A DNA stretch of 64,000 nucleotides from the IMG/VR virus record IMGVR_UViG_3300021185_001174, positions 1-64,000 of that record. The stretch is one strand, 5' to 3'. The DNA is from a virus. Both the position numbers and the translations under genes were made by a program. Below, piece by piece: positions 1-64,000 of this stretch (the first letter of the stretch is position 1; the number at the start of each line of letters is the position of its first letter). The notes below the pieces were generated by a model. The model was given only the letters and a program-made list of their open reading frames with translations, made no database searches and was not told the DNA's origin.

Positions 1-1
1 A

Positions 2-1348
2 TAGATTTATAATACCATCTTCTGTATCAAGTTTAATAGTTCCGTCTGAATTAACAGTAAAGTTATCTGAATTAATTGTAAATGCATTTGAACCTGCACT
101 AATCTCATGTGTTGATGCATCGAATACACCTTCGATTTCGTTAATCGCACCTACTAGTGTTGATTGATGTACAGTCTCAAGGCCTGTAACATCTCCGATA
201 TCGCCTTGAATTTCTGTGATACCAGTTACAGCTGTTGTTGCTGTATAACCAGTAGCATTATTAATATCATTATGATTACCAAGTTCTGCTCTTAGTTCAT
301 TAATACCTGCTTTAAAATCATTAGCTGATAGACCAGTGAATGATACTCCACTATCATATAGATGTGTATCAATTTGGTTAAGTGCAGTTACTACTTCCTT
401 TGTTGAATATCTTGATTGTAAGTTTTCTACTGTTCCAATATCATCTTGCAATTCATTAACTGCATCTACAATATCACCAGTAATAACTTTAACTGCTTGA
501 CCATTGGTCGCTGGTGTATTAAGTTCTACTATATGAGAATCAGCAGGGGATAGATTAGTAATATTTCCATGATTGGCTCCAGCAATAGTATTACTTAAAC
601 CTAAGAATCTGATTAAATTTCCTGCGGCAAATACACCACTTACTGTTTTAACAAGTAGGGTAGTGGCATTAATATGATATACTGTTCCGTACCAACTACC
701 ATTGGCTTCTACACCTGCAACATTACTTTGTGTAGTGCCCTGATAAGATAATGTACCTTCTGTAATATCAGTTAGAGTATTACTTCCTGTAAGAGGTATT
801 GAACCTGCAATAGTAGGAACATGATAACCAGTAGCAGTTAAGTCTTGTACTAACTCTGTACCGGCCTTAGTAACTCTAATAGAACCGACTTGATAAGATT
901 CTGCAATAATTCTTACTACATTTGCATTACCTATACTACCAGTACCATCTGTTAAATCTTCTCCAGCATTAAAATTACCACTTGTATTTTTAACCAATAG
1001 TTTCTTCTTACCATCTACTATTGAAATACTTACTAGTGTTGCACTAAATCCACCTGATTGTGAAAGAGTAGAATCTGTTGCGAAACTTGCTGGAATGGTT
1101 GTACTATCTTTTAATACAATATATCCGCCGGTATTATCCAGAGTAACTTCTGGTAAGTAAGAAAATACTAGATTACTTCCAAAGAACTTCCCACCATTGG
1201 CAGTTGTAGCTGAATAAGAAAATACTTTATCTGCTAGTCTTGTAGTATCAAGTGTTGTACTATCTCCTTGATTAAAAGAGACTTCATTGGTCTTTTGTCT
1301 TAGTTCTTCTAAAGTATTATTCTTTAAAACTTTAATATCATTTGCCAT
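2..1348 (-). CDS. Tail fibre / fibritin-like virion protein, N-terminal part; runs off the left edge (absent from the ORF track)
   Basis: Translated by hand from the ATG at 1348, which overlaps the upstream stop (TAATG): MANDIKVLKNNTLEELRQKTNE..., open for 449 codons to the edge. Contains repeated fibre-type motifs DIVDAVNELQDDIG, VVTALNQI, FKAGINELRAELG, AVTGITEIQGDIG, LVGAINEIEG. Confidence 0.7.
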   Translation of the reverse strand, partial: MANDIKVLKNNTLEELRQKTNEVSFNQGDSTTLDTTRLADKVFSYSATTANGGKFFGSNLVFSYLPEVTLDNTGGYIVLKDSTTIPASFATDSTLSQSGGFSATLVSISIVDGKKKLLVKNTSGNFNAGEDLTDGTGSIGNANVVRIIAESYQVGSIRVTKAGTELVQDLTATGYHVPTIAGSIPLTGSNTLTDITEGTLSYQGTTQSNVAGVEANGSWYGTVYHINATTLLVKTVSGVFAAGNLIRFLGLSNTIAGANHGNITNLSPADSHIVELNTPATNGQAVKVITGDIVDAVNELQDDIGTVENLQSRYSTKEVVTALNQIDTHLYDSGVSFTGLSANDFKAGINELRAELGNHNDINNATGYTATTAVTGITEIQGDIGDVTGLETVHQSTLVGAINEIEGVFDASTHEISAGSNAFTINSDNFTVNSDGTIKLDTEDGIINL

Positions 1349-1548
1349 TATTTACCACCTAGTGTTTTAAGGAGTTCTTTTATTTCAGCCATATCGGCCT
1401 TTAAACTTTGAAATTCATCTTCGAACTTCTGCTGATTTTTTATTTGTTTAAGTCGATTTTCATAACCATTCATACTAGTATTTATAATGGCATTACTATG
1501 GATATCTCGTTCTAATTCCAAATTATTTTTTATTTTTACTCTTTCCAT
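1348..1548 (-). CDS. Small hypothetical protein with C-terminal coiled coil (probable start ATG 1548; track start 1563)
   Basis: MERVKIKNNLELERDIHSNAIIN...LKADMAEIKELL; tightly packed between two structural genes. Confidence 0.7.
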   Translation of the reverse strand: MERVKIKNNLELERDIHSNAIINTSMNGYENRLKQIKNQQKFEDEFQSLKADMAEIKELLKTLGGK

Positions 1549-1549
1549 T

Positions 1550-4500
1550 TTATGTATTCGCAATTGCCCTTAGATTTTTAACAGTAGGGACATAACAACT
1601 ATTAGCACTTCTTAATACAATCTTAATTGAAAAAGCACTAAATGGAAATCCAGTTGCAACTTGATAATGTGCTTCGTGATAATTAAATTCATTTTGATTA
1701 ATTGGTAGTGGCAATAAAGGATTAATAAGAGTCCAGCCAATATCATCAAAGTCTATATCAGTATCATCTGTTGCTTTATAGTAAACATCAATACTAGAGC
1801 CAGTAGGTCTATTTGTATCTAAGAAGATATCTATATTACTACCGTCTGTATTTAGTTCTACTTTCTTAGTGATATACTTAGCAATATTACTAGTACCAGT
1901 AGCATTAGTTTCTGCAACATAAGTACCCTTAGTATTATAACCAGCCGCATTAGTAGTGGCATCATTAATTCTATTCTGAACACATATTGCTGATGTTCTA
2001 TTTAAATCAATTACTGGAGATAGATTTTCTATTCCATTATTACTTAGTACTGCGTTTATCTGATAAGTTCCTTGTTGAGTAAGACTGTTATGAGTTTTAT
2101 TAATTCCTGATACAACAGAATTAGGAACTTCAAGTTGAGTATTTTGATTTGCGATAATTGGAACTTCGGTACTATTAGCATAGAGTGTTTGAGCAGAATC
2201 ACTATTTCCATCTAGGGATTTAGTGGTCATTCCAATATGACTAAATGTAATAGTTACATCATCACTCGTATCATCTGGGTTACCAGGGAACTCAAGTGTT
2301 TGTGCATTAAGTCTGGTTAAATCATACATCTGATTTTCTGTGGCTGTAACTTCAACACCACCACCTCTTCTTCCATCGGCCACTGTTGCAGTTTCCTCAT
2401 TACCTAATACTAGTACATAAGAATCATGTTCTGCCTTAGTTACTACATGAGAACCTTCAAATACTGTTCTGGCCAAGCCATTAATACTAGTTGTAGTAGT
2501 AGGAATTGATAGAGTGACTTTGTGTTGAGTATCAGACCCATACATACCATGGTTTGGATGTAGAACTCTAATAGTAGTTGTATTTGCACTTGCATCTTTA
2601 GATAAGAATATAAATGGGTCTGCAACTAGCTCTTTAGGTGGTACTGCATCGTTAATTAAACTTACTGCCGCAGATGAACCTGTAAAGGATGCTCTATTTA
2701 ATTTAAACTTAAGGTCTTTAGTTTGTTCAGGAGTCCAAGTAGAAGCATTTGCAGAAGTAAAGAATACTCCGTTAAATGGCTGTTTAGTAATTCTATAATT
2801 ACCATTGGTTAAATCAAACTTACTAGTCTCTGAAACATATACTTTATATTCACTAGAGTTTGAAACCAATACTATGGCATATTCAGTACCTTCTTTAAGA
2901 TATACTGGATGGTCCCAACTAATAGTGGTCGCGACGTCAGCATTACCAACACCATCATTTGCAGTCATATCTGATGCAACACTAATACTACTTGGGTATA
3001 CAACTGTAGATGCACCTGGTACTTCTCTCTGAGTTGGTATACCATTTTCTACTTCTCTAATAGAAACATGAATTGGAATATTTGCATCTTTAATCGCAAA
3101 GAATAAATCTACTGATGTAGTAAAAATACCACCCTGAGTATCAACTACAAAAGTTTCTGCAAGAGGGTCATAGTATCTAACTAATTCGTGAGTTGTTTCA
3201 CTGGTTCTTTGTGTAACTGCATTAGTTTCACTTACTTCTCTATAAGCAATTCTAGGGACTTTAGTAGAAATAATTGTTTTCTGATATGTTTCTAATACAC
3301 CTTGTGAATAAAAATTAACTAGGGCTTTAGTAGTAGAATTAGCATCAGTATTGCTATTTGAATCAGTTAGTTTAAATTCTCTTGTTCCTGACTTGAATTT
3401 TAATACATCATTTCTAGGAATGATAAATGAACCGATACATCTTCCCGCCGCATCTGATACTAGAGCACCACTACTGCTTCCTGGGTGTGAAGTCTTACCT
3501 TGATAAGTAATAACATCTGCTCTATCAGAGAATTCTTCAAATGATGATTCTTGTCTGCAATAAGCAGTAACATCAACACCATTAAAGAATGCATATAACT
3601 TAGTAGAAGGTTTTAATAGTTCTGCATCAAAGAATATTTTTCTTGACCTCATAAATGGTATGAAATTAACTTCAACAACTGTGTTTGCAACTTCTTTAGT
3701 TTCTCTATCAAATGCAACGTATGCATCTTGGCCTGTTCTAGTTGCAGTTCCTGTTTGTGTAACAGCTCTAGTAACAGTATTAACTTCTGCTCTGGCCTTA
3801 CCCCTAGTATTTGCAACACCAGTTAATCTTTGGCCTTCTCTACCTGAAACAATTTGATTTCTTCGACTTACTACATTGCCTACACTTCTACCAGTCCAGT
3901 TAGTTTCCCATTCGTTCCAAACAGTACCCAGAATTCCCTCTGATTCTGCCATAGTAACAAACTGGTCAAATGCACTTGTATCATCAATGATAATATCTGG
4001 TCTTTGGTCTACATCTTTCCATTCATCTGATTCTGGTGATAGTCTTACTATTCCGTCCCAGATTACTACATCATAAGGATTAACAAATTCGGCATATGAA
4101 GAGTATGGTTGATTAAGCTCAACTACATTTGTATATGGCATTGTAATAATACCACCTTTTGCAGACTTAACTGCAGTACCACTATCTCCTGTTTTTCTAA
4201 TAAGATTGATACTTCTTTCATCAAACTTAGGTCTTAGTATACCTGCATCTCTATCTACTGAAACATCATAATCTGGGTGAGATGCATCTCCGATACCATG
4301 ACCAAAGAAACCATCTACAATAAATCCATTTTTAAATCTTGCTTGACCACTTCCATCAAAGAGTTGTGCCTCTGATGCAGATTTTTCTAATAGTGAAAGT
4401 GATGTATAATATTCTAATCTCTTAACACGAGAATCAATGGCACCAATATCTCTCATAGTATATCTTTTATTATCAATCTTTTGAACTCTAACATCTTCAA

Positions 4501-6952
4501 CACTAAACACATAAGGATTTAAACTAATATTATAAAGGTGAATAGCATTTTCTAAGTTCTGAGGTTCTACTGGATATAAACCTGATTCACCTTTTACTAC
4601 TTTATATGTTCCATCTTTAGCCAGGAATAACTTATCAATTCTTCCAACATAGTGGGTTAGATTATATGAAACTGTGCCAACTGGAGGTAGCATATTAAGT
4701 CCTGAGTGACCAGCACCTGTACTAAATTCTTGGCCTGTTGTTGTTCCTGACCTACCTTTAGTTGGTCTAAAATCTATTACATCTCTTAAGGCCCTTCCGT
4801 TATAAGAACCTATATCAGCATAAGGAATCGCACCATAAGAATCAACCGAGAAATAATTACCAGATTCATTATGGGTAAAACATTTAAAGGTTACAGTAAA
4901 GTTACCTGCAGGAAGAGTTTGTCCACCTTTTAGAATTACTTTACCTCTATCATAATAGGAATCTCTTTGACCGTTATCTAAAATAAACTTATCGGTTACT
5001 ACATTATTTGCAGAATCTCTAATTTCTGTTAACTCTCTAATATCAACCTCATTCAATTCATAAATCGATTGAGATGAACTATATGTAAATGTTGTACTTC
5101 CATTATCTTTTACAGTTTTAGTTTTTACTGAACCTGCAGTAATAGCACCAGTACATATAACGGTAATACTTTCTCCGTCATTACTACCTAGAGTGCTTAA
5201 TGATATAGCTCCACCACCTACACCGCTTACTGTAGAGTCTGGTGCAGACACCGCATCATTATTATCAGATAAGGCTCCAATATGATAAATAACATCATCA
5301 TCATTTGCAAGTGAAACTCCTGATGGCATGTTAATAGTTACAGAAGTACCTGAAATAGTTCCGGAAACTTTTACCCTTACATTATATGCAGCCGTAAAAT
5401 TGCCACCAGTCTTTAGTGTTTTTACTGCTGAAGTTGGTAGTGAGTATATTAAACTATTATTACCTGTTTCGAATCTAGTTCCTAAAATACCAGTAGTAAC
5501 TAAAGTACTACCATTTCTTGCACCTAAATTAGCTTCAAAGTTAGTGCCTTGAGAAACTTTTTGAACTGAACTAAATGCTTGGCCAGAGGACATTGTTACA
5601 TCAAAGATGTATAATCTAAAGTGTTGTGGAGAAGCTGAATCATGTTCGAAGCCTCTTGCTCTTGCAGTACCTATAGTCGCACTACTTGAATTCAATAAAT
5701 TTACTGTAGTAAAGTCATTAATATCTGGTGTGCCTTCACACTCGTTAGGGTCTAATTTAATATAGTTACCAAATCCAACAGATTGAGTAATACCATTAAT
5801 TACCCTTTCATCAGATGAACCTCTACCCTTGTCTAAGATTACATGATTGGTTTGAGTTTTTTCTATTCTTCGGCCTTCAATATATGCAACACTAGGTTCT
5901 ATGCCTATTGCAAGTTTTGCATCATTACCACCTTGACTGGAAGTTAAGTAACCATTATTTCCAGCTTCGTCATTTAAGTGTTCTTTTATATCAAGGATAA
6001 ACGGTGCAAGAATATAGTCTCCTGATTCTTCTGATGTTCTTCTTTCAAATCTATCAGAGAGTCCAGTATCAATAGGAGCATCATCTTTCTTGGTAATTAT
6101 ACCAGATTTAATATTTGCTAGGTGAATGTAGTCATTGACAGCCCTACTATCTAAGCTAATATTCTCTTTAATTAGATTTAGATTGATAACATATCTATTA
6201 GCGCCTGGAGCAGATTCATTAGGACTTCCTGTAGCATTATCTACTAAATCTTCAAAGCCTGAATCTAGGTTGGACTTTTCACCACCTGTAACTTCTAAAC
6301 CAATGATGTAAGTTGGAGTATTACTATACTTATCAAGGAGGATAGTTTCGGCTGGTACATGAACAAATGAACCGTTAACAAAAAATACACCTTCTTCAAT
6401 TGCATATGCTGAACCAAAACCAATAGGATTTGCAACTGCACCTACACCTGTTGAAGAACTTACTGTCGCACTTACAACACTACCAGTAGTAGTTGAAATA
6501 ACATCACCTTCTGAAAAGATTGAAGTTGTTGTATTAGTACCAGAGTTTACATATTCAAGATAAAGAGTATCAGGTTCTGCAGTACCACCAACTGTTTCTG
6601 CGGCAACTACTTTTAATACTTTTGCCTTAAGACCGGCAGTATTTGTAATCTCTTTACCTACGAAAGTGGAAAGATAAGTAGAAATGGCAGTACTACTATG
6701 AGTAGGATTTAACTTAATGTATTGATAGTTACTAACAAGAAGTGTTTGCTTACCACCGAGCACTCTATCGCCGTCAGCAAAGGTATATTGTCCTAACTTA
6801 TCAATTTGTGCTTGGAGTGCAGTTTGTAATTGAGTTAATTCTCTTGCCTGAACTGCGAATCCTGGACGAAATAAAATCCTATGATAGTTCTTTGTTTCGT
6901 CAAAATCATCATAGTATGGAGCGCCGAATTTTTTTACATTTGTTATAGCCAT
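1550..6952 (-). CDS. Large virion structural protein, DUF4815 / VrlC-like (baseplate-associated)
   Basis: N-terminal PYYDDFDETKNYHRILFRPGFAVQARELTQLQ signature, plus later FKNGFIVDGF, YYDPLAETF and WTPEQTKDLKF motifs typical of this family in marine T4-like phages; 1800 aa. Confidence 0.8.
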   Translation of the reverse strand: MAITNVKKFGAPYYDDFDETKNYHRILFRPGFAVQARELTQLQTALQAQIDKLGQYTFADGDRVLGGKQTLLVSNYQYIKLNPTHSSTAISTYLSTFVGKEITNTAGLKAKVLKVVAAETVGGTAEPDTLYLEYVNSGTNTTTSIFSEGDVISTTTGSVVSATVSSSTGVGAVANPIGFGSAYAIEEGVFFVNGSFVHVPAETILLDKYSNTPTYIIGLEVTGGEKSNLDSGFEDLVDNATGSPNESAPGANRYVINLNLIKENISLDSRAVNDYIHLANIKSGIITKKDDAPIDTGLSDRFERRTSEESGDYILAPFILDIKEHLNDEAGNNGYLTSSQGGNDAKLAIGIEPSVAYIEGRRIEKTQTNHVILDKGRGSSDERVINGITQSVGFGNYIKLDPNECEGTPDINDFTTVNLLNSSSATIGTARARGFEHDSASPQHFRLYIFDVTMSSGQAFSSVQKVSQGTNFEANLGARNGSTLVTTGILGTRFETGNNSLIYSLPTSAVKTLKTGGNFTAAYNVRVKVSGTISGTSVTINMPSGVSLANDDDVIYHIGALSDNNDAVSAPDSTVSGVGGGAISLSTLGSNDGESITVICTGAITAGSVKTKTVKDNGSTTFTYSSSQSIYELNEVDIRELTEIRDSANNVVTDKFILDNGQRDSYYDRGKVILKGGQTLPAGNFTVTFKCFTHNESGNYFSVDSYGAIPYADIGSYNGRALRDVIDFRPTKGRSGTTTGQEFSTGAGHSGLNMLPPVGTVSYNLTHYVGRIDKLFLAKDGTYKVVKGESGLYPVEPQNLENAIHLYNISLNPYVFSVEDVRVQKIDNKRYTMRDIGAIDSRVKRLEYYTSLSLLEKSASEAQLFDGSGQARFKNGFIVDGFFGHGIGDASHPDYDVSVDRDAGILRPKFDERSINLIRKTGDSGTAVKSAKGGIITMPYTNVVELNQPYSSYAEFVNPYDVVIWDGIVRLSPESDEWKDVDQRPDIIIDDTSAFDQFVTMAESEGILGTVWNEWETNWTGRSVGNVVSRRNQIVSGREGQRLTGVANTRGKARAEVNTVTRAVTQTGTATRTGQDAYVAFDRETKEVANTVVEVNFIPFMRSRKIFFDAELLKPSTKLYAFFNGVDVTAYCRQESSFEEFSDRADVITYQGKTSHPGSSSGALVSDAAGRCIGSFIIPRNDVLKFKSGTREFKLTDSNSNTDANSTTKALVNFYSQGVLETYQKTIISTKVPRIAYREVSETNAVTQRTSETTHELVRYYDPLAETFVVDTQGGIFTTSVDLFFAIKDANIPIHVSIREVENGIPTQREVPGASTVVYPSSISVASDMTANDGVGNADVATTISWDHPVYLKEGTEYAIVLVSNSSEYKVYVSETSKFDLTNGNYRITKQPFNGVFFTSANASTWTPEQTKDLKFKLNRASFTGSSAAVSLINDAVPPKELVADPFIFLSKDASANTTTIRVLHPNHGMYGSDTQHKVTLSIPTTTTSINGLARTVFEGSHVVTKAEHDSYVLVLGNEETATVADGRRGGGVEVTATENQMYDLTRLNAQTLEFPGNPDDTSDDVTITFSHIGMTTKSLDGNSDSAQTLYANSTEVPIIANQNTQLEVPNSVVSGINKTHNSLTQQGTYQINAVLSNNGIENLSPVIDLNRTSAICVQNRINDATTNAAGYNTKGTYVAETNATGTSNIAKYITKKVELNTDGSNIDIFLDTNRPTGSSIDVYYKATDDTDIDFDDIGWTLINPLLPLPINQNEFNYHEAHYQVATGFPFSAFSIKIVLRSANSCYVPTVKNLRAIANT

Positions 6953-6972
6953 TTATATTCTCTCTTTTTATA

Positions 6973-6980
6973 TATTTATA
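6973..6980 (-). promoter_or_regulatory. T4-type late promoter (gp55)
   Basis: TATAAATA in the intergenic gap, 21 nt before the DUF4815 gene. Confidence 0.7.
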
Positions 6981-6989
6981 GAACTTATT

Positions 6990-8408
6990 TTAGAATTCTA
7001 TAATACATTTAATATCTTCAATCTGTGATGCAGTTCTTGAAATAGGTGCTCTATTTTCAAGGAATACTAATTGACCACTACCTTCAACAAATTCTGAATT
7101 CTGAAGTGAGTTAGAGGTAACTGTACTTGAATTACCACCTGTTGGTAAAGTTCCATTAATAGCTTCACCACCTGTAGCAAAGGATTTAAATCCAGTCTTT
7201 CTATTTTGGTAATAGTATAATCTCTTATTTGCAACATCAATTTCTGCAAGGTATGCCTTGGCAGTTGATGTACCACCAGTAAGTAGAGCATCAACATTAT
7301 ATGTAGTGACATCAGCACTTGAATCCATTTGTAAATACTTAAGACCCTTTAGAGTAGATGCTGTTGCAACTGTTGTAGTTGCCGCACCGTTTGCTTGACC
7401 ACTATTATCTGCTCTCTTAAATGGATTTTTAAGAATTCCTATTTGTCTAAAGTCGTTACCAACAGTTAAGTCTCCACCTTCAGCAGAATCTAACTGAGCA
7501 TTAAGAGCAATATAAAAAGCTCCTAGTTCTTTTACTGGGTCAACTCCGTGCCCTAATGGTGGTGATATAACTGCTCTTGCAGAACCACCTGAACCACCGC
7601 CACCACTAATAACGATATCAGCAATAGTATAGTCTGTTCCTTTATTAGTAATATTGATACTTGCAATAGTTTGATTTGAACCTGTTCCAGCCATTGTTAT
7701 TTGAGCCGCTGCAACTGTAGCACTTGTTCCATCACCTGAAATAGTTACAGTTGGTTTACTTGAATACCCTGTACCTGCATTGGTAACTTCAATTCTTTCA
7801 ATACCTGCGGCATTAGCATTAGATGCTGAAAGTATTTGCGAAGACTGTTGCGGAAAGTCTACACTAGTATCTGCCAAAACAGGTGATACTGCCAATGTTT
7901 TTACTGGCATATATGAATTAGTTAAGAATTTTTCCGAATCAGCTGTAGTAATAGTATACATATATTTCCATGTATACCCATCACCTAAAGTAACCGGTGC
8001 AACTCCAGTATGAACTGGCTGTACTGATGTTACTGATGGCCCGGCCTTAATACATTTATAAACTTTAAATTCTGACCTAGTAACAACATAAAATCTTTCA
8101 TCAAAGATGTCAGAATCATTTGAATCCCATGCCACATATGTCTGGCCGTCATCATAATTGTATCTAGGTACTACATGAGAAATGTCACTTGAAGTGACCC
8201 TCTTCATGCCGAGTAATTGTTGGAATGACTCACTAGTATCATCTATGTGGTCACCAGGGACGAAAGGAGTTGTGTCGGTAAGGTCGGAAGTGGCATTCGA
8301 CCAAACATCTGATTTACCGATGGTCAAATAAACACTGGAGCCTGTGACATCTTCCTTGAAATTCTCTGCATTGAGAACTCTAAAAGGGGTTGTAATAATT
8401 GCTGCCAT
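6990..8408 (-). CDS. 8: Baseplate wedge subunit gp8
   Basis: MAAIITTPFRVLNAENF start; VVPRYNY, FYVV..SEFKVYKCI, DGYTWKYMYTI motifs; C-terminal YLENRAPISRTASQIEDIKCIIEF. Confidence 0.9.
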   Translation of the reverse strand: MAAIITTPFRVLNAENFKEDVTGSSVYLTIGKSDVWSNATSDLTDTTPFVPGDHIDDTSESFQQLLGMKRVTSSDISHVVPRYNYDDGQTYVAWDSNDSDIFDERFYVVTRSEFKVYKCIKAGPSVTSVQPVHTGVAPVTLGDGYTWKYMYTITTADSEKFLTNSYMPVKTLAVSPVLADTSVDFPQQSSQILSASNANAAGIERIEVTNAGTGYSSKPTVTISGDGTSATVAAAQITMAGTGSNQTIASINITNKGTDYTIADIVISGGGGSGGSARAVISPPLGHGVDPVKELGAFYIALNAQLDSAEGGDLTVGNDFRQIGILKNPFKRADNSGQANGAATTTVATASTLKGLKYLQMDSSADVTTYNVDALLTGGTSTAKAYLAEIDVANKRLYYYQNRKTGFKSFATGGEAINGTLPTGGNSSTVTSNSLQNSEFVEGSGQLVFLENRAPISRTASQIEDIKCIIEF

Positions 8409-8428
8409 AATTCTTTCCTATGTTTATG

Positions 8429-10609
8429 TTAATCTAAGTTTATAAAACTACTATTGTTATAACTATTTATAGTGTTTTTATATTTGTTTTGTATGATTTG
8501 CGAACCTAATTGTTCTATTGTAAAGTTACTATTAAAGAGTTTATCACTCTCATAAAAACTATTCCCTTTACTATTAAAATAGTTATTTAATCTTGTTTGA
8601 TTTAAATCATTAAGTAATACAATAAGTATTGCCTTAATATCTTTAGCTCTGTATTCTGATACTGCAGTAGAACCTAGTGTAACACTTGGGTCAAATACAT
8701 ATCCGTTACCATTGTTAGTTATACTTATAGTAGTTATTCCTGATGGTAATAGCAATACTTCTGCACTTGCATTACTTCCACTTCCACCACTAAATGTAAT
8801 AGTAGGTGATTCGGTGTATCCACTGCCTTGATTTGTTATTACAACACCATCAACTTCACCTAAGTTATTTATTATAGCATAACCTAAGGCAGTTACACCA
8901 CTAGATGGAGCAGAGAATGTAACACTTGGCCTTGATGAATAATTAGCACCACCTGATATAATACTTACTCTTTGAACTCCTGTTGGTTCTAAATTAAACT
9001 TGGCCGTTGCCTGTACATTAGTACTTAAAGGAATTCCATCTTGGTCAGCTGCAGTAGGTGGTCCAATTTTTATAATAGGAGGTTTACGATATTCTCTAAT
9101 TGCCACAGATTCTGTAGGGAAAGAAAGACTAGTAACTGTTCCAACTCCACTGTTTGCCGATACTGCTAGTGAAGCAGAAGTATAACCAGTATTTGTTCCA
9201 CTTATAGTAACCGACTCTATCTCTCCTAGTGCATTAAGAACTGGAGTTAATGTAGCATTTCCACCCTCTGCAATTGAAATTGTAGGATTGGAACTAAAGC
9301 CAAATCCAGGGTTAATAACTTGCACTGAAGTAATTGAACCATTAGTAATCTGTGCAGAAAGAACTGCGTTACGACTTATCTTTGCTTCTGCAGTAGGGGT
9401 AAACATAGAAGCAAATGCCTCTACTAATAATGGTATATCTTCAACACCAATTAATCCTGGCTGAATACCAGGCATAGATGATAATGTAAATCTATTAATT
9501 CTAGTAGCACCATAGGCATTTACTAGTTGACTTACCAACTGGCCAGTTTCTGGATTTTTAGTCTGTACTGTAACACCTTTATTGTTATCACCAAATGCCG
9601 CTCTTGTAAGTTGTAAAAGAATTAAAATTTCACCGAAGAATATAAATCCTGCAGGGTGTACTAGTCTATTAAATACACTATCCCAATCTTCAATATTTCT
9701 ACCTGTCTTAATAAGATAACTATATTTTTGGTATCTATAACTATCTTGTAATCTAATTTTTTTCTCTGATAAGAAACCTTTAGTTGAGATAAATTGATTT
9801 GCATCTGAATCCCAATCTCCAGAAGATGGTATAAGAGTATTATCCCATGGTCGGGTTACTTCTACTTCATCTTCAAAGAACAATCTAAAAAATGTGGCTA
9901 TGGAATCTTGTGAACCTCTTACCTTATAAAAATCAATAATTCTTTTATAAAGAGTTGCCTTATTAACTGCTATGTCTCTAGGAATAATAGCGGCAATTTC
10001 TTTTTGCATAAACTTTAAATATTCACTAGTAGGGTCAGCATTATCATCTAGGTTCTTATCAATGTCCATTGCATCTTCTAATGCATTAAGTACATATGAT
10101 GGCCCAGGTCCTACCCAGTTTTTAACCAGAGTAGTTAATTTACCAGTCTTAGTATTATGGGCAGATAATCCACTAACAGTAAAAGTTTTACCTACTTCCG
10201 TAGTACTTTTAGCAAGTGAACCAGGAAGCTCATTACCATTTGATATCTGTACGTTTGCACTAGATAGAGTGATTACTGTTCCGTCATCTAATACTAGTGT
10301 ACTGTTTGCTCCATTGTGGTCTGTAAAGAATTCATTACCATTTGAGTCTGGGTCTGGATATCTAAAGACTGCCTGACCATCTAAAATTCTATCTGAGAAA
10401 GATTCGGTAGTTTGATAAATAAACTCATTCATATTCATAAATTCGTAATATGATTCCAAGAGTTTTTGAATACCGACATTACTAGTAACATCAATATTAT
10501 CCAATATACCATCTGGTATTAATTGTTTTACCTGCAAGTCTTCTTTGGACTTTCTCTTTGAAGAAAATACCGACTCTACATATCCTGGTGAATTATTATC
10601 TATTGACAT
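8429..10609 (-). CDS. 7: Baseplate wedge subunit gp7-like
   Basis: IIDFYKVRGSQDSIATFFRLFF, RLQDSYRYQKYSYLIK and VHPAGF motifs; IxNxGxGY beta-repeats; lies between gp6 and gp8. Confidence 0.8.
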   Translation of the reverse strand: MSIDNNSPGYVESVFSSKRKSKEDLQVKQLIPDGILDNIDVTSNVGIQKLLESYYEFMNMNEFIYQTTESFSDRILDGQAVFRYPDPDSNGNEFFTDHNGANSTLVLDDGTVITLSSANVQISNGNELPGSLAKSTTEVGKTFTVSGLSAHNTKTGKLTTLVKNWVGPGPSYVLNALEDAMDIDKNLDDNADPTSEYLKFMQKEIAAIIPRDIAVNKATLYKRIIDFYKVRGSQDSIATFFRLFFEDEVEVTRPWDNTLIPSSGDWDSDANQFISTKGFLSEKKIRLQDSYRYQKYSYLIKTGRNIEDWDSVFNRLVHPAGFIFFGEILILLQLTRAAFGDNNKGVTVQTKNPETGQLVSQLVNAYGATRINRFTLSSMPGIQPGLIGVEDIPLLVEAFASMFTPTAEAKISRNAVLSAQITNGSITSVQVINPGFGFSSNPTISIAEGGNATLTPVLNALGEIESVTISGTNTGYTSASLAVSANSGVGTVTSLSFPTESVAIREYRKPPIIKIGPPTAADQDGIPLSTNVQATAKFNLEPTGVQRVSIISGGANYSSRPSVTFSAPSSGVTALGYAIINNLGEVDGVVITNQGSGYTESPTITFSGGSGSNASAEVLLLPSGITTISITNNGNGYVFDPSVTLGSTAVSEYRAKDIKAILIVLLNDLNQTRLNNYFNSKGNSFYESDKLFNSNFTIEQLGSQIIQNKYKNTINSYNNSSFINLD

Positions 10610-10610
10610 A

Positions 10611-12479
10611 TTATCTTAACCTAGAATTAACTGAATAGTCTATTGAACCTGATGAACCTGCTGTAGAGATAGTATCAACTTGAGCTGTAATACTTACAAA
10701 GGCTTGGTCTATATTAATTAACTGGTCTCTTTTTGGTGCTATATCTAGCGAGTTAGGAATTGCAGTAATTCTAATAGAAGTATTTGAGCTAGATGTAGTA
10801 AAATTATTTAATGAGATTTTACCAGATGATGGTATAATAGTTCCTGCATTGTTAATAACAGTAATATTATTACCGTCTACTACTTTATAAACCATAACTT
10901 GTCTATTATTAGAACCAGTAATTGGAATATCACCAAAGAAATGGTCTGCACCACCAGTAGATATTTTAAACGCTGTTGAACTAATTAAGAAATTACTTGA
11001 GTCACCTGATTCATATAAAGGTGATGCAAAGGATATATTAAATACATTATCAGTATCAGTAGTTCCTGCAACAATATTCTTGTACATATAAGGTCTAATA
11101 GTAGAGTTAAGAATAGAAGGGTCAGCTGAATCAATTAACTTTAGAAGTTGAGAGTGTCTAAATACTCCATCGAACTTATTTAAGTTATTAAAGTTATAAT
11201 CAGAAATAACATCTCTTACAACATTTTGCAATTCAACACTAGTTCTATCCGTAATGTTTGGATTATATTTAAAGAATACATCCAATTCTAAATTTGTAAA
11301 GTTAGGGTCTACAATTTCTGGAGTAATAGAAACAATGTTCTTACCCTTAAGTACAGTATCTTTAATTGCTAATTTTTCGGCCGATGTTAATGTTTCAGCA
11401 GTAAGAGGTTTAATTGCAATATAGACCGTTCCGAAATCTGCAGGGTCATTATCTTCTCCACCCCATGTAGAAATAGAAGAAATATTTGCAAAACCTTTTA
11501 GAATAATTGACCTATAGTCTTCTGCAGTAACTGCTCTGTTCTGCGCAGTAAATGTAAGTGGTGCATTAAATCTAATTGACTCTATTGTTTCTGGAGGATT
11601 ACCACCTGATGAATTACTAACTGTTGTAATAGTATTACTAAAACTACCAGTCAGCTGTGGTATAGTATCATTAAATACAAATGTACTTGCACCATTGGCC
11701 TCTTCACCATGAGTATAAATATAGTCTAGTGTTACAATATTATCATTAACTGGTTTCTTACCAGTAATACCATCACCAAAATATATTTCATACTTACCAC
11801 CTGGATTTTCTTGTAGATAATATACTTGTGCCTTTGAGTCTACACTTAATAGTGATTCAAATTTTGTATATATGTTATAAGACGTTGACCTTTCATTGTC
11901 TTGTACTCTTACTCTTAATGTACTAGTATCTGCATCAGTATCTGCAAGTTGAAATTTCTGATTATCAATATCATTATCAACTCTGTAAAGTAAAGATTTT
12001 AAAGTTCCTTGTACAATACTAATATTATTAAAAGTATACTTATTAGTGGCCGAATTAAGAGTTGCCGATTCATTATTTAAAAGAGCAAAGTCATATCTAA
12101 TTCCACTTAGCGTTGACCTAAGTTTTGTTCCTCTTTTAAGTACAAGTGATTCTGGTCTGACTGATTCATTAGTTGCATCGATTTCAATATTTACTGTAGC
12201 CCTACCAGCAAGAATTGACCTAGGAGTATAACCTAAAAGTTTAGCACGAGTAACTACATTACCTCTAATTTGAGCTGAATCTAAAAATGCCTCATTCAAA
12301 GCATAGTGAGCGGCCATTGCATTATAATGTGTATTATATGCAAGAACATCAAGTAGTACATTAAGACTACTTCCTTCAAAGTTAAAATCATTAAACTCAG
12401 ATTGATTCTTTAGATAGTTTTTTAAATTATCTTTAATTTGGTCGAAATCTAGTTCGGTTACGTTTAAGTTACTGGCCAT
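10611..12479 (-). CDS. 6: Baseplate wedge subunit gp6
   Basis: LNVTELDFDQIKDNLKNYL, LLDVLAYNTHYNA, FLDSAQIRGNVV, ETIESIRFNAP..QNRAVTAEDY. Confidence 0.95.
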   Translation of the reverse strand: MASNLNVTELDFDQIKDNLKNYLKNQSEFNDFNFEGSSLNVLLDVLAYNTHYNAMAAHYALNEAFLDSAQIRGNVVTRAKLLGYTPRSILAGRATVNIEIDATNESVRPESLVLKRGTKLRSTLSGIRYDFALLNNESATLNSATNKYTFNNISIVQGTLKSLLYRVDNDIDNQKFQLADTDADTSTLRVRVQDNERSTSYNIYTKFESLLSVDSKAQVYYLQENPGGKYEIYFGDGITGKKPVNDNIVTLDYIYTHGEEANGASTFVFNDTIPQLTGSFSNTITTVSNSSGGNPPETIESIRFNAPLTFTAQNRAVTAEDYRSIILKGFANISSISTWGGEDNDPADFGTVYIAIKPLTAETLTSAEKLAIKDTVLKGKNIVSITPEIVDPNFTNLELDVFFKYNPNITDRTSVELQNVVRDVISDYNFNNLNKFDGVFRHSQLLKLIDSADPSILNSTIRPYMYKNIVAGTTDTDNVFNISFASPLYESGDSSNFLISSTAFKISTGGADHFFGDIPITGSNNRQVMVYKVVDGNNITVINNAGTIIPSSGKISLNNFTTSSSNTSIRITAIPNSLDIAPKRDQLINIDQAFVSITAQVDTISTAGSSGSIDYSVNSRLR

Positions 12480-12483
12480 ATTA

Positions 12484-12933
12484 TTACCTTAATCTTCTTA
12501 GAGAAATATCTAGTTTTTCAATTCTATTATTCTCTTTTATTTTAAATTTTATAGTAATGTCATATCTATTTTTATTATCATTACTTTTTGCATTTACCTT
12601 TATTATATCTACTCTACTTTCTTTATCAAGGGTACGTTTTATCTCTTCTTCTATAGATATTTTTGTTAACAGATCCATGGGTTCAAAAAGTAAACCTCTT
12701 AAATTTCCACCTAGTTGTGGCTGAAATGGTCTTTCGAATACATCAGTTAACAGCATATTTTTTAATGCATTTCTAATGGCCCTATCATCTTTTAGAGGTC
12801 TAATATCACCAGTATAAGGGTGTACTGCCAAAGATAAATCAATATCACTATGGGGTTTTTTACGCGCTAGTTCTTTAGAACCACCTGTAATGTCCGATGT
12901 ATTTACTCTACTATTTTGAAAATCTATAGCCAT
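12484..12933 (-). CDS. 25: Baseplate wedge subunit gp25 (GPW/gp25 family)
   Basis: SDIDLSL..AIRNALKNMLLT..ERPFQPQLGGNLRGLLFEP; directly upstream of gp6. Confidence 0.9.
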   Translation of the reverse strand: MAIDFQNSRVNTSDITGGSKELARKKPHSDIDLSLAVHPYTGDIRPLKDDRAIRNALKNMLLTDVFERPFQPQLGGNLRGLLFEPMDLLTKISIEEEIKRTLDKESRVDIIKVNAKSNDNKNRYDITIKFKIKENNRIEKLDISLRRLR

Positions 12934-12938
12934 ATAGT

Positions 12939-12946
12939 TATTTATA
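12939..12946 (-). promoter_or_regulatory. T4-type late promoter
   Basis: Intergenic TATAAATA just before gp25. Confidence 0.7.
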
Positions 12947-12963
12947 AGGGCTTAGTTAAAGAA

Positions 12964-14274
12964 TTATTCAATAACCAATAATTTCTGTCCAGCAATTGGT
13001 GAATTATTAAGTGTAACACTTGTGGAATTATGTGTATAATCACTTGTATCTAATTCTGTGCCTTCTAAAAATACTTTACCCGTTCCTCCTGTAACTCCGT
13101 ATTCGGTTTGGTTTAATATTGTTGTAAAAGCATATACATCTGGGCTGCCGTCTGTCGCGCCCACCATTACTGTTTCTACTTTAGAGAGAGAAGGTAAAGA
13201 AACACTAGGTAACTTTTTAAGACTGTTTATATTAAACTCTCCATCTATAGTAATCTCTTTAGGAAGTCCAATTAAGCTTAAGAAATCACAAAAGTCAAAT
13301 GTAATAAATTCAACAAGAGAACCAAGTCCAATGGCCTCTAAGAACTTTTGAATTAATTGTACCCACTTAAGAAGAAGATACTTAGGCCATTCTTCAGCAA
13401 AGTTTTTCATTCTAGTCAGTAATCTTTCTATCTTTCTTTCGGCCATTTCAATATACTCATTAGTCTCTCCACCCAATAAGTCCATAATACTAAATCCAGC
13501 AATGTTTATTGACTCTAACTGTTCTATTAACTCTGCCTCTAATTCTCTTTTTAAATCATCGGGTGCATCTTCTATCTGTTGTTTTACACTTGCAATTTTT
13601 TCTTCTATAATCTGTTCTATGTCTAGTGTTAGTAGTGCAGGCAAAGATGGTAATCCTAATGCATCCCATATAACTTTAAATTTATCTATGAGTGCACCAA
13701 AGGCTCCGTGTATAATAGCAAGGGCTCCTTTAGTTAGTTCAGACATAAGATACTTCCATATATTTTCTGCCTTTAAACCATCTGACTGTAAACCAGAATC
13801 ATTAGTATATCTTCTAAACTGCTTTGGTATAAACTTTTCAAACTTTTCTAAATCATTTGCAATTTGAAGTTTTAATTCTGCTCTATATTCTGGGTCAGAA
13901 AAAAGTTTTATCACATCTATATCTAAACCAAAAACTGGAATACTAAAAGAGATAGGTAATATTTTATTAATGATTTCCATAAACTTAACTTGAACAAACA
14001 TATGATATTCTTGAACCATTGCTTCTATTCTTCTTTCCCATTCTAGTTCAGGAATTTCTAAATTACCATATATAGGTTTTGTAAGTGATATTGGAAAGTT
14101 ACCAAGTGCATCTTCAACCTTATCTAAAATATCCATTATCTTTTTAGCTTCATCTTCATAACCAGAGATAGCCAATAAATTAGCTATGTTTATAATCTCT
14201 GTAAAGTTATTTACTAACTCAGCCGGAGTAGGTAATAATACCTTACTGCATGGTATATCAATGGTTGTTGGCAT
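12964..14274 (-). CDS. Hypothetical, largely alpha-helical virion protein between gp5 and gp25 (probable start ATG 14274 overlapping the gp5 stop)
   Basis: Long ORF with TAATG coupling to gp5; amphipathic helices followed by a short C-terminal beta-rich domain. Confidence 0.75.
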   Translation of the reverse strand: MPTTIDIPCSKVLLPTPAELVNNFTEIINIANLLAISGYEDEAKKIMDILDKVEDALGNFPISLTKPIYGNLEIPELEWERRIEAMVQEYHMFVQVKFMEIINKILPISFSIPVFGLDIDVIKLFSDPEYRAELKLQIANDLEKFEKFIPKQFRRYTNDSGLQSDGLKAENIWKYLMSELTKGALAIIHGAFGALIDKFKVIWDALGLPSLPALLTLDIEQIIEEKIASVKQQIEDAPDDLKRELEAELIEQLESINIAGFSIMDLLGGETNEYIEMAERKIERLLTRMKNFAEEWPKYLLLKWVQLIQKFLEAIGLGSLVEFITFDFCDFLSLIGLPKEITIDGEFNINSLKKLPSVSLPSLSKVETVMVGATDGSPDVYAFTTILNQTEYGVTGGTGKVFLEGTELDTSDYTHNSTSVTLNNSPIAGQKLLVIE

Positions 14275-15515
14275 TATACTGTACCAAACCAAGTACCACC
14301 AAGTTGGCTTGCTCCATTTACATTTTTTACTTTATCTAAGAATGCAATATTAGTTCCTTCACCATAAGCGGCAGGGTCAGCTGCAGTAAAGTTTAACCAT
14401 TCAGTAGAAGCACTAGATAAATTATTATTAAGTGCCGCTTCAATACCCTGGCCTCTAGCGGTACTCATTTCAGAATATAAACTACTTGGTATTCTTTCAC
14501 CAGGAACTCCAGTGACTCCTTGGAATTGATTTCTTTGAGTTAGTACACCTTCAATAGTATTAGGAAACTTATCTGACCTGACTCTATTTAAAATAACAGC
14601 CGCAACTCCTGCCCTTTCAGCTGGATTTGTAGTGGCTTCTGCAGAGACTGCTCTTATAAGCATATCCATTTCTCTATCATCTATAGAACTACCTAAAAAG
14701 GCCTCGACTGTTTCTTTAGTATTAGTTGCTGCATCAAAGGGGTCAATACTTTCTACTTTAGGAATATCAAAGTTTTCTATTGAAGCGGCTGTATTCATTC
14801 TAATCTTAGACGCCCTAATATTAACCGTACCACCTGCACCCTGAGCATCCAAGTTTATACTACCACCTTCAGTTTTAACAAATACATCACCACCATTGCC
14901 TGGATATATTTCAATCCTTGAGCCAGTTACAGCTAAGGGTGGAAGGCTTCTATTTCTAAGTCTTATAAGACCAGCACTACTATAAATTTCAGTATTACCA
15001 TTCTCATCCATTAATATTTCTGAGCTTTCAGTACCATGTGAAATTCTAATTTTTTCTTTGTTTTCAGTATTGTCTAGTTGAATGATATGACCAGCCTTAG
15101 ACCTATACACTTTATTATCCCAACTTGATCCTACTTCACCTGGTATATCTTTTACAAAGTTACCTGTAGGTGAATTTAAAAAACCAGTTTCTGGAATATC
15201 GGAATCTTCTTCTTCTTCATTTTTAGATTGTGTTGCAATGGAACCCATTACTAAAGGGTCTTGTGCTGATCTACCATCTCTAAAAAATCCTACTACCCAA
15301 GAACCAATTTCTAAGTGGTGATTACTTCCATTCCCTTGTATACTTGCTGTAGTTGTAGGCATCATAACTGTTGCCCAAGGAAGGTCTTTAACTGCAACAG
15401 AATCATCATAGTAACCTATACACCTAACCTTAACTCTGTTAAGATAAAGAGGGTCTTGTACATCTTCTACTATTCCAGTGAACCAAGTAAATTGGCCTTT
15501 CTTAAATTCATCCAT
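14274..15515 (-). CDS. 5: Baseplate hub spike gp5 with a C-terminal SleB/CwlJ-like cell-wall hydrolase domain
   Basis: Gp5 OB-fold N-terminus (FTWFTGIVEDVQDPLYLNRVKVRCIGYY..LPWA..GSWVVGFFRDG). C-terminal LIRAVSAEA..GVAAVILNRVRSDKFPNTIEGVLTQRNQF is the Hydrolase_2 signature. Confidence 0.88.
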   Translation of the reverse strand: MDEFKKGQFTWFTGIVEDVQDPLYLNRVKVRCIGYYDDSVAVKDLPWATVMMPTTTASIQGNGSNHHLEIGSWVVGFFRDGRSAQDPLVMGSIATQSKNEEEEDSDIPETGFLNSPTGNFVKDIPGEVGSSWDNKVYRSKAGHIIQLDNTENKEKIRISHGTESSEILMDENGNTEIYSSAGLIRLRNRSLPPLAVTGSRIEIYPGNGGDVFVKTEGGSINLDAQGAGGTVNIRASKIRMNTAASIENFDIPKVESIDPFDAATNTKETVEAFLGSSIDDREMDMLIRAVSAEATTNPAERAGVAAVILNRVRSDKFPNTIEGVLTQRNQFQGVTGVPGERIPSSLYSEMSTARGQGIEAALNNNLSSASTEWLNFTAADPAAYGEGTNIAFLDKVKNVNGASQLGGTWFGTV

Positions 15516-16902
15516 TAACTTTCTCCGTTACTAACCCATTTGGTTCAACTTTAGGATGACCATCTCTGACAAGAGTAATAACTTGTGTGTATTGTTTATT
15601 AAAATCATGTGTTATATTTGTTATTAAATATTTACCACTAGTAAAATTATCTAGTGGAGCTGCGTCAAGTTCTTGTTCATAAGAGTTATGTATATTTAGT
15701 TGAAGTAACTGGCCAACCTTTATTGAAAAGTCACCTGGTACTTTAATTGACTGCTGATGTGATTTTAACATTGCGAGTTTAGATAATGTCTTAGACCTAT
15801 TTAAACCTTCCATTAAATTTTTATCACCTGTAGTTGTATTCTCATCATCAGGTTGTTCATTTAGATATGCCGTAGAGTTTTTTGAGATATAATAAATCCT
15901 TGAATTATAATTTTCTATATACTTTTCTTCATCAGCAAATGTTTTTACTGTTTCTATACTGGACTCTTTATTGTGTTGTTCTGTTAAAGGTATTACATTC
16001 TTTTTACCAATATCTACTGTTATAGTATTAGAGGCCATGGCTCCTTCCATCTCAGCAACAAATTTAGAATATCCACCAGTTGAACCTAGTGCAGTTATAT
16101 ATTGTCTTTCTTCATGATAGGTGTATGGGCTTTCCTTCTTTTCTTCAACTTGTATAGAAGGTCTATAAGAATATGTAAAATACTCTATCTTTTCACCCTT
16201 AAATTCCTCAATCATTTTATCTAGTGATTTAAATCTTAGTACACCATCAGCAGTTTGATATAAAAATAAAGGTGAGTTACTATGGTCTGAATATCCTTTT
16301 AACCATCTCATTGACTGTAAAGGTTTTGTATATGGGTATATACCCTTGACTATGTTGACACCTTCTGTTTGTATATCAAGTTGGTCATCTTTTAATTTTA
16401 AATCTGCTGTGGCAATATTTTTTATTAGAGTCCCTATAGAACCATTGAAAGAATCTGTTAGTATTTTTTTATTTGACTCATATACATATTCGGAAACACA
16501 ATTTAAAACATAAGTAACCATTCCAGGTTTTAATCTTGTAAAACCTTCTATTTCTAAAATTCTTAAATTTAATTTTATTTTATCTGTTACAAAATCTAGT
16601 GCGGATATTTCATCTGGTAAACTTTTACTTACTACCAATTCTATTTTTTCATCACCAGATAATTGTGCATTACCAATAAAGTTTACAGTATCACCAATTG
16701 CTAATCTTACTTCTACTTGATTTGAACCAAGGTCTTCTTTAATATTAAAATGTGTTATTAAATCTCTTATATCCTTTGGCTTTTTATCTCCAACGTGCAA
16801 TGTAATATTACACTTTTCAATAAAGAAACCTGTAGGAATATTAGGCGTATCTTTCTTTACATTACCGCCCTGAGGTTGAGACTGGCCTTGTTCTTCATTC
16901 AT
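15508..16902 (-). CDS. Baseplate hub protein (gp27-like / late control D-like)
   Basis: Position between gp53 and gp5; 464 aa; LFLYQTADGVLRFKSL and C-terminal VPGDFSIKVG..SGKYLITNITHDF motifs. Confidence 0.7.
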   Translation of the reverse strand: MNEEQGQSQPQGGNVKKDTPNIPTGFFIEKCNITLHVGDKKPKDIRDLITHFNIKEDLGSNQVEVRLAIGDTVNFIGNAQLSGDEKIELVVSKSLPDEISALDFVTDKIKLNLRILEIEGFTRLKPGMVTYVLNCVSEYVYESNKKILTDSFNGSIGTLIKNIATADLKLKDDQLDIQTEGVNIVKGIYPYTKPLQSMRWLKGYSDHSNSPLFLYQTADGVLRFKSLDKMIEEFKGEKIEYFTYSYRPSIQVEEKKESPYTYHEERQYITALGSTGGYSKFVAEMEGAMASNTITVDIGKKNVIPLTEQHNKESSIETVKTFADEEKYIENYNSRIYYISKNSTAYLNEQPDDENTTTGDKNLMEGLNRSKTLSKLAMLKSHQQSIKVPGDFSIKVGQLLQLNIHNSYEQELDAAPLDNFTSGKYLITNITHDFNKQYTQVITLVRDGHPKVEPNGLVTEKVNG

Positions 16903-17845
16903 TAATTAATTCCATATAGTCATTATAGAACTGCTCTATATTTTCTGGTTTTATTACCCTTAATCTTGACCTTTGGTCATTAAGTGATATAATATGTTCT
17001 CTATTACTTATATATTCTAATCCGCCATTAATTAAGGGATTAACATCTGCCTCTGCTAGTTGAGACCTTTGTGGAATATTTAATTCATCAATAAGGCCTT
17101 CTCTGTTTGCATATAAAGGTTCATATTCATTTGTAATAGTATTATTAATATTACTAGTATTTACTGCATCGGGTGATTCCGTAAAAATAATATTAGAAAA
17201 TTCTCTTTGAGTAATCACTCCATTTGCATCTGCCACATTTTTAAAATATCTATGAGGAGCATCTGCATATTTCCAAGCCATAAATGACTGTACTGAATGA
17301 CCACTAGTACCACCTGTTACAATTTCAAATGTATTACCGTTACCTATGAATGAACCTGTAGTATCTTGGATAATTAATTGGTTTTTATCTATGTCTTTTT
17401 TAACTAAAGTTCCTACTGCGTTTGATGTACCACCAGTAATTGTTTCTCCTAATTCAAATCTACCTGCAATTGAATCATTATGACCAATAACAATACCATC
17501 ACTATCTACATCTGGTACTGGGTTAGAGGCAACTGCCCACCCATTAAATTCTTTTTCAATATAATCTTCTAACATTCTAGTACTCATTGGCCAGACTTTA
17601 TATCCATCATGTAAGAAATTATTTACTACGAAAAAAGTCCAATAATATTTTGTTGTTCCATATAATCTTTGAGAAACAATATCTGGTCTTTCTCCATCTT
17701 GTACTGTATAGGTTGTGTAGGAATATAATTGGTCAAGTCTATCACCTATAGGTCTTACTTGTCTATAGATATCAACTACATCTTGTTGAGTACCTGTTCT
17801 ATTAACATCATATCCTACTGTAGGAAATAATTTAAAATAATTCAT
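16895..17845 (-). CDS. 53: Baseplate wedge subunit gp53 (LysM-like)
   Basis: MNYFKLFPTVGY; YTVQDGERPDIVSQRLYGTTKYYWTFFVVN; LRVIKPE near the C-terminus. Confidence 0.9.
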   Translation of the reverse strand: MNYFKLFPTVGYDVNRTGTQQDVVDIYRQVRPIGDRLDQLYSYTTYTVQDGERPDIVSQRLYGTTKYYWTFFVVNNFLHDGYKVWPMSTRMLEDYIEKEFNGWAVASNPVPDVDSDGIVIGHNDSIAGRFELGETITGGTSNAVGTLVKKDIDKNQLIIQDTTGSFIGNGNTFEIVTGGTSGHSVQSFMAWKYADAPHRYFKNVADANGVITQREFSNIIFTESPDAVNTSNINNTITNEYEPLYANREGLIDELNIPQRSQLAEADVNPLINGGLEYISNREHIISLNDQRSRLRVIKPENIEQFYNDYMELINE

Positions 17846-18648
17846 TATTCATCTCCTTCATCTTCTTTATTATCTTTAAGTCTCGCATCTTCCATTAATT
17901 TTATATCACCCCTAGTTAATTGTCTTGTCTCTTGAAATGATAACTGAATAGTTACATCTGTAGGAGCTCCAGTCTCTTTATAAAACATATTACTGTTTTC
18001 ATTATATGTAGTTGACATACCAGTTAGATATGCATCATGCATTAAAGGCATATAATTATCAATCTTACTTCCTCTTCTAAAAGTAACTTTAAACCTTGGT
18101 GGGTATGAAACTGCAACATTGGCAAGTATTTGAGGGTACATATATTCTCTAAGCATCTTTTCTATCTCTTTCATTGCCTCACTATCTTTCTTATCTTCTG
18201 GAACCATTTTAAATGTAAAGGAAAAAGTTCTAACCCCCATATCTTCAAACGTTGCCGTAGCTTTAGTATTTAATACAACTCCTGCCTTTGCAGATGCAAC
18301 CATTGCAGATTCACCAGCACCGGCAAATAATTTATTAATAACTGCTGCACCAATTGCTAAAGATTCACCTTTACTTTCTGTAAGTTTTGCCTTTGCCGCA
18401 TCAGCATCATCACCATAATCTTTACTAAAACTCTTAACAGCATCAATAGTACCAAAATTCATTGTGCCAAAGTTAGCACTATCTTCTAGGGTAAATCCAC
18501 TTGGTATAAACATATTTATTGTCTTTAAAACATTACCAGATATGTTTTTTATTACCATTCTAACAAAGGATGCATCTTCCTCATCAACCGGCAGTCTTGT
18601 AGGAAATACAAGGGCTTTTGCTGGGTTACTTTTATCATCTGTGGCCAT
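17845..18648 (-). CDS. 48: Baseplate tail-tube cap gp48
   Basis: FEDMGVRTFSFTFKMVP..EIEKMLREYMYP..YPPRF..LTGMSTTY..QLSFQE. Confidence 0.8.
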   Translation of the reverse strand: MATDDKSNPAKALVFPTRLPVDEEDASFVRMVIKNISGNVLKTINMFIPSGFTLEDSANFGTMNFGTIDAVKSFSKDYGDDADAAKAKLTESKGESLAIGAAVINKLFAGAGESAMVASAKAGVVLNTKATATFEDMGVRTFSFTFKMVPEDKKDSEAMKEIEKMLREYMYPQILANVAVSYPPRFKVTFRRGSKIDNYMPLMHDAYLTGMSTTYNENSNMFYKETGAPTDVTIQLSFQETRQLTRGDIKLMEDARLKDNKEDEGDE

Positions 18649-18660
18649 CTTTTTACTCCG

Positions 18661-18702
18661 TATAAATACTTATATTATTAACTAACATATAGAGTATTTA
18701 TA
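18661..18702. promoter_or_regulatory. Back-to-back overlapping late promoters
   Basis: TATAAATA on the plus strand at 18661-18668 (toward gp4) and on the minus strand at 18695-18702 (toward gp48). Confidence 0.75.
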
Positions 18703-19149
18703 ATGGCTTATAGAGGGAAATATACAATTAAACGTAAAGATAAATATCTGGGTGATGCATCCAGTGTAGTTTATCGTTCATTATGGGAAAGACAAGCATT
18801 CAAGTGGTGTGAGAGTAACCCTAAAGTAAAGAGATGGAATAGTGAAGAGATAGTTATTCCCTATAAATGTAAGACTGACAATAAGTTGCATAGATATTAT
18901 GTTGACTTATTAATAGAATTAGATAATAAAGAAATCATCTTGGTTGAAATTAAACCAAAGAAAGAAACATCACCCCCAAAAAAGCCCTCTCGTAAGACTA
19001 AAAGATATATCAATGAGGTTATGACATACATTAAGAATCAATCTAAATGGGAAGCAGCACAACAATATGCAGACCATAAAGGATGGAAGTTTCAAGTATG
19101 GACTGAAGATACTTTAGGCAATCTAGGTATCAAACTACTGAAAAGTTGA
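18703..19149 (+). CDS. 4: Head completion nuclease gp4
   Basis: MAYRGKY..YLGD..VVYRSLWER..WNSEEIVIPY..HRYYVD..EIKPKKE..NQSKWEAA. Confidence 0.93.
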   Translation: MAYRGKYTIKRKDKYLGDASSVVYRSLWERQAFKWCESNPKVKRWNSEEIVIPYKCKTDNKLHRYYVDLLIELDNKEIILVEIKPKKETSPPKKPSRKTKRYINEVMTYIKNQSKWEAAQQYADHKGWKFQVWTEDTLGNLGIKLLKS

Positions 19150-19157
19150 TATAAATA
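19150..19157 (+). promoter_or_regulatory. T4-type late promoter
   Basis: Intergenic TATAAATA before gp2. Confidence 0.7.
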
Positions 19158-19178
19158 CTTATACAGGAGAAAAACTTT

Positions 19179-19772
19179 ATGGCATCATTATTCGATACAC
19201 TACAGGCTCAGGCATTTAAGGCTGGCATAACTGCTCGGACTAAAAAGTCTCAGAAGTGGTTTCGTGATAAGATTGAAGATATGAAGACCCCTGACAGAAG
19301 GGCTTTATTAAAAGATGATGCACTAGAACCTACTACAAGAGAATTAAGAGGTTCAATGTATATGTATTTCTATGACCCTAAACATAAAAAGACTTTGCCT
19401 TATTATGATAGATTCCCTTTAGTTCTTTTAATAGAACAAAGAAAGGGTGGGTTCTTAGGATTAAACTTACATTACTTAAGACCCGATATACGTGCTAAGT
19501 TTTTAGATGAATTGATGAAACTATCAGCAGGAAAGATTACTGATAAGTCAAGATTAATGAAAGCACGTTATGATTTAATTTCTAGTACTAGAAAATATAA
19601 AGAGTTCAGACCATGTTTAAAAATGTACTTAAGTAATCATATTAAATCAAGAATGGTAAGAGTACCTATGAGTGAATGGGAAATTGCAATCTTCTTACCA
19701 ACAGAACAATTTAAGAAGAGTCAGAAATCCAAAATATGGGCTGACTCTATTAAAATCGCGAGACAGACCTAA
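19179..19772 (+). CDS. 2: DNA end protector protein gp2
   Basis: GSMYMYFYDPKHKKTLPYYDRFPLV..GFLGLNLHYL..AIFLPTEQF. Confidence 0.93.
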   Translation: MASLFDTLQAQAFKAGITARTKKSQKWFRDKIEDMKTPDRRALLKDDALEPTTRELRGSMYMYFYDPKHKKTLPYYDRFPLVLLIEQRKGGFLGLNLHYLRPDIRAKFLDELMKLSAGKITDKSRLMKARYDLISSTRKYKEFRPCLKMYLSNHIKSRMVRVPMSEWEIAIFLPTEQFKKSQKSKIWADSIKIARQT

Positions 19773-20404
19773 TGAATATAGATAAGTTAAAATCAACAAT
19801 AGGTAAACGTGGTGGTATTGCAAAGGCAAATAGATTTAAAGTTATGTTTACACCACCACAACAAAGTTTACTTAATATAGACCCAGGTGCAATTTTTACT
19901 AGTGTAATTTCAGGAGATGGCATTAATTTAAAAAGTCTTATTAATGACCCTCGCGATATTTCTATGTTATGTACATCAGCAAGTATTCCTGGCAGACAGT
20001 TTAGTACTGATGAAGTAACTATGGAAAGACAAACAGTAAAAATGGTTTATGGTTTTATTGATGAAGATATTACATTTACATTTTTACTTACAAACGATAT
20101 GTATATGAAGAAGATGTTTGATGATTGGTCATCTTCAATTATTGATGATGAAGCATATACATTAAATTATAAAAAGAATTATACCGCAGATGTTGTAATA
20201 CAACAATTAAATTTAGATGATAAAGTTGTATATGGCGCAAAGTTAGAGAATGCATATCCAATATCTATCTCTCCTATAGAATACTCTATGGACTCAGAAG
20301 AAATTGGAACATTTACTGTTACATTTGCATATGATAAATATAAACTAGAAGACGCAGTAGAGTCAGGATTGTCTGGTATTACTTCGGCACTAGAGATATT
20401 ATAA
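19772..20404 (+). CDS. Tail tube family protein (gp54 tube initiator / gp19 paralogue)
   Basis: GGIAKANRFKV..LCTSASIPGRQ..ITFTFLL..FDDW..LENAYPISISPIEYS..FTVTFAY. Confidence 0.8.
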   Translation: MNIDKLKSTIGKRGGIAKANRFKVMFTPPQQSLLNIDPGAIFTSVISGDGINLKSLINDPRDISMLCTSASIPGRQFSTDEVTMERQTVKMVYGFIDEDITFTFLLTNDMYMKKMFDDWSSSIIDDEAYTLNYKKNYTADVVIQQLNLDDKVVYGAKLENAYPISISPIEYSMDSEEIGTFTVTFAYDKYKLEDAVESGLSGITSALEIL

Positions 20405-20434
20405 CATAATTATATTATAGGAGAATAAAATATT

Positions 20435-21157
20435 ATGGCACTACCAATTGTAAATTCCTCACGTTATGAGGTAACAATACCAAGTATGAATGTGAAGGTT
20501 GAATATAGACCTTTCTTAGTAAAAGAAGAAAAGTTACTAATGGTTGCACTAGAATCTAAGGATGATGGTTTAATTGTTAGGTCATTAAAGGATGTTATAC
20601 GCTCATGTGTGTATGACGATATTGATGTAAATAATCTAACTACCTTTGATTTAGAATTCTTATTTTTAAAATTAAGAGCAAAGTCAGTGGGTGAAACAGT
20701 AGAGTTGAAGTTTCCGTGCGAAGGTGAAGAATGTAAACAAACAATACCAGTTAGTCTTAATTTAGAAGAGATTGAGCTACAAGGTATCGACCCAGATAGA
20801 ATAGTAATGGTAACAGATGAGGTGGGAGTTCAGTTTAACTACCCATCACTAGATGTGATAGAGAGTGTAAGTATTAAACCTGAATCTTCTCAAGAAGAAC
20901 AACTAAAGGCGACTCTAGGTTTAATTGCTTCGGCTATTGGAAATATATTTGATGCTGATAATGTATATCCAGCGTCAGATAGTAGTACTAAAGAATTAAC
21001 AGAATTTCTTGATGAACTTAATTCAAGTCAGTTTAAAAAGATTGCAGATTGGTTTAGTAATTTACCTTATCTTGCAAAAGATGTAGAATATAAGTGTAAT
21101 AAATGTGGACATGAACATAATATGGAGTTAAGAGGTCTCCAAAGTTTTTTTACATAG
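20435..21157 (+). CDS. 26: Baseplate hub assembly protein gp26-like (tail assembly chaperone)
   Basis: MALP..YEVTIPS..VEYRPFLVKEEKLL..FDLEFLFLKLRAKSVGE; two CxxC-like pairs; ends GLQSFFT. Confidence 0.88.
   Translation: MALPIVNSSRYEVTIPSMNVKVEYRPFLVKEEKLLMVALESKDDGLIVRSLKDVIRSCVYDDIDVNNLTTFDLEFLFLKLRAKSVGETVELKFPCEGEECKQTIPVSLNLEEIELQGIDPDRIVMVTDEVGVQFNYPSLDVIESVSIKPESSQEEQLKATLGLIASAIGNIFDADNVYPASDSSTKELTEFLDELNSSQFKKIADWFSNLPYLAKDVEYKCNKCGHEHNMELRGLQSFFT
21145..21151 (+). other. Putative -1 ribosomal frameshift slippery heptamer T TTT TTT
   Basis: Sequence agT TTT TTT aca tag at the end of gp26; the -1 frame stays open for 65 codons into the gp51-like peptide; GAGG (21132-21135) lies 9 nt upstream. 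Confidence 0.65.
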
Positions 21158-21348
21158 GCCTTTGTCATGATTCACTAGTAAATCATTATAAAACAAACTT
21201 TGCTATGATGCAACATCATAAATATAGTTTAACTGAATTAGAAAATATGATACCATGGGAAAGAGAAATATATTTGGCTTTACTAGAAAATCATATTAAA
21301 GAAGAAAATGATAGGATAAGGGCTCAAAATAGAAAAGGAGGAATGTAA
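21151..21348 (+). CDS. 51: gp51-like baseplate hub assembly peptide (-1 frame extension of gp26; first ATG 21205 gives 47 aa)
   Basis: Hand translation YIGLCHDSLVNHYKTNFAMMQHHKYSLTELENMIPWEREIYLALLENHIKEENDRIRAQNRKGGM*; the MIPWEREIY motif is typical of gp51-like proteins; below the ORF track cut-off. Confidence 0.8.
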   Translation, partial: YIGLCHDSLVNHYKTNFAMMQHHKYSLTELENMIPWEREIYLALLENHIKEENDRIRAQNRKGGM

Positions 21349-21674
21349 TGGAAGAAGAATTAAAAAAGAGTGGACATCATCCAGCCGATGTTAATGGTGA
21401 TGGTTATGTTACTCCTGACGAACAGAAAATGTATTTAGAGTTTAAGAGAAAAGAACTTGAAGATGCAGATGCAATGAGAGATGCCCAAAGAAAGATGGCA
21501 TGGTTTGCTCTCGGTGGTATGTTACTATATCCATTTGCAGTTGTATTGGCAGTTCTTCTTGGATTAGATTCAGCAAGTAAAATTCTTGGAGATATGGCAG
21601 CGACATACTTCGTTGCAGTTGCAGGTATTGTAGCGGCATTCTTCGGGTCACAAGCATTTGGGAATAAGAAATAA
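21348..21674 (+). CDS. Small membrane protein with an EF-hand-like loop and two TM helices (holin-like)
   Basis: DVNGDGYVTPDE loop, two hydrophobic segments, basic C-terminus GNKK. Confidence 0.7.
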   Translation: MEEELKKSGHHPADVNGDGYVTPDEQKMYLEFKRKELEDADAMRDAQRKMAWFALGGMLLYPFAVVLAVLLGLDSASKILGDMAATYFVAVAGIVAAFFGSQAFGNKK

Positions 21675-21676
21675 TC

Positions 21677-23434
21677 ATGGCCGATAATAAAAAATTAAGA
21701 GAAAAGAATAAAAAGGAAGCAGCTGCAATAAAGAAAAAGCAACAAGAGTACCAAAATGAAAGAAAAGGTAATATGGTACAAATTGCTGAAGCACATAAAT
21801 CTCTCTTAGAAAGGGCCAATAAAGCCATACAAGATGGTAATAAGGAACAAGGTAAAGGTTTAAAAGAAAGGGCTTCACATTTTGCAAAAGTTCTTAATGG
21901 TGATGGCCGTAAACTTAGTAATGATTATTTAAAAAATATACTAGAAGCTTCTGAACAACAAGACCTAGACTCAAAACAAAATTTAGATGCAGTCAGACAG
22001 GCAATCGAAAAACAAACACAAGAAGATATTAAGTCCACAAAAAGGGCGGAGGCTGTAGCAGCAGCGGCACCTCTTTCTGAAGGACTTGCAGGAATTTCTG
22101 AAAATATAGCAAGGGCCAATGCGGCCGAAGTGGCCAGAGAAAAACTTGGCCAGAATACTATGGGCAAAAGACTTGATAAACTAGGTAATGTATTTGGTAA
22201 AGCCGCAAGTGTGGCTGATGTAAAAAGAGCCAAGGAATTAAAAGAACAATATAAAAGAGTATCCGAAGCACTAGAAAATGCAAAGGCTGGTGGTAGTGAA
22301 GAAGAGATTGAATTAGCACAACAACAAGTAGATGCACTAGATGCAACAGTAGGTGACGAAGAGAGTAGAAGAGAACAAAGTAAAAAGGCTGACGAGGCCA
22401 ATAGCATACTTCATGGTATAAAAGGTTATAGTGAAGAAATGGCTAGTAAGTTTGGAGATTTAGCAAAGGGTGGTGGATTTATCGCTGGTCTTGCTGGTGT
22501 AGTTCTTGCTCTCTTTAGTCCAGAAACATTTATTAAAATAGTAAATACTGCAATTGAAAAGGTTATGGTAATAGTTGACTTTATTAAAGACCTTTTCGAA
22601 CTTGATTTTGCAAGTGCATTCGAAACTTTTAAAGAAAATCTTGGACTGTTCTCTCTTATTGCTGGAGGTATACTTATATACTTTGGCCCTGCATTAATAG
22701 GTGGTATAATTTCTGTAGTTAATGTAGTTAAGACTGTAGGACTCTTTATGAGAGTAACAATGTTTCCTGCAATAACTACTATGTTTACTTCAATGGCCAC
22801 AGCATTCAGTGGTATGTTAGCCGCAATGGCTCCATTCTTAGTTCCTATTCTTGTGGTTGTAGCCATCATAGGTGCAATAGTTGGTACTGTTATGTTACTT
22901 AGAAATAGTTTAGGCGAAGGCGCTACTATGATGGACGGACTATTATTAGGTTGGAGTTATATTAAAGATGGATTTGCAAGAGTTAAAAATATGTTCTTAA
23001 CTTTGGCAGAAAGTATTATAAGTGGTTTAGATTGGGTTAATCCTATATTAGAATTCTTTGGTAAAGCACCAATTGCGTTTAATGAGATTAAATTTGACAG
23101 AGCCGCTACTGATAATGCACAAAAATTTAGAGATGGCCAAGCCGAAAGAGTTGCCGCAAGAAAAAGAGAAGAGGCAGAAGCTAAATTAGATGCCGCCCGT
23201 CAATCCAAGGCGGCCCAAGATTCTGCTGCTCTAGAAGCTGGAAAGTTAGGTACAACTTCATCAGAGGCTGCATCCATAAGTTCATTCGAAGCCGCAATGG
23301 CTAAAGGAATGAGTATGAATACAGGTAGTCAGGTTGTTGGTGTTAATAAAACAGATATTAATAACTCTGTAGTTGTAGGTGTTGGTGGAACAACAGAAGG
23401 AAATAGAGCTCTTAGAAATTCTGATAGTATGTAA
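21677..23434 (+). CDS. Tape measure protein (gp29-like)
   Basis: 585 aa with an Ala/Lys/Glu-rich coiled N-terminus and central hydrophobic helices; follows the tail chaperone genes; T4 gp29 is of similar length. Confidence 0.7.
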   Translation: MADNKKLREKNKKEAAAIKKKQQEYQNERKGNMVQIAEAHKSLLERANKAIQDGNKEQGKGLKERASHFAKVLNGDGRKLSNDYLKNILEASEQQDLDSKQNLDAVRQAIEKQTQEDIKSTKRAEAVAAAAPLSEGLAGISENIARANAAEVAREKLGQNTMGKRLDKLGNVFGKAASVADVKRAKELKEQYKRVSEALENAKAGGSEEEIELAQQQVDALDATVGDEESRREQSKKADEANSILHGIKGYSEEMASKFGDLAKGGGFIAGLAGVVLALFSPETFIKIVNTAIEKVMVIVDFIKDLFELDFASAFETFKENLGLFSLIAGGILIYFGPALIGGIISVVNVVKTVGLFMRVTMFPAITTMFTSMATAFSGMLAAMAPFLVPILVVVAIIGAIVGTVMLLRNSLGEGATMMDGLLLGWSYIKDGFARVKNMFLTLAESIISGLDWVNPILEFFGKAPIAFNEIKFDRAATDNAQKFRDGQAERVAARKREEAEAKLDAARQSKAAQDSAALEAGKLGTTSSEAASISSFEAAMAKGMSMNTGSQVVGVNKTDINNSVVVGVGGTTEGNRALRNSDSM

Positions 23435-23435
23435 T

Positions 23436-23460
23436 AAAAAAAGGGACCCCGAAGGGTCCC
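23436..23460 (-). terminator. Rho-independent terminator for gene 32, with a C-UUCG-G tetraloop
   Basis: Minus strand GGGACCC-TTCG-GGGTCCC-TTTTTTT; perfect 7-bp stem between convergent genes. Confidence 0.9.
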
Positions 23461-23486
23461 AAAGTTCCATTTATAATTATTAATTA

Positions 23487-24389
23487 TTAGGAATCATTTG
23501 CAAGTTTTGCAAAGTATGATAGTGTATCATCATCACCACTAGAAGAACTTTCTACAGCAGGAGCCGCTTCCGCAGTCTGCATAGTTGGTGCTTCCATGAC
23601 ATCTGATACTACTGGTTCTGGCGCTGATACGTGTCCAGCATCCACCCCTAGTACTCTATTCAACTTAGTCTTTAATTCATCATAAGACTTATAGTTTTCA
23701 GGTTTAAGGAAGTCTTGAAGAGCATATAGTTTCCCATAAACATCTTCTAGCCTATTCTCATCACCTTCATGTAGAGCAGTTGGTTTAGAAAACTCTGACT
23801 TATCATAGTTTACCCAGCCTTCTACTTTACGGATTTTAATTTTAAAGTCCGCACCTTCCCAGAAATCATAAGGATTGCATGGTGTTTCATCTTCAAAAGC
23901 AGGTTGCATAGCTTCCATAATCTTATCAAAGATTTTCTTACCAAACTTATAAAGGAATACTTTACCTTCATTCTCTGGATTACTAGGGTCAGAAACAACT
24001 AGTACATTACTTACATAATGAAGTCTACGTTTCCTATCTCTAGCAATAGTTTTATCTTCATCTCTACCAGAGTTCCATAGAACCGAGTTCATTTCTGATA
24101 CTGGGTCTGGTTGTCCAATAGAAGTTAAAGAATTTTCGATATACCATAAACCATTTGGGCCTTTAAAGCCATGGTCCCAGTATCTCACCCATGGAAGGTC
24201 TTCACCTTCTGTACAAGGTAAAAATCTAATTACGGCATAACCGTTACCAGCTTTATCTCTTGTGGGTTTCCAGAATCTATCATCCCCGTAGGAATTGGAT
24301 TCTTTCTTAGTGGTTGAAACTGCTTCTGCAGCCTTTACGAGTTTATCAATAGATGAGCCTCGTGAGCTCTTTAAGTTAGCAAATGACAT
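23487..24389 (-). CDS. 32: Single-stranded DNA-binding protein gp32
   Basis: DDRFWKPTRDKAGNGYAVIRFLP..YWDHGFKGPNGLWYIENSLTSIGQPDPV..YKFGKKIFDKI; acidic tail DDDTLSYFAKLA. Confidence 0.97.
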   Translation of the reverse strand: MSFANLKSSRGSSIDKLVKAAEAVSTTKKESNSYGDDRFWKPTRDKAGNGYAVIRFLPCTEGEDLPWVRYWDHGFKGPNGLWYIENSLTSIGQPDPVSEMNSVLWNSGRDEDKTIARDRKRRLHYVSNVLVVSDPSNPENEGKVFLYKFGKKIFDKIMEAMQPAFEDETPCNPYDFWEGADFKIKIRKVEGWVNYDKSEFSKPTALHEGDENRLEDVYGKLYALQDFLKPENYKSYDELKTKLNRVLGVDAGHVSAPEPVVSDVMEAPTMQTAEAAPAVESSSSGDDDTLSYFAKLANDS

Positions 24390-24453
24390 ATTTATTTCTC
24401 CGTATATTGCATTGTATTACTGAATTATCCACTTTGTACATAATATAAGTTAT

Positions 24454-24482
24454 ATTATACTACACTTTCATGCAGTTGTAAA
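24454..24482 (-). promoter_or_regulatory. Sigma70-type early promoter (gene 32)
   Basis: TTTACA-17-TATAAT with AAGTGTAG just before the -10. Confidence 0.8.
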
Positions 24483-25067
24483 CCCTTTTCTTAATAAATT
24501 TTTACATTTATTTCCATCAAAGTTTACGAATGGGGTATACTTCTTGATTCTCCTTTTAAGGTCAGGCCACATAATCGTGTCACTAATCTTATTGGATTCT
24601 CTTTCAACAAACCCCAACATTGAATCCAAGATACAAACAGTCTCTAAACTAATCTCTTCTTGCATCAATAGTTCTATAATAAGAGGTATCTGTCCTTCTT
24701 TAGATTGAAACAACCCATCAAAACCAACCTCGTTTACATCACTTAGTTTATTTATATCGATTGAAAACACTCTATGGATACTTTCTCTTATTCTTTTATA
24801 GTTATTATAGTTATCTTCACCTTCATGGTTCATCATATCACCAACGTAAGATACTCCTTGTTTGAAATTAGATACATAATACCCAATAACATCCTTCTCG
24901 TAATTCTTACCAATCTTAGCAAAGAAATACTTATCTCTCCTTTTCAGAAAAGAGTTTGAGGTTACATTTGATTTATAGTTATACTTAATCGCATCATAAC
25001 TATCAGTTTCAAAATGTAACTTCAAAGCATTGTAAATCTTGTAAGAGTCAAATGGGTCCATTCTCAA
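24468..25067 (-). CDS. 59: Helicase loader gp59
   Basis: FDSYKIYNALKLHFETDSYDAIKYNYK..FLKRRDKYFFAKI..ISLETVCILD; upstream of gene 32 as in T4. Confidence 0.88.
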   Translation of the reverse strand: MRMDPFDSYKIYNALKLHFETDSYDAIKYNYKSNVTSNSFLKRRDKYFFAKIGKNYEKDVIGYYVSNFKQGVSYVGDMMNHEGEDNYNNYKRIRESIHRVFSIDINKLSDVNEVGFDGLFQSKEGQIPLIIELLMQEEISLETVCILDSMLGFVERESNKISDTIMWPDLKRRIKKYTPFVNFDGNKCKNLLRKGFTTA

Positions 25068-25324
25068 ACCATTACGCCTTCATATAGGGCTTCTAAATCT
25101 TCTACATCACCCACGACTTGGCTTAAATTTTGTTTATGATAGATAGTCGCCATCTTTCTTAGATGCTTCTTATCAATCTCTACATCTTCTACGCAAGAGT
25201 TTACTGCCTCTTTAATAAAAGTTCTTTGTGCGTCCATCATAGTCATTGCATTTGAAATCTCTTCAATACAACCTTTGATTCTTTTCTTATCTTCATCTGA
25301 AGATGGGATTATTACATTACTCAT
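25064..25324 (-). CDS. dsbA: DsbA-like double-stranded DNA binding protein
   Basis: LRKMATIYHKQN..VEDLEALYE pattern; position between 33 and 59 as in T4. Confidence 0.75.
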   Translation of the reverse strand: MSNVIIPSSDEDKKRIKGCIEEISNAMTMMDAQRTFIKEAVNSCVEDVEIDKKHLRKMATIYHKQNLSQVVGDVEDLEALYEGVMV

Positions 25325-25338
25325 TTACTGCTCCTATA

Positions 25339-25617
25339 TTATATTGGTAATTTATTGGTTTTACTTGCACCTCGGATAAGATTTAAAGTATTAGCTTCGT
25401 GTTCTATCTTATCTCTTAGTGAATCGGTTAATAACTTTTTAAGACTTTGGTATTGCATACCTCGTTCTTCTATAATCATAACTGCCGCATCTATGTAACT
25501 AACATCTGGTTTGTCGGCAACTAAATTTTCTACGGCCAATGAAAATCTTTTCTTAGTCATAATCTTGTGTTGAAATATTTTTTTCTCTTCTGTCATAATG
25601 TCCTTAGTAAAATACAA
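25339..25617 (-). CDS. 33: Late promoter transcription co-activator gp33
   Basis: MTKKRFSLAVE..SYIDAAVMIIEE..LLTDSLRDKIEHEANTLNLI. Confidence 0.88.
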   Translation of the reverse strand: MYFTKDIMTEEKKIFQHKIMTKKRFSLAVENLVADKPDVSYIDAAVMIIEERGMQYQSLKKLLTDSLRDKIEHEANTLNLIRGASKTNKLPI

Positions 25618-26777
25618 TCTGAGTTAATCCTGCCGTTAGGAGAATTAACCTTAGTTGTAATCTGGTCTTTCCAAACTTGTTTAGCAATTTGTTTGGAAGT
25701 CTTAGTTAATATTAAAGGTAGTATCACATCTGGTTTTCTCAACTTAGTACACTTAGATAATTTCTCATCAAAGTTTTTAATTGTGGTACCGCCCACTTCA
25801 AACCCTTTAGTTGAATTAGTAACATATTCATATAGGTTACGGTTTTTAGTATTAAACACCCAGAGGGTTTCTTGGCCGGGGATTTGAATAGGATTAATAG
25901 AAGATAGTTTGTATTCCATATCTTCTAATTTAAATTTTAAGTTCTTTATTTGAGCATCAGAAGCCTTTGGTTTCCTAGCCCTTGGTGTCTTAGATGCCTT
26001 GAATGATATCTGAAGTTTATCCAAGTCCGAATAAACACCATCCATCTGTTTCATCATCTTCTTTTTATTGGCTGTAGATATATGACTATAACCTTCTACT
26101 GCCTGTTCACATCTTTTATGTAACGCATCACCAACTTCTTGATAGTATTGGTCAATTATTTTCTTAAAGGGAGCAATGGCATTACCCTTAAGATTATTTT
26201 TCTTAAAGAGTGCGAATACATCTATTGAAGCCTTGAAGTTATTATCTAGCCAACCTTCAACAATTGTATCATCCCATTCAGTATAGATAGTATCCATCAT
26301 TTTCCTGCGAGTTCTTTCTGCAATGGATATTACTTTAGGTGCATCTTTTTTCTTTTCTTCTAGTACTTCTTCTACTAGTTTTGCGGCCTCTAACTTTTCT
26401 CTTGCAGACTTAGTAAAGCCTTTTATCTCTTCTTCTGTGTATTCATAGCCACGATAGAATAACCTTGCTGACTTACCGAGAGGGAAAGTTATTAGATGGT
26501 CTTTTAACTTCTTAAAAGTCTTTGCTTCTTCTTTAGTAAGACCACATACTTCTTCTACAAAATCAATTACATAAGGTACATAATCTTTTGTTTTATAAAA
26601 GTAGTTATACCAATGGGCACCTTTTGTCCAAAGTCTTAGTCGGACTTTATCTTCTACTTTGCCGGGTGTTGTTTCACCTGGATTATATACTGGTTCTGCA
26701 CCTAGGTGTTGGTCTTCAATACTAACCCTATTCCTGCGACCTTTCTTTCTTATTGATTCTAATCTTTTACTTACCAT
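25593..26777 (-). CDS. Conserved hypothetical protein of marine T4-like phages
   Basis: 394-aa ORF with SD AGGAG and its own promoter; C-terminal LWVFNTKNR..GTTIKNFDE..SKCTKLRKP..GRINSDCILL. Confidence 0.8.
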   Translation of the reverse strand: MVSKRLESIRKKGRRNRVSIEDQHLGAEPVYNPGETTPGKVEDKVRLRLWTKGAHWYNYFYKTKDYVPYVIDFVEEVCGLTKEEAKTFKKLKDHLITFPLGKSARLFYRGYEYTEEEIKGFTKSAREKLEAAKLVEEVLEEKKKDAPKVISIAERTRRKMMDTIYTEWDDTIVEGWLDNNFKASIDVFALFKKNNLKGNAIAPFKKIIDQYYQEVGDALHKRCEQAVEGYSHISTANKKKMMKQMDGVYSDLDKLQISFKASKTPRARKPKASDAQIKNLKFKLEDMEYKLSSINPIQIPGQETLWVFNTKNRNLYEYVTNSTKGFEVGGTTIKNFDEKLSKCTKLRKPDVILPLILTKTSKQIAKQVWKDQITTKVNSPNGRINSDCILLRTL

Positions 26778-26806
26778 AATTTTAAATACTCCTAATTAAT
26801 AATACT

Positions 26807-26835
26807 ATTATACTACACTTTGTGTATAATGTAAA
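26807..26835 (-). promoter_or_regulatory. Sigma70-type early promoter
   Basis: TTTACA-17-TATAAT with AAGTGTAG. Confidence 0.8.
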
Positions 26836-26885
26836 GGGGCCAGAGATATAAATTGTAAATTAAAAGGAGTAATATCTCTGACCCC
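26836..26885 (-). terminator. 14-bp stem-loop (one G-U pair) with a 22-nt loop, terminator-like, abutting the next promoter
   Basis: Plus strand GGGGCCAGAGATAT...ATATCTCTGACCCC; fully paired as minus-strand RNA and followed by UUUACAUU. Confidence 0.6.
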
Positions 26886-26892
26886 GTGACTG

Positions 26893-27150
26893 CTACTCAA
26901 CAAGTAACTGTTGATAATTCTTTATTCCTTGAACATAGTTCTCTGCCGCATCTTCTGCGAAGTATTCGTTGTGACCTTTAAACCATTCAATGCCTAGTAG
27001 ATTATTATCTACATACATTTTGATTCCAAAATTACGAGGGTCTCCGACAGTTCTTAGAACTTCTGCTTTACGATTTGAATACTCACCTTGGCCGGCGTAT
27101 TCGCTTAATAACATATACTTCATTATTTTTCTCCGTATGTTTCTTCCCAT
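26893..27150 (-). CDS. Hypothetical early protein (probable start MKYMLLSEY)
   Basis: ORF in the early gene cluster; GHNEYFAEDAAENYVQG. Confidence 0.7.
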   Translation of the reverse strand: MGRNIRRKIMKYMLLSEYAGQGEYSNRKAEVLRTVGDPRNFGIKMYVDNNLLGIEWFKGHNEYFAEDAAENYVQGIKNYQQLLVE

Positions 27151-27326
27151 TCAACTCTAGCAATTTCCATTATCTGCTCGTTGTTTAGGTCTGGGTATTT
27201 AACCTTAAGTGATTTGATTAAATAGTGTCTTCGGTCAGCATCTCTAACGAGTAGAAATGCACCTGAACATAAATAAACAAAAACTACTAGGCCAACTAAA
27301 CTAAAAATTACATTTAAAATATCCAT
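27123..27326 (-). CDS. Small membrane protein
   Basis: N-terminal TM helix; SD GGAAAG upstream. Confidence 0.65.
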   Translation of the reverse strand: MDILNVIFSLVGLVVFVYLCSGAFLLVRDADRRHYLIKSLKVKYPDLNNEQIMEIARVEWEETYGEK

Positions 27327-27328
27327 AA

Positions 27329-27637
27329 TTACTTTCCTATGTGTTTCACGTCTTCGCGTGGTATTACTTGATATGCCCCTTTATTATATGCCGGGGCGAT
27401 TGTGAAGTTTTTACTTTCTTCTTTCTTCCAACTATTATCTTCAGGTATTACTGGTGGAGATAATGGTGCGGATGGGTAATTTGGTGTTTCTCTAGCATAA
27501 GTTTTATTCTGAGCTGGAGTCGACCAATTAAAATCTTTCATAGTCTTTGACTTACTAGCTGACATTGATTTAGTCTTACGCTTCTTTCCCGATGGTCCAT
27601 ATTTTAATGAACCTGCATAGAAATTAGTAACACCCAT
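27329..27637 (-). CDS. Conserved hypothetical protein of T4-like phages
   Basis: C-terminal FTIAPAYNKGAYQVIPREDVKHIGK motif. Confidence 0.75.
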   Translation of the reverse strand: MGVTNFYAGSLKYGPSGKKRKTKSMSASKSKTMKDFNWSTPAQNKTYARETPNYPSAPLSPPVIPEDNSWKKEESKNFTIAPAYNKGAYQVIPREDVKHIGK

Positions 27638-27786
27638 TATGAGACAATACTCCTAGAAATGTTTGAGATATATTTATCGGTGAGTTCTCTTTGTTTAGTT
27701 CTCCACATGATTTTACAATCTCTATTCTTGGCTCTCTTTTCGGCTTTCTTAAGTGAAGCCATTCTTTCTTTATATTTTAAAACCAT
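27637..27786 (-). CDS. Small basic hypothetical protein (49 aa, not in track)
   Basis: Hand translation MVLKYKERMASLKKAEKRAKNRDCKIMWRTKQRELTDKYISNISRSIVS*; fills the gap exactly, and its stop overlaps the next ATG. Confidence 0.6.
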   Translation of the reverse strand: MVLKYKERMASLKKAEKRAKNRDCKIMWRTKQRELTDKYISNISRSIVS

Positions 27787-27787
27787 C

Positions 27788-28057
27788 TTAATAGTCCCAA
27801 TCGTTCTTTGTTGCCTGATATGTTTCCATATAACTACTACCTGCGAGATAATCTCGTGTCTGTTTATCAGTGTAGTGCCTATTCTTGTCGTGAAAACATT
27901 CTAAACTATTAGGTGACTGATGTGAAGCCTTTGCAATTGCCTTGTTTAATTTGGCCATTGTATTAATTGACTTCTTTCTCTTGTCTATTCGAGCAGTTGT
28001 TTTTTTCATGTTGTGCCTTTCTTGAGCTTCTTTTATCATTTCTAATCTAGTTTTCAT
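27788..28057 (-). CDS. Hypothetical early protein
   Basis: SD AAGGAG; directly behind the promoter at 28082-28110. Confidence 0.75.
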   Translation of the reverse strand: MKTRLEMIKEAQERHNMKKTTARIDKRKKSINTMAKLNKAIAKASHQSPNSLECFHDKNRHYTDKQTRDYLAGSSYMETYQATKNDWDY

Positions 28058-28081
28058 ATAGTCTCCTTAGTTTACTAATAT

Positions 28082-28110
28082 AGTATATCACGCTTTATAA
28101 TAAATGTAAA
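28082..28110 (-). promoter_or_regulatory. Sigma70-type early promoter with A-tract UP element
   Basis: TTTACA-17-TATACT. Confidence 0.75.
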
Positions 28111-28145
28111 GTGTTTTTTTCATTTTTTTTCATTTTTTTGCAAAG

Positions 28146-28163
28146 TGTAACATTTATGTAACA
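28146..28163. promoter_or_regulatory. TGTAACA direct repeat x2, 11-bp period
   Basis: Copies at 28146 and 28157; the first begins 36 bp beyond the outer edge of the -35 box. Confidence 0.55.
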
Positions 28164-28168
28164 CTAAA

Positions 28169-28498
28169 TTACTTTAATAATGCTATTATCGCCTTTAATA
28201 CTTCTTGAGCAATTAGTCTTGATTCTGTTGCGGCCAGTTGTTCAAGTTGGCCCTGTACTATTATATACTTTGCTAGGTTGTTAATAAGAAGTATTAATCC
28301 TGCTCCGTTGAGTAGGATAAGTGCCCTATCTTCCCATAAGATTGATACCCATAACCATAATGTGATACCAACTATAGAAAGCATAAGGTCTATTAATTGA
28401 AATTCTGGAATGCCACGGACTGACATTGCACTTAATACTATTATTGAAGCAATCCACTTAATATACCAATCAAGTGATTTACCCTTAGTTCTTGCCAC
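28169..28498 (-). CDS. Small multi-TM membrane protein (probable GTG start at 28498 overlapping the upstream stop)
   Basis: DWYIKWIASIIVLSAM..LWLWVSILWEDRALILLN; three hydrophobic helices. Confidence 0.7.
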   Translation of the reverse strand: MARTKGKSLDWYIKWIASIIVLSAMSVRGIPEFQLIDLMLSIVGITLWLWVSILWEDRALILLNGAGLILLINNLAKYIIVQGQLEQLAATESRLIAQEVLKAIIALLK

Positions 28499-29067
28499 TA
28501 TACTGCAACTCCTGTAACTTCTTCTTGCTCCATTTGCAAGTCGCATCTCGTTAAGTATTTTTGTAGTTCTTGATGGCCAAGTAACTGAGAACCATCATCC
28601 ATAATGAAGTTAACACTATAGTTGGCTCTTTCCTGATTAGGACCCATTGTCCATTTCTCATTCTTGGAAAGAATTTCTTCCCTCATCCAACCAAACTCTC
28701 CATTGGCCGTATTCCTTTCGCAAGTAATACTTCCGTCCGAATCTATATTGATGAAATAAGGATTGTCCCATTCTTCAATTGCCAGAGGAGCAGGATTTGC
28801 CAAGAGTTGAACATCAATGACATACTCTTGCTGAGCATCATCTGACACTGAAATTGCCTTTACAACTTCTGGGAAATACCTATGGAGTATATCATACCCA
28901 TTTAAATTAGGCTCATCGCCACTACCGAGAACCTCATCACCTACGTTCTCCAGAACATAAGCAGAACCACCTTTATATTTCCAGTACGGGTCTGAAACAC
29001 CATGGACATAATCATCATTGCCCCAAGCATAGTTTTCTTTGTACTGTGTATTTATTAATAGTTTCAT
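28498..29067 (-). CDS. Hypothetical early protein
   Basis: MKLLINTQYKENYAW..YWKYKGGSAY; SD GGAG; behind the promoter at 29102-29130. Confidence 0.75.
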   Translation of the reverse strand: MKLLINTQYKENYAWGNDDYVHGVSDPYWKYKGGSAYVLENVGDEVLGSGDEPNLNGYDILHRYFPEVVKAISVSDDAQQEYVIDVQLLANPAPLAIEEWDNPYFINIDSDGSITCERNTANGEFGWMREEILSKNEKWTMGPNQERANYSVNFIMDDGSQLLGHQELQKYLTRCDLQMEQEEVTGVAV

Positions 29068-29101
29068 AGGTTTCTCCGTTTAATTTCTAATTTACTAGTA
29101 T

Positions 29102-29130
29102 ATTATAACTGGTTTTTGCACAAATGTAAA
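29102..29130 (-). promoter_or_regulatory. Sigma70-type early promoter with A-tract UP element
   Basis: TTTACA-17-TATAAT. Confidence 0.8.
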
Positions 29131-29165
29131 GTGTTTTTTTCATTTTTTTAAAGAATTTTCATAAC

Positions 29166-29194
29166 TGTAACATAAATGTAACACATTTGTAACA
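29166..29194. promoter_or_regulatory. TGTAACA direct repeat x3, 11-bp period
   Basis: Copies at 29166, 29177 and 29188; the first begins 36 bp beyond the outer edge of the -35 box. Confidence 0.6.
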
Positions 29195-29617
29195 TTAGTC
29201 TTTCGGCCAACACTTTTGGTAAAGTTCTGCCTCTAGTTTATAGGCTTCTTTTTCCCATGGAGCATTTTCATATTGATAGTTGCGAGGTTTCTTACCCTTC
29301 CATGACATACTATAACCACATAGTTCGCCACGTAAGTATTGTTTTGCATGAACCATTTCATGAGCAAGAGTTTGCATCATTGATTCGTGTGATAGTTTTT
29401 CTCCTAATGATTTTCGAGCGATGTGTATATCAACATAACCCTCGTTAGTATCACCCCAGCACAAACCTTCAGAGTCTGAATCTAAGGTAGTTTCAAAGTT
29501 AAGTATAATAACCTTGGACCATAATCGATTAATACCCAATTCTCTACAAAGCTTCTTAATGTAGATATCAATCTTTTTCTTTTGGGCCACTTGACCTCTT
29601 AAAACTAAAATTGGCAT
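29195..29617 (-). CDS. Zinc metallopeptidase-like protein (HExxH)
   Basis: TLAHEMVHAKQY..PWEKEAY; own early promoter. Confidence 0.75.
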   Translation of the reverse strand: MPILVLRGQVAQKKKIDIYIKKLCRELGINRLWSKVIILNFETTLDSDSEGLCWGDTNEGYVDIHIARKSLGEKLSHESMMQTLAHEMVHAKQYLRGELCGYSMSWKGKKPRNYQYENAPWEKEAYKLEAELYQKCWPKD

Positions 29618-29653
29618 TTACTTCATCTTTCTCTAATCGGTTAATATGGGTAT

Positions 29654-29682
29654 ATTATACTACGCCTAAGACCGCTTGTAAA
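29654..29682 (-). promoter_or_regulatory. Sigma70-type early promoter
   Basis: TTTACA-17-TATAAT. Confidence 0.78.
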
Positions 29683-29711
29683 GTGTTTATTTAGAATATT
29701 TTGTTATAAGA

Positions 29712-31556
29712 CTATAACTTAGGAGAATAAATGGTTATAAGTTCTTCCTTACCCTTTACGTTAATACTACCTATTTCTTTGCACTTATACTCTTCTGGCA
29801 ACTGGTCTTTTGTGAATGAGGAGATGATGGTTTTATATTCAAGCAACTCGTGTCTTGCTGCTTTAGCCTCGAGCCTTGCCGCGAGGTTGACTGCGTCTCC
29901 GATGACAGAGTAATCAAACCGAGACTCACTACCCATATTACCAACAATGCAATCGCCAGTATTGACGCCAGTTCCAACATTGATGGCGGGTAAACCCTGC
30001 TCGCTATATCGTCTTCTGAGTTCATCTGTTTTTATCTCTATCTCTATTGCTGATTTGACGGCCAGTTCTGCATGATTGGGACAATCTAATGGGGCGTTCC
30101 AGAAGGCCATAATACAATCGCCCATATACTTATCTATTGTTCCATTATTATTTAGTATAATTTTAGTCATTGCGTCTAAGAATTCATTAATAAGGATGAC
30201 CAAACCCTCTGGGTCGTTCTTGTTTTTATAGTGTTCTGATATAGGAGTAAACCCTACAATGTCCATGAATAGGAAGCTCATCTCTTTTCTCTCACCCCCT
30301 AAAGTTAATAGTGATGGGTCTTTCTGTAACATATAAACCATATCAGGCGAAAGATAAGTTCCAAATTGTTTCTTAATTTGTTGTCTTAACATAAACTGTT
30401 TATAGAAGTTATTAAAACTTGATGAGGTAAAGAGTAGTATAAATAAAACTGCAGGATAACTAACATCTAGGAGAATATACCATTCAGTCCAGGCATAATA
30501 AACGGCGGCTCCATAACCGAACAGCACGACTGAGAAGATTGCAGCACCATAATAAATTGATAGATAGTAGACTGCCAGAACAAGACCAAGAGAACCAAGA
30601 ACCATTAATACTAGTTCGAGCCATGGTGCCCATATCGGACGAGATATCGAATCCTGGTTCACAATCGTTTGCATGGCGGCCGCTTGTAGATGATGTGCCG
30701 ACTTTAAGCCCTGAGGAGTTGGTATCTGAGACGCAAGGCCCTTCGCCGTTAGGCCCACAAGAACAGTACGACCTTGAAGATTCGGTAACTCATTGGACCC
30801 GTAGTTTATTTCCTTAAACTTATAATTAGGATTAATCCATATAGAACCATTAGAGTCAGTTGATAATATAAATGGTCTTAATATAATTTGTTCAATACCA
30901 GTTTCATTTACCTTTATAGTATAGGATTGTTTTTGGCCTATTACTCTTACAGCCTCTAGTGCAAATGATGGATATAACTCTTTATTAATTTGTGATATTA
31001 ATGGGATTCTTCTTACTAGTCCATCAACTTCTGGCATACCATTTACAAGTCCGTGTCCCCACGCTCCCTGTTCTAGTTCTGGTAGATTAGTGATTAGGCC
31101 ATTATATTTTATAGCCCACTCTAGCGGGTCTCCTGTACCGAATATAGCTGAACCCACATAAGGGGCTTTCGATGACTTACCAGAGTTATCTGCATCTTGT
31201 GCAAGTATAATACCATTGTCTTTTATCCATGAAGCAAATACTTCATCACCACCAAATCTATCAACTTCAGGAAACATAATTGTGAAACCAATCATACCTG
31301 CATTTGCATTTCTTAAATCAGAAATCATCTGTGCATATGTTGACCTAGGGAATGGGTACTGACCTAATTCAGCCAGAGTTTCTTCCGATATGTTTAGTAA
31401 TATTATTTCTTTTGATTCGGTCTCTTCTATAGAACCAATGAATGAATCGAATGTATTTAATCTAAACTGCTGTACTAGTCCTGGGTCCAGAACTCTTAAA
31501 GTTATTAAAAGAATTCCTAGACCTATAGTAGTCCATATGGAAGTTAGGTATTTCAT
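29712..31556 (-). CDS. CHASE2-domain class III adenylate cyclase (membrane sensor cyclase)
   Basis: CHASE2 motifs (LGQYPFPRSTYA, DRFGGDEVFA, EVDGLVRRIPL), three TM helices, cyclase core FMDIVGFT / DKYMGDCIMAFW / GVNTG / DYSVIGDAVNLAARLE. Confidence 0.93.
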   Translation of the reverse strand: MKYLTSIWTTIGLGILLITLRVLDPGLVQQFRLNTFDSFIGSIEETESKEIILLNISEETLAELGQYPFPRSTYAQMISDLRNANAGMIGFTIMFPEVDRFGGDEVFASWIKDNGIILAQDADNSGKSSKAPYVGSAIFGTGDPLEWAIKYNGLITNLPELEQGAWGHGLVNGMPEVDGLVRRIPLISQINKELYPSFALEAVRVIGQKQSYTIKVNETGIEQIILRPFILSTDSNGSIWINPNYKFKEINYGSNELPNLQGRTVLVGLTAKGLASQIPTPQGLKSAHHLQAAAMQTIVNQDSISRPIWAPWLELVLMVLGSLGLVLAVYYLSIYYGAAIFSVVLFGYGAAVYYAWTEWYILLDVSYPAVLFILLFTSSSFNNFYKQFMLRQQIKKQFGTYLSPDMVYMLQKDPSLLTLGGERKEMSFLFMDIVGFTPISEHYKNKNDPEGLVILINEFLDAMTKIILNNNGTIDKYMGDCIMAFWNAPLDCPNHAELAVKSAIEIEIKTDELRRRYSEQGLPAINVGTGVNTGDCIVGNMGSESRFDYSVIGDAVNLAARLEAKAARHELLEYKTIISSFTKDQLPEEYKCKEIGSINVKGKEELITIYSPKL

Positions 31557-31636
31557 ATGTATATATCTATGTATATTCCACGGCCGCCATTAGGAGTTCC
31601 ATACTTATAACGAAGATATCGGCCATAGTTTTTCAT
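31553..31636 (-). CDS. 27-aa micro-ORF coupled to both neighbours
   Basis: MKNYGRYLRYKYGTPNGGRGIYIDIYI*; its start overlaps the upstream stop (TGATG) and its stop overlaps the cyclase start (ATGA). Confidence 0.55.
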   Translation of the reverse strand: MKNYGRYLRYKYGTPNGGRGIYIDIYI

Positions 31637-32397
31637 CAGTCTTGTGTTACAGATACAGCACAACCACCTACTGTAATGCAGTTTTGAGTTAGAGTATATG
31701 TTTGGTTTGTGGTACTCATTTGTTTTAAGATTAAATCTGTTCCGTATAAACCGTCAATTGTTATGTTTGCATTGTGACTTGCATTGTTACCTTTTTGTCG
31801 GACAAATACATCATTATAATCATTATAGATTGTTAGGTTTAAGTTCTTATCACCATCGCTCTGTTGTTTAACCTGAACCTTATTACCATCTCCAGCCAAA
31901 TGTAAATCAAAGCTATGACCTGTAGTAGACCCTTGGTTGGTTTGTTGGACTGCCATATCATTATTATCACCATAAAGAGTAATATCTACCTCATGGCCTC
32001 CTCCTTCATAACCATCAGCCCACCAAGTTAAATCTGTATCAGAATCAAGAGTATTCCATGCAACACCTTGGGCAACTTTCATTTGATTACTAGTACCACT
32101 TACTTCATCAAAGATTATTTTATTAATGCCGTCACTATCATTAACTTGTACTAAATACATTGATAAGCTTGATGCATTAATATATGAACCACTATCTTTC
32201 ATTTCAATTCTATTATTATATCCTATCTGGTCAATACCTAACTGTAAATTATTACCCGACTGCTCGATACTAATAACATTGTCATCGGCATTTGCAATTA
32301 GTGGTAATAAAAGACCGGCCAATATAATAATAGGCCAAAACAGTATACTTATCCATATTAAAGCTTTCATTGAGTATTCTTCTATCTTATCTAGCAT
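31636..32397 (-). CDS. Secreted curlin-like repeat protein (CsgA/CsgB-like)
   Basis: Signal peptide ending ANA; repeats ISIEQSGNN, IDQIGYNN, LYGDNNDMAVQQ, LAGDGNKVQVKQ, VRQKGNN. Confidence 0.65.
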   Translation of the reverse strand: MLDKIEEYSMKALIWISILFWPIIILAGLLLPLIANADDNVISIEQSGNNLQLGIDQIGYNNRIEMKDSGSYINASSLSMYLVQVNDSDGINKIIFDEVSGTSNQMKVAQGVAWNTLDSDTDLTWWADGYEGGGHEVDITLYGDNNDMAVQQTNQGSTTGHSFDLHLAGDGNKVQVKQQSDGDKNLNLTIYNDYNDVFVRQKGNNASHNANITIDGLYGTDLILKQMSTTNQTYTLTQNCITVGGCAVSVTQD

Positions 32398-32398
32398 T

Positions 32399-33511
32399 TT
32401 AATTCACCTGATTTATATATATGAGGATGTCTTCACTATCGTTACCTGTTATTACTCCATTCCATGTTGGTGTAATAGTATCTAGTGTAAAGTTACCACC
32501 CGCCGCTAATTTTATTCTTATAATTCCATTTACGTTTCTATATAGTACTAAACTACCATCTTGCAAAAATACATTATATTGGGATTCATCATTAAATCCT
32601 CTTGCGGCTCCTTTGATATCAAACTCGCCTAATGTATCGAATAAGTCTTTTGAATCTAAAATATCCAATACGTCAATTAAATATTCAACATCCAATTCAT
32701 CTATATCCAATTCAGTAAAATCTAAATCCGTTTCTTCTTCTAGTGCATCTTTCTCTAATTCATCAAACTCTAAAAAGTCTATATCTAAAAAACCTTTATC
32801 ATCATTCTGTTCATCTGCCAATTCTTCCTGAATCTGGTCTTTCACTTCCTGTGGGGGTGAAACGATAAACATATTATCAATGGACGCTGGTGTGATTCCA
32901 TTTATTTTAACTGGCCTTGTTGGTGCGCTATCTAAAGTACTCACCATTGTTGCTTGATAAACTTCGGTTAGAGTTACTACTCCACCTAAATTTTCTACCT
33001 CTATTTCACCCGATGGGTCACCATTCTCATCAGGTAATAATATAATTAAAGACCTTCCTAACTCATCTACTGTTGTGGTAAAGTCCGTACCTCTTATAGC
33101 AATGGATGCCGTAGGGGTAGATATATCAATATTAGCCTTATTAACCAAACCTAATCTACCCGAAGCAAACCTGGCTGTACCCATTGTGAACTTCATTGTC
33201 ATTTTGGAAAGGGATGGGTCAGCATCATAATATACTTCGTCAATTAAGACTTCGGTGTGTTCTTTTAGAGATAACTGAGCCTTATCTAAAAACTCAATTA
33301 ACATCTTACCCTTACCAGTTTCGGCAACGTCATTTAGTTGCACAGGTATATTATTTAATACCTTTATCTCTTCATTATTTCTTAGTATTTGCCCAACACC
33401 TATGGACTCTACAATACTCCCAATATCATCATCCGCAAAGGAATTTGATACCAGAAGTAATGTACTAAGAATCGCCGTTTGTATCTTGCTGATTAATTTG
33501 TATTGTTGCAT
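32399..33511 (-). CDS. FecR-domain periplasmic protein with an acidic C-terminal region
   Basis: Signal peptide; FecR core (ETGKGKMLIEFLD..LKEHTEVLIDE..GTARFASG..TPTASIAIRGTDF). Confidence 0.88.
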   Translation of the reverse strand: MQQYKLISKIQTAILSTLLLVSNSFADDDIGSIVESIGVGQILRNNEEIKVLNNIPVQLNDVAETGKGKMLIEFLDKAQLSLKEHTEVLIDEVYYDADPSLSKMTMKFTMGTARFASGRLGLVNKANIDISTPTASIAIRGTDFTTTVDELGRSLIILLPDENGDPSGEIEVENLGGVVTLTEVYQATMVSTLDSAPTRPVKINGITPASIDNMFIVSPPQEVKDQIQEELADEQNDDKGFLDIDFLEFDELEKDALEEETDLDFTELDIDELDVEYLIDVLDILDSKDLFDTLGEFDIKGAARGFNDESQYNVFLQDGSLVLYRNVNGIIRIKLAAGGNFTLDTITPTWNGVITGNDSEDILIYINQVN

Positions 33512-34205
33512 TGTCTGATGTTATATCTAAATTAATTACTGCATTAGGTGAAACACAAGCAACACCTGCTCCAGTGGCACATGTACCACTAATTTGATTA
33601 ATATCAATATCTGCACTATCGCCAACTAATTCAACGACCATTGATTGAGCTCCATCATTCTGCAATGTATTAATGTTATTACTATCTCCAGTAATATCAA
33701 AAGTCCATGTAGAATCATCTGCTTCAAAGTCTAGGTCGAATATATTAGAGCTACCAATTAAAATTAAATCCGCATCTAATCTTTCAGCACTATATACATA
33801 ACCTTGGTCTAAATCAAATGTATTACTATCTCCAGTAATATCAAAGTTATAATCTGAATCGTCCGAACTACCGACATAGCCGATATTCCAGTCCACCTCG
33901 TTTGAATCTCCCAGTAATGAGAACGTCAAAGAAGATGAATCTAAGTCCAAAGGACCATAAATTAAATTCTGATTTCCGACCATATCAATATCAAATGTTA
34001 ATGATGAACCAACGATAGTCATATCAGAACCAGATGATGAAAAATCATCTAATCCAATTTTGTTACCGTATCCGATTTGGTCAATATATAGAGTTAAAGT
34101 GTCACCACTTTGTTCTATCATAATCTCATTATCATCTGATGCTTGTGCAAAAAGAGAAGGAGTCAACAACAAGCTTAAACTTAAACTAATTAATGTTTTC
34201 TTCAT
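33465..34205 (-). CDS. Secreted curlin-like repeat protein (CsgA/CsgB-like)
   Basis: Signal peptide ending LFA; repeats IEQSGDT, IDQIGYGN, LLGDSN, ITGDSN, LIGSSN, ITGDSN, LVGDSA. Confidence 0.65.
   Translation of the reverse strand: MKKTLISLSLSLLLTPSLFAQASDDNEIMIEQSGDTLTLYIDQIGYGNKIGLDDFSSSGSDMTIVGSSLTFDIDMVGNQNLIYGPLDLDSSSLTFSLLGDSNEVDWNIGYVGSSDDSDYNFDITGDSNTFDLDQGYVYSAERLDADLILIGSSNIFDLDFEADDSTWTFDITGDSNNINTLQNDGAQSMVVELVGDSADIDINQISGTCATGAGVACVSPNAVINLDITSDNATIQINQQDTNGDS
33677..33845. repeat. Exact 25-bp direct repeat, copies 144 bp apart, inside the curlin-like gene
   Basis: tattactatctccagtaatatcaaa at 33677-33701 and 33821-33845; both encode FDITGDSN. Confidence 0.85.
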
Positions 34206-35151
34206 TTTTCTTTTCCTCTATTGAGTGCCTTTCGTTTTTCCCATCATGTTGATGAGGATGTCTATGGCCCTCGGTTAAATTCCAGAACTTACGGTCATGA
34301 CCCTGGTATATTAATTCAAGTACTCCTGCCTCTATGGCTGCTCGTACCGCATATGTCACACTCTCATTATTTCCCACTCCGTCCTCGTATTCAATTAGTT
34401 GTGTACCCTGTTCATAGAACCTGAATACATCACCACTTGAACCATAAGAAAGAACCGACTTCTTACTTTGGACGTTTAATAAAACTTCACCAGTTAAGAC
34501 TGAAACTGCTCTAATTGCAACAGTTACTACATCTTTCCTATACATTCTACTATAACCAATACCAAGTGTCCTTGCGCCTCGACCACCTGTTTCAGTATTT
34601 GTATCATAACCAATAATGCCACCTTCAATAATTATTCCAGCGAATAAAAGTGGACCCAATTCCTTTGCAGTGTTTCCTTGGCTCTTGGCCATGTCTTGTC
34701 TGCCGCTACGGATAATCTGTCTTTCTCTTACTAGATTATCAATACCTTGTCTTTCTGCTACTCTAAACCATGTACCGCCACCTGCAGTCTTAAGAGCATC
34801 TATTAACATTTCAGTACCGCCTTGGGTAACTGCAGTAGAGAATGAAGCTATGTTATCTACTGATTTTCTTTGTCCAGTTAAATCTTTAAATGAATAAACT
34901 GCAACAACTGGTCTATCTTTTGCTGGTGGTAAATTTAATAAATCTACAAATGCAGGTAACTTAACAGCTGTAGGATGGTCAACACATATATACTTACGAG
35001 ACTTAAATTGATTCCATAAGTATGGTTCATCATCAGCACATTTCTGTGGGTCTTTCGACCACTGCGGTATAGAAGCACAACCACTTAAAAATAAAATAGA
35101 TATTAATAAAAGTCTAACCATCATCTGGGTCCTGACTAAAATTACCAGCAC
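34186..35151 (-). CDS. csgG: Curli secretion channel lipoprotein CsgG (probable start about 35121)
   Basis: Lipobox FLSGC; VAVYSFKDLTGQRK, FSTAVTQGG, WFRVAERQGIDNLVRERQIIRS, GGIIGYDTN, NESVTYAVRAAIEAGV. Confidence 0.93.
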   Translation of the reverse strand: MLVILVRTQMMVRLLLISILFLSGCASIPQWSKDPQKCADDEPYLWNQFKSRKYICVDHPTAVKLPAFVDLLNLPPAKDRPVVAVYSFKDLTGQRKSVDNIASFSTAVTQGGTEMLIDALKTAGGGTWFRVAERQGIDNLVRERQIIRSGRQDMAKSQGNTAKELGPLLFAGIIIEGGIIGYDTNTETGGRGARTLGIGYSRMYRKDVVTVAIRAVSVLTGEVLLNVQSKKSVLSYGSSGDVFRFYEQGTQLIEYEDGVGNNESVTYAVRAAIEAGVLELIYQGHDRKFWNLTEGHRHPHQHDGKNERHSIEEKKNEENIN

Positions 35152-35626
35152 CTACTGGTATTTCTATGATAGTTTCGGAACCATCTTCTGTTATAATTGT
35201 CATTCTTATTACTTCTGAACCATCAGCATTAGTAATAACTTCGTATGTTACTGTAGAACCTTCTAATACAAATGAACCAAATCTAACAGAATCATCATTA
35301 CTAAACATTGATTCTACTAGTTGTTTTGCCATCTGTGCATATATTCTACTCTCTAAGTTCCTAATAAACTTGGCCAATACACTATTATCTTCTTCTCTTT
35401 CTGCGGCTCTTCTTGCGGCTTCTAAAGCATCTTCTATTGCTTTCTTTCTAGTATGTTCAATATTATCTATGGTAAGATAATGGTTACCAGTACCAACTCC
35501 ACTAAAGGATGGATTTTTAAACCCAAATTTTATTTCATCTGCCAATACTGGATATGATACTATAAATAATACCATAAGTAAAAGCACAATATTTCTAATC
35601 TTCATCATTATTTTCTTTCGCCTCAT
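35114..35626 (-). CDS. csgF: Curli assembly protein CsgF-like
   Basis: Signal peptide, then EIKFGFKNPSFSG; FIRNLESRIYAQMAKQLVESMF; adjacent to csgG. Confidence 0.82.
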   Translation of the reverse strand: MRRKKIMMKIRNIVLLLMVLFIVSYPVLADEIKFGFKNPSFSGVGTGNHYLTIDNIEHTRKKAIEDALEAARRAAEREEDNSVLAKFIRNLESRIYAQMAKQLVESMFSNDDSVRFGSFVLEGSTVTYEVITNADGSEVIRMTIITEDGSETIIEIPVGAGNFSQDPDDG

Positions 35627-35867
35627 TAATAACTTGTTGTCTAGCTCTATATTCTAAAACTACATCAACTTTTTGTTGTAACCTAATTAAATCTTGGTCC
35701 AACATTCTTGTCTGGTCTATAACTCTTATAAGAGCTATATGCATTTCATCTAACTTTGGTTCTATATGTGTATTAATAAATGACCAAACATAGTAAATAA
35801 AATAACCCATCCCAACTGCCATCACAACAGGGAAACCATATTCAGATATTAACTGAGCAATATCCAT
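35595..35867 (-). CDS. Small single-TM protein with coiled coil (YvrJ/holin-like)
   Basis: LISEYGFPVVMAVGMGYFIYYVW followed by an amphipathic helix. Confidence 0.65.
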   Translation of the reverse strand: MDIAQLISEYGFPVVMAVGMGYFIYYVWSFINTHIEPKLDEMHIALIRVIDQTRMLDQDLIRLQQKVDVVLEYRARQQVINEAKENNDED

Positions 35868-36163
35868 TAGTCTCTCCTAGTATCTAGCTTTCCATCTTCT
35901 ATAAAGTTTTCTGCCCTAGCTATTCTAGTAGTATCTGGTCTTAAATCTAACGCTGACGATACCAATAAATCTATTTTAATCATTTCATTACTCATTGTTC
36001 TACATCTATTCTCCAATGAATTAGCAAATATTGTTAGTGTAGTAATCTTATCTACTATACCTTCCATTATTTGTTTTATTACAATAAAGATAAATACTCC
36101 CATTACAAGAGAGCCTGCAATAGGTGCACCAACGTCCGCAATAAGTTTAAATACGTCTTCCAT
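35867..36163 (-). CDS. Small single-TM protein with coiled coil
   Basis: LIADVGAPIAGSLVMGVFIFIVI; first gene after the late promoter at 36169. Confidence 0.65.
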   Translation of the reverse strand: MEDVFKLIADVGAPIAGSLVMGVFIFIVIKQIMEGIVDKITTLTIFANSLENRCRTMSNEMIKIDLLVSSALDLRPDTTRIARAENFIEDGKLDTRRD

Positions 36164-36168
36164 GTATC

Positions 36169-36176
36169 TATTTATA
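36169..36176 (-). promoter_or_regulatory. T4-type late promoter heading the csg/FecR/cyclase operon
   Basis: Intergenic TATAAATA 5 nt before the ATG at 36163. Confidence 0.68.
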
Positions 36177-36202
36177 AGGCTTAGGCGCCCAGATGCTATA
36201 AT

Positions 36203-36222
36203 CCCTCCAATTTCTTAGAGGG
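36203..36222 (-). terminator. 8-bp hairpin with GAAA loop (possible terminator; weak U-tract)
   Basis: Minus strand CCCUCUAA-GAAA-UUGGAGGG just after the 87-aa gene. Confidence 0.45.
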
Positions 36223-36229
36223 AAAATGC

Positions 36230-36493
36230 TTAGTGAGTTTGTGCTAGTTTAACAGCCTTTACACCAGTAATACTATTAGCTACTTCAAGAGTTTCTGTAA
36301 TAGCCTTTCGAATATTTACAACTTCTCCAGTATTAACTGTTACTGAGCCTACTGTATTTGAACCTTCTTTAATGGTTACCAACTGTGCAGCGGCATTAGT
36401 GTTAAGGACTCTAACAAGTGAAGCACGTGATACATTAGAAGCAGTATTACTTAGTGCTACTTCTACTGCCTTTACTTTAATTGTCTCGGCCAT
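36230..36493 (-). CDS. Small beta-rich hypothetical protein (possibly virion)
   Basis: SD AGGAG; Ala/Val/Thr-rich. Confidence 0.7.
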   Translation of the reverse strand: MAETIKVKAVEVALSNTASNVSRASLVRVLNTNAAAQLVTIKEGSNTVGSVTVNTGEVVNIRKAITETLEVANSITGVKAVKLAQTH

Positions 36494-36635
36494 TTTTTCT
36501 CCTATTATGAACTAACTAAATTTAGTTCTTCTAAACTTTTGTGCCAATCTGAGTATCTGAAAAGTCCTTGCTTTTCATGACACCAATACCAGCCCTTACT
36601 TTCTTGTTGCTCTTGTGGAATACTAGATTCTACCC

Positions 36636-37103
36636 TTAAAGGGCCTCTAGCCTTTTCATAAGTCTTTCGGCTCGTTTCGTTACCTGTTTGTGCCATCTTG
36701 AATCTCTGCCTTCTACAGCAGCCTCCTTCCAATCACCACACTGCAGCGCTGCATTGTGCTTTCTAAATTTACTTAAGCGCGTAAGTCCCATATTAAACAT
36801 CATATTTGCCACTATTTGTTTTACTTCTTCTGGATATCCATCCCATCCTTCATGTAATGTTTTACAGTCAGCGATGACAGTCTGTACATCTTTCTCAAAG
36901 CAATCAACTGTTCGTTCTTCTGATACTGGAGTTCCAACAGGTTGCCCAAACTCTGGGTCTGTTTCGAGGACCAAGTGTCCAATTCCGAAAGTTGGGTAGC
37001 CCAGATGGTCTTTATAAATCTCGTTAACCTTACCTTCATCAAATGTCAATTGCTCCCTTAACTGGTCAATATCAATATCTTTATTTTTTCTTCCGAATAA
37101 CAT
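36636..37103 (-). CDS. e: Endolysin, T4-type lysozyme (GH24)
   Basis: LTFDEGKVNEIYKDHLGYPTFGIGHL (Glu-Asp-Thr triad), NMMFNMG, DSRWHKQVTKRAERL. Confidence 0.92.
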   Translation of the reverse strand: MLFGRKNKDIDIDQLREQLTFDEGKVNEIYKDHLGYPTFGIGHLVLETDPEFGQPVGTPVSEERTVDCFEKDVQTVIADCKTLHEGWDGYPEEVKQIVANMMFNMGLTRLSKFRKHNAALQCGDWKEAAVEGRDSRWHKQVTKRAERLMKRLEAL

Positions 37104-37227
37104 TTTCTTTCCTTTTCTTTTTGTTATTTATCTTATTATTTATCTCAAACAATAATCTTTCTTTTTCGACAACCTGCCAAAACTTCTTATCTACTTCTTC
37201 AAACATATTTTTATTTATATCATCCAT
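37081..37227 (-). CDS. Small hypothetical protein (48 aa, not in track)
   Basis: MDDINKNMFEEVDKKFWQVVEKERLLFEINNKINNKKKRKENVIRKKK*; its start overlaps the upstream stop. Confidence 0.45.
   Translation of the reverse strand: MDDINKNMFEEVDKKFWQVVEKERLLFEINNKINNKKKRKENVIRKKK
37212..37219 (-). promoter_or_regulatory. Possible late promoter for the endolysin
   Basis: TATAAATA about 110 nt upstream of the lysozyme start. Confidence 0.5.
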
Positions 37228-37928
37228 TATACTATTCCAGTAAATTTAAAGTATTGGTCACCATTAGTTGATGGAGTTCCACTATTACCCATATAGGCAC
37301 TTAGTGGATGTGTAACTCCCAAATTGGCCATATTCCAAAACCAATATGCCTCAGAATAGCCCGTATAGTTACTATTACCAAAGGAGCTTGCAGCTGTTCT
37401 ATTAAATGTGAATGTTGGACTACCACTATCATTTGACTGGTCAGCATAGTACTCTATTGCAGTAAATCCTGAATTTGATAATGAAGTTGTGCCAGTACTT
37501 CCAGTGCGTTTCATATATAAAACGAAGCTATTAGCATTAGTGCTGTTAATCCCAAACCAACCAACTCTGGTACATATTAAATTTGTGCTTGAGCAACTTC
37601 TTCCACCAAATGTAATATTATTGCCTTCAACAATAGTATCATCATCAATAGTACCACCTTGGCCTGAAACTGAAGGATTTGCAGTATATTCTGAAGTATA
37701 AGAAGTAACGTACTGACTAGCAAAAACCACATAATCGGGCTGTACAACCATATCATATAATACTTCTGCACTTTTTCCATAAAAGTCAGCTAATTCGATT
37801 TCACCTGAAGCTACTCCAGCAAGGGTTCTAAAGTTTGCATCATTAAGAGTATATTGTCCTGGGCCGCCTATATCAAGTTCGGTAACGATATCTCCCATCG
37901 CAATCTGGCCTGAAGTTTGTAATGGCAT
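37227..37928 (-). CDS. Putative tail-fibre tip / adhesin-like virion protein
   Basis: N-terminal MPLQTSGQIAMGDIVTEL..LNDANFRTLAGVASGEIELADFYGKS module common in phage fibre accessory proteins; Ser/Thr/Gly/aromatic-rich C-domain. Confidence 0.6.
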   Translation of the reverse strand: MPLQTSGQIAMGDIVTELDIGGPGQYTLNDANFRTLAGVASGEIELADFYGKSAEVLYDMVVQPDYVVFASQYVTSYTSEYTANPSVSGQGGTIDDDTIVEGNNITFGGRSCSSTNLICTRVGWFGINSTNANSFVLYMKRTGSTGTTSLSNSGFTAIEYYADQSNDSGSPTFTFNRTAASSFGNSNYTGYSEAYWFWNMANLGVTHPLSAYMGNSGTPSTNGDQYFKFTGIV

Positions 37929-37931
37929 TTA

Positions 37932-38786
37932 TTACGCCTCTTCTCTTGTATAAGCCTTAATATGAGTAAACGCACGAGTAGTTGTATTATATACACAACC
38001 CCAAATCATTAATTTTGGTTTAATACTTGAGTCACTAATATTATAGGGAAATGTGTACGAATTTTCAGTACACCATTCTTGCATTGCATCTGCATCAGCT
38101 AAGAAATATACATCAACATGTTCATTTACATTATTGGACTTATCATGTATTCTAGCATAGAAGTGATAATCACCCATAGGTAAGTTACTTGATACATTAG
38201 TATAAGTAACATCATCTACTCTTAACATTTCTTCAGCAGGAATAACAAACTTAGCCAATACTTCTTCTGTAGTCTTATCAAACTTTAAACCATACCATGG
38301 CATATATTGTTCATAACTTGCACCAAATGTTGTTTTAATTTCATCAGATGGTTCTTCAAAGTTATAAAAGGAAATACTATCATTAGTATAAGGTGGTCTC
38401 CGCGCTGGGTATTCTGCCACTGTGTTTTTAGGATGTGTTGTATATGAAGAAACCTCATTCGGCCAAGTAGCTTGTAATTTAGCAATTATTGCTTGACCTT
38501 GTGTTGTACCTATTGCATAATCTTCTCTTGCTAAACTTCCACCCATATAGGTTTTATCAAGTACGTTTGTTTCATTTACTTCCCTAGTAACATCAATCTG
38601 AGCTTTAATAGAACCAAACTGCTCATGATAAATTTTTAAAACTTTATTTTCTGATGCACTGGTATTTAAAGTAGAATCATTATTTACTTCAGAGGGACTT
38701 TCGATAGTAATATTATCTATTGAAAGTGTAGTAGTATAACCTGATGGTGATTCTAAATTTTCAGTGTGTGTATATGTAAATGCCAT
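37932..38786 (-). CDS. Hypothetical protein within the adhesin-like cassette
   Basis: 284-aa ORF packed between two paralogues. Confidence 0.7.
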   Translation of the reverse strand: MAFTYTHTENLESPSGYTTTLSIDNITIESPSEVNNDSTLNTSASENKVLKIYHEQFGSIKAQIDVTREVNETNVLDKTYMGGSLAREDYAIGTTQGQAIIAKLQATWPNEVSSYTTHPKNTVAEYPARRPPYTNDSISFYNFEEPSDEIKTTFGASYEQYMPWYGLKFDKTTEEVLAKFVIPAEEMLRVDDVTYTNVSSNLPMGDYHFYARIHDKSNNVNEHVDVYFLADADAMQEWCTENSYTFPYNISDSSIKPKLMIWGCVYNTTTRAFTHIKAYTREEA

Positions 38787-40171
38787 TATGATAGTCCTGT
38801 TATTGCTATTGTGTGTGTATCGTTATTACTAGGTGTAGTGTTAATACCAAAGTAATTAGAGTATGATTGATTTGTGTTCCAGGATAAAAATGCTCTAGTG
38901 TAACTACCACCGTCAGTAAAGGATAAAGTTGCACTACTAATTGGTAATGTTAAATCAGGAGTTCCTGAATTATCAGATTGGTCTAAATAAATCTCAACAG
39001 CCGTAAACCCTGTTTTGGTCCATGAAGTTCCGTGGTCAGGACTATGGTCTTCAAGCGATATACTAAAAGCAGAACTTACGGTTGACGAATTAGTACTGGA
39101 AAAATAAGCACTTTTTATCTGTATATCATTTGTATTTCTAGTAAGGCCGCCAAATGTAATAGGACCACTATTTGGAAATGTTGCATCACCTAGTGTATCA
39201 TCTATTCCTGCAAAATTGGTGTCGGTGACCATATAGCCACTATAATAGTAGGTAGTATAACCTGCAGTAAACCCCCAATAATCAGGCAATATAGTAGTAG
39301 TATGGGTAATTATCTGAGGTACAAAAGTCTTACTATAAAAATCAGAAAATTTAATCTCTGCAGGAGGACTGCCTTCTTCTGGGATTCCTGTTACATTACC
39401 TATAACATCACCATTTTTATAATAGTCGGATATAGCAACGTTAAGATTATCAGCACCGGTCATTTCTTCTGCAATACCCGTATTAAGTGTAGTAGTTGTA
39501 GTACCAGATATAATTTCTACATCATAACTAGTACCAGCACTAGGAGTACCTAGGGACGTTATCGCATTATATACAGTTCCAGAACTTCCATGCCATTCCC
39601 ACCAGCTATTTCCAGCTTCGTTTTGGTCATAGGCTAAATCAGTTCTATTTATTGTTACTGCAGTTCCACCATTAGTTGTAATTTTAATCTTTTCAAAAGT
39701 ATTATCACTATTAGTAACACTAGAGCCTGATAGCGCAAAACAAAAAACTCTATTGCTTGCATTGGGCGGAGGTGATGCATCGGGTAAGCCCCAAGTAAGT
39801 ATTTTTATTGTCCTAGAGATTAATCCAGCATCTGAATATGAAGTAGAACCTAGACTTCCGTATGCACTAGTGCTGGTAAATTTTCTAAATTCATTGGCTG
39901 CTAATGGAGCATTCATTGGCCATCTCTGATGAATATAACTACTAGAAAAGTTACTAGCCGCAGAGTTAAATCCATACATATCACCTTTCCAGACTTCGGT
40001 CGCTATATAGCTGCCATCTTCATTTTGTTCTACATTTTGTATCATTGACATTAACGCATCAAGACCAGTTGTCATAGTAGTATCGAGCAACTGTGTCTCT
40101 ACCGTAGTAGAAGGATTAGTATCATTTAATCCTTGTAATTTTATTTCACTTCCTGAGGCTACTAAGGTCAT
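38786..40171 (-). CDS. Putative adhesin-like virion protein, paralogue of 37227-37928
   Basis: Internal AISDYY..EIKFSDFYSKT module; C-domain shares ITFGG and GFTA(V/I)E.Y.DQS..SG.P with the 233-aa protein. Confidence 0.6.
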   Translation of the reverse strand: MTLVASGSEIKLQGLNDTNPSTTVETQLLDTTMTTGLDALMSMIQNVEQNEDGSYIATEVWKGDMYGFNSAASNFSSSYIHQRWPMNAPLAANEFRKFTSTSAYGSLGSTSYSDAGLISRTIKILTWGLPDASPPPNASNRVFCFALSGSSVTNSDNTFEKIKITTNGGTAVTINRTDLAYDQNEAGNSWWEWHGSSGTVYNAITSLGTPSAGTSYDVEIISGTTTTTLNTGIAEEMTGADNLNVAISDYYKNGDVIGNVTGIPEEGSPPAEIKFSDFYSKTFVPQIITHTTTILPDYWGFTAGYTTYYYSGYMVTDTNFAGIDDTLGDATFPNSGPITFGGLTRNTNDIQIKSAYFSSTNSSTVSSAFSISLEDHSPDHGTSWTKTGFTAVEIYLDQSDNSGTPDLTLPISSATLSFTDGGSYTRAFLSWNTNQSYSNYFGINTTPSNNDTHTIAITGLS

Positions 40172-40434
40172 TTAATAATCTCCGTAATTAAATCTTCAAA
40201 CTGTTCTATCTTCTCTACTCTATTGGGCCAAAGAATATACTCTTTTTCTGGATTCTTCTTTAAATTGCTTAATAGGGGTAAGATACTATTATATAGTTTG
40301 TTTAATTTATCTTCTAGTTGTTGTACGTTAGCAGATGCTGTTGAAGCTTCAGTCTTTACACTTTGGACTGCTTCTAGTTCGTGTTCATCTACTGCTGTAA
40401 AGCCGAAGTCAAAATCTAATAAATCGTTGCTCAT
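40168..40434 (-). CDS. Conserved hypothetical protein of marine T4-like phages
   Basis: DFDFGFTAVDE..LPLLSNLKKNPEKEYILWPNR; late promoter just upstream. Confidence 0.75.
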   Translation of the reverse strand: MSNDLLDFDFGFTAVDEHELEAVQSVKTEASTASANVQQLEDKLNKLYNSILPLLSNLKKNPEKEYILWPNRVEKIEQFEDLITEIIK

Positions 40435-40436
40435 AT

Positions 40437-40658
40437 TTAATCCTCTATTAAACTATTTATAAGGTTTTTATCTTCTTTTCTGTGGTTTTGTTTCTTTTTA
40501 TTTGGTATAACCCTGTGGTTAAATGGCAGGTCTGTATCCCATAATACTTTATGGTATCTAGTTTTTATTTTCTTTGGCTTTTGAGGCGTTCGTATTTTCT
40601 TCGCCATCTTCATCTCCATGTTCAACTTTTTTATTTTTCTTACCAAAGATAGCATCAT
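40437..40658 (-). CDS. Small basic hypothetical protein (probable start MAKKIRTP)
   Basis: ORF track; KVLWDTDLPFNHRVIPNKKK. Confidence 0.55.
   Translation of the reverse strand: MMLSLVRKIKKLNMEMKMAKKIRTPQKPKKIKTRYHKVLWDTDLPFNHRVIPNKKKQNHRKEDKNLINSLIED
40454..40461 (-). promoter_or_regulatory. T4-type late promoter heading the adhesin cassette
   Basis: TATAAATA 20 nt before the ATG at 40434. Confidence 0.62.
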
Positions 40659-40731
40659 AGTTATCCAGATATTTTTTACTTGTTATCTTTGTTTGTATAC
40701 TGTCACCAGTTACATCATTCTTTGTTACCAA
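40558..40731 (-). CDS. Small conserved hypothetical protein (probable TTG start)
   Basis: KNDVTGDSIQTK..YLDNYDAIFGKK; SD AGGAG upstream of a TTG at 40731. Confidence 0.6.
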   Translation of the reverse strand: MVTKNDVTGDSIQTKITSKKYLDNYDAIFGKKNKKVEHGDEDGEENTNASKAKENKN

Positions 40732-40895
40732 TTGTGTACTACTCCTGACATGATAAAGAAGCATGTTATAAAATTAACTAGTACTATTATAGTTCTAATC
40801 AGTGCAATAACATCTGCTTCTTTATTAGATTTACCTTCTTTTTCTCCAAGTGATTTGGCCCAAAGTCTCCAAGCCTTACTTAGTATTCCAAACAA
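40725..40895 (-). CDS. Small membrane protein (56 aa, TTG start, not in track)
   Basis: Hand translation ...AWRLWAKSLGEKEGKSNKEADVIALIRTIIVLVNFITCFFIMSGVVHNW*; a motif I recognise from marine T4-like phages. Confidence 0.7.
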   Translation of the reverse strand: MFGILSKAWRLWAKSLGEKEGKSNKEADVIALIRTIIVLVNFITCFFIMSGVVHNW

Positions 40896-41079
40896 TTTCA
40901 ATGCCTCGGCTAACTAATTCGTTTTGGCATTTCTGTTTAATCTTAGGCTTACCATTAGAACTATTGATATAATCAAATAATTCTTGCTTAGGGGTTGACT
41001 TCATATAGAAGTTTTCTGTTTTGTTTTTTCCCGTTTTTTTATCTCTTACAGTTTGAGATGGTTTAAATTTTATTGGCAT
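40876..41079 (-). CDS. Small conserved hypothetical protein
   Basis: MPIKFKPSQ..FYMKSTPKQEL..NELVSRGI. Confidence 0.7.
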   Translation of the reverse strand: MPIKFKPSQTVRDKKTGKNKTENFYMKSTPKQELFDYINSSNGKPKIKQKCQNELVSRGIEIVWNTK

Positions 41080-41711
41080 TATATCTCCCCGACTATGTGT
41101 TTATATATATCTTTCCATTTCCAATACCTTGGAATGTTTCCTTCATAATAAGCATTATGTTCATGAGCCACAAGTATTGATTCAAGTCCGAATCTTTTAC
41201 CTACTTCAGCATTCTCTACTTTATCTTCTACCCAGAAACATTCTGTACCTTGATATTGTTTTAGTACTTCATCTTTATCAGCACCACATCCAAGATAGAT
41301 ATAATCATCAAATAATTCTTTTCCAAAAAGTAATTCTAAATTTTGAGTTCTTAATCTTTGAGCATACTTGTTATCACTTAAAGATGTAATGCAATGAAAT
41401 CTATAACCATGTAACATATTAAGTCTTTTCATGTAATAGACTGCATCTCTTAATGGTGGTAAGAAAGCAATTGCGGCAGACTCATTAAACTCTTCAACAC
41501 ATTTCTTACTAAACTCTCTTGTTAAGTTAAATCTTTTTGCAACATTGTACTCATCATACTTACTGGTAGGATATCCTTTATGGTTCATCCATTGTGTGAA
41601 TGAATATTCCCAGTCGCAGAGAACTCCATCACAATCTACTAAAATTATATTTTCTTTCATTCTATCTCCTAACATCTTAATGAAAGACCCTTTCCTTGCC
41701 ATTAATAACAA
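41079..41711 (-). CDS. HAD-family 5'(3')-deoxyribonucleotidase-like protein (probable start MKENIILV)
   Basis: ILVDCDGVLCDW (DxDG motif I), FHCITS, FWVEDK (motif IV). Confidence 0.85.
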   Translation of the reverse strand: MLLMARKGSFIKMLGDRMKENIILVDCDGVLCDWEYSFTQWMNHKGYPTSKYDEYNVAKRFNLTREFSKKCVEEFNESAAIAFLPPLRDAVYYMKRLNMLHGYRFHCITSLSDNKYAQRLRTQNLELLFGKELFDDYIYLGCGADKDEVLKQYQGTECFWVEDKVENAEVGKRFGLESILVAHEHNAYYEGNIPRYWKWKDIYKHIVGEI

Positions 41712-41895
41712 GATGGTCTATATGTACGTTACCTCTTGGGTCCATGATTCCATGTTTTACTAACATTTCACATAGTCTATCCCAAGCATCATCTTCTTTA
41801 GATATAGCAAGTTCCACCATTTCTGGTAGTGGTAATGGAAGATAGACTTTACAGCCTTTCTTACTAACTAATCTTCCTACTATTTTATTCTTCAT
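41677..41895 (-). CDS. Hypothetical early protein
   Basis: Directly behind the promoter at 41918-41946. Confidence 0.65.
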   Translation of the reverse strand: MKNKIVGRLVSKKGCKVYLPLPLPEMVELAISKEDDAWDRLCEMLVKHGIMDPRGNVHIDHLVINGKERVFH

Positions 41896-41917
41896 ATCTA
41901 TCTCTTTTTATACTAAT

Positions 41918-41946
41918 ATTATACTACACTTTCTAGTAAATGTAAA
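41918..41946 (-). promoter_or_regulatory. Sigma70-type early promoter
   Basis: TTTACA-17-TATAAT with AAGTGTAG. Confidence 0.8.
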
Positions 41947-41960
41947 GTGTTTTTTTAAAT

Positions 41961-42170
41961 TTATTTAAAGTATTTTATTAACATTTCAAGCTTGTCGTGA
42001 TATTCAGCCATTAACCCTAGTTCTTTTTCTAGTGTTTCCATTTGGTCTGAATGTTCACCAACAGATACTTGATTACTTAAGATGATTTCGGCATTCATTT
42101 TATGTTTTTCTGCCTGCGCTTCCATATACTTCATAGAAGTCGCTACCATTTGGTCTCTAAAGTTTTTCAT
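41961..42170 (-). CDS. Small conserved hypothetical protein (probable start MKNFRDQM)
   Basis: VSVGEHSDQMETLEKELGLMAEYHDKL motif. Confidence 0.7.
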   Translation of the reverse strand: MKNFRDQMVATSMKYMEAQAEKHKMNAEIILSNQVSVGEHSDQMETLEKELGLMAEYHDKLEMLIKYFK

Positions 42171-42171
42171 A

Positions 42172-42864
42172 TTATCTCCCGAATACATTTTCCATGCGTT
42201 TTTCTTTTTGATACTGTTTAATAGTATCCCATAATTTATCAGTCCAGTTATCTCTGTGCTCGATAAAAACTTGTGGGTCCTCATTATCTACTGCAATCAT
42301 AATCACAAGTTGAGTAATTGGCATCCCTGTTCTTTCTTCCCACATGATTGCATACGCTGCACATTGTAAGAAGTAACCAGTAATCCATTCTTTCTTTTTA
42401 GGCTTACGTGATGTTTTATAATCAATGATAGAGTTTACCCCATTCCATACACCAACACAGTCTACTCTACCAGCTAGTTCTAAGTGTTGTGAATATAAAG
42501 GTGCCTCTTGTGAATAAACTTTATCTAGGTTATTATCTAGTATATGTTTTACATCTTGAAAGGATTGGATAATATGAGGCATATAACCTTCGGTATAGTT
42601 CGGGTCATTATCTACATACTTTTCAAGTATTGCGTGGACAGCTGTACCTCTACTTGAGGCAACTCTACTAATCTTGTTTGCCTCTTTTTCACCTACTCGC
42701 GCTCTCCACGCTTGTATTGCCTCTCTACTTAATATAGAAAGAACCGTGGTGACACTAGGGTATTGTTCGCCGTCCGGCGTCTTATATACTCTTCCTTTTC
42801 CTTCGGAAGTGGTCGCTGTTAAATCTTCATAACCTAAATCAATTGGTTCATGTATAAAGCTCAT
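42172..42864 (-). CDS. PD-(D/E)XK exonuclease (Cas4/lambda-exo-like phage nuclease)
   Basis: YPSVTTVLS..WRARVG..RGTAVH..AGRVDC..IIDYKTS..YFLQCAAYA. Confidence 0.88.
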   Translation of the reverse strand: MSFIHEPIDLGYEDLTATTSEGKGRVYKTPDGEQYPSVTTVLSILSREAIQAWRARVGEKEANKISRVASSRGTAVHAILEKYVDNDPNYTEGYMPHIIQSFQDVKHILDNNLDKVYSQEAPLYSQHLELAGRVDCVGVWNGVNSIIDYKTSRKPKKKEWITGYFLQCAAYAIMWEERTGMPITQLVIMIAVDNEDPQVFIEHRDNWTDKLWDTIKQYQKEKRMENVFGR

Positions 42865-43550
42865 AGTTTCTCCTGGTCTACTAAATCTTTTGTCATTAAG
42901 AAATCACGTACTAGTCCAGACCTAACAATGTCTTCCCATGTAAAATCAATAATATCAAAATACTTCATATGTTTAAGAATGTAAAGAAACTTATCCAAGC
43001 CTTCTTTATCATTAGTGTGTTTAAAATCTGATTGATAATGGTCACCACATACTAGAATTTTAGTATTATTACCAAGTCGTGTTATAACCGAACATAATTC
43101 ATGGTAGTTACAATTCTGTGCTTCATCAATTATAATAATAGCATTGTGAATAGTTAAACCTCTTATATAAGAAGTGGTAAGATATTCAACAGATTTCATT
43201 GTAACTAACTTATCCCATGCCGTAGGGTCTTCAAAGAGTTCGGTTGTAATTGCTTTATAAGGTGCCTTATAAGCTTCTTCTTTCTCTTCTTGTGTCCCTG
43301 GTAAGAATCCCATATCTCTGGTAGGTACTGCTGACCTAACAAATATAATTCTTTCATAGTTAGAACTTTTATCCAATACTTCTTCTAGTGCCAGATAAGA
43401 AGCAATAAATGTCTTACCAGTTCCTGCGGCACCTATTAGTGCTAGATTTTGTCCTGACTTATAAGAATCAAATACATTCTTCTGATTCGCAGTAAGAGGC
43501 TCTCTTGTGTGTAAGTGTTCTAGTCTTAACTTAGCTGGTAGTTTATTCAT
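42861..43550 (-). CDS. phoH: PhoH-family ATPase
   Basis: GAAGTGKT, GFLPGTQEEK, YIRGLT, IIIDEAQN, ITRLG, GDHYQSD, DIVRSGLV. Confidence 0.95.
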   Translation of the reverse strand: MNKLPAKLRLEHLHTREPLTANQKNVFDSYKSGQNLALIGAAGTGKTFIASYLALEEVLDKSSNYERIIFVRSAVPTRDMGFLPGTQEEKEEAYKAPYKAITTELFEDPTAWDKLVTMKSVEYLTTSYIRGLTIHNAIIIIDEAQNCNYHELCSVITRLGNNTKILVCGDHYQSDFKHTNDKEGLDKFLYILKHMKYFDIIDFTWEDIVRSGLVRDFLMTKDLVDQEKL

Positions 43551-43795
43551 TTTGTTTTAATGTTCTTATGTAATGATTTAGGAATATTTGATTTAATTTT
43601 ATCTTGCACTTCTTTCCAGCCATCTCCAGCTTTTTGTAATGCACCTTGAGAACCTTTAGATACTATTGCAGGTGCACCTACTTTTTGTTGGAGTTTTGGA
43701 TTTTCTTCCAAGTACTCTTGTAATTTGGCATAACTCATAAAGACTGTCTCCACATCTTCACCAGTTTTCTTATCTATAATATCATACAGCGGCAT
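43547..43795 (-). CDS. FmdB-like small protein lacking the zinc cysteines (probable start MPLYD)
   Basis: MPLYDIIDKKTGE..LQEYLEENP..GDGWKEVQDKIK. Confidence 0.65.
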   Translation of the reverse strand: MPLYDIIDKKTGEDVETVFMSYAKLQEYLEENPKLQQKVGAPAIVSKGSQGALQKAGDGWKEVQDKIKSNIPKSLHKNIKTK

Positions 43796-44339
43796 AATTA
43801 AACCATGATGGTACTTTGCGTTTAGTCCATTCCATTTTGAATCTTTCTTGTTTAGTTTTATAAAATGCACGATAAGACTTTACTGGGTCTTTGAACATAC
43901 ATTCTGGGTTAGAACCCATGGCCAATTTAAAAGGTGTATAGTCAGCCATTGGTATATTTTTGGGTAACAGACCTAGTTCTAGGCCTAGTAATTGTTCTGT
44001 CTTATGTATCTTACCATACCGATAAGTGTATTCTCTACATAGAGCAATGAAGTGTTGATAATGCCATCTGTAATTAGAAGAGGATTCCCTAGACCAAACA
44101 GTACATGGATGGTTCATATGAACAGCCTTGTACAATAGATTTTCTCTGTGTCCGTCTAGTTTCCAATACTTTACGTTTGTCTTACCTGACTTAGACTTTC
44201 TTGTTTCTATAGAGCCGTCAAGCATTCTGTGCACAGTAGACAGCATCTGTGCTGATTCTACAATCATTTTGACCACGTGTTTATCACATTGGTCTTGGGC
44301 CGCTTTGACTGGGTCTTCGTGTAAAATAAATATATTCAT
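43782..44339 (-). CDS. Pyrimidine-dimer DNA glycosylase (DenV) family protein
   Basis: MNIFILHEDPVKAAQDQCDKHVVKMIVESAQMLST..HMNHPCTVWSRES..YTYRYGKIHK. Confidence 0.8.
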   Translation of the reverse strand: MNIFILHEDPVKAAQDQCDKHVVKMIVESAQMLSTVHRMLDGSIETRKSKSGKTNVKYWKLDGHRENLLYKAVHMNHPCTVWSRESSSNYRWHYQHFIALCREYTYRYGKIHKTEQLLGLELGLLPKNIPMADYTPFKLAMGSNPECMFKDPVKSYRAFYKTKQERFKMEWTKRKVPSWFNYAAV

Positions 44340-44377
44340 AATATAACCTGGTTTACTTTTTTCTTTCTTAGAGTAGT

Positions 44378-44406
44378 ATTATACTACATATCCGATAAAA
44401 AGTAAA
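44378..44406 (-). promoter_or_regulatory. Sigma70-type early promoter
   Basis: TTTACT-17-TATAAT with TGTAG. Confidence 0.75.
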
Positions 44407-44436
44407 CCCCTTTTTGAAAGTTTTTTCTCAAAGGGG
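44407..44436 (-). terminator. Imperfect hairpin abutting the -35 box of the denV-like promoter
   Basis: Minus strand CCCCUUUGA...UCAAAAAGGGG followed by UUUACU. Confidence 0.45.
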
Positions 44437-44456
44437 CCACTTCATAAACCTCCTAC

Positions 44457-44663
44457 TTAACTGGCAGCTTGCATAAATCGTATGGTTTCAGTTATATAAT
44501 CTACTTTCTTTTGCATCTTATATGCTAAATCCGATTTACCTTTCTTTAATAATCTCTTCTGATAGTATAATGTCTCTCGTTTATCACGTTTAAGACGTTC
44601 AATTTCTTTACTCATAGATAGCTCCTTTAAATAAGTTGAAATTAAAACCATCATATAGAACAC
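44457..44663 (-). CDS. Small basic hypothetical protein (probable start MSKEIER)
   Basis: ORF track; SD AAGGAG before MSKE. Confidence 0.6.
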   Translation of the reverse strand: MFYMMVLISTYLKELSMSKEIERLKRDKRETLYYQKRLLKKGKSDLAYKMQKKVDYITETIRFMQAAS

Positions 44664-44664
44664 T

Positions 44665-45090
44665 CTACTTTGTTATCAAACCAGGAAATGCATCCTGACA
44701 AAGCTTCTTAGTGATACCAGTATATTTCATCTTCTTATCTTTCGCCAATACTAGCATTTCAGCCTCTGAAGCATGTAAGGACTCCAATAGCTGAATAAAC
44801 ATTGTTTCTCTTTTGATAGGGTTGACTGCGCGTCCAGTTGGGCCGTTAAAGAAAAATTTAAACCTAGTGTATCTTTTCTCTAGCCTAGAAATATTTTTAC
44901 CTGCTGGTGCATCATCTGGCTCGTAAGGCGGTGCGCCTGTTGGTAATAGACAACTAATACTTTCATCATAGTTGATTCTGATTAAGTCCTTCATTGCTGG
45001 ACTTTGATTTTGTCTGAGATAATTAACTCTCTCTTTTTTAGTTTTTAATTTACTTGCCTCAGTAAATATTTCACTTAGTAATCTTTTCAT
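44665..45090 (-). CDS. Conserved hypothetical protein of T4-like phages
   Basis: LLSEIF..LLPTGAPPY..KRETMFIQLLESLHASEAEML. Confidence 0.8.
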   Translation of the reverse strand: MKRLLSEIFTEASKLKTKKERVNYLRQNQSPAMKDLIRINYDESISCLLPTGAPPYEPDDAPAGKNISRLEKRYTRFKFFFNGPTGRAVNPIKRETMFIQLLESLHASEAEMLVLAKDKKMKYTGITKKLCQDAFPGLITK

Positions 45091-46069
45091 TGTTGTAAAA
45101 TTCCTCCACTACTTCAATCAATAATTTGCATCTTTTCTTAATAAGATAATTTAGAACTTTCATCCTCATAGGAAGTTTTTGTTCATCATAGTTATTTATA
45201 ATACTTTTTTGGATACCTTCTGGTATTTCAGTTAAGTCTATAAGTTTTTTGTTTCTTTGATAGTTACGATATAGTTCCTCAGGCATTAGATGTCTTAGGT
45301 TTTCTGCACCTTGAATCCAATCATCTATTCTAGTCTGACGTAAAGGAGTTTGTTTTGCACCTTCTGTAATAAATGTATCGTCATTAGATAATACGTTTGG
45401 AATACCATCTCCACTATCTCCTCTAAAGATATGATTCCAAAGATAAGTTACTGGGTTTTCATCTAGTACTTGTTTCTTTTGAATAGGAGAGAATTGCTTG
45501 ATGTTCTTATATCTCTGTAATTGGATAAAGTCTTTATCGGATGAAATAATCATAACTGGTTCATGTTGGCCAAACTCTTGGGTATTCATTGCAAGAGTAC
45601 CGATAATATCATCTGCCTCACAGCCTTCCATATGTAATACTTTATAAGGTAAGTTTTCTGCAATCTCTTCTCTTACTAGATTTAATATTCTAAAGATTTC
45701 ATTCCAATCTGTACCAGTATCTTCACTACGGCCCTTTCTACGATTTGCTTTATACTCTGGGAAGTATTCTCTTCGCCAAGTATTCATGCCATCAGCACAG
45801 ATAACCATCTGTCCGTATTCACCCCTATACTTTTTATTATACATTCTAATACTATTCAGTATCATGTGTCTTATCATATCTTCATCATTTAATTTTTGCA
45901 CTATGATATTAGAAAGTGCAATCTGATTGTAATCAAGTAGTATCATTATCTGGCTCTTCATCCTTAGGCGTTGTATGTGCCTGTTGTAGTTTTTTAAGTT
46001 TAATATAGAGTTTATCCATATCTTTTTGAATACTATGGGGTAGGTCAATATATCTAAGTAACATGGCAT
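45071..46069 (-). CDS. rnh: RNase H / 5'-3' exonuclease (probable start MILLDYNQ)
   Basis: WRREYFPEYKANR, EADDIIGTL, IISSDKDFIQLQ, GDSGDGIPN. Confidence 0.93.
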   Translation of the reverse strand: MPCYLDILTYPIVFKKIWINSILNLKNYNRHIQRLRMKSQIMILLDYNQIALSNIIVQKLNDEDMIRHMILNSIRMYNKKYRGEYGQMVICADGMNTWRREYFPEYKANRRKGRSEDTGTDWNEIFRILNLVREEIAENLPYKVLHMEGCEADDIIGTLAMNTQEFGQHEPVMIISSDKDFIQLQRYKNIKQFSPIQKKQVLDENPVTYLWNHIFRGDSGDGIPNVLSNDDTFITEGAKQTPLRQTRIDDWIQGAENLRHLMPEELYRNYQRNKKLIDLTEIPEGIQKSIINNYDEQKLPMRMKVLNYLIKKRCKLLIEVVEEFYNNEKITK

Positions 46070-46304
46070 AGACTAGGTTTGCAATAACAAAAGCATCTCT
46101 ACTCTCGCAGTACTGTTCATCACGAATATCAAAACCTTCTAACCAACCTAAGTCCATATCTAAGATTTCATACTCCATCATACTTACCATATGCTGAGAT
46201 ATCTCCATTGATTCACCTATAATGGTTTCAACGACTGTTGGATGTTCTCCATCTTTATTAGTTGTTATCTCTTTTCCTGTCGGAAACTGTATTAATTTTC
46301 CCAT
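45933..46304 (-). CDS. Hypothetical early protein
   Basis: MGKLIQFP start; behind the promoter at 46314-46342. Confidence 0.7.
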   Translation of the reverse strand: MGKLIQFPTGKEITTNKDGEHPTVVETIIGESMEISQHMVSMMEYEILDMDLGWLEGFDIRDEQYCESRDAFVIANLVYAMLLRYIDLPHSIQKDMDKLYIKLKKLQQAHTTPKDEEPDNDTT

Positions 46305-46313
46305 AATATGTAT

Positions 46314-46342
46314 ATTATACTACATTTCCTTGTGCTTGTAAA
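46314..46342 (-). promoter_or_regulatory. Sigma70-type early promoter
   Basis: TTTACA-17-TATAAT with TGTAG. Confidence 0.78.
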
Positions 46343-46349
46343 GTGTTTT

Positions 46350-46772
46350 TTATAAGTTTTTTACAGCATTTCCGCCTAATCTTATCTGAATAATACCATT
46401 ATAGTAATCATCAGTAAGTAATACATCACGGTCAAACTGTTCTTTAGCCTCTAGGTAAGCGCATTCTCCCTTGGTCTTACATAGATGGATAATCTCTCTA
46501 TTAAAATTATCTTCTCCGTACTTATCTATATCTTCTTGCAGGTGTTTACTGGAACCCCAATACTTTCTCCAATCAGATTCGACCAAGAGTTTCTTACGGC
46601 GTTTTCTTTTCTTTGTTATGGGTAGAGTTTTCTGACTCCAAAAGAACTTCTTTCCAATATATTTCTGGCCTGTTGTCTTGTTCGTTATCAGATAAACAAA
46701 ACCGTACGCGTCTTTGGGATTGAAGTCTTCTGGAGTTAACCATTCTGTGCCTTGATAATGCCATTCGTTCAT
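46350..46772 (-). CDS. GIY-YIG domain protein (Seg-like catalytic domain only)
   Basis: YGFVYLITNKTTGQKYIGKK..YWGSS..REIIHLC..YLEAKEQF..YYN. Confidence 0.8.
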   Translation of the reverse strand: MNEWHYQGTEWLTPEDFNPKDAYGFVYLITNKTTGQKYIGKKFFWSQKTLPITKKRKRRKKLLVESDWRKYWGSSKHLQEDIDKYGEDNFNREIIHLCKTKGECAYLEAKEQFDRDVLLTDDYYNGIIQIRLGGNAVKNL

Positions 46773-46780
46773 ACTTATAT

Positions 46781-46951
46781 TTAGTAGTTAAAATTTAGTT
46801 CTGCAATCTCTTCAGATTCAGTTGCAGTACCACATATTGGACAATATACCGGTTTAGGTTTTTCTTCTTCTAAGAAATTTATTTGAGTTTTTGCATAACA
46901 CATTTCGCAGTTGTGTGTATACCAATGATTTGGGTCATGAGGACTAGACAT
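46781..46951 (-). CDS. Small zinc-ribbon protein (56 aa, not in track)
   Basis: MSSPHDPNHWYTHNCEMCYAK...PVYCPICGTATES...*; CxxC and CPxCG pairs. Confidence 0.7.
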   Translation of the reverse strand: MSSPHDPNHWYTHNCEMCYAKTQINFLEEEKPKPVYCPICGTATESEEIAELNFNY

Positions 46952-47198
46952 TGTTGGATACCCATTCTTTTAGTTCCTGAAATCCTCCGATATTATCTTC
47001 TTGGATTCGAATCTGTGGAAAGGTTCTTGCATCAGGAAAAGTTTGAAATAAGTCGTCCCTATTAAACTCTTTCCCTAGTGATTTATATACATAATTTAAT
47101 TTGTGTTCTGTTACTAAGTTTACTGCCATTACACAGTACGGGCAATTATCTTTACCCCATATTTCTATATTCAATTTACTACTCCATTGATTATCCAA
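46944..47198 (-). CDS. nrdC: Glutaredoxin (NrdC-like)
   Basis: CPYC active site, RTFPQI, IGGFQEL; next to nrdAB. Confidence 0.92.
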   Translation of the reverse strand: MDNQWSSKLNIEIWGKDNCPYCVMAVNLVTEHKLNYVYKSLGKEFNRDDLFQTFPDARTFPQIRIQEDNIGGFQELKEWVSNNV

Positions 47199-47365
47199 AA
47201 TGATAACAACATAAACCCAAACACTGCAACCTGTATGATTGCGGCCCAGAATATTTGCTTCATCGGATGTACTTCCGTTAATTTTTCTATAATGTCTTCA
47301 CTTGGTGAAAGATTTACCACCTGTAATACTTTTTCAGGTTTTGTAAACCATGGTATATGTATCAT
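47171..47365 (-). CDS. Small membrane protein
   Basis: C-terminal TM helix QIFWAAIIQVAVFGFMLLSFWII. Confidence 0.65.
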   Translation of the reverse strand: MIHIPWFTKPEKVLQVVNLSPSEDIIEKLTEVHPMKQIFWAAIIQVAVFGFMLLSFWIINGVVN

Positions 47366-48435
47366 AAACTCATTCCTGATAATGTTGACGAGTCAACATC
47401 TTGTTTTACCCCACCAGTTACATAAGAAGTTATTTCAGTTTCTTGTGGTGCCACTTGGACATTACCACCACCAATCCATTTCTCTGTCCATGGTAAAGGA
47501 TTCATTTTACTTACTGTATAAGGACATGGCAAACTTAGAGCCCTCATCCTTTTACAACCTATCCATTCTATATAGTCTTTTAGAATACTTGTGTTAAGAC
47601 CAATCATAGAACCATCTTTAAAGAGATAATCAGCCCACTGCTTTTCTTGTTCTATAACAGATTCAAATAATCTAACTGCATCAGGTTCCATTTCTTTTGC
47701 AATCTTTGCAAAGTCTTTATCTTCTTTTACTAGATTTTTTAACATAACTGTAGTAGACGCGAGGTGGACATTTTCATCACGTGCAATAAATTTAATAATC
47801 TTTGCATTACCTTCCATCTTTTTAAGTTCGGCGAATGCCCAACTACAAGCAAATGATACATAGAACCTAATACCCTCTAAAGCATTGGCACTTAACATAG
47901 CCATATATAGGGAACGCTTATGGTCCATCTTATTAGTTGGGCCATGGTTTGCATCTATTAAGTCATCATAGTATCGTGCGATGTCTTTACCACAATCAAG
48001 TATTTCTTTTACATCTAAGAGACCATCAAATATAATAGAAGGATTACTATAGATGTTTCTAATAATATGAGTATAGCTTCTGCTGTGGATAGTCTCAAAG
48101 AAAGACCAGGTTTCAATCCAGTTTTCAACTTCTGGTAACGAAGCGATAGGTAAGAAAGCCATATTAGGAGCTCTACCCTGAACAGAATCAAGTAGAATTT
48201 GCCTTTTAAGGTTAGATGTGAAAATATGTTGTTCATGTTCAGTAAGTCCTTCAAAGTCTTTTTTATCTTTTGAAATATCTACCTCTTCGGGTCTCCAAAA
48301 GAATCCAAGTTGTTTTTCTGTAATCTTATCTAGTTGTGGATATTTTAATATATCAAATCTTTGGACATCCACTGCCTCATCCAAAAACATATTTTTATCC
48401 ATATGGGATTTTCTATTCTTCTTCAATACTGCCAT
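47362..48435 (-). CDS. nrdB: Ribonucleotide reductase class Ia beta subunit
   Basis: FFWRPEEV, QILLDSVQG, FETIHSRSY, LEGIRFYVSF, IARDENVH, VAPQETEI. Confidence 0.97.
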   Translation of the reverse strand: MAVLKKNRKSHMDKNMFLDEAVDVQRFDILKYPQLDKITEKQLGFFWRPEEVDISKDKKDFEGLTEHEQHIFTSNLKRQILLDSVQGRAPNMAFLPIASLPEVENWIETWSFFETIHSRSYTHIIRNIYSNPSIIFDGLLDVKEILDCGKDIARYYDDLIDANHGPTNKMDHKRSLYMAMLSANALEGIRFYVSFACSWAFAELKKMEGNAKIIKFIARDENVHLASTTVMLKNLVKEDKDFAKIAKEMEPDAVRLFESVIEQEKQWADYLFKDGSMIGLNTSILKDYIEWIGCKRMRALSLPCPYTVSKMNPLPWTEKWIGGGNVQVAPQETEITSYVTGGVKQDVDSSTLSGMSL

Positions 48436-48586
48436 TCACTTTTCCTTTTTTTCTAAATCTTTTATTATAACCTTTTTTAATACTCTTAGTAACACCCGGC
48501 TTTGATAAATAACAATAAAAATTACGAGCACTAGTTAGAGCATCCCATTCAGCCCCACCCTTTAAGGGGATTCTTTCTTTCTTCAT
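48413..48586 (-). CDS. Small basic protein between nrdA and nrdB (57 aa, not in track)
   Basis: MKKERIPLKGGAEWDALTSARNFYCYLSKPGVTKSIKKGYNKRFRKK...*; its start overlaps the nrdA stop (ATGA). Confidence 0.65.
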   Translation of the reverse strand: MKKERIPLKGGAEWDALTSARNFYCYLSKPGVTKSIKKGYNKRFRKKGKVNGSIEEE

Positions 48587-50883
48587 ATCTTACAACTATC
48601 GCAATCATCTTCATCAATGATTGTCTGTTCTAATTCTGGCAGTTCTTCTTTCATTTCTCCAGACCCATCATAAGTATTAAAGTAATATAGTTGTTTTAAT
48701 CCATACTTATACGCTGTTACTAAATCTTGCAACATGACTGACATAGGTATTTTATTATCCTCATAATGTTCTGGGTTGTAAGAAGTATTAACACTAATAC
48801 CCTGGTCAACATACTTCTGTAAGATAGCACATATCTTAAGATAACCATCTGGAGATTTCTGGTCCCATAGTAGGTCATATTTATTTCTAAGATAATGATA
48901 ACCAGGTACTACTTGGGCCAGAACCCCATCTTTACTTTGTTTGTACGATACTAAAGCACGAGGTGGTTCAATACCATTCGTACTATTAGAGATTTGTGCA
49001 GATGTTTCAGCCGGCATTAATGCCATGAGAGTACTATTCCGAATACCCGTGGTTTTGAGTTGAGTTCTCAGCTCGTCCCAAGGTAGTCTTTCTTTATGCT
49101 CTATTAAATTATCTACTGCACTCTTATATGTATAATTAGGAGTATCTCCAAATGCGTATTTTGTCTGATTATTTAAAGGTATTTTACCTTTTTCTTTGGC
49201 TAAATTAGCAGATGCCTTAATAAGATAGTAACTCCATGCCTCTGCATATTCATCTACTACTTCAAATGCACCTTCATCATACTTAAGACCACGTTTGGCT
49301 AAGAAGTATGCCAGATTAATAATACCAATACCTAATGGTCTTCGGTTCATAGTAGAGATTTCTGCGGCCGGAATAGGATAGTCTTGGTAATCTAATAGCT
49401 CATCTAAGGCCCTTACAGATAAATCACACCACTTCTCAAATTCTTTTGGGTCACTAATTAAACCCCAATTAATTGCTGATAGAGTACAAAGAGAAATTTC
49501 TCCCTCTTTATCATTAATATCATTAAGTGGTTTAGTCGGTAGATTAATTTCACAACAAAGATTAGATTGTTTAATAGGTGCCTCTTCTGCAATAAAAGAA
49601 CCATGGTCATTTGCATGGTCAACATTCATTACATATATTCTACCAGTATCTTTTCTTTCTGTAAGTAATTTTTGGAATACTTCTAGTGCTGGTATTGTTT
49701 TCTTGCGAATAGAATATGCTCTTTCATACTTCTCATAAAGTTCTTTAAATTTATCTTGGTCATCAAAAAATGCTTCGTATAACCCTGGTACTTCATTAGG
49801 GTCGAATAGCGTGATGTTCCCACCTGATAGTAGTCTTTCATACATTAACTTGTTAAGTTGGAATGCATAGTCCATATGACGGACTCTATTCTCTTCAGTA
49901 CCTTTATTATTCTTTAATACTACTAGGTCTTCAAATTCATAATGCCATATAGGTAGATAAACTGTAGCCGCTCCACCTCTAACTCCACCTTGACTACAAG
50001 ACTTAACTGCAGACTGAAAGTATTTTAGAAATGGGATGAGACCAGTATGAACTACCGAACCATCACCAACTCTGGCACCTTCTGCTCGTATCTGTCCTGC
50101 ATTAATTCCAATACCAGCCTTTTTACTAATATATTTTACTATGGATGATGCAGTAGAATTGATACTATCAAGATTATCATCAGATTCGATAAGCACACAA
50201 CTTGAAAACTGACGGGTCGTTGTACGAACTCCAGCCATGATAGGCGTAGGTAATGAAATATAGAATAGAGAAATTGCATCATAATAATCCTTAACAAACT
50301 TTAATCGGGTTTCTTGTGGGTAATTACTAAAGAGTGTTGCCGATACCATCATATATAACATCTGAGGTGTCTCGTAATGTTCTTTAGTCTTTCTGTCTTG
50401 TACTAGATACTTACCTCTAAATTGTTCCATACCTGCGTATGTAAAGGTATCATCACGTTCATGTTTAATATAAGAACCCAATTCATCTAGCTCTTCTTCA
50501 GTATATTTTACTAATATACCAGCATCATAAACACCACTTGATACATTATGTGCAATTAGTTGTTTAAGTGGCCATGGAGTATATTCTCCGTAGACTTCTT
50601 TTCTTAATTTATATGAAATTAACCTAGCTGCAACGAACTGGTAATTAGGGGTGTGTTCAGATATGAGTTCTGCAGCAGACTTAATAAGTAACTCATGTAT
50701 ATCATATGCTGGAATTTTGTCATAGAGCTGAATGTTTGATTTCAGTTCTATCTCCGACATTGATACACCAGATATACCATCTGTTGCCCATTCTAGTACT
50801 TTATGTACTTTCTCTAAATCGAATTCTTGGCTGTCGCCATTTCTCTTTGTAACCTTAATGGTCATATTATTTGTGCCTATCAT
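48583..50883 (-). CDS. nrdA: Ribonucleotide reductase class Ia alpha subunit with ATP cone
   Basis: VTKRNG ATP cone, LPTPIMAG, FSSCVL, QGGVRGGA, QSNLCCEI, LMPAETSA, LYYFNT, C-terminal CDSCKI. Confidence 0.98.
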   Translation of the reverse strand: MIGTNNMTIKVTKRNGDSQEFDLEKVHKVLEWATDGISGVSMSEIELKSNIQLYDKIPAYDIHELLIKSAAELISEHTPNYQFVAARLISYKLRKEVYGEYTPWPLKQLIAHNVSSGVYDAGILVKYTEEELDELGSYIKHERDDTFTYAGMEQFRGKYLVQDRKTKEHYETPQMLYMMVSATLFSNYPQETRLKFVKDYYDAISLFYISLPTPIMAGVRTTTRQFSSCVLIESDDNLDSINSTASSIVKYISKKAGIGINAGQIRAEGARVGDGSVVHTGLIPFLKYFQSAVKSCSQGGVRGGAATVYLPIWHYEFEDLVVLKNNKGTEENRVRHMDYAFQLNKLMYERLLSGGNITLFDPNEVPGLYEAFFDDQDKFKELYEKYERAYSIRKKTIPALEVFQKLLTERKDTGRIYVMNVDHANDHGSFIAEEAPIKQSNLCCEINLPTKPLNDINDKEGEISLCTLSAINWGLISDPKEFEKWCDLSVRALDELLDYQDYPIPAAEISTMNRRPLGIGIINLAYFLAKRGLKYDEGAFEVVDEYAEAWSYYLIKASANLAKEKGKIPLNNQTKYAFGDTPNYTYKSAVDNLIEHKERLPWDELRTQLKTTGIRNSTLMALMPAETSAQISNSTNGIEPPRALVSYKQSKDGVLAQVVPGYHYLRNKYDLLWDQKSPDGYLKICAILQKYVDQGISVNTSYNPEHYEDNKIPMSVMLQDLVTAYKYGLKQLYYFNTYDGSGEMKEELPELEQTIIDEDDCDSCKI

Positions 50884-50909
50884 TATGTTTCTCGGTTTTA
50901 ATAGTATAT

Positions 50910-50938
50910 ATTATACTACACTTTACGTGCAATGTAAA
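50910..50938 (-). promoter_or_regulatory. Sigma70-type early promoter (nrdA)
   Basis: TTTACA-17-TATAAT with AAGTGTAG. Confidence 0.8.
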
Positions 50939-50951
50939 CAATTAATTACTA

Positions 50952-51326
50952 TTATTTTTTATTTTTTGAGAGATGTTTTACTATTTCTTTAGAATGTATT
51001 TCGGTAAGAGTTAATAAATCCTCTTCAATACCTTCTATTCTATCCATCAGCTCAGGGTATACATCAAACTCATGTAGTTCTTTACATGGGTGTGAATTGG
51101 CCTCAAGGGCATCTAATCTCTCTGCTACGAGAGGGAATTGTTTACGAAATTTTGAATCCTTTTTAATTAGTTCTAGTTCGTATTTTTTGGCGAAGTACTC
51201 CATGTATCTATCAACTTGTGCTTGGAACCAGATACCAACTTTAGTATCTTGAAACCATTTATAGAATGAACTACCAATAATTGATGATAGAATGGACTTT
51301 AAGCTGAGTATGATTAACCAGTGCAT
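50952..51326 (-). CDS. Hypothetical protein with a hydrophobic N-terminus
   Basis: ORF track; last gene of the late block. Confidence 0.65.
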   Translation of the reverse strand: MHWLIILSLKSILSSIIGSSFYKWFQDTKVGIWFQAQVDRYMEYFAKKYELELIKKDSKFRKQFPLVAERLDALEANSHPCKELHEFDVYPELMDRIEGIEEDLLTLTEIHSKEIVKHLSKNKK

Positions 51327-51328
51327 AA

Positions 51329-52132
51329 CTACACCTTTTTCTTACTTAGCTTTTTAATCGCATGTACATAGTTAGGCATTCCGTGGTCTACAACTCCATC
51401 AAAGAATTTAAATCTTTTCCATGAGTTAAATATACCATAGAAGAAATCGGACCAAGTAGACTTAGGTGCGTGCTCACCATGTCTATCAAAGTAAATCATT
51501 TCGCCGTGGTGTCTGAATCCTAGCCATGCTGGTGGGATTCTACATACTATATCATTATTATTCATAAATCTATAGTGGTCACATTTTATATTCTTAATAA
51601 ATCTTTTACCACCCACTCTTGGTGAACCGAATGTGAAGAGTTCTTGAGGTTTATATCTAGTAGAACTAATTGTTGCCATAGCAGCACCTAGTGAATGTCC
51701 TGTAAAGTATACATCTTTTCTTACTTTTAGTTGGTCATTATGTTCTAGTTCTTTTACTATGTCCATCCATAAATCATCTACTTCTTGTTGGAACCCACCA
51801 TGTACTTTACCACCTGCCATCGCAGAATTCTTAAATACTTTTAAGTCTGCCATAACATCATTGAGTTTACTTGGTTCAGTTCCTCTAAATGCAAACCATA
51901 AATCGTTTCTATCTTTAGCGATAAGTACTTCAGCACCATCCTTAGATATTAACTTAACCCATGCAAAGCCAAGTTTCTTAGCTGCAGTGATTGCTGGTTT
52001 TTCGTTCATATATGCAATTGCGGATAACTTTGCGGCTATTACTGCCCTATCCCATTTACTCCCTTCTTTCATTCTAGTCGTTGCCATTTTCATTCTCCAC
52101 TTTAATTTCAACTGCTCCAGCATCTTCATCAT
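51329..52132 (-). CDS. Class 3 lipase / alpha-beta hydrolase (probable start MATTRM, about 52087)
   Basis: AFRGTE, VHGGF, FTGHSLGAAMA (GxSxG), TFGSPRVG, NNNDIVCRIP, DHGM. Confidence 0.9.
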   Translation of the reverse strand: MMKMLEQLKLKWRMKMATTRMKEGSKWDRAVIAAKLSAIAYMNEKPAITAAKKLGFAWVKLISKDGAEVLIAKDRNDLWFAFRGTEPSKLNDVMADLKVFKNSAMAGGKVHGGFQQEVDDLWMDIVKELEHNDQLKVRKDVYFTGHSLGAAMATISSTRYKPQELFTFGSPRVGGKRFIKNIKCDHYRFMNNNDIVCRIPPAWLGFRHHGEMIYFDRHGEHAPKSTWSDFFYGIFNSWKRFKFFDGVVDHGMPNYVHAIKKLSKKKV

Positions 52133-52577
52133 TTATCGTTACATTCCTATAGTAAACTATCACCTCACCGAGCTGATTAATATATCTTTTAATTTCCTGA
52201 GTATTATAAGCCATTAACTCATAATCATCAGCTGTCATTGCAAAGAATACTATATCTCCGCCATGTTTCTTTTTAATATCATCTATAAACCTATCGAGAT
52301 ATGTATACCCCTCTGGATATAAATCTTCTCTACCTAATTTGCAATCTGTTTCTTTAGTTTCTGGATTCTTTAAACAGTTTTCAATAATTCTAGTATCTGA
52401 TACCACATACCATTTAGGTTCTTTTAAGTCTATTGCTCTAGGCATTACAGGCTGAACAATATCTATCTTAATAGGTTTAGTTATAATTTCTACTTCGCGA
52501 GGAGGCTTCTGGAGAAGCGCACATCCACTAGTTAGTATTGAGAGCGCTAATGCGCTGACTATCAGCTTCAATTGCAT
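52074..52577 (-). CDS. Outer-membrane lipoprotein, o-spanin (Rz1)-like
   Basis: Lipobox LTSGC, Pro-rich stretch, then a helical C-terminus; overlaps the end of the upstream TM/coiled-coil gene. Confidence 0.7.
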   Translation of the reverse strand: MQLKLIVSALALSILTSGCALLQKPPREVEIITKPIKIDIVQPVMPRAIDLKEPKWYVVSDTRIIENCLKNPETKETDCKLGREDLYPEGYTYLDRFIDDIKKKHGGDIVFFAMTADDYELMAYNTQEIKRYINQLGEVIVYYRNVTINDEDAGAVEIKVENENGND

Positions 52578-52923
52578 CGAATGCCTCCTTCGTTCTAATA
52601 TTGGCCCTAGTCTCTATAAGACCAGGTTTTGCACTTGCTAACTTTGATAAGTTATGGCGTCTGAATATATCTAAGTATTCAGCCATCTGTGCTTCTATTT
52701 GTTGATTTTCTGTTTGTAACCCAGAAAGGGCTTTAGTTGTGGTCGCAAGATTATTCTGAATTGCCCGAATGGCGTCTCTCTGTTCTTGGTCTCTTAGGTC
52801 TTGAGCAACAATTATTTTTGTTTGTTCCTCAATCTTGTTCTTCATAGGAACTACTGATAGGTTATAATATAAGGTACATGATAATCCCATAGCAAAAATA
52901 ATTCCCAACCAAATCTTTGTCAT
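52528..52923 (-). CDS. Inner-membrane spanin (Rz)-like
   Basis: N-terminal TM helix followed by a long coiled coil; paired with the lipoprotein gene. Confidence 0.7.
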   Translation of the reverse strand: MTKIWLGIIFAMGLSCTLYYNLSVVPMKNKIEEQTKIIVAQDLRDQEQRDAIRAIQNNLATTTKALSGLQTENQQIEAQMAEYLDIFRRHNLSKLASAKPGLIETRANIRTKEAFDAIEADSQRISALNTN

Positions 52924-52937
52924 AATAATCTCTCTTT

Positions 52938-53183
52938 CTACTTAGTCTCTATTGTTTTTAAATGTAACTTCTGAGCCTGTAGTTCTTTCTTAGCTTCATT
53001 AGCCTTTTTACGAGCTAACATTCTTTCTACGAATTTTCTACCTTCTTTAGTTCGGCCATCGTATACTCTTTTCTTATGTTTCTTATGTTGAGCTGGAGTC
53101 ATAGCATCTGAGGGCATTGAAACTCCTCCACCTGCTACTGAATTAGCTGCTGCATCTTCCCATATATCTTTAAAACTTTTCAT
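52938..53183 (-). CDS. Small protein with CTS-like N-terminus
   Basis: MKSFKDIWED; YDGRTKEGRKFVERM. Confidence 0.7.
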   Translation of the reverse strand: MKSFKDIWEDAAANSVAGGGVSMPSDAMTPAQHKKHKKRVYDGRTKEGRKFVERMLARKKANEAKKELQAQKLHLKTIETK

Positions 53184-53758
53184 CTTTTTATATTCCTGTT
53201 ACTTATATATATCTTCTGTGCAGTTTGAACATGATGCACTTCATATATATTTTGGTTAAAGAATGAACCAACTGGTTCTAAAAACTCATCAACCTTTACT
53301 TTAGTTTTTGACCGTGCAATAATTTCACCCGTAATAGGTGATGCAATGTCTTCTGATAATATATAAACACCTGGTCTCAATTTATTATCTTCTTGAAACC
53401 AAGTTGACTCTTCTAAGATATCATCTTCAAAGTCGCCAATTACTTTAGTAAGAACCTTCTTAATTGATTCTTCTGACATACCAGTTTCTTCTTTAATAAG
53501 AAAGAGAGCTGCGGCATAACTGGCTAGTTTACTTTTACCAAATGGTAACTTACCTAATACTCTCTTAATATTAAATACTAATCTATGGAAAACTGTATAT
53601 GAACTTTTTTCTTCTGGAGTTGTAGCCTTCTTTAACTTCTTACCATTTTCATCTACTAACCCCATTTCAAAGGCTTTAGACTTTTCCCACGGCGTAGTTA
53701 GCAGCCTTAAGAACCTAAAGGCATATACTAAATCACCAGCTCTGGATAAAACTCCCAT
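53180..53758 (-). CDS. Conserved hypothetical protein of marine T4-like phages
   Basis: DLVYAFRFLRLLTTPWEK..YTVFHRLVFNIKR..ASYAAALFLIKE. Confidence 0.78.
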   Translation of the reverse strand: MGVLSRAGDLVYAFRFLRLLTTPWEKSKAFEMGLVDENGKKLKKATTPEEKSSYTVFHRLVFNIKRVLGKLPFGKSKLASYAAALFLIKEETGMSEESIKKVLTKVIGDFEDDILEESTWFQEDNKLRPGVYILSEDIASPITGEIIARSKTKVKVDEFLEPVGSFFNQNIYEVHHVQTAQKIYISNRNIKR

Positions 53759-54130
53759 TTAAATTTCCCTTAACTTCTTTATAATAAATGGGTCCATTGG
53801 AATATTAACCCATTCATCTTCTTTTAAATAATTTAAAAATACTAAAAATGGTTTAAGATAGGGATAGTGTATCTCCTCTACCTTAAACTCAATCATTTTA
53901 TTCGCATTCTGTATACCAAATACATTATATAAGACTATTAAATGATTTAAGATTAACCTTTCTTGTAGGTCATCGTGCATCTCATATCTACTTAACAGTC
54001 TTTTAATATATTTAAATCTATTTAAGTCCTCTTCAAATTCTTCTACTTCAATACATTCTGGATTGTCATAGTTATTCATTGCAAAGAGCTTAAAATTCTT
54101 ATTCGTCAATGTATCAAATATTTTCATCAT
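53759..54130 (-). CDS. Conserved hypothetical protein of T4-like phages
   Basis: FAMNNYDNPEC..EDLNRFKYIKRLL..RLILNHLIVLYNVFG. Confidence 0.8.
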   Translation of the reverse strand: MMKIFDTLTNKNFKLFAMNNYDNPECIEVEEFEEDLNRFKYIKRLLSRYEMHDDLQERLILNHLIVLYNVFGIQNANKMIEFKVEEIHYPYLKPFLVFLNYLKEDEWVNIPMDPFIIKKLREI

Positions 54131-54162
54131 ATATTATATATACTTCCAAAAAAGGCCAGTAG

Positions 54163-55248
54163 TTACTTATTCAAAGTTGGTCCGTATACCTTAGCCTTAT
54201 ATTTTTTAACAATCTTTTGTACATTTCTATCAGCAAGAAACTTAGTTAAAGAAGCTTCATCGCCGTAAAATTCTAAAGACGCTGGAGCAGAAGAACCACC
54301 ATCAAAGCTAGTTACATGCATTTTTTTAATTTTACCAATTAGTTTATCCATCTGATCCATTTCGGCTTTAGTAAATCCAAAATCATCATTAAACTTATTA
54401 GAACTATTACCTTTAACTACTTCAATAGATGCTCTAGCTTCGAAGCCTCTACGATTTCTATCTTTATAGTTTTTCATGTCTCTAACATCTTCTTGGACAT
54501 CTTCATTCTTTGCTTTATAGTTCTTGTCTACATAGTTAAAGAATTCTTTTCTTTTTTCTTTATCTAATTCAGCAGGTGATTCTGCACCAAACTTCTTAAG
54601 TGCTTTGGCAAAGAACTCTTTATACTTCTCTTCTTCAGAAAGTTCTGGCTTGGATTCTTTAACTTCCATAATTTTACTAGCTTTAGAACCTAGTAGATTT
54701 TTTAAATCATATCTTAAATCGGAAATAGGGTCTTTACCATAAGTACTCTTAGTTGCAGTCTTTGTACTATACTGTGACATTGCCTTTGGATTCCAATCAT
54801 CTACTGCGGCAAAAAGACTATTTAAAAGTTCAGTGTAATCCTTTTCTTTATTAGTACCCTTAAATTGTTTTTCCATTTTTTCTAGTTCTGCTAAAGCTTT
54901 TTCCCATGAACTTTTACTCTTAACAGAATTTTTATTAATAATGGCTTCTTTAACTACTGTGCCATCCATATCTTTTTCACCAGACGTTTTAACTTTATGC
55001 AAAGCTTTAAAATCTTTCTCACCTTTTGCTCTAGGCTCTTCAGGCGATTCATTCTTTGGTTTATCGTGAGTATAACCCTTATCTGATAGTTCTTTATGGT
55101 CTTTCTCAGTTTTAGCTACTTTCTTCTCACCAGTTTCGGGATGAAACATATCGTGAGGATATTTAGCCTCTTCTTTTTTTATTCTACCCTCTACTACGTC
55201 CATCACAGTCGCAGCAATGTCTAGGGTTGCTTGGTCATTAATTTTCAT
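54163..55248 (-). CDS. Charged modular protein, probable internal head/core protein
   Basis: Lys/Glu-rich; modules YPHDMFHPETG and FFAKALKKFGAESPAEL..KKEFFNYVDKNY. Confidence 0.65.
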   Translation of the reverse strand: MKINDQATLDIAATVMDVVEGRIKKEEAKYPHDMFHPETGEKKVAKTEKDHKELSDKGYTHDKPKNESPEEPRAKGEKDFKALHKVKTSGEKDMDGTVVKEAIINKNSVKSKSSWEKALAELEKMEKQFKGTNKEKDYTELLNSLFAAVDDWNPKAMSQYSTKTATKSTYGKDPISDLRYDLKNLLGSKASKIMEVKESKPELSEEEKYKEFFAKALKKFGAESPAELDKEKRKEFFNYVDKNYKAKNEDVQEDVRDMKNYKDRNRRGFEARASIEVVKGNSSNKFNDDFGFTKAEMDQMDKLIGKIKKMHVTSFDGGSSAPASLEFYGDEASLTKFLADRNVQKIVKKYKAKVYGPTLNK

Positions 55249-55257
55249 ATTATTCTC

Positions 55258-55557
55258 CTAAGTTATGAAAAGCATTCCTGTAATCCCTGTGGCTGCTGCC
55301 GCTATGATTATCCAGAATAATTTATTAATTATCGTTACGGTTGATGCATTGTCTCTTACCAATGTATCTAGTTTATCTACTCTATTTATAAGAGATAGAA
55401 TCTGTTCACCTTGTTGTTTACCGAATTCGGTCAACGTAATGATTTTTTCTTCTGCCCGAGCGAGGGCTATAATTGCGTCCGACATCTGATCAATCTTGGT
55501 TTCGATTCTATCCAGTCGTGCGGCTTGTTCTGCTCTTTGTTCAGCTGCTGTCGCCAT
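55258..55557 (-). CDS. Coiled-coil protein with C-terminal TM (XhlA/holin-like)
   Basis: RLDRIETKIDQM coiled coil, then LFWIIIAAAATGITGMLF. Confidence 0.65.
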   Translation of the reverse strand: MATAAEQRAEQAARLDRIETKIDQMSDAIIALARAEEKIITLTEFGKQQGEQILSLINRVDKLDTLVRDNASTVTIINKLFWIIIAAAATGITGMLFIT

Positions 55558-55822
55558 GTTTATAAACCCTGCATTTTAGGGGAGTAGCCCCTTTAATTAA
55601 CCTATGGTATTCTTCTTTCTTAATATCAAATACCATTCCTTTTTTAAGGAGCCAAGGTAGACATTTCTGTAACTGAATCTGCCAACCTTCTCCTTCTAGT
55701 ATCTCTATTTCTCTATCTTCCATATCACGATGCCAAACATACTCAGCATCATCTATAGAGGGGTCGAATGTTCTAACCTCTCCATCTTCCCAGTACGGTT
55801 TACCAAAAGTAATTTCCACCAC
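55541..55822 (-). CDS. Small cupin-like protein
   Basis: YVWHRDMEDREIEILEGEGWQIQ..EYHRLIKG. Confidence 0.7.
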   Translation of the reverse strand: MVEITFGKPYWEDGEVRTFDPSIDDAEYVWHRDMEDREIEILEGEGWQIQLQKCLPWLLKKGMVFDIKKEEYHRLIKGATPLKCRVYKHGDSS

Positions 55823-56189
55823 CTGATAGTCCTAAGTCTTTTGCATAACGCGGTAATCGACAAGCCCAATACCCAGACGACATCTTATCTGTCTTAGTAT
55901 CACAATTATGGCGGGCTGCAAAGGAAGCAGCTGCCCCCTTATCGTTAATCTTACTAGTGAGGCCGCCCTTGGCATCACCAAATTCTATCTTCTTTACGTT
56001 TCCTGTTTTAGGATTTTTAACGTAAACAACGTATTTCTTTTTACCACTAGACCTTTTAGGTGAGTTAAGTTCTACATCTCTACCCTGGTAATCTGCTTCT
56101 GATAGCTCAATCATTGGTTGCTCTAACGGCACCTGTTGACCTTCATAAAGTCCGAATCTCTCTTCTATGTGTTCTAAGAAACTATGCAT
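55800..56189 (-). CDS. Conserved basic protein with CTS-like N-terminus
   Basis: MHSFLEHIEE; KKYVVYVKNPKTGNVKKIEFGD..SFAARHNC..GYWAC. Confidence 0.75.
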   Translation of the reverse strand: MHSFLEHIEERFGLYEGQQVPLEQPMIELSEADYQGRDVELNSPKRSSGKKKYVVYVKNPKTGNVKKIEFGDAKGGLTSKINDKGAAASFAARHNCDTKTDKMSSGYWACRLPRYAKDLGLSGGGNYFW

Positions 56190-56665
56190 TATACACCCAA
56201 GCCTTTTATTAGTCTTATTACTTTACTTAGTAACATTTTAACAGCTGTGTAATATGCAAATCCATGACCCCATAATATATGAAAGGTATGGTTCTTTTCT
56301 ATTTCTGATTTAGGTCCGAACTTCTTAGTCCAGTTATCTACATATTCACCTTTATATCTTAGTACTGCATGTGATACTTTCCACTTACTAGGTCCAACTA
56401 GACAGATACCAGCCTGATGTGTTATTAACATCCACCACATCTTAAGGTGACTCTTTCCACATAGTCTATAAAGAATTGATAAAGAATAATCTTCGCAATC
56501 CCCTACTAATTTACCTTCTGCATCTTCTGAATAAATAACTTTCCATGCATCTGCAAAGCCATATTGTTCTCTATCGTATCTATATTTCCACTTAGAATTA
56601 AATGATTGTACTATTCCATCTCTTTCCAATTTTGTCATTTTCGACCCCCCTGACTCTTTATCCAC
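56189..56665 (-). CDS. Transglutaminase-like cysteine peptidase (BTLCP-like)
   Basis: GDCEDYSL (Cys), SHAVL (His), YVDNW (Asp). Confidence 0.7.
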   Translation of the reverse strand: MDKESGGSKMTKLERDGIVQSFNSKWKYRYDREQYGFADAWKVIYSEDAEGKLVGDCEDYSLSILYRLCGKSHLKMWWMLITHQAGICLVGPSKWKVSHAVLRYKGEYVDNWTKKFGPKSEIEKNHTFHILWGHGFAYYTAVKMLLSKVIRLIKGLGV

Positions 56666-57309
56666 TTTTGAGCTATTTTATTCTCTGGTGTTTTCTTAGC
56701 CCACTGTTGTATATCCTTATAAGCTTCTAAAGTAGATGTGTTAATATCTGCATCTGTTGAGTTATCTATTACTGTCATTCGGTTACGAAAAAGCCCTTGG
56801 AATTTACCAATGTTTTTCTGTACTGATTTCCACATCTTCTCAACTTCTGGCTCTTTTAACTGTCTTGGTCTATTCTTATTTCTTTGTTGTGCAGTCTCTA
56901 AATCTGTATTAACAAATATCATGTGTACTGCATAACCTATATCTCTTAACTGGTCCACACTTGCTTTAATTTTGGCATAGTCTTTACCAGTACCATCTAT
57001 TACAACACCTAACCTACCTTTTAAAGCAATCTCTAATTGTTTGCCTGTAAGTTTCTTTGCCTTATCTCTAAGAGCCTGGCCCTGGGCAGAATATATATCA
57101 TCTGGCTCCATAGTAAGTCCTGCTTTAGTAAGTGCATTTTCATAGTTTGTATCAGAGTTTATAAGTTTAAACCCTAAAGATAATAAAGAAGTCTTACCAA
57201 CTATAAATGATTTACCTGAACCAGGCCCACCGGCAAGGAATACTGCCTTAAATATAGATGGGTCATTTACACCTTCATCAATTTTAAAATGTTCTTTAAA
57301 CCTTATCAT
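56635..57309 (-). CDS. P-loop kinase (Pnk / zeta-toxin / AAA_33-like) with CTS-like N-terminus
   Basis: VFLAGGPGSGKS, INSD, VVIDGTG, lid QRNKNR; N-terminus MIRFKEHFKIDEG. Confidence 0.85.
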   Translation of the reverse strand: MIRFKEHFKIDEGVNDPSIFKAVFLAGGPGSGKSFIVGKTSLLSLGFKLINSDTNYENALTKAGLTMEPDDIYSAQGQALRDKAKKLTGKQLEIALKGRLGVVIDGTGKDYAKIKASVDQLRDIGYAVHMIFVNTDLETAQQRNKNRPRQLKEPEVEKMWKSVQKNIGKFQGLFRNRMTVIDNSTDADINTSTLEAYKDIQQWAKKTPENKIAQKWIKSQGGRK

Positions 57310-57659
57310 TTCTTTAAATCGTACCTAAATGATTTATTTTTATCCTGGCCACTCTTAGTAATACCATACCCAGCAATCTTAGCTAGTTGTTGAAGTACTG
57401 GCCAATTCTTTTCGGATTTCTTACTTCTATTATTCTTCAGCATGTCATTTTCTATTTTATTAAATAAAGTTTTAATCATATCCAAGTCATGCATGACCAA
57501 TGGTGCTTCTTCTAAGTCTTCACTTCGAGCTCTTCTGAAGTCTTGTTTAGTAGGCGCACCTTTTGAACCTGCCTTCCTCATTGGTCGGCCTTCTTTTCTT
57601 TTATTATGGATATTGGCCCAGAGACCATTTCCTTCCATGAAATCCTTAAAGTCGCTCAT
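57306..57659 (-). CDS. Small protein with CTS-like N-terminus
   Basis: MSDFKDFMEG; GLWANIHNKRKEG..MRKAGSKGAPT. Confidence 0.7.
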   Translation of the reverse strand: MSDFKDFMEGNGLWANIHNKRKEGRPMRKAGSKGAPTKQDFRRARSEDLEEAPLVMHDLDMIKTLFNKIENDMLKNNRSKKSEKNWPVLQQLAKIAGYGITKSGQDKNKSFRYDLKK

Positions 57660-58999
57660 TTCTTTAATAGTCCCTTTGCTTTAATTCTATCATGGTATGT
57701 AAACTGATAGTTCTTGCCATTCTTAGTATCTTTAACAATGTAAGTTGTTGGTGTCATCTTAGTAACTTTACCCATATACTTGGCACCATCAGCACGATAG
57801 TAATCTACTTCTGTACCAACTTTAATTGACTTCTTAGTTTCTGCGCCCATTCCGTGTTTTGCAAGAACTCTATAATTTTCTAGGAAGTTACTTACTATTT
57901 CTTTTCCCTTTGCTCTTGTTAGATAATGAGTATCTTCTTTCATATTTTCCTTTTCCCTTTCGTGTTTCTTTTTAAGAGTTTCTACTTCTTTGGCTTGTTT
58001 TAATGCAAGTTGTGCTTTCTCTTCTGGTCCAGGAGCTTCTTCCATGAATGACTTAATGTGCTTGATATCAATTTTCATCTTCTTAGATATCCATTGAGCT
58101 GACTTACCAGAATCAATATAACCTTGAAGTTCTTTTACTTTACCTTCTTCAACATTTTCAACATACCCTTTATCACCAGGCTTTTTATTATGATTAAAAA
58201 CTTTCTTACCAAGTGGTGTAAGGTTACCCTTTTTATCATACATTTGGTTTACAAGTTTCTTTTCTGATGATGATAAACTTTGTTCTTTAATTCTGCCTTT
58301 GACTATATCTTCTAAGTCACGAGATAACCAATCAAAAAACTCATCGGGGTCATCACTTTTAATTTCATTGTTGTTCAATGCCCATTGAGTTAGGTCATCT
58401 TCCGCTTTCTTACCAGCAGAAGACATGAATGATAAATCACCAGTTTTGTATGCTTTTGTAAGTTCTCTTTTATGTTTTCTGAAGAGGTCTTTCATCTTTG
58501 CTTCTGATATAACTTCTTCTTTAATCATCTTATCAACAGTCATGCCGCTTTTAAATTTACCACCTGACATTGCTTTAGGATACATTTTAGCAATTAAGTC
58601 ATTATAACCTACGAGTATGTTTAATATGTCAGATTGGATTTCTTTTGTTGAAATGCCTTTAATTACTTTCTTAACTGCACCGAGGTTGCCTTGAGCAAGT
58701 GCACGAGATACTGCCTGATAGTCTTTCTGGTCTTGACCTGTTTCTTTCTTGGCAAGTCTTGCTACATTCTTAGTGGCTAGAGTTAGGTCTTGATTATAAT
58801 CTTCATTAACTGATTCATTAGCCTGTTTTAATGCATCTGCAACAATAGGGTCATCCGCAAGACCTCTTTTCATCGCCTCAATCTTTTTATAGGCTCCGGT
58901 CATGTTACCACCCATATCGATTGCAATTTTAACTGCCGCCGCTACCAGAGAAGCTGGATATTTACTTCTATACTTCTCTCTTAATTGTTTAAATTTCAT
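57656..58999 (-). CDS. Modular internal-head-like protein with CTS-like N-terminus
   Basis: MKFKQLRE; modules separated by xNE / xSE / xKE / xEE junctions. Confidence 0.7.
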   Translation of the reverse strand: MKFKQLREKYRSKYPASLVAAAVKIAIDMGGNMTGAYKKIEAMKRGLADDPIVADALKQANESVNEDYNQDLTLATKNVARLAKKETGQDQKDYQAVSRALAQGNLGAVKKVIKGISTKEIQSDILNILVGYNDLIAKMYPKAMSGGKFKSGMTVDKMIKEEVISEAKMKDLFRKHKRELTKAYKTGDLSFMSSAGKKAEDDLTQWALNNNEIKSDDPDEFFDWLSRDLEDIVKGRIKEQSLSSSEKKLVNQMYDKKGNLTPLGKKVFNHNKKPGDKGYVENVEEGKVKELQGYIDSGKSAQWISKKMKIDIKHIKSFMEEAPGPEEKAQLALKQAKEVETLKKKHEREKENMKEDTHYLTRAKGKEIVSNFLENYRVLAKHGMGAETKKSIKVGTEVDYYRADGAKYMGKVTKMTPTTYIVKDTKNGKNYQFTYHDRIKAKGLLKK

Positions 59000-59013
59000 T
59001 TGTTAGTTTCCTC

Positions 59014-60276
59014 TTATTTTACTTTAGCGGCTAAGTCTTTATCTGCCTTACCCCATGTTCCTGATGATTTGGTTACAAAAGAATTGACTCTTGCTAACCC
59101 CCATTGTGTTGGATTAGTTCCTGGCCTATGGCCTGTTCTCCAAGCCGCAAATCCTCTATCAAATACTTTTCTTAATATGGCTAATGGCATACCTGACTTA
59201 TCTGCTTTCTTTTTAAGAGCATCATCAGCCTTACCTTCATTAACTACATAATCTTCAAAACTTAAATGTTTGGCCATTTCTCCGTACATATCTTTATATT
59301 TCTTAGTATGTTTTGATGGCTTTGTTTTTGCTCTTGCATCTCCAGGAGCTGGTTTATATGCGGCTGGATTATTATCATCCTTTTCAGCACCCTTCTTAAA
59401 GTGGGCTTTTCTTTTGGCTGATGTTGACTTTGCAAGACCAGAGTAATAGTTAGTACCCTCAGCTTGTTCTACTTGTTCCAACCAGACTTTCTTATTACCC
59501 TTAGGGAAAGCTACTGTAAGATAATTCGCACCTTTAGTGATAATCTTACCCTTCTCTTGATTTTCTTTTAGTCTAACTGTATCACCAACATTAAACAAGT
59601 CACCTAAAATAAACTGTTCTCTTGTTTCTGATACAGTCGGTAGTTCTATATGAGACCTAAAGCTTTTCTCTTCTTTAAGGCCCATCCCTTTTCTCACTGC
59701 ATTAAATAACTCAGCTGAACCAGTATAACCACTTGGAAGACCACTAGAAAATGTTTGTAAATCCCCTTCTGCGGCCGCTGCTCTCATTTTAGAGGCTGAC
59801 ATTCCTGTTACACCTTCTGCATCTGGGTCTCTTTGCCCTGCAGAGAGTACTTTAATAGTTCCTTCAAATTGATAGAAGCCATGTCTTGCCTGAACACCAT
59901 TATATTTGTTTAGTAAGATTTCAAATTCTTTTACTCTATCTGAACCTGCAACCATTGACATCTTAGTAAAACCTTGGTCATATAACTTAGTTGCGATTTC
60001 AATTATAGTACGCACGTCGCCGTCTGCCATGATACTTCTGGCATGTCTAGGAAACATTTTTCTTAGGAACTTAATCTTGTCTTTAAATTTAAGAGGATTC
60101 TTTTTAGGGTCTTGGGATTGTGATGCGTATATTCTATATGCACCTCCACGTGATACCTTTTTAAGAGTTTCAAAAAGTTTTTCGTGGCCTGTAGTCGGCG
60201 GATTAAATCTACCAAATACTACGGTTATTTCTTTTGATGCTTCGACTATATAGTCGCTAAAGTTTTTGACTTTCAT
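59014..60276 (-). CDS. HIGH-family nucleotidyltransferase (cytidylyltransferase-like) fused to C-terminal basic modules
   Basis: VVFGRFNPPTTGHEKL, VAGSDRV, SAGQRDPDAEGVTGMSASKMR; C-terminal AILRKVFDRGFAAWRTGHRPG..WGLARVNSF. Confidence 0.85.
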   Translation of the reverse strand: MKVKNFSDYIVEASKEITVVFGRFNPPTTGHEKLFETLKKVSRGGAYRIYASQSQDPKKNPLKFKDKIKFLRKMFPRHARSIMADGDVRTIIEIATKLYDQGFTKMSMVAGSDRVKEFEILLNKYNGVQARHGFYQFEGTIKVLSAGQRDPDAEGVTGMSASKMRAAAAEGDLQTFSSGLPSGYTGSAELFNAVRKGMGLKEEKSFRSHIELPTVSETREQFILGDLFNVGDTVRLKENQEKGKIITKGANYLTVAFPKGNKKVWLEQVEQAEGTNYYSGLAKSTSAKRKAHFKKGAEKDDNNPAAYKPAPGDARAKTKPSKHTKKYKDMYGEMAKHLSFEDYVVNEGKADDALKKKADKSGMPLAILRKVFDRGFAAWRTGHRPGTNPTQWGLARVNSFVTKSSGTWGKADKDLAAKVK

Positions 60277-60293
60277 TTATCCCTGGTTCCCAT

Positions 60294-61538
60294 TTAGTTA
60301 GGACTATCCCAACCTTTAATTATATCTTTACTGAAGTTGTTGTAGGAGAATTCTAACCTATCAACTAACTTAACAGCGCCACCTTCCATTCTATCTATAG
60401 CAACAAAACCTTCTTGGTTGGTTACCTTAAATCCGGATTTAGTCTTGACAAAGGTATTAATTTTATTAAGACTATTAAGTTTATTTATAAGAATTAATTT
60501 ACTATTTACAACAAAATTCTGTAAATCGAAGATTAATTTTAGGTTCTTTATATTACCTTTACTAAAGAATTTAAGTAATGCATCTCGTTTATCTACTTGA
60601 GTCTGTTTACCTTTATCTGAACTTCTTTTATCAATCTCTTTTTGATACCTATTATTAATCCACATTACTAGTCCAGTGGCATGTTTCTTAGTATCTGTAA
60701 TTCTTTGGCCTTCTCTCACCTTGGAATTATTATATACATTTAATAACATATTTAATTCCGAATTGGACTCTAACTCTTTTAATGTAGTAGATGCGATTTG
60801 TTTAAATACTTTACCAGCACCTGAAAGATTTTTATTTAGTTCTTCTGTTTCTGCTTTAGTAAGAGTTGCAGTACCAGAAAGGTCAGGTAATGTTGCATCT
60901 TGCATCCATATATCTTTTGACTTCTTTAACTTAGGTACTATCTCTTTACCAAACTCTGCTCTCATTGTCTCAAACGTTGCTCCACTATACGTTGTATGCC
61001 AAACAATTCCAATCTTAGCTGCTCCAATCTCCTTAGCGAGAGCACTATCAGTAGGTACTGCGTAAGCGATAGTGTTAGGATGAAACACAATATGACTAAC
61101 TCCATTAATCTTCTCCTTTTTAAGGTCTGACTTATCGAACATAAAGTCGCCCTGTATAACCCCTTTGATTCCTATATTCTGTAAAGTATCGAAAGCCATA
61201 ATAAGTTTTTTACTTAAGTCGCCTGATGTATCTGCTTTAATATCTTCATGTGACTTATAGATTTTAGGATTCGCATTGAAGATACCTTTTTTAGCAACAA
61301 AGAATTCTCCTGTCTCTGGGTGTTCTCCAGCAAACACGGCGGGGGCTCCGTCCCATTTCACGGTAACATCCACTGGTGCTTTGGTGTTACCTGAAAGCAT
61401 ATCCCTTAGACTTCTAAGCGCTAGGATTGCTTGGCGAGCCCCCTTGACCCCACCATCTATAATTAGGTCTTCAATGTGGGTCATATGAGTATTCTTTGTT
61501 GCTTCATGCAATGGAGTATAGCTAGTTAATCGTTTCAT
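60294..61538 (-). CDS. Conserved phage protein with RNA-ligase-like nucleotidyltransferase motifs (DUF6267-like, from memory)
   Basis: NTHMTHIED; motif I TVKWDG, III IQGDF, IV EGFV, V AVKLV. Confidence 0.7.
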   Translation of the reverse strand: MKRLTSYTPLHEATKNTHMTHIEDLIIDGGVKGARQAILALRSLRDMLSGNTKAPVDVTVKWDGAPAVFAGEHPETGEFFVAKKGIFNANPKIYKSHEDIKADTSGDLSKKLIMAFDTLQNIGIKGVIQGDFMFDKSDLKKEKINGVSHIVFHPNTIAYAVPTDSALAKEIGAAKIGIVWHTTYSGATFETMRAEFGKEIVPKLKKSKDIWMQDATLPDLSGTATLTKAETEELNKNLSGAGKVFKQIASTTLKELESNSELNMLLNVYNNSKVREGQRITDTKKHATGLVMWINNRYQKEIDKRSSDKGKQTQVDKRDALLKFFSKGNIKNLKLIFDLQNFVVNSKLILINKLNSLNKINTFVKTKSGFKVTNQEGFVAIDRMEGGAVKLVDRLEFSYNNFSKDIIKGWDSPN

Positions 61539-62995
61539 TTATATAACCTCTTAAAGTCTTCCGTCATCATTGCATTAAAATTAGGTGCACTTGAAAAGTT
61601 GCCTTTATATCTTAATATAATATTACATACTGCAACTGGGCCAATGAATAAAGTAAACTTTAAATTGGCGGCTCCAGAGCCTGGGTCAAATGCTTGTTTT
61701 GCACCTGGAGTATATTTCATTAATGGTTTGCCTTGAGAAAATAAATCATCTAGTTTACTTGATACTGAATCAATGTCTTTATACTCTCCGCCTTCTACTA
61801 CAACACCTTTCTTAGGGCCGTAATCTCCAACGCCTGTAACTAGTGCAAAATCGAAATTAACTTTTTGTAATTCTTTTAAGTCGGACTTAAATATTAATTG
61901 AACTAGAATATTTGAGAATAAGTCTGACTTGGATAATATTGTTTCACCCATCATTTTAAATAATGTTCTTTTACCTTTTAATACTCTATTAATAAGGTCA
62001 TTGGGAATTCTATTAACATACTTTTTCCAGTTCTTAGTATTTACTGGATTCTTGTTAAGGTCATCAAATAAGTCATCAGACATCATATCAGGATATCTTT
62101 TTCTTAGTCTCTGAGCCAGTTTAATTACATGCACATAAAATCTACCTGCATCTAATTCTACATCTTCTTTTAATTTTTTAAGTTTCGGTTCATTAAGTAG
62201 CTTTGTAAATGATTTATTAATAAGGGTTGGGTCTTCTTCTGTAACCCTTTTCTTTTTCTTTAAAGATACTCCTAGAAATTTATTACCTTTCTTAATAATA
62301 AAGTCAGATGAATTAAAATCTTGCATTCCATATTTTGACATTTGGAATTGTTTTACATCTTTATCCCATGACTGACCAGTAAGATAAACCATATCAGCAT
62401 TACCATATCCTGCGTCAATAATAACATTAGCGGCCGATACTGCCTTACATAAATTTGGATAATCTCCTTCAAGAGAATCCACTTGACTCTGTTTATAACC
62501 TTTAACTTTCTTTAATTGAGCTCTTACCAATTGAATCATTGCATCCATTTCATCAGAATTAGTAATTTTATGTTTTGATGGGAAGAGACATAATGCAGCA
62601 GTCATAAGCTCATGAGGGTCATCACCTAAAGAACTACGGCCACCCATTGGTCTAGCATTTACATAGATTGCTTTATCCATATCTTTATGTTTAAAGTAAT
62701 AATCTTTTTCTGCTCTGGCACCTGATATCTTAATAAGTTCTAAATTTGGTTCTTTTTCAATAATTTCTCTAGCGAGTGTAGAGAATGTTCTTCTGTTCTT
62801 ATCTGGCATTAATTGAGAAATACCAATCTTCTTTGAATTTGATTTACCAGACCTGAGGTCTAATTCAACTTCAGTATCTACAGATGAAATTGCATCATCT
62901 ATGGCCTGTACCAACTTTACTGCATTCAGATTATCGTCAGTAGTTGAAAGAGTATCGAGTTCCTCTGTCATAAAACTGTTTTTAAATCTTATCAT
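61535..62995 (-). CDS. Putative PD-(D/E)XK-fold nuclease-like protein with CTS-like N-terminus
   Basis: DPHELMTA..NSSDFIIKKG..GVSLKK; N-terminus MIRFKNSFMTEE; late promoter upstream. Confidence 0.55.
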   Translation of the reverse strand: MIRFKNSFMTEELDTLSTTDDNLNAVKLVQAIDDAISSVDTEVELDLRSGKSNSKKIGISQLMPDKNRRTFSTLAREIIEKEPNLELIKISGARAEKDYYFKHKDMDKAIYVNARPMGGRSSLGDDPHELMTAALCLFPSKHKITNSDEMDAMIQLVRAQLKKVKGYKQSQVDSLEGDYPNLCKAVSAANVIIDAGYGNADMVYLTGQSWDKDVKQFQMSKYGMQDFNSSDFIIKKGNKFLGVSLKKKKRVTEEDPTLINKSFTKLLNEPKLKKLKEDVELDAGRFYVHVIKLAQRLRKRYPDMMSDDLFDDLNKNPVNTKNWKKYVNRIPNDLINRVLKGKRTLFKMMGETILSKSDLFSNILVQLIFKSDLKELQKVNFDFALVTGVGDYGPKKGVVVEGGEYKDIDSVSSKLDDLFSQGKPLMKYTPGAKQAFDPGSGAANLKFTLFIGPVAVCNIILRYKGNFSSAPNFNAMMTEDFKRLYK

Positions 62996-63023
62996 ATTAT
63001 CTCCGTTATTAGTTTATAAAGTT

Positions 63024-63052
63024 AGTATACTACAGAACCATTGGTTTGTAAA
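63024..63052 (-). promoter_or_regulatory. Sigma70-type promoter
   Basis: TTTACA-17-TATACT with TGTAG. Confidence 0.7.
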
Positions 63053-63065
63053 GTTTTATTATAAC

Positions 63066-63073
63066 TATTTATA
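63066..63073 (-). promoter_or_regulatory. T4-type late promoter heading the CTS block
   Basis: Intergenic TATAAATA upstream of 62995. Confidence 0.65.
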
Positions 63074-63085
63074 ATATTTGGAGAC

Positions 63086-63253
63086 CTAGTTATTAGAGCT
63101 TCCTGTTGAAATATTACCCTCATCGTCCACTTTAATTACTTTTATTTTAAGAAGTTCCTTTAAAGTGCCCTCACATCCATTCTTTACCCCTAGGTTATAA
63201 GATGTATAACTACATCCCATAAGGCAAAGCATGATTATAATATATTCTAGCAT
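63086..63253 (-). CDS. Small membrane protein (55 aa, not in track)
   Basis: MLEYIIIMLCLMGCSYTSYNLGVKNGCEGTLKELL...*. Confidence 0.55.
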   Translation of the reverse strand: MLEYIIIMLCLMGCSYTSYNLGVKNGCEGTLKELLKIKVIKVDDEGNISTGSSNN

Positions 63254-63411
63254 TCTACAGCCTCTATTGTTGAGTGATAACCTTTATATTTCATATCTTT
63301 TTGAAAAAGTTTAGCTTCTCTTTCATCTGCAAAAATATATTCTGCAACTACTTTGCCCCCGCCCTTTTCTTGGGCGAGAACTTTCCAACTTGTAATCTTG
63401 ATTGATTCCAT
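63247..63411 (-). CDS. Small hypothetical protein (54 aa, not in track)
   Basis: MESIKITSWKVLAQEKGGGKVVAEYIFADEREAKLFQKDM...*; its start overlaps the upstream stop. Confidence 0.6.
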   Translation of the reverse strand: MESIKITSWKVLAQEKGGGKVVAEYIFADEREAKLFQKDMKYKGYHSTIEAVEC

Positions 63412-63638
63412 TACACTAGTTCCAAGAAATCATCAAACATGCCTGGGTTATCAGCAACAACTCTTTTAATGTTTTTCTTAATAGTAGCAACATCATCAGT
63501 GAAACCTGCCTGTTCTGCAGTTTCAATTCTTGTCTTTACTGTATCATAATCAAACTTGAAAGGGTCATCATAGATTGTTGGTCTCCATTGGATAGTAGAG
63601 TCCTTTTCAATTCCTTTATATTTTAATTTACTTTTCAT
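63411..63638 (-). CDS. Hypothetical protein
   Basis: ATGA overlap with the ligase stop. Confidence 0.65.
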   Translation of the reverse strand: MKSKLKYKGIEKDSTIQWRPTIYDDPFKFDYDTVKTRIETAEQAGFTDDVATIKKNIKRVVADNPGMFDDFLELV

Positions 63639-64000
63639 AGTTTTTCTCCTGGGGCAAATCCCCTAAATGTTTTAAATCTTGGGAATCTTAATGAATAAGT
63701 CCCATCTTGGTTTTGTGAAATAGAGTCGGCTCTAATTTCCACCAACTGGCCTAATACAGCATCTTGGTCTTTCCAAATACTATCTCTAATCTTATCAGTT
63801 AAGCCACCACCGACATTGACTTTAATATCAACATCTTCATCGTGTCCTGCACAAACTAGAGCACCTGTTGTTCCTTCGAACTTACCCTGACCTTCTTCAA
63901 TACTTTCTACTGTCAGAGTTACTTCTATAAATGGCTTGATTTTAAACCAAGCATTACTTCTTTTACATTCATATAAACCGTCTATTGGTTTAACCATAAT
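63635..64000 (-). CDS. 30: ATP-dependent DNA ligase gp30, C-terminal part (truncated at the right edge)
   Basis: KPIDGLYECKRSNAWFKIK (motif V), VNVGGGLTD, YSLRFPRF (motif VI). Confidence 0.92.
   Translation of the reverse strand: MMVKPIDGLYECKRSNAWFKIKPFIEVTLTVESIEEGQGKFEGTTGALVCAGHDEDVDIKVNVGGGLTDKIRDSIWKDQDAVLGQLVEIRADSISQNQDGTYSLRFPRFKTFRGFAPGEKL

Follow-up and report, generated by a model that had tools for sequence, protein, structure and literature searches.

A Curli-FecR-Cyclase Operon in an Uncultured Pelagimyophage and Its Possible Role at the Host Envelope

What use could an ocean phage have for an operon that brings together a curli-type secretion pore, a FecR-domain protein and a class III cyclase with a periplasmic sensor domain? 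The phage in question is an uncultured pelagimyophage of the HTVC008M/Melnitz type, with SAR11-type hosts, and the operon lies at positions 29712–36176 on the minus strand of the window, i.e., of the whole 64-kb stretch of DNA that was analysed (all the features located below are on this strand). Its genes run, from 5′ to 3′, in the order tm1, tm2, csgF, csgG, cur1, fecR, cur2, a 27-codon ORF and the CHASE2 cyclase. The best explanation of the whole, to which we would give a probability of about 0.55, is that it is the pelagiphage curli module together with a FecR/CHASE2 sensor pair, delivered late to the envelope.

Layout, Late-Promoter-Like Motif and Linkage of the Operon

The original prediction of a minus-strand operon with this gene order agrees with both the ORFs and the Pfam domains. 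The operon was also said to be free of gaps; indeed, neighbouring genes overlap or abut all along, and the sole gap, of 79 nt between cur2 and the cyclase, is exactly filled by the 27-codon ORF (31553–31636), the start of which overlaps the cur2 stop (TGATG) and the stop of which overlaps the cyclase start (ATGA). This ORF had been counted as an operon gene encoding a 27-aa peptide, but among the related loci compared it was detected in L005 and L019 alone, both of them near relatives, and a conserved gene is therefore rejected; it is probably a translational-coupling device.

At the head of the operon, TATAAATA (36169–36176) is situated 5 nt before the ATG of tm1, with no Shine-Dalgarno sequence in between. 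Promoters of the T4 late type have their motif at around −10 from the transcript start, ahead of late genes. In the window, TATAAATA occurs 18 times versus 14.8 expected, which is not above chance; eight of these 18 copies are, however, located on the gene's strand in the 75 nt ahead of a gene start, a zone that makes up 4.1% of the strand positions (binomial p 2e-7), and the gene starts preceded in this way include those of baseplate genes. In 29 of 40 related loci, TATAAATA precedes the tm1 ATG by no more than 60 nt; its position is exactly −13 in 22 of these 29. The claim of a late promoter has held up to this extent: the operon is headed by a T4-type late-promoter-like motif, the position of which is conserved. 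The operon region shows no enrichment of sigma-70-like promoters (34 found versus 35.7 expected), and no convincing terminator was found after the cyclase; past the cyclase stop, a good TTTACA-17-TATAAT site probably starts the next gene.

Expression of the operon has been reported by Wittmers et al. (2022; PMC9599517). Four marine RNA libraries contain exact-match contigs over tm1/tm2, csgF, csgG, cur1 and fecR, and those over the cyclase are thin; such contigs cannot prove transcription or its timing, rank the genes or show transcript ends.

The gene order tm1-tm2-csgF-csgG-cur1-fecR-(cur2)-cyclase is strict in Pelagibacter phage HTVC008M, in Methylophilales phage Melnitz and in all the qualifying IMG/VR loci (viral loci that reach 5 kb or more beyond the cyclase on its upstream side), and it is kept among relatives in which the cyclase identity is only 47%; compared with the cyclase studied here, that of HTVC008M shows 44% identity and that of Melnitz 34%. 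The expected linkage of the cyclase and FecR genes to csgFG was found in every qualifying related viral contig. On the side of the bacteria, three of the 81 host genomes have a CsgG match, and no fewer than two of these matches are on contigs with the phage-type module. In two Caulobacteraceae MAGs, housekeeping genes flank a csgF-csgG-cur-cur-fecR-cyclase cluster. The GC content of this cluster is lower than that of its flanks, the cluster is present in 1 of the 151 sampled genomes of the family, and its cyclase nests, in a quick tree, among contigs carrying tm1/tm2; these findings do not establish that the module as a whole arose in bacteria.

The Pore, Its Putative Substrates and the Sensor Proteins

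CsgG (34186–35124, with an ORF that extends to a GTG at 35151) matches PF03783 (E 5e-54) and the E. coli CsgG structures (E 3e-46). Its lipobox, LSGC, aligns to that of E. coli CsgG and favours the ATG at 35124 over the GTG at 35151 as the true start. The constriction is partly conserved with respect to E. coli: F56 is kept, N55 is replaced by Ser and Y51 by Val. CsgF (35114–35626) matches PF10614 (E 1.2e-12; 48.6 bits versus a cut-off of 25.8), and has both a signal peptide and the conserved N-terminal segment FGFKNPSFSG. The absence of csgE and csgC had also been noted; with E. coli as the positive control, neither family has a match in the phage record or in HTVC008M.

Of the protein families predicted for this operon, CsgG, CsgF, FecR, CHASE2 and Guanylate_cyc were all matched, and Curlin_rpt was matched weakly: cur1 (33465–34205; 246 aa) and cur2 (31636–32397; 253 aa) both score 18.7 bits in Pfam, under the cut-off of 20.7 bits. 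The very acidic cur1 comprises a signal peptide and around eight strand-turn-strand repeats. Its AF2 model is all-beta (pLDDT 80, pTM 0.75), and the top VIA match of this model is Pontibacter CsgA (8C50_A, Z 17.2, rmsd 9.3 over 197 residues), versus Z values of 12–15 for other beta-helices. The best matches of its profile in the PDB are again curli subunits (8C50, E 0.004; E. coli CsgA, 0.031); a Foldseek search of the PDB with the model gave no match at E ≤ 0.001. As modelled, cur1 is a curlin-type beta-solenoid closest to solved CsgA, which is the fold that had been proposed for the 246-aa protein. The N-terminal repeat IEQSG..L.L.IDQIGY.N is shared between cur1 and cur2; the latter, which also bears a signal peptide, is more variable and is absent from the most divergent relatives (L074–L082).

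The soluble, periplasmic FecR-domain protein (32399–33511; PF04773, E 7e-7), the gene for which starts 47 nt before the end of cur1, consists of a signal peptide, a FecR-type beta domain, an acidic disordered linker and a small C-terminal beta domain. Residues 58–213 of its model match the cell-surface-signalling domain of PupR (6OVK_R, Z 15.8, rmsd 2.4 over 134 residues). The FecR domain is preceded by only about 30 residues, which form a cleavable signal peptide (SNSFA/DDD). Since there is no cytoplasmic part and no room for an anti-sigma domain, the protein has the FecR domain without being an anti-sigma factor; within the operon, neither an ECF sigma factor nor a TonB-dependent transducer is encoded (Pfam). 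The C-terminal domain, which has the curlin-like ending I-x-I-x-Q, was considered as a curlin repeat and rejected (profile–profile probability 0.6%). A Foldseek match to the MpIBP anchoring domain (5ix9, Z 6.8) involves the N-terminal part of the protein, not the C-terminal domain, and is uninformative. The protein has thousands of close metagenome relatives, and the homologue search is dominated by phage relatives and yielded no bacterial context.

The cyclase (29712–31556) has a TM segment, a periplasmic CHASE2 domain, three TM segments and a class III cyclase domain (Guanylate_cyc, E 3.8e-19). CHASE2 (PF05226, E 2.5e-36) spans residues 16–324, and the hydrophobic segments are at the N-terminus and at around residues 308–380. 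The solved protein most closely related to the cyclase is P. aeruginosa CyaB (3R5G, E 1.2e-31), to which the motifs FMDIVGFT, DKYMGD, DYSVIGD and VNLAARLE align. This alignment confirms the reported integrity of the catalytic residues, with the two metal-binding Asp, the substrate Lys and the transition-state Asn and Arg all present, and the reported Ser at the second specificity position, where CyaB has Thr. The enzyme looks catalytically competent and is a predicted adenylate cyclase.

The original prediction named cAMP/CRP signalling as a possible output, an idea that is now weakened. Of the 81 Pelagibacteraceae genomes sampled, only three have domains of the cNMP_binding type, and six phage genomes have none, so the cAMP would have no obvious reader. 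Moreover, both of the class III cyclase matches in the 81 host genomes are on short contigs with a phage-type module; hence, the sample gave no class III cyclase that belongs to the host. The missing visible receptor turns the question of who reads the cAMP into a concrete experiment.

The two small bitopic membrane proteins at the head of the operon, tm1 (35867–36163; 98 aa) and tm2 (35595–35867; 90 aa), are paralogs (28% identity, E 1e-8) and belong to phrog_18771 (E 2e-22 and 3e-25, respectively), a PHROG of unknown function. In tm1, the single N-terminal TM segment corresponds to a hydrophobic stretch at around residues 7–38, and the C-terminal part is helical; tm1 precedes csgF in all the complete related loci. 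Proteins of this type have been published under the label 'HK' (histidine kinase). Neither tm1 nor tm2, however, matches a Pfam kinase family (HisKA, HATPase_c) even at E 0.1; the label has no support and should go.

What the Module May Do

Late in infection, the Sec pathway would bring the module proteins to the host envelope, the host itself having no type VIII secretion. There, CsgG and CsgF would form a channel through the outer membrane, and the curlin-like subunits, once exported, would build fibres on the surface. The FecR protein and CHASE2 would pair up as a sensor in the periplasm, like the products of the bacterial FecR-CHASE2 gene pairs, and this pair would set the activity of the cyclase in response to a cue related to the envelope or to the fibres. 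It is from gene neighbourhood only that we infer contact between FecR and CHASE2. This neighbourhood is a recurrent bacterial pairing: in a FecR-seeded scan of bacterial genomes, a CHASE2-cyclase gene adjoins a FecR gene in about 20 loci without csgFG. In a quick tree, the T8SS-linked cyclases form one clade apart from these plain FecR-CHASE2 cyclases (SH-aLRT 100).

The pay-offs may include aggregation or 'sibling capture', masking of the surface against superinfection, and lysis timing. Aggregation of cells by the module is unproven, and Buchholz et al. (PMC9004378) saw no clumping of Melnitz-infected cells; superinfection sensing and the control of lysis timing are speculation.

One alternative, which we consider unlikely although it fares best among the rivals, makes lysis timing the function of the whole operon. 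CsgG and CsgF would be a gated outer-membrane pore, tm1 and tm2 would resemble a holin or an antiholin, and the FecR/CHASE2 cyclase would time the breach of the envelope, a functional counterpart to lysis inhibition in T4. The curlin-like proteins would then be plugs or accessory parts rather than fibres. A role in lysis was proposed by Buchholz et al. (PMC9004378), and the late-type promoter motif is consistent with it. A T4-lysozyme-like endolysin is encoded two genes upstream of the operon (36636–37103), and in about 30 related loci the endolysin is about 1–2 kb upstream of tm1; in several relatives, however, it is about 4 kb downstream of the cyclase. No match to Phage_holin_T was found in five genomes of the group in a search that had no positive control. 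A weak match links tm2 to a holin PHROG (phrog_4898, 1.3e-4), and among the named Atlas clusters tm2 is nearest to YvrJ (0.88) and Holin_BhlA (0.85), but these are leads only and the holin similarities are under any reliable threshold. Moreover, tm1 and tm2 are also found with the module in podoviruses (PMC9599517), which speaks for a role specific to the module, and plugs would hardly account for two conserved curlin-type solenoids.

A related idea, which we rate as improbable, is that of a self-contained circuit, installed by the phage in a host without cAMP signalling of its own, in which cAMP would carry information from the envelope to the cytoplasm; the FecR/CHASE2 sensor would read the state of the phage-made pore or fibres, or contact with other cells or phages, and a phage-encoded reader of the cAMP, possibly the holin-like tm1/tm2 pair, would time lysis.

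Equally improbable is a channel for import, proposed in PMC7029224 and PMC9599517, in which an ungated CsgG would admit nutrients, cofactors or iron complexes to the periplasm and FecR/CHASE2 would report them. The absence of CsgE is in keeping with an ungated pore, and the system that gave FecR its name is a signalling chain for iron citrate. However, the phage FecR has no anti-sigma part, the operon has no TonB-dependent transducer, the bacterial FecR-CHASE2 loci that we saw are not tied to iron genes, and the conserved CsgF and the curlin-like substrates are left unexplained.

Least probable of all is a cyclase that does not signal to the host but drains ATP, makes an anti-defence nucleotide or releases cAMP through the pore. 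In its favour, most of the sampled host genomes and all six phage genomes lack a CRP-type receptor, and the 81 host genomes gave no class III cyclase that belongs to the host. Against it, the receptor search covered the cNMP_binding type only, the receptor architecture (CHASE2 together with a FecR partner that is conserved) speaks for regulated signalling, and the closest solved relative, CyaB, is a bona fide regulated adenylate cyclase.

By equipping its host late in infection with a secretion system, subunits for fibres and an enzyme that makes a second messenger, such a phage could alter cell surfaces, aggregation and carbon flow on a large scale.

Comparison with Known Systems

The coupling of type VIII secretion to FecR and a cyclase was put forward as new, and this does not stand: the module, including FecR and the cyclase, was published by Wittmers et al. 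(PMC9599517) in pelagiphage myoviruses and podoviruses, and the GenBank record of phage Melnitz has the same order, annotated gene for gene. The curli-FecR-cyclase module is therefore already known and is no new kind of system. The pelagiphage T8SS module (PMC9599517; Zaragoza-Solas et al. 2020, PMC7029224; Buchholz et al. 2022, PMC9004378; HTVC008M and Melnitz in GenBank) consists of small 'HK' proteins, CsgF, CsgG, a CsgA/B-like protein, FecR, a second CsgA/B-like protein and an adenylate cyclase; genes, order and phage group (Kyanoviridae-type pelagimyophages) are the same, and nothing essential differs. CHASE2 is not named in these three papers (0 occurrences), and what is added here is that the sensor domain of the cyclase is, from its Pfam match, CHASE2.

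The alphaproteobacterial type of curli (csgF, csgG and csgA/B, without csgC, csgD or csgE) has in common with the phage set the CsgG lipoprotein, CsgF, putative secreted proteins with strand-turn-strand repeats of the Q-x-G-x-x-N type, and the lack of CsgE and CsgC. Unlike it, the phage set is borne by a lytic phage whose host is without the system, has unusually acidic curlins, and adds FecR, the CHASE2 cyclase and two small membrane proteins. To T4 lysis inhibition, with its RI antiholin and periplasmic sensing, there is only a possible functional analogy, in late sensing at the envelope, and no homology.

The sensor half of the operon has bacterial precedents. In S. meliloti, the gene for the CHASE2 class III cyclase CyaD1 adjoins that for the FecR-domain protein SMc02177, and deletion of CHASE2 results in constitutive cAMP (PMC5498481), i.e., CHASE2 restrains the cyclase; an outer-membrane protein, NsrA, acts upstream of the CHASE2 cyclases (PMC7529298). 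This system (CyaD1/SMc02177/SMc02178 with NsrA) is like that of the phage in having the cyclase beside a secreted FecR-domain protein, the likeness being one of architecture and neighbourhood rather than of close sequence identity. It has no curli genes, and it reads out via the CRP-like Clr, whereas the cNMP_binding search found no such receptor for the phage. The Burkholderia/Pseudomonas operon (PMC5192318), which has a link to biofilm formation, also has a periplasmic FecR protein and a CHASE2 sensor, but its FecR carries LysM, and its CHASE2 belongs to a histidine kinase that, with a response regulator, forms the output. The recognition of a FecR-CHASE2 pair with such precedents as the sensor sharpens the question of what the phage operon does.

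Gene content of the operon

The IMG/VR viral record containing the window is 120.8 kb long, T4-type baseplate genes and a ribonucleotide reductase are present in the window, and its sole cultured-phage relative at the DNA level is Pelagibacter phage HTVC008M. The list of ORFs originally predicted on the minus strand between 36176 and 29712 was borne out by ORF calls and Pfam. It begins with two paralogous small proteins, tm1 and tm2 (98 and 90 aa; hydropathy clearly shows an N-terminal TM segment in the former), and continues with CsgF (PF10614, E 1.2e-12), CsgG (34186-35124, minus strand; PF03783, E 5e-54), the curlin-like cur1 (246 aa, with a signal peptide), a FecR-domain protein (PF04773, E 7e-7), cur2 (253 aa, related to cur1), and a cyclase that combines CHASE2 (E 2.5e-36) with a class III cyclase domain (E 3.8e-19). 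These genes abut or overlap, except for one gap spanned by a 27-codon ORF, the start of which overlaps the stop of the preceding gene and the stop of which overlaps the start of the following one. The CsgE and CsgC families had no match in this phage record or in HTVC008M, with E. coli as the positive control.

The phage and E. coli CsgG proteins have lipoboxes that align, so the true start of the former is probably the ATG at 35124. Two features of the phage protein are absent from E. coli CsgG: a Cys-containing insert of 40 residues that follows the lipobox, and a C-terminal tail rich in His, HRHPHQH.

For cur1, the predicted structure (pLDDT 80, pTM 0.75) is an all-beta fold built of strand-turn-strand repeats. 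In a comparison with 48,161 representative chains, its best match was Pontibacter CsgA (8C50_A, Z 17.2, rmsd 9.3 over 197 residues), followed by generic beta-helices (Z 12-15), while the top matches of the cur1 profile against the PDB were 8C50 (E 0.004) and E. coli CsgA (E 0.031). The cur1 model thus has the beta-solenoid fold without which the original prediction would have failed, although the match to the Pfam curlin repeat stays below threshold.

PupR is an anti-sigma regulator. The model of the phage FecR protein matched its cell-surface-signalling domain (6OVK_R, Z 15.8, rmsd 2.4 over 134 residues), and in the phage protein an acidic disordered linker joins the FecR domain to a small beta domain. 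Since only a signal peptide precedes the domain, an identity as an anti-sigma factor was rejected; it is a secreted FecR-domain protein. The cyclase aligned to CyaB of P. aeruginosa (3R5G, E 1.2e-31), and its catalytic residues are intact as predicted: both metal Asp residues, the substrate Lys, and the transition-state Asn and Arg all align, and Ser occupies the position where CyaB has Thr.

Promoter and borders of the transcription unit

The late-promoter octamer TATAAATA (36169-36176, minus strand) ends 5 nt before the tm1 ATG, without a Shine-Dalgarno sequence between them (36160-36176, minus strand). The total count of this motif across the window shows no excess over chance; its position does, since 8 of the 18 copies precede a gene start on the correct strand by no more than 75 nt, a zone that makes up 4.1% of positions (p 2e-7). 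Of 40 related loci, 29 have the octamer no more than 60 nt from the start of tm1, and in 22 it sits at exactly -13; in a distant clade the leader is a normal one, with the octamer at -29 to -33 and GGAG after it. T4 late promoters have the octamer placed around -10. Together with the 5-nt spacing, this placement leads us to infer a late mRNA that is leaderless or nearly so. The spacing is kept upstream of tm1 in 22 relatives (among L007-L053, related loci). Between the endolysin and the operon sits a conserved 87-aa protein (phrog_19805; 36230-36493, minus strand), the gene for which directly abuts tm1 in some relatives, where TATAAATA is then absent before tm1.

At the other border, a near-consensus sigma-70 promoter, TTTACA-17-TATAAT, occurs at 29682-29654, right after the cyclase stop. 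Because this strong site precedes the downstream gene for a SprT-like zinc-metallopeptidase (29195-29617, minus strand), the sequence suggests that the latter forms its own transcription unit. In around 35 related loci the SprT-like gene lies past the cyclase, the distance between them varying.

Four marine RNA libraries yielded contigs identical to the operon across tm1/tm2, csgF, csgG, cur1 and FecR, with thin coverage of the cyclase; this shows presence in RNA libraries rather than levels or transcript ends.

Relatives in viruses and bacteria

Searching viral contigs with the cyclase gave at least 599 matching stretches. The order tm1-tm2-csgF-csgG-cur1-fecR-(cur2)-cyclase is kept in all those of the best 80 loci (47-94% identity) that extend at least 5 kb upstream; cur2 is absent from the most divergent group of these 80, and the 27-codon ORF was detected only in two near relatives among them. 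In HTVC008M and Melnitz, the gene order is identical to that of the operon. The phage-type module with tm1/tm2 also occurs on low-GC contigs (L083, L086-L095, G011:C1 and G050:C11) in MAGs labelled Flavobacteriaceae, Luteolibacter, Legionellales, Rhodobacteraceae, Pirellulales, Bacteroidetes and Pelagibacteraceae; these are probably phage contigs that were mis-binned or caught in infected cells.

The pairing of FecR with a CHASE2 cyclase is a bacterial theme: a genome scan with FecR as the only seed found the two genes adjoining in around 20 bacterial loci without csgFG. In S. meliloti, CyaD1 adjoins the FecR-domain protein SMc02177, and deletion of CHASE2 leads to constitutive cAMP (PMC5498481); NsrA, an outer-membrane protein, acts upstream of CHASE2 cyclases (PMC7529298); and in Burkholderia, a LysM-FecR protein is paired with a CHASE2 kinase (PMC5192318). 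In a single-cell genome of Pelagibacteraceae (SAR11), the gene for a FecR-domain protein (L110:7971-9518; 29% identity over the N-terminal domain) lacks a neighbouring CHASE2 cyclase gene, and an Alphaproteobacteria MAG has a curlin-like/FecR/curlin-like trio (L092:7006-9817) with csgG and CHASE2 cyclase absent within around 7 kb on each side.

According to a published statement, bacterial T8SS operons contain neither FecR nor the cyclase. This claim is qualified by two Caulobacteraceae MAG contigs (L084:5113-11133 and L085), in which a chromosomal cluster csgF-csgG-cur-cur-fecR-cyclase, without tm1/tm2, lies between housekeeping genes. A calcineurin-like phosphoesterase gene is just upstream. 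The cluster has a GC content below that of its flanks, is rare in the family (1/151 sampled genomes), and has a cyclase that nests among tm1/tm2-carrying contigs in a quick, midpoint-rooted tree, all of which is compatible with transfer in either direction. The same tree groups every T8SS-linked cyclase in a single clade (SH-aLRT 100), separate from the plain FecR-CHASE2 cyclases.

Possible function and the published module

Beyond the parts, export signals, conserved gene order and late-type promoter, which are established, a composite mechanism can be proposed, with a probability that we put a little above one half (about 0.55). The envelope proteins would be exported via Sec, CsgG-CsgF would form a channel in the outer membrane, the curlin-like subunits would be exported and then polymerised, and a periplasmic FecR/CHASE2 sensor would set cAMP synthesis.

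The main rival is that the module times lysis, with tm1 and tm2 acting as holin-like proteins. A T4-lysozyme-like endolysin (36636-37103, minus strand) lies two genes upstream of the operon, and most relatives have an endolysin close to the module, on the upstream side in around 30 loci and elsewhere downstream, around 4 kb past the cyclase. Phage_holin_T had no match in five genomes of this phage group. The lysis-timing explanation is built on weak similarities: tm1/tm2 belong to phrog_18771, a family of unknown function, with a weak holin match besides, and YvrJ and Holin_BhlA are closest to them among the named Atlas clusters. Pfam shows no kinase domain in tm1/tm2. An import channel, or a cyclase serving as an ATP drain or a source of exported nucleotide, is less likely.

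The cAMP/CRP read-out of the original prediction is left without its receptor in most of the sampled host genomes and in all the phage genomes searched: cNMP_binding, the type searched, was found in 3 of the 81 sampled Pelagibacteraceae genomes (missing from 78) and in none of six phage genomes, complete HTVC008M among them. CsgG occurs in 3/81 of these host genomes and the class III cyclase domain in 2/81, both cyclase matches being on short contigs bearing the phage-type module, including tm1/tm2. What had been observed is confirmed, and its interpretation is supported in part.

The presence of the curli cluster in pelagimyophages was reported by Zaragoza-Solas et al. (2020; PMC7029224), who suggested that it serves uptake or 'sibling capture'. 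Buchholz et al. (2022; PMC9004378) modelled the CsgGF pore of Melnitz, did not see clumping, and proposed a role in lysis. Wittmers et al. (2022; PMC9599517) described the module HK-CsgF-CsgG-CsgA/B-FecR-CsgA/B-adenylate cyclase in podo- and myoviruses and gave its global distribution, metatranscriptome expression and alphaproteobacterial affinities. CHASE2 is unmentioned in these three papers. The GenBank record of Melnitz names each module gene in the same order; given this and the full module of Wittmers et al., the original claim of a new coupling of T8SS, FecR and cyclase does not stand. The system is already known, and the window holds one further member of a published module that is still of biological interest.

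Follow-up and report, generated by a model that had tools for sequence, protein, structure and literature searches.

What does a marine phage gain from a run of late genes whose products combine enzyme folds for handling nucleotides with the same short N-terminal peptide? The question is raised by a 64,000-nt stretch of DNA (the window) from an uncultured marine T4-like myovirus, whose genome carries a head module of T4 type comprising a portal, a prohead core protein, a gp21-type protease, gp22 and gp23. The original prediction for this locus was a virion-delivered RNA-repair and anti-defence kit of four enzymes: a Pnk-like kinase, a protein with RNA ligase motifs, a HIGH-type nucleotidyltransferase and a nuclease. 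All four enzyme ORFs lie on the minus strand, at positions unchanged from that prediction, among the following features:

63066..63073, minus strand: T4-type late-promoter motif, TATAAATA, 70 nt upstream of the first leader-bearing gene
61535..62995, minus strand: 486-aa leader-bearing protein with a Pol-beta-type fold and a second region, accessory (AF2, VIA, phrog_3060)
60294..61538, minus strand: 414-aa DUF6267 protein, leader and ligase-type domain (Pfam, AF2, VIA, BFVD)
59014..60276, minus strand: 420-aa protein, leader, HIGH-type nucleotidyltransferase and DUF5824 (phrog_3041, phrog_395, DUF5824, PF01467)
59236..59268, minus strand: internal leader-like peptide HLSFEDYVVNE, residues 337-347 of the 420-aa protein (sequence and homologues)
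57656..58999, minus strand: 447-aa Lys/Glu-rich protein starting MKFKQLREKY, conserved block member (synteny)
57306..57659, minus strand: 117-aa leader-bearing protein, MSDFKDFME-G (ORF and leader)
56635..57309, minus strand: 224-aa leader-bearing P-loop kinase of Pnk type, accessory (AAA_33, Zeta_toxin, hhalign)
56189..56638, minus strand: ~149-aa leaderless protein, accessory (weak BTLCP/LapG-like resemblance)
55800..56189, minus strand: 129-aa leader-bearing protein, MHSFLEHIEE-R, phrog_7595 (PHROG match)
52938..53183, minus strand: 81-aa leader-bearing protein, MKSFKDIWED, last conserved gene of the block (leader and synteny)

The enzyme genes belong to a late operon of ~10 kb that runs from the promoter motif at 63066 to ~52938. 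As with alt in T4, the block is found downstream of the DNA ligase gene. In all ten related loci having a homologue of the 486-aa protein, and in five of six other loci inspected by eye, TATAAATA occurs 14-77 nt upstream of the leader gene that opens the block. Across the window the motif is not enriched (18 observed, 14.8 expected), so that only its position is telling. Of the block members outside the enzyme set, the 447-aa protein has no match to any Pfam or PHROG family; a 457-aa gene product at the same position in cyanophage S-SZBM1 (S-SZBM1_139), paired with it by position alone, is in the virion proteome of that phage. The ~149-aa protein weakly resembles transglutaminase-like cysteine peptidases (BTLCP/LapG), with every match under curated cut-offs, and its start is more likely the ATG at 56638 than the GTG at 56665. 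Several small basic or acidic proteins of the block have no known fold.

Most products of the block begin with a leader of 10-13 residues with the consensus M-K-S/T-F-K-E-F-x-E/x-E, the first seven positions of which are also the start of T4 IPI (MKTFKEF). Each protein family retains its own leader in homologues, and unrelated block-opening genes of other contigs bear one as well. In 25 related viral contigs, the strict pattern was present in 99 of 403 ORFs in the block versus 6 of 277 outside it (Fisher P 3e-18, for a pattern picked post hoc and homologues that are non-independent, with 91 distinct leader strings). Within the window the leaders share no similarity at the DNA level, and their conservation is that of a peptide. 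A scoring matrix derived from 231 marine leaders gave the T4 leaders from NC_000866 19.0 bits for IPI (MKTFKEF...), 12.9 for IPII/III (MKTYQEFIAE) and 3.7 for Alt (MELITELFDE); among the ORFs of this genome the median is -7.8 and the 95th percentile 6.4. Within the T4 capsid-targeting sequence, targeting is the task of residues 4 and 7, and cleavage, which falls after L/I-x-E, is directed by residues 8 and 10 (PMC9026906). The propeptides of T4 Alt, IPI, IPII and IPIII likewise span 10-13 residues and are aromatic at position 4; in T4 internal proteins and marine leaders alike, position 7 is aromatic or hydrophobic and the end is hydrophobic-x-Glu, the type of site cut by T4-type prohead protease. 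In AF2 models, residues 1-13 of the 414-aa protein and 1-11 of the 486-aa protein are disordered. Judged by sequence, the leaders are not a matter of chance and are the local form of the capsid-targeting sequence of T4, which bears out the capsid-targeting-like N-termini proposed for the four enzymes.

Among the enzymes, the 414-aa protein matches Pfam DUF6267 (6e-101), a family of 2607 clusters at 50% identity. Its 13-residue leader is followed by a ligase-type nucleotidyltransferase domain with the KxDG lysine K61, interrupted at ~217-357 by a helical insert; an OB domain is absent. The motifs KWDG (61-64), QGDF (129-132), EGFV (376-379) and VKLV (389-392) stand in ligase order; across 62 homologues with 35-62% identity, K61, D63 and E376 are conserved in at least 90%, and G64, G130, D131, G377 and K390 are invariant. 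In the AF2 model (pLDDT 92.7), motifs I, III, IIIa, IV and V lie on the expected strands, as they do in RNA ligases without an OB domain, which are also its best structural matches in VIA: REL1 (Z 7.8), Trl1 LIG (7.6), NgrRnl/Rnl5 (7.5), T4 Rnl2 (7.2) and T4 Rnl1 (6.7), over 168-205 aligned residues, with all of these scores, up to the maximum of 7.8, in VIA's ambiguous range. DNA ligases score Z 5-6.4. Leaving family members aside, the first annotated BFVD match is an RNA ligase (E 3.5e-3, prob 0.99). The RNA ligase resemblance of the original prediction thus holds at the level of motifs and fold. RNA ligases nevertheless share no detectable sequence-profile similarity with DUF6267, and hhalign found no link between its profile and either the phage's own DNA ligase or T4 Rnl1 (prob 0.2 and 0.5). 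Further differences are the Asp in place of the usual Glu in motif III, a motif V with a single Lys (K-L-V-D-R), and a helical domain of ~140 residues between motifs IIIa and IV where RNA ligases have an appended N- or C-terminal domain. From its motifs and fold, DUF6267 is probably a lysine nucleotidyltransferase acting on nucleic-acid ends.

Unlike RNA ligases, DUF6267 is always coupled to a HIGH-type transferase, here the 420-aa protein. The two genes are adjacent, fusions exist in both orders, and among 82 related loci only this pair is core. Behind its leader, the 420-aa protein has a HIGH-type (TxGH ... SxSxxR) domain at ~15-205, a small beta domain at ~215-275, a basic linker, and DUF5824 at ~276-414. 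Profile matches are to phrog_3041 (4e-102), phrog_395 ('cytidyltransferase'), DUF5824 (4e-18) and PF01467 (0.003). The predicted transferase motifs are present as TTGH (28-31) and SASKMR (160-165), and P26, P27, T28, G30, H31, S160 and R165 are conserved in at least 90% of homologues, cyanophage and fused forms included. The nearest NCBIfam models are the NMN/NaMN adenylyltransferases NadR and NadD, at scores far below their cut-offs (18.5 bits against 341 and 16.8 against 112). TxGH and SxSxxR occur throughout the HIGH superfamily and therefore do not reveal the substrate. The internal peptide HLSFEDYVVNE precedes the last part of DUF5824 and is kept by homologues as L-T-F-E-D-[YF]-x-[VI]-x-E; either a leftover from a gene fusion or a protease site inside the protein could account for it.

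As predicted, the 224-aa protein is genuinely homologous to the T4 Pnk kinase domain. In hhalign it aligns with residues 3-148 of T4 PseT (prob 91.5%, E 8.5e-7), with the P-loop, catalytic Asp and RxxxR lid in register, and the corresponding motifs GGPGSGKS (27-34), INSD (50-53) and RNKNR (143-147) are invariant in 11 homologues. Pfam matches are to AAA_33 (7e-13) and Zeta_toxin (7e-11); CthPnkp and PSTK are matched weakly. As in bacterial Pnkp and Trl1, the kinase has a ligase-type enzyme as neighbour or fusion partner (DUF6267 in P0003); in P0002 it is the 129-aa protein that is joined to the DUF6267 N-terminus. Unlike Pnk, it carries the capsid-targeting-like leader, has no 3'-phosphatase or cyclic-phosphodiesterase domain, and by eye is missing the Arg three residues past the catalytic Asp. 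Its gene is accessory, being present in 15 of the 82 related loci.

The 486-aa protein, which matches phrog_3060 and is likewise accessory (12 of 82 loci), had been proposed as a nuclease from a D..SLK motif. The motif stands, as D231 and S244-L245-K246 do not vary among 30 homologues, but the primary identity does not. In the AF2 model (pLDDT 79.9), residues 17-118 form a Pol-beta-type nucleotidyltransferase fold, matched in VIA by 199 chains at Z>=8, with URT1, GLD-2, TUT7 and CutA at 10.1-10.3. The catalytic palm of these enzymes and of cGAS superposes on this domain (Z 9.6-10.3, ~95 residues, rmsd 3.0); unlike poly(A)/poly(U) polymerases and CD-NTases, the phage protein has no central or PAP-associated domain and, by reading, no clear hG[GS]...DxD signature. 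The second region (~126-486), which holds the D231...S244-L-K246 motif, bears a weak resemblance, in the ambiguous range, to HinP1I, a type II endonuclease (202 aligned residues, Z 7.1). Some restriction enzymes have D...(Q/S)-x-K sites, which the invariant D...S-x-K recalls, and the region is possibly restriction-endonuclease-like. With a Pol-beta-type fold first and such a part second, the protein is not simply a nuclease; we know of no characterised enzyme with this combination. Fusion to a PAP2 phosphatase occurs in some homologues.

Given a T4-type head-loading tag on all four enzymes, the leader-bearing proteins are likely to be packaged in the phage head and would probably be injected along with the DNA. 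The marine phage shares with T4 the gp21-type protease, the scaffold, the late-promoter motif before the block and the locus downstream of the DNA ligase gene, and in both the cargo set differs among relatives. The cargo itself is different, an ADP-ribosyltransferase and small inhibitors in T4 compared with ligase-, HIGH- and Pol-beta-type nucleotidyltransferases and a Pnk-type kinase here, where at least ten genes form a single operon and packaging and cleavage are predicted from genes. Cyanophage virion proteomes offer a second comparison, as they report homologues of the 420-aa protein in S-SZBM1 (S-SZBM1_140), S-SCSM1 (ORF91), S-CREM2 (ORF154) and S-CBWM1. This virion 'NMNAT/cytidylyltransferase', for which the authors proposed delivery into the host, is of the same protein family; in the searchable parts of these papers it is not tied to DUF6267, a ligase fold or a capsid-targeting leader. 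In cyanophages the pair sits among replication genes and DUF6267 is leaderless (S-SZBM1, P-HM2), whereas the marine DUF6267 bears a leader. The S-SZBM1 transferase, with a leader-like start, was found in virions; its leaderless DUF6267 is off the virion list, which would make packaging specific to the marine clade. The leaderless form also indicates that the enzymes evidently function when made inside the cell.

That observation is the natural starting point for a reading without packaging, in which the leader serves cytoplasmic complex assembly, stability or translation start and the enzymes act in the cell late in infection. It is consistent with the leaderless cyanophage forms of both enzymes among replication genes, and with the proteome authors' own warning that abundant soluble proteins may contaminate CsCl preparations. 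We consider it unlikely, as the leader agrees with the T4 sequences at the positions that matter, ends in the protease motif, is conserved as peptide and not as DNA, and is confined to a single block headed by a late promoter at an alt-like position; the sorting of the two S-SZBM1 proteins by leader also argues against it. In another reading, the block would chiefly supply internal head proteins with a structural or DNA-condensing role, and the folds of enzyme type would be relics without activity; the lack of an obvious Pol-beta signature and the small members without a known fold are in its favour. It is very improbable, since DUF6267, the kinase and the HIGH enzyme keep their catalytic residues with little or no variation throughout very large families.

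Two further readings accept delivery but assign the cargo a specific task. One is a pre-made Pnk and Rnl kit that on injection reverses tRNA cleavage by anticodon nucleases of the PrrC/RloC type, for which the kinase homology, the nearness of DUF6267 in fold to RNA ligases such as Rnl1 and Trl1, the kinase-DUF6267 fusion and the tRNA- or RNA-directed kinases (PSTK, CthPnkp) among the weak matches all speak. In the T4 Pnk/Rnl1 pathway, a ligase of Rnl type cannot seal 2',3'-cyclic phosphate ends without 3'-end healing. The kinase has no phosphatase half, and no 3'-phosphatase (PNK3P), 2H phosphoesterase, Tpt1 or other 3'-end healer was found in the 120.8 kb searched (67% of the genome), so the complete T4-style heal-and-seal kit of the original prediction is not established. 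The kinase is also absent from most related loci, the constant partner is a HIGH transferase that has no role in the Pnk/Rnl1 pathway, and we know of no anticodon nuclease in the likely hosts; this reading is accordingly rated improbable. The other, which we hold to be equally improbable, takes the HIGH enzyme as an NMN adenylyltransferase that restores NAD+ at entry to counter defences that deplete NAD, with DUF6267 using or being fed by NAD+; for example, DUF6267 could be a ligase dependent on NAD+, and its fused partner would re-adenylylate the NMN released. NadR and NadD are the only curated families matched by the HIGH domain, the cyanophage authors label the homologue an NMNAT and suggest that virions carry it, and a common nucleotide cofactor would suit an enzyme so closely coupled, and in places fused, to one of ligase type. 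Against it stand the sub-threshold scores and superfamily-wide motifs described above, together with the lack of a Nampt/NAPRTase partner in the same 120.8 kb and of any defence-related match in PADLOC.

On balance we lean, if only slightly, towards a late operon that supplies head-loaded, ejected nucleotide-handling enzymes for the early repair or modification of polynucleotide ends. In the manner of T4 Alt and IPI, the leader proteins would join the scaffolding core, lose their leaders to the gp21-type protease and leave the head together with the DNA. Once in the host, DUF6267 would take up an NMP on Lys61 and activate or join ends bearing a 5'-phosphate, with the NMNAT-like HIGH transferase and its DUF5824 tail as obligate partner; some phages would add to this cargo a 5'-kinase of T4 Pnk type, and some the protein that pairs a Pol-beta fold with a restriction-endonuclease-like region. 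Repair of RNA against a host nuclease is a less likely extension of this proposal, and a role in anti-defence is purely conjectural. For this clade of marine phages, the RNA-ligase-shaped DUF6267, a member of an unstudied family, would then belong to a cargo that repairs or modifies the ends of polynucleotides as soon as infection begins, with RNA a likelier target than DNA.

The long open reading frames (ORFs) of the finding all lie on the minus strand, in a late operon of about 10 kb that extends from a late-promoter motif at 63066 down to roughly 52938. Four products of this block had been proposed in the original prediction to form a virion-delivered kit for RNA repair and anti-defense:

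61535-62995, minus strand, 486-aa protein with a predicted Pol-beta-type fold and a nuclease-like region
60294-61538, minus strand, 414-aa protein of family DUF6267
59014-60276, minus strand, 420-aa HIGH-type transferase with a DUF5824 part
56635-57309, minus strand, 224-aa Pnk-type kinase

The motifs quoted for these proteins were each found in place and are conserved in homologues. Also encoded in the window are baseplate wedge proteins of the T4 type, ribonucleotide reductase, spanins and the C-terminal end of an ATP-dependent DNA ligase. The virus record comprises 120.8 kb at about 67% completeness, which limits every absence claimed for the genome. Megablast of the region returned no close DNA-level relative among phage records. 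By protein, the nearest named phage is C48C1 (Kyanoviridae), whose counterpart of the 414-aa protein is 55% identical. Next come Methylophilales phage Melnitz, Pelagibacter phage HTVC008M, Stenotrophomonas phage DLP6 and hundreds of cyanomyoviruses. T4-like myoviruses that infect marine bacteria, cyanobacteria and SAR11 included, count among the sea's most abundant viruses. Elsewhere in the window (29712-35626, minus strand), five or six ORFs in a row, with sizes of 614, 253, 370, 246, 321 and 170 aa, carry signal-peptide- or lipoprotein-like N-termini such as MKKTLISLSLSLLLTPSLFAQ and ...FLSGCAS; a run of exported proteins of this kind is unusual for a phage.

Pfam assigns the 414-aa protein to DUF6267 (6e-101) and to no other family, and an exhaustive search yields 2,607 clusters for DUF6267 at 50% identity. 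Across 62 homologues of 35-62% identity, G64 of the KWDG motif (61-64) is invariant along with G130, D131, G377 and K390, and K61, D63 and E376 are at least 90% conserved. An AlphaFold2 model made with this 62-sequence alignment (pLDDT 92.7, pTM 0.89; residues 1-13 disordered) places K61 at the end of strand 56-61, ahead of the loop that leads to strand 67-72. In the same model, QGD131 of motif III is on strand 127-135, F152-x-P-N-T-I of motif IIIa on strands 147-162, E376-G-x-V of motif IV on strand 377-382 and K390 of motif V on strand 387-391. By conservation and model together, motifs I, III, IIIa, IV and V follow the ligase order on the correct strands, with two variants: Asp replaces Glu in motif III, and motif V has a single Lys plus R394.

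When the model was aligned with VIA against 48,161 PDB representatives with no prefilter, the best rows were RNA ligases at Z 7.8-6.5, all of which fall below the tool's caution line of Z 8. They include T. brucei REL1 (7.8 over 197 residues), fungal Trl1 (7.6 and 7.1), Naegleria NgrRnl (7.5), T4 Rnl2 (7.2) and T4 Rnl1 (6.7). DNA ligases are next in the list (Z 6.4-5.0), and the two kinds of ligase occupy more than 20 of the best 40 rows. It is the consistency of this ligase-dominated list, and not any single Z, that persuades with respect to the modeled fold. The ligase alignments cover residues 15-400, with a helical insert at about 217-357 matched separately. In BFVD, a viral structure library, the first annotated match outside DUF6267 is an RNA ligase (E 3.5e-3, probability 0.99). 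Foldseek found nothing in the PDB at E<=0.001 for the 414-aa or the 486-aa model; its weak, sub-threshold PDB matches to the former are ligases too. The modeled 414-aa chain ends 22 residues past motif V in a single helix and has no OB-fold domain after that motif, an arrangement that fits RNA-ligase-like architectures but neither DNA ligases nor capping enzymes.

At the level of sequence, DUF6267 queries of the PDB by phmmer or with a profile gave nothing beyond chance-level matches, and hhalign detected no similarity to the phage's own DNA ligase (probability 0.2) or to T4 Rnl1 (probability 0.5). An ESM Atlas search with DUF6267 excluded recovered only unnamed viral clusters. The match list dominated by one superfamily, the placement of the motifs, the missing OB domain and the lack of a profile link to ligases argue for describing DUF6267 as a putative ligase-type lysine nucleotidyltransferase of a separate family, not a member of Rnl1 to Rnl5. 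The covalent-nucleotidyltransferase motifs originally read in this protein are thereby borne out, both by their conservation in order and by RNA ligases as best structural matches. Residues 248-326, part of the helical insert, also align with three YqeY (GatB-tail-like) structures over 77 residues (Z 5.9-6.4). Helical bundles can reach such scores by chance, and the match is taken only as a lead; GatB-tail domains are said to bind tRNA.

In the 420-aa protein, GRFNPPTTGH occupies residues 22-31 and SASKMR residues 160-165, and PPTxGH and SAS-x2-R are kept in cyanophage and fused forms. Motifs of the (H/T)xGH and SxxxxR type are characteristic of the HIGH superfamily as a whole and are not specific to NMNAT. 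Among PHROG families, the HIGH domain matches those annotated 'cytidyltransferase' (4e-102), and the protein falls below the curated cut-offs of TIGR01526 (18.5 bits versus 341) and TIGR00482 (16.8 versus 112), which are the NadR and NadD NMNAT models, as well as of PF01467 (18.1 versus 21), a model on which the scores of fused homologues go up to 30 bits. Searches of the PDB with the transferase by phmmer or by profile A3, which is diluted by fused sequences, gave only chance-level matches. Thus, the HIGH character proposed for this protein stands on its conserved motifs but its membership of the NMNAT family does not, and its substrate cannot be read from the sequence.

The gene order 414-420-447-117-...-81 is kept in 80 related viral contigs. 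At related loci the constant pair consists of the 414-aa and 420-aa genes, and the accessory genes are present at 15 (kinase), 12 (486-aa gene) and 11 (158-aa gene) of 82 loci. Among family representatives, fusions of DUF6267 with the HIGH transferase occur in both orders (five and three examples), and S-PM2 encodes a 591-aa fusion of the two. DUF6267 is also found fused with the kinase (homologue P0003) and with the 129-aa protein of the block (homologue P0002). These gene fusions argue for a shared pathway for DUF6267 and its partners. For the partner transferase and for the kinase, clusters at 90% identity number at least about 8,000 each.

The 224-aa protein belongs to AAA_33/Zeta_toxin in Pfam (AAA_33 at 49.5 bits versus a cut-off of 27), and its motifs GGPGSGKS, INSD53 and R143-x3-R147 are conserved in homologues. 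Its profile (A4) aligns with T4 PseT by hhalign at 91.5% probability (E 8.5e-7, 139 columns), in a register that pairs GGPGSGKS with GCPGSGKS, INSD53 with INRD35 and RNKNR with RNSKR; weak matches to C. thermocellum Pnkp and PSTK point in the same direction. The predicted likeness to Pnk is therefore upheld as homology to the kinase half of the T4 enzyme. A kinase of this type together with a ligase-like protein could be read as a complete T4-style tRNA repair kit. However, the alignment spans Pnk residues 3-148 only, and the C-terminal 3'-phosphatase half (DxDxT) is absent from the 224-aa protein. Nor was any family match to PNK3P, 2H phosphoesterase, Tpt1 or a canonical RNA ligase found in the 120.8-kb record, itself about 67% complete, and the constant partner of DUF6267 is the transferase, not the kinase. 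The HIGH motifs could likewise be taken to indicate a role in NAD reconstitution, against which stand the very weak NMNAT scores and, within the same incomplete record, the lack of any match to a Nampt/NadV-type partner (PF04095). PADLOC, run on eight block proteins, found no match to defense-system models. What can be said most firmly is that the ligase-type DUF6267 protein is coupled to a HIGH transferase and often accompanied by a Pnk-type kinase, a combination that points toward reactions at the 5' ends of polynucleotides. Beside the kinase gene, the 158-aa ORF (window 56189-56665) is listed with a GTG start that overlaps it; an ATG nine codons downstream (56638) is more likely the start. 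The 158-aa protein carries no leader and shows a weak likeness to BTLCP/LapG-type transglutaminase-like cysteine peptidases.

For the 486-aa protein, the model (pLDDT 79.9; residues 1-11 disordered) superposes residues 17-118 on the catalytic palm of non-canonical poly(A)/poly(U) polymerases and cGAS-like enzymes (Z 10.1-10.3, 93-97 aligned residues, rmsd 3.0). As many as 199 chains match at Z of at least 8, and the Foldseek probability for the Pol-beta match is up to 0.99. The canonical hG[GS]...DxD signature was not found in the protein, and the expected DxD strand at 56-63 (KIGISQLM) is devoid of carboxylates. The acidic residues that are conserved comprise D98 and D105 and, on the strand before it, E42, E44 and D46. 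Within the full-length model, residues 126-486 align with HinP1I (Z 7.1, rmsd 4.6, 202 of 241 residues). This protein had been put forward as a nuclease, an idea that the HinP1I-like region and the invariance of D231, S244 and K246 (D...S-L-K) in homologues keep alive as a possibility, although the main fold is of the Pol-beta type. Its description as simply a PD-(D/E)xK nuclease was rejected, with a Pol-beta nucleotidyltransferase fold as the best-supported domain. Some homologues of about 722 aa (P0259 and P0261) are fused to a PAP2-family phosphatase domain (PF01569), which could be the missing phosphatase of the kit if it acts on nucleic-acid ends.

The targeting of enzymes such as Alt and IPI into T4-type heads is textbook knowledge. 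Most products of the block begin with a short leader peptide, which on the four proteins of the proposed kit had been likened to the T4 capsid-targeting sequence. In order, the block N-termini are MIRFKNSFMTE-E, MKRLTSYTPLHE-A, MKVKNFSDYIVE-A, MKFKQLREKY (447 aa), MSDFKDFME-G, MIRFKEHFKIDE-G, MHSFLEHIEE-R and MKSFKDIWE-D. That comparison gains support, since the leader of each family is kept in homologues, resembles the T4 leaders and is enriched in the block. Within each family the leader remains constant while the mature part diverges, and unrelated genes that open the block in other contigs also bear one, for example MESFKTFIAE-G on a kinase. A first fixed rule gave 4/14 versus 4/136 (P 0.003), a post hoc and modest result that was replaced by multi-locus and matrix tests. 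In 25 contigs, a strict pattern matched 99 of the 403 block ORFs and 6 of the 277 that lie outside it (91 distinct strings; P 3e-18); this pattern was set after seeing the data, and the homologues in that count are not independent. Because upstream DNA and codons differ between genes, selection acts on the leader peptide itself. The same observation led to rejection of the idea that a repeated DNA cassette, or a translation-start sequence common to the genes, gave rise to the leaders as a by-product.

The leaders of T4, as taken from NC_000866, are MKTYQEFIAE (IPII/IPIII), MKTFKEFTST (IPI) and MELITELFDE (Alt). The 231 distinct marine leaders have the consensus M-K-S/T-F-K-E-F-(R/L/I)-E-E, and T4 IPI agrees with it exactly over its first seven residues. 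A matrix was derived from the marine leaders, with positions 4, 5 and 7 partly fixed by the selection rule; on it, IPI scores 19.0 bits, IPII/III 12.9 and Alt 3.7, and for the ORFs of the genome the median is -7.8 and the 95th percentile 6.4. In the ten-residue T4 sequence, targeting is directed by residues 4 and 7 and processing by residues 8 and 10; the gp21 cut falls after L/I-x-E, and foreign proteins up to the size of beta-galactosidase have been packaged and ejected with the tag (PMC9026906). The block leaders share the targeting residues 4 and 7 and the terminal L/I-x-E, with some looser endings (F-M-E, W-E and L-H-E). Both a T4-type prohead protease and a scaffolding core are encoded in the same genome, in the following module:

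95.9-101.0 kb of the genome, T4-type head module with gp21-family protease (phrog_207), gp22 scaffold (phrog_237), prohead core protein (phrog_1064), portal and gp23 major head protein

Between the prohead core protein and the protease, in the position of T4 gene 68, lies a 78-aa ORF (genome 99095-99331, minus strand) that starts with MLSFVELREK, scores 12.8 bits on the leader matrix and is like the M-K-x-F-K-E-L/I-R-E subclass of the block leaders, for example MKFKQLREKY of the 447-aa protein. Outside the block, a 141-aa protein (phrog_461; window 44665-45090, minus strand) adjoining an exonuclease gene carries the leader-like MKRLLSEIFTE-A. There are also internal copies. In the 420-aa protein, HLSFEDYVVNE-G at residues 337-347 (window 59236-59268) precedes the last part of DUF5824 and is kept in homologues as LTFEDY/F-x-V/I-x-E. 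In a 304-aa kinase homologue (P0468), SFKQHFDIME-G follows an 80-residue N-terminal extension. Both suggest either that cargo genes once separate have been fused or that the head protease cuts polyproteins.

The late-promoter motif TATAAATA is intergenic and precedes the 486-aa gene by 70 nt. It occurs 14-77 nt upstream of the first leader-bearing gene at 10 of 10 loci with a 486-aa homologue and at five of six others inspected. Since TATAAATA is not enriched in the window overall, the promoter argument rests on position. The block comes after the DNA ligase gene, with three small ORFs between (window 63635-64000, genome 63635-64900), much as the packaged enzyme Alt of T4 follows gene 30 (DNA ligase) in the same orientation (NC_000866 125.7-127.2 kb). 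T4-like phages that are only very distantly related may share this site as a conserved 'cargo' locus.

Mass spectrometry of CsCl-purified virions has detected transferase homologues in S-SZBM1 (_140), S-SCSM1 ('NMNAT', ORF91) and S-CREM2 (ORF154), and the S-SCSM1 paper reports one in S-CBWM1 virions as well. The neighboring 457-aa _139 of S-SZBM1 and the adjacent ORF155 and ORF156 of S-CREM2 were also detected. In two of these proteome papers, host delivery was proposed by the authors, together with a caution about contamination. These transferase homologues from cyanophages lend indirect support to the predicted presence of block proteins, with the propeptide removed, in the mature head. From record mapping, the S-SZBM1 transferase has a leader-like start, MRFRQFIIE-A; the DUF6267 protein of that phage starts with MAKNTH, has no leader and is absent from the virion list. 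The P-HM2 forms, located between gp41/mazG and gp61, are leaderless too. Leader-bearing starts were read in genes of phage C48C1. DUF6267 representatives include both leader-bearing and leaderless proteins, and the leader stands directly ahead of the conserved KNTH start of the domain. The leaderless cyanophage forms imply that the leader is an add-on of one clade and that the pair also works when made in the cell.

A broader reading, which we hold to be rather unlikely as it stands, is that DUF6267 and its HIGH partner constitute an unrecognized two-enzyme system for polynucleotide-end modification, which in a single clade of abundant ocean phages was turned from an intracellular pair into capsid-injected cargo by a T4-type leader and a late promoter. 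Such a system might cap or adenylylate the ends of phage DNA as it enters, or those of RNA from host or phage, using a nucleotide cofactor perhaps produced in place. That virion-borne 'NMNAT-like' proteins are noted in cyanophages is already known, and varied cargo under the same tag has been suggested for T4 relatives (PMC9026906). In the literature searched, DUF6267 is not mentioned, and neither its ligase-type nature nor its obligate coupling to the transferase was found. The same holds for a leader system in marine T4-like phages and for the contrast between leader-bearing and leaderless forms; a search of cyanophage and marine literature for the capsid targeting sequence gave T4 reviews only, and PMC2984593 does not mention internal proteins.

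If the leader works as in T4, these phages would deliver a variable enzyme set whose action precedes the expression of all phage genes, and the Alt/IPI principle would extend well beyond coliphages. It would also explain the recurring 'NMNAT-like' proteins in proteomes of cyanophage virions. The analysis offers a first functional hypothesis for DUF6267 and DUF5824 and, should end modification prove true, they would belong to a new class of injected take-over or counter-defense enzymes.
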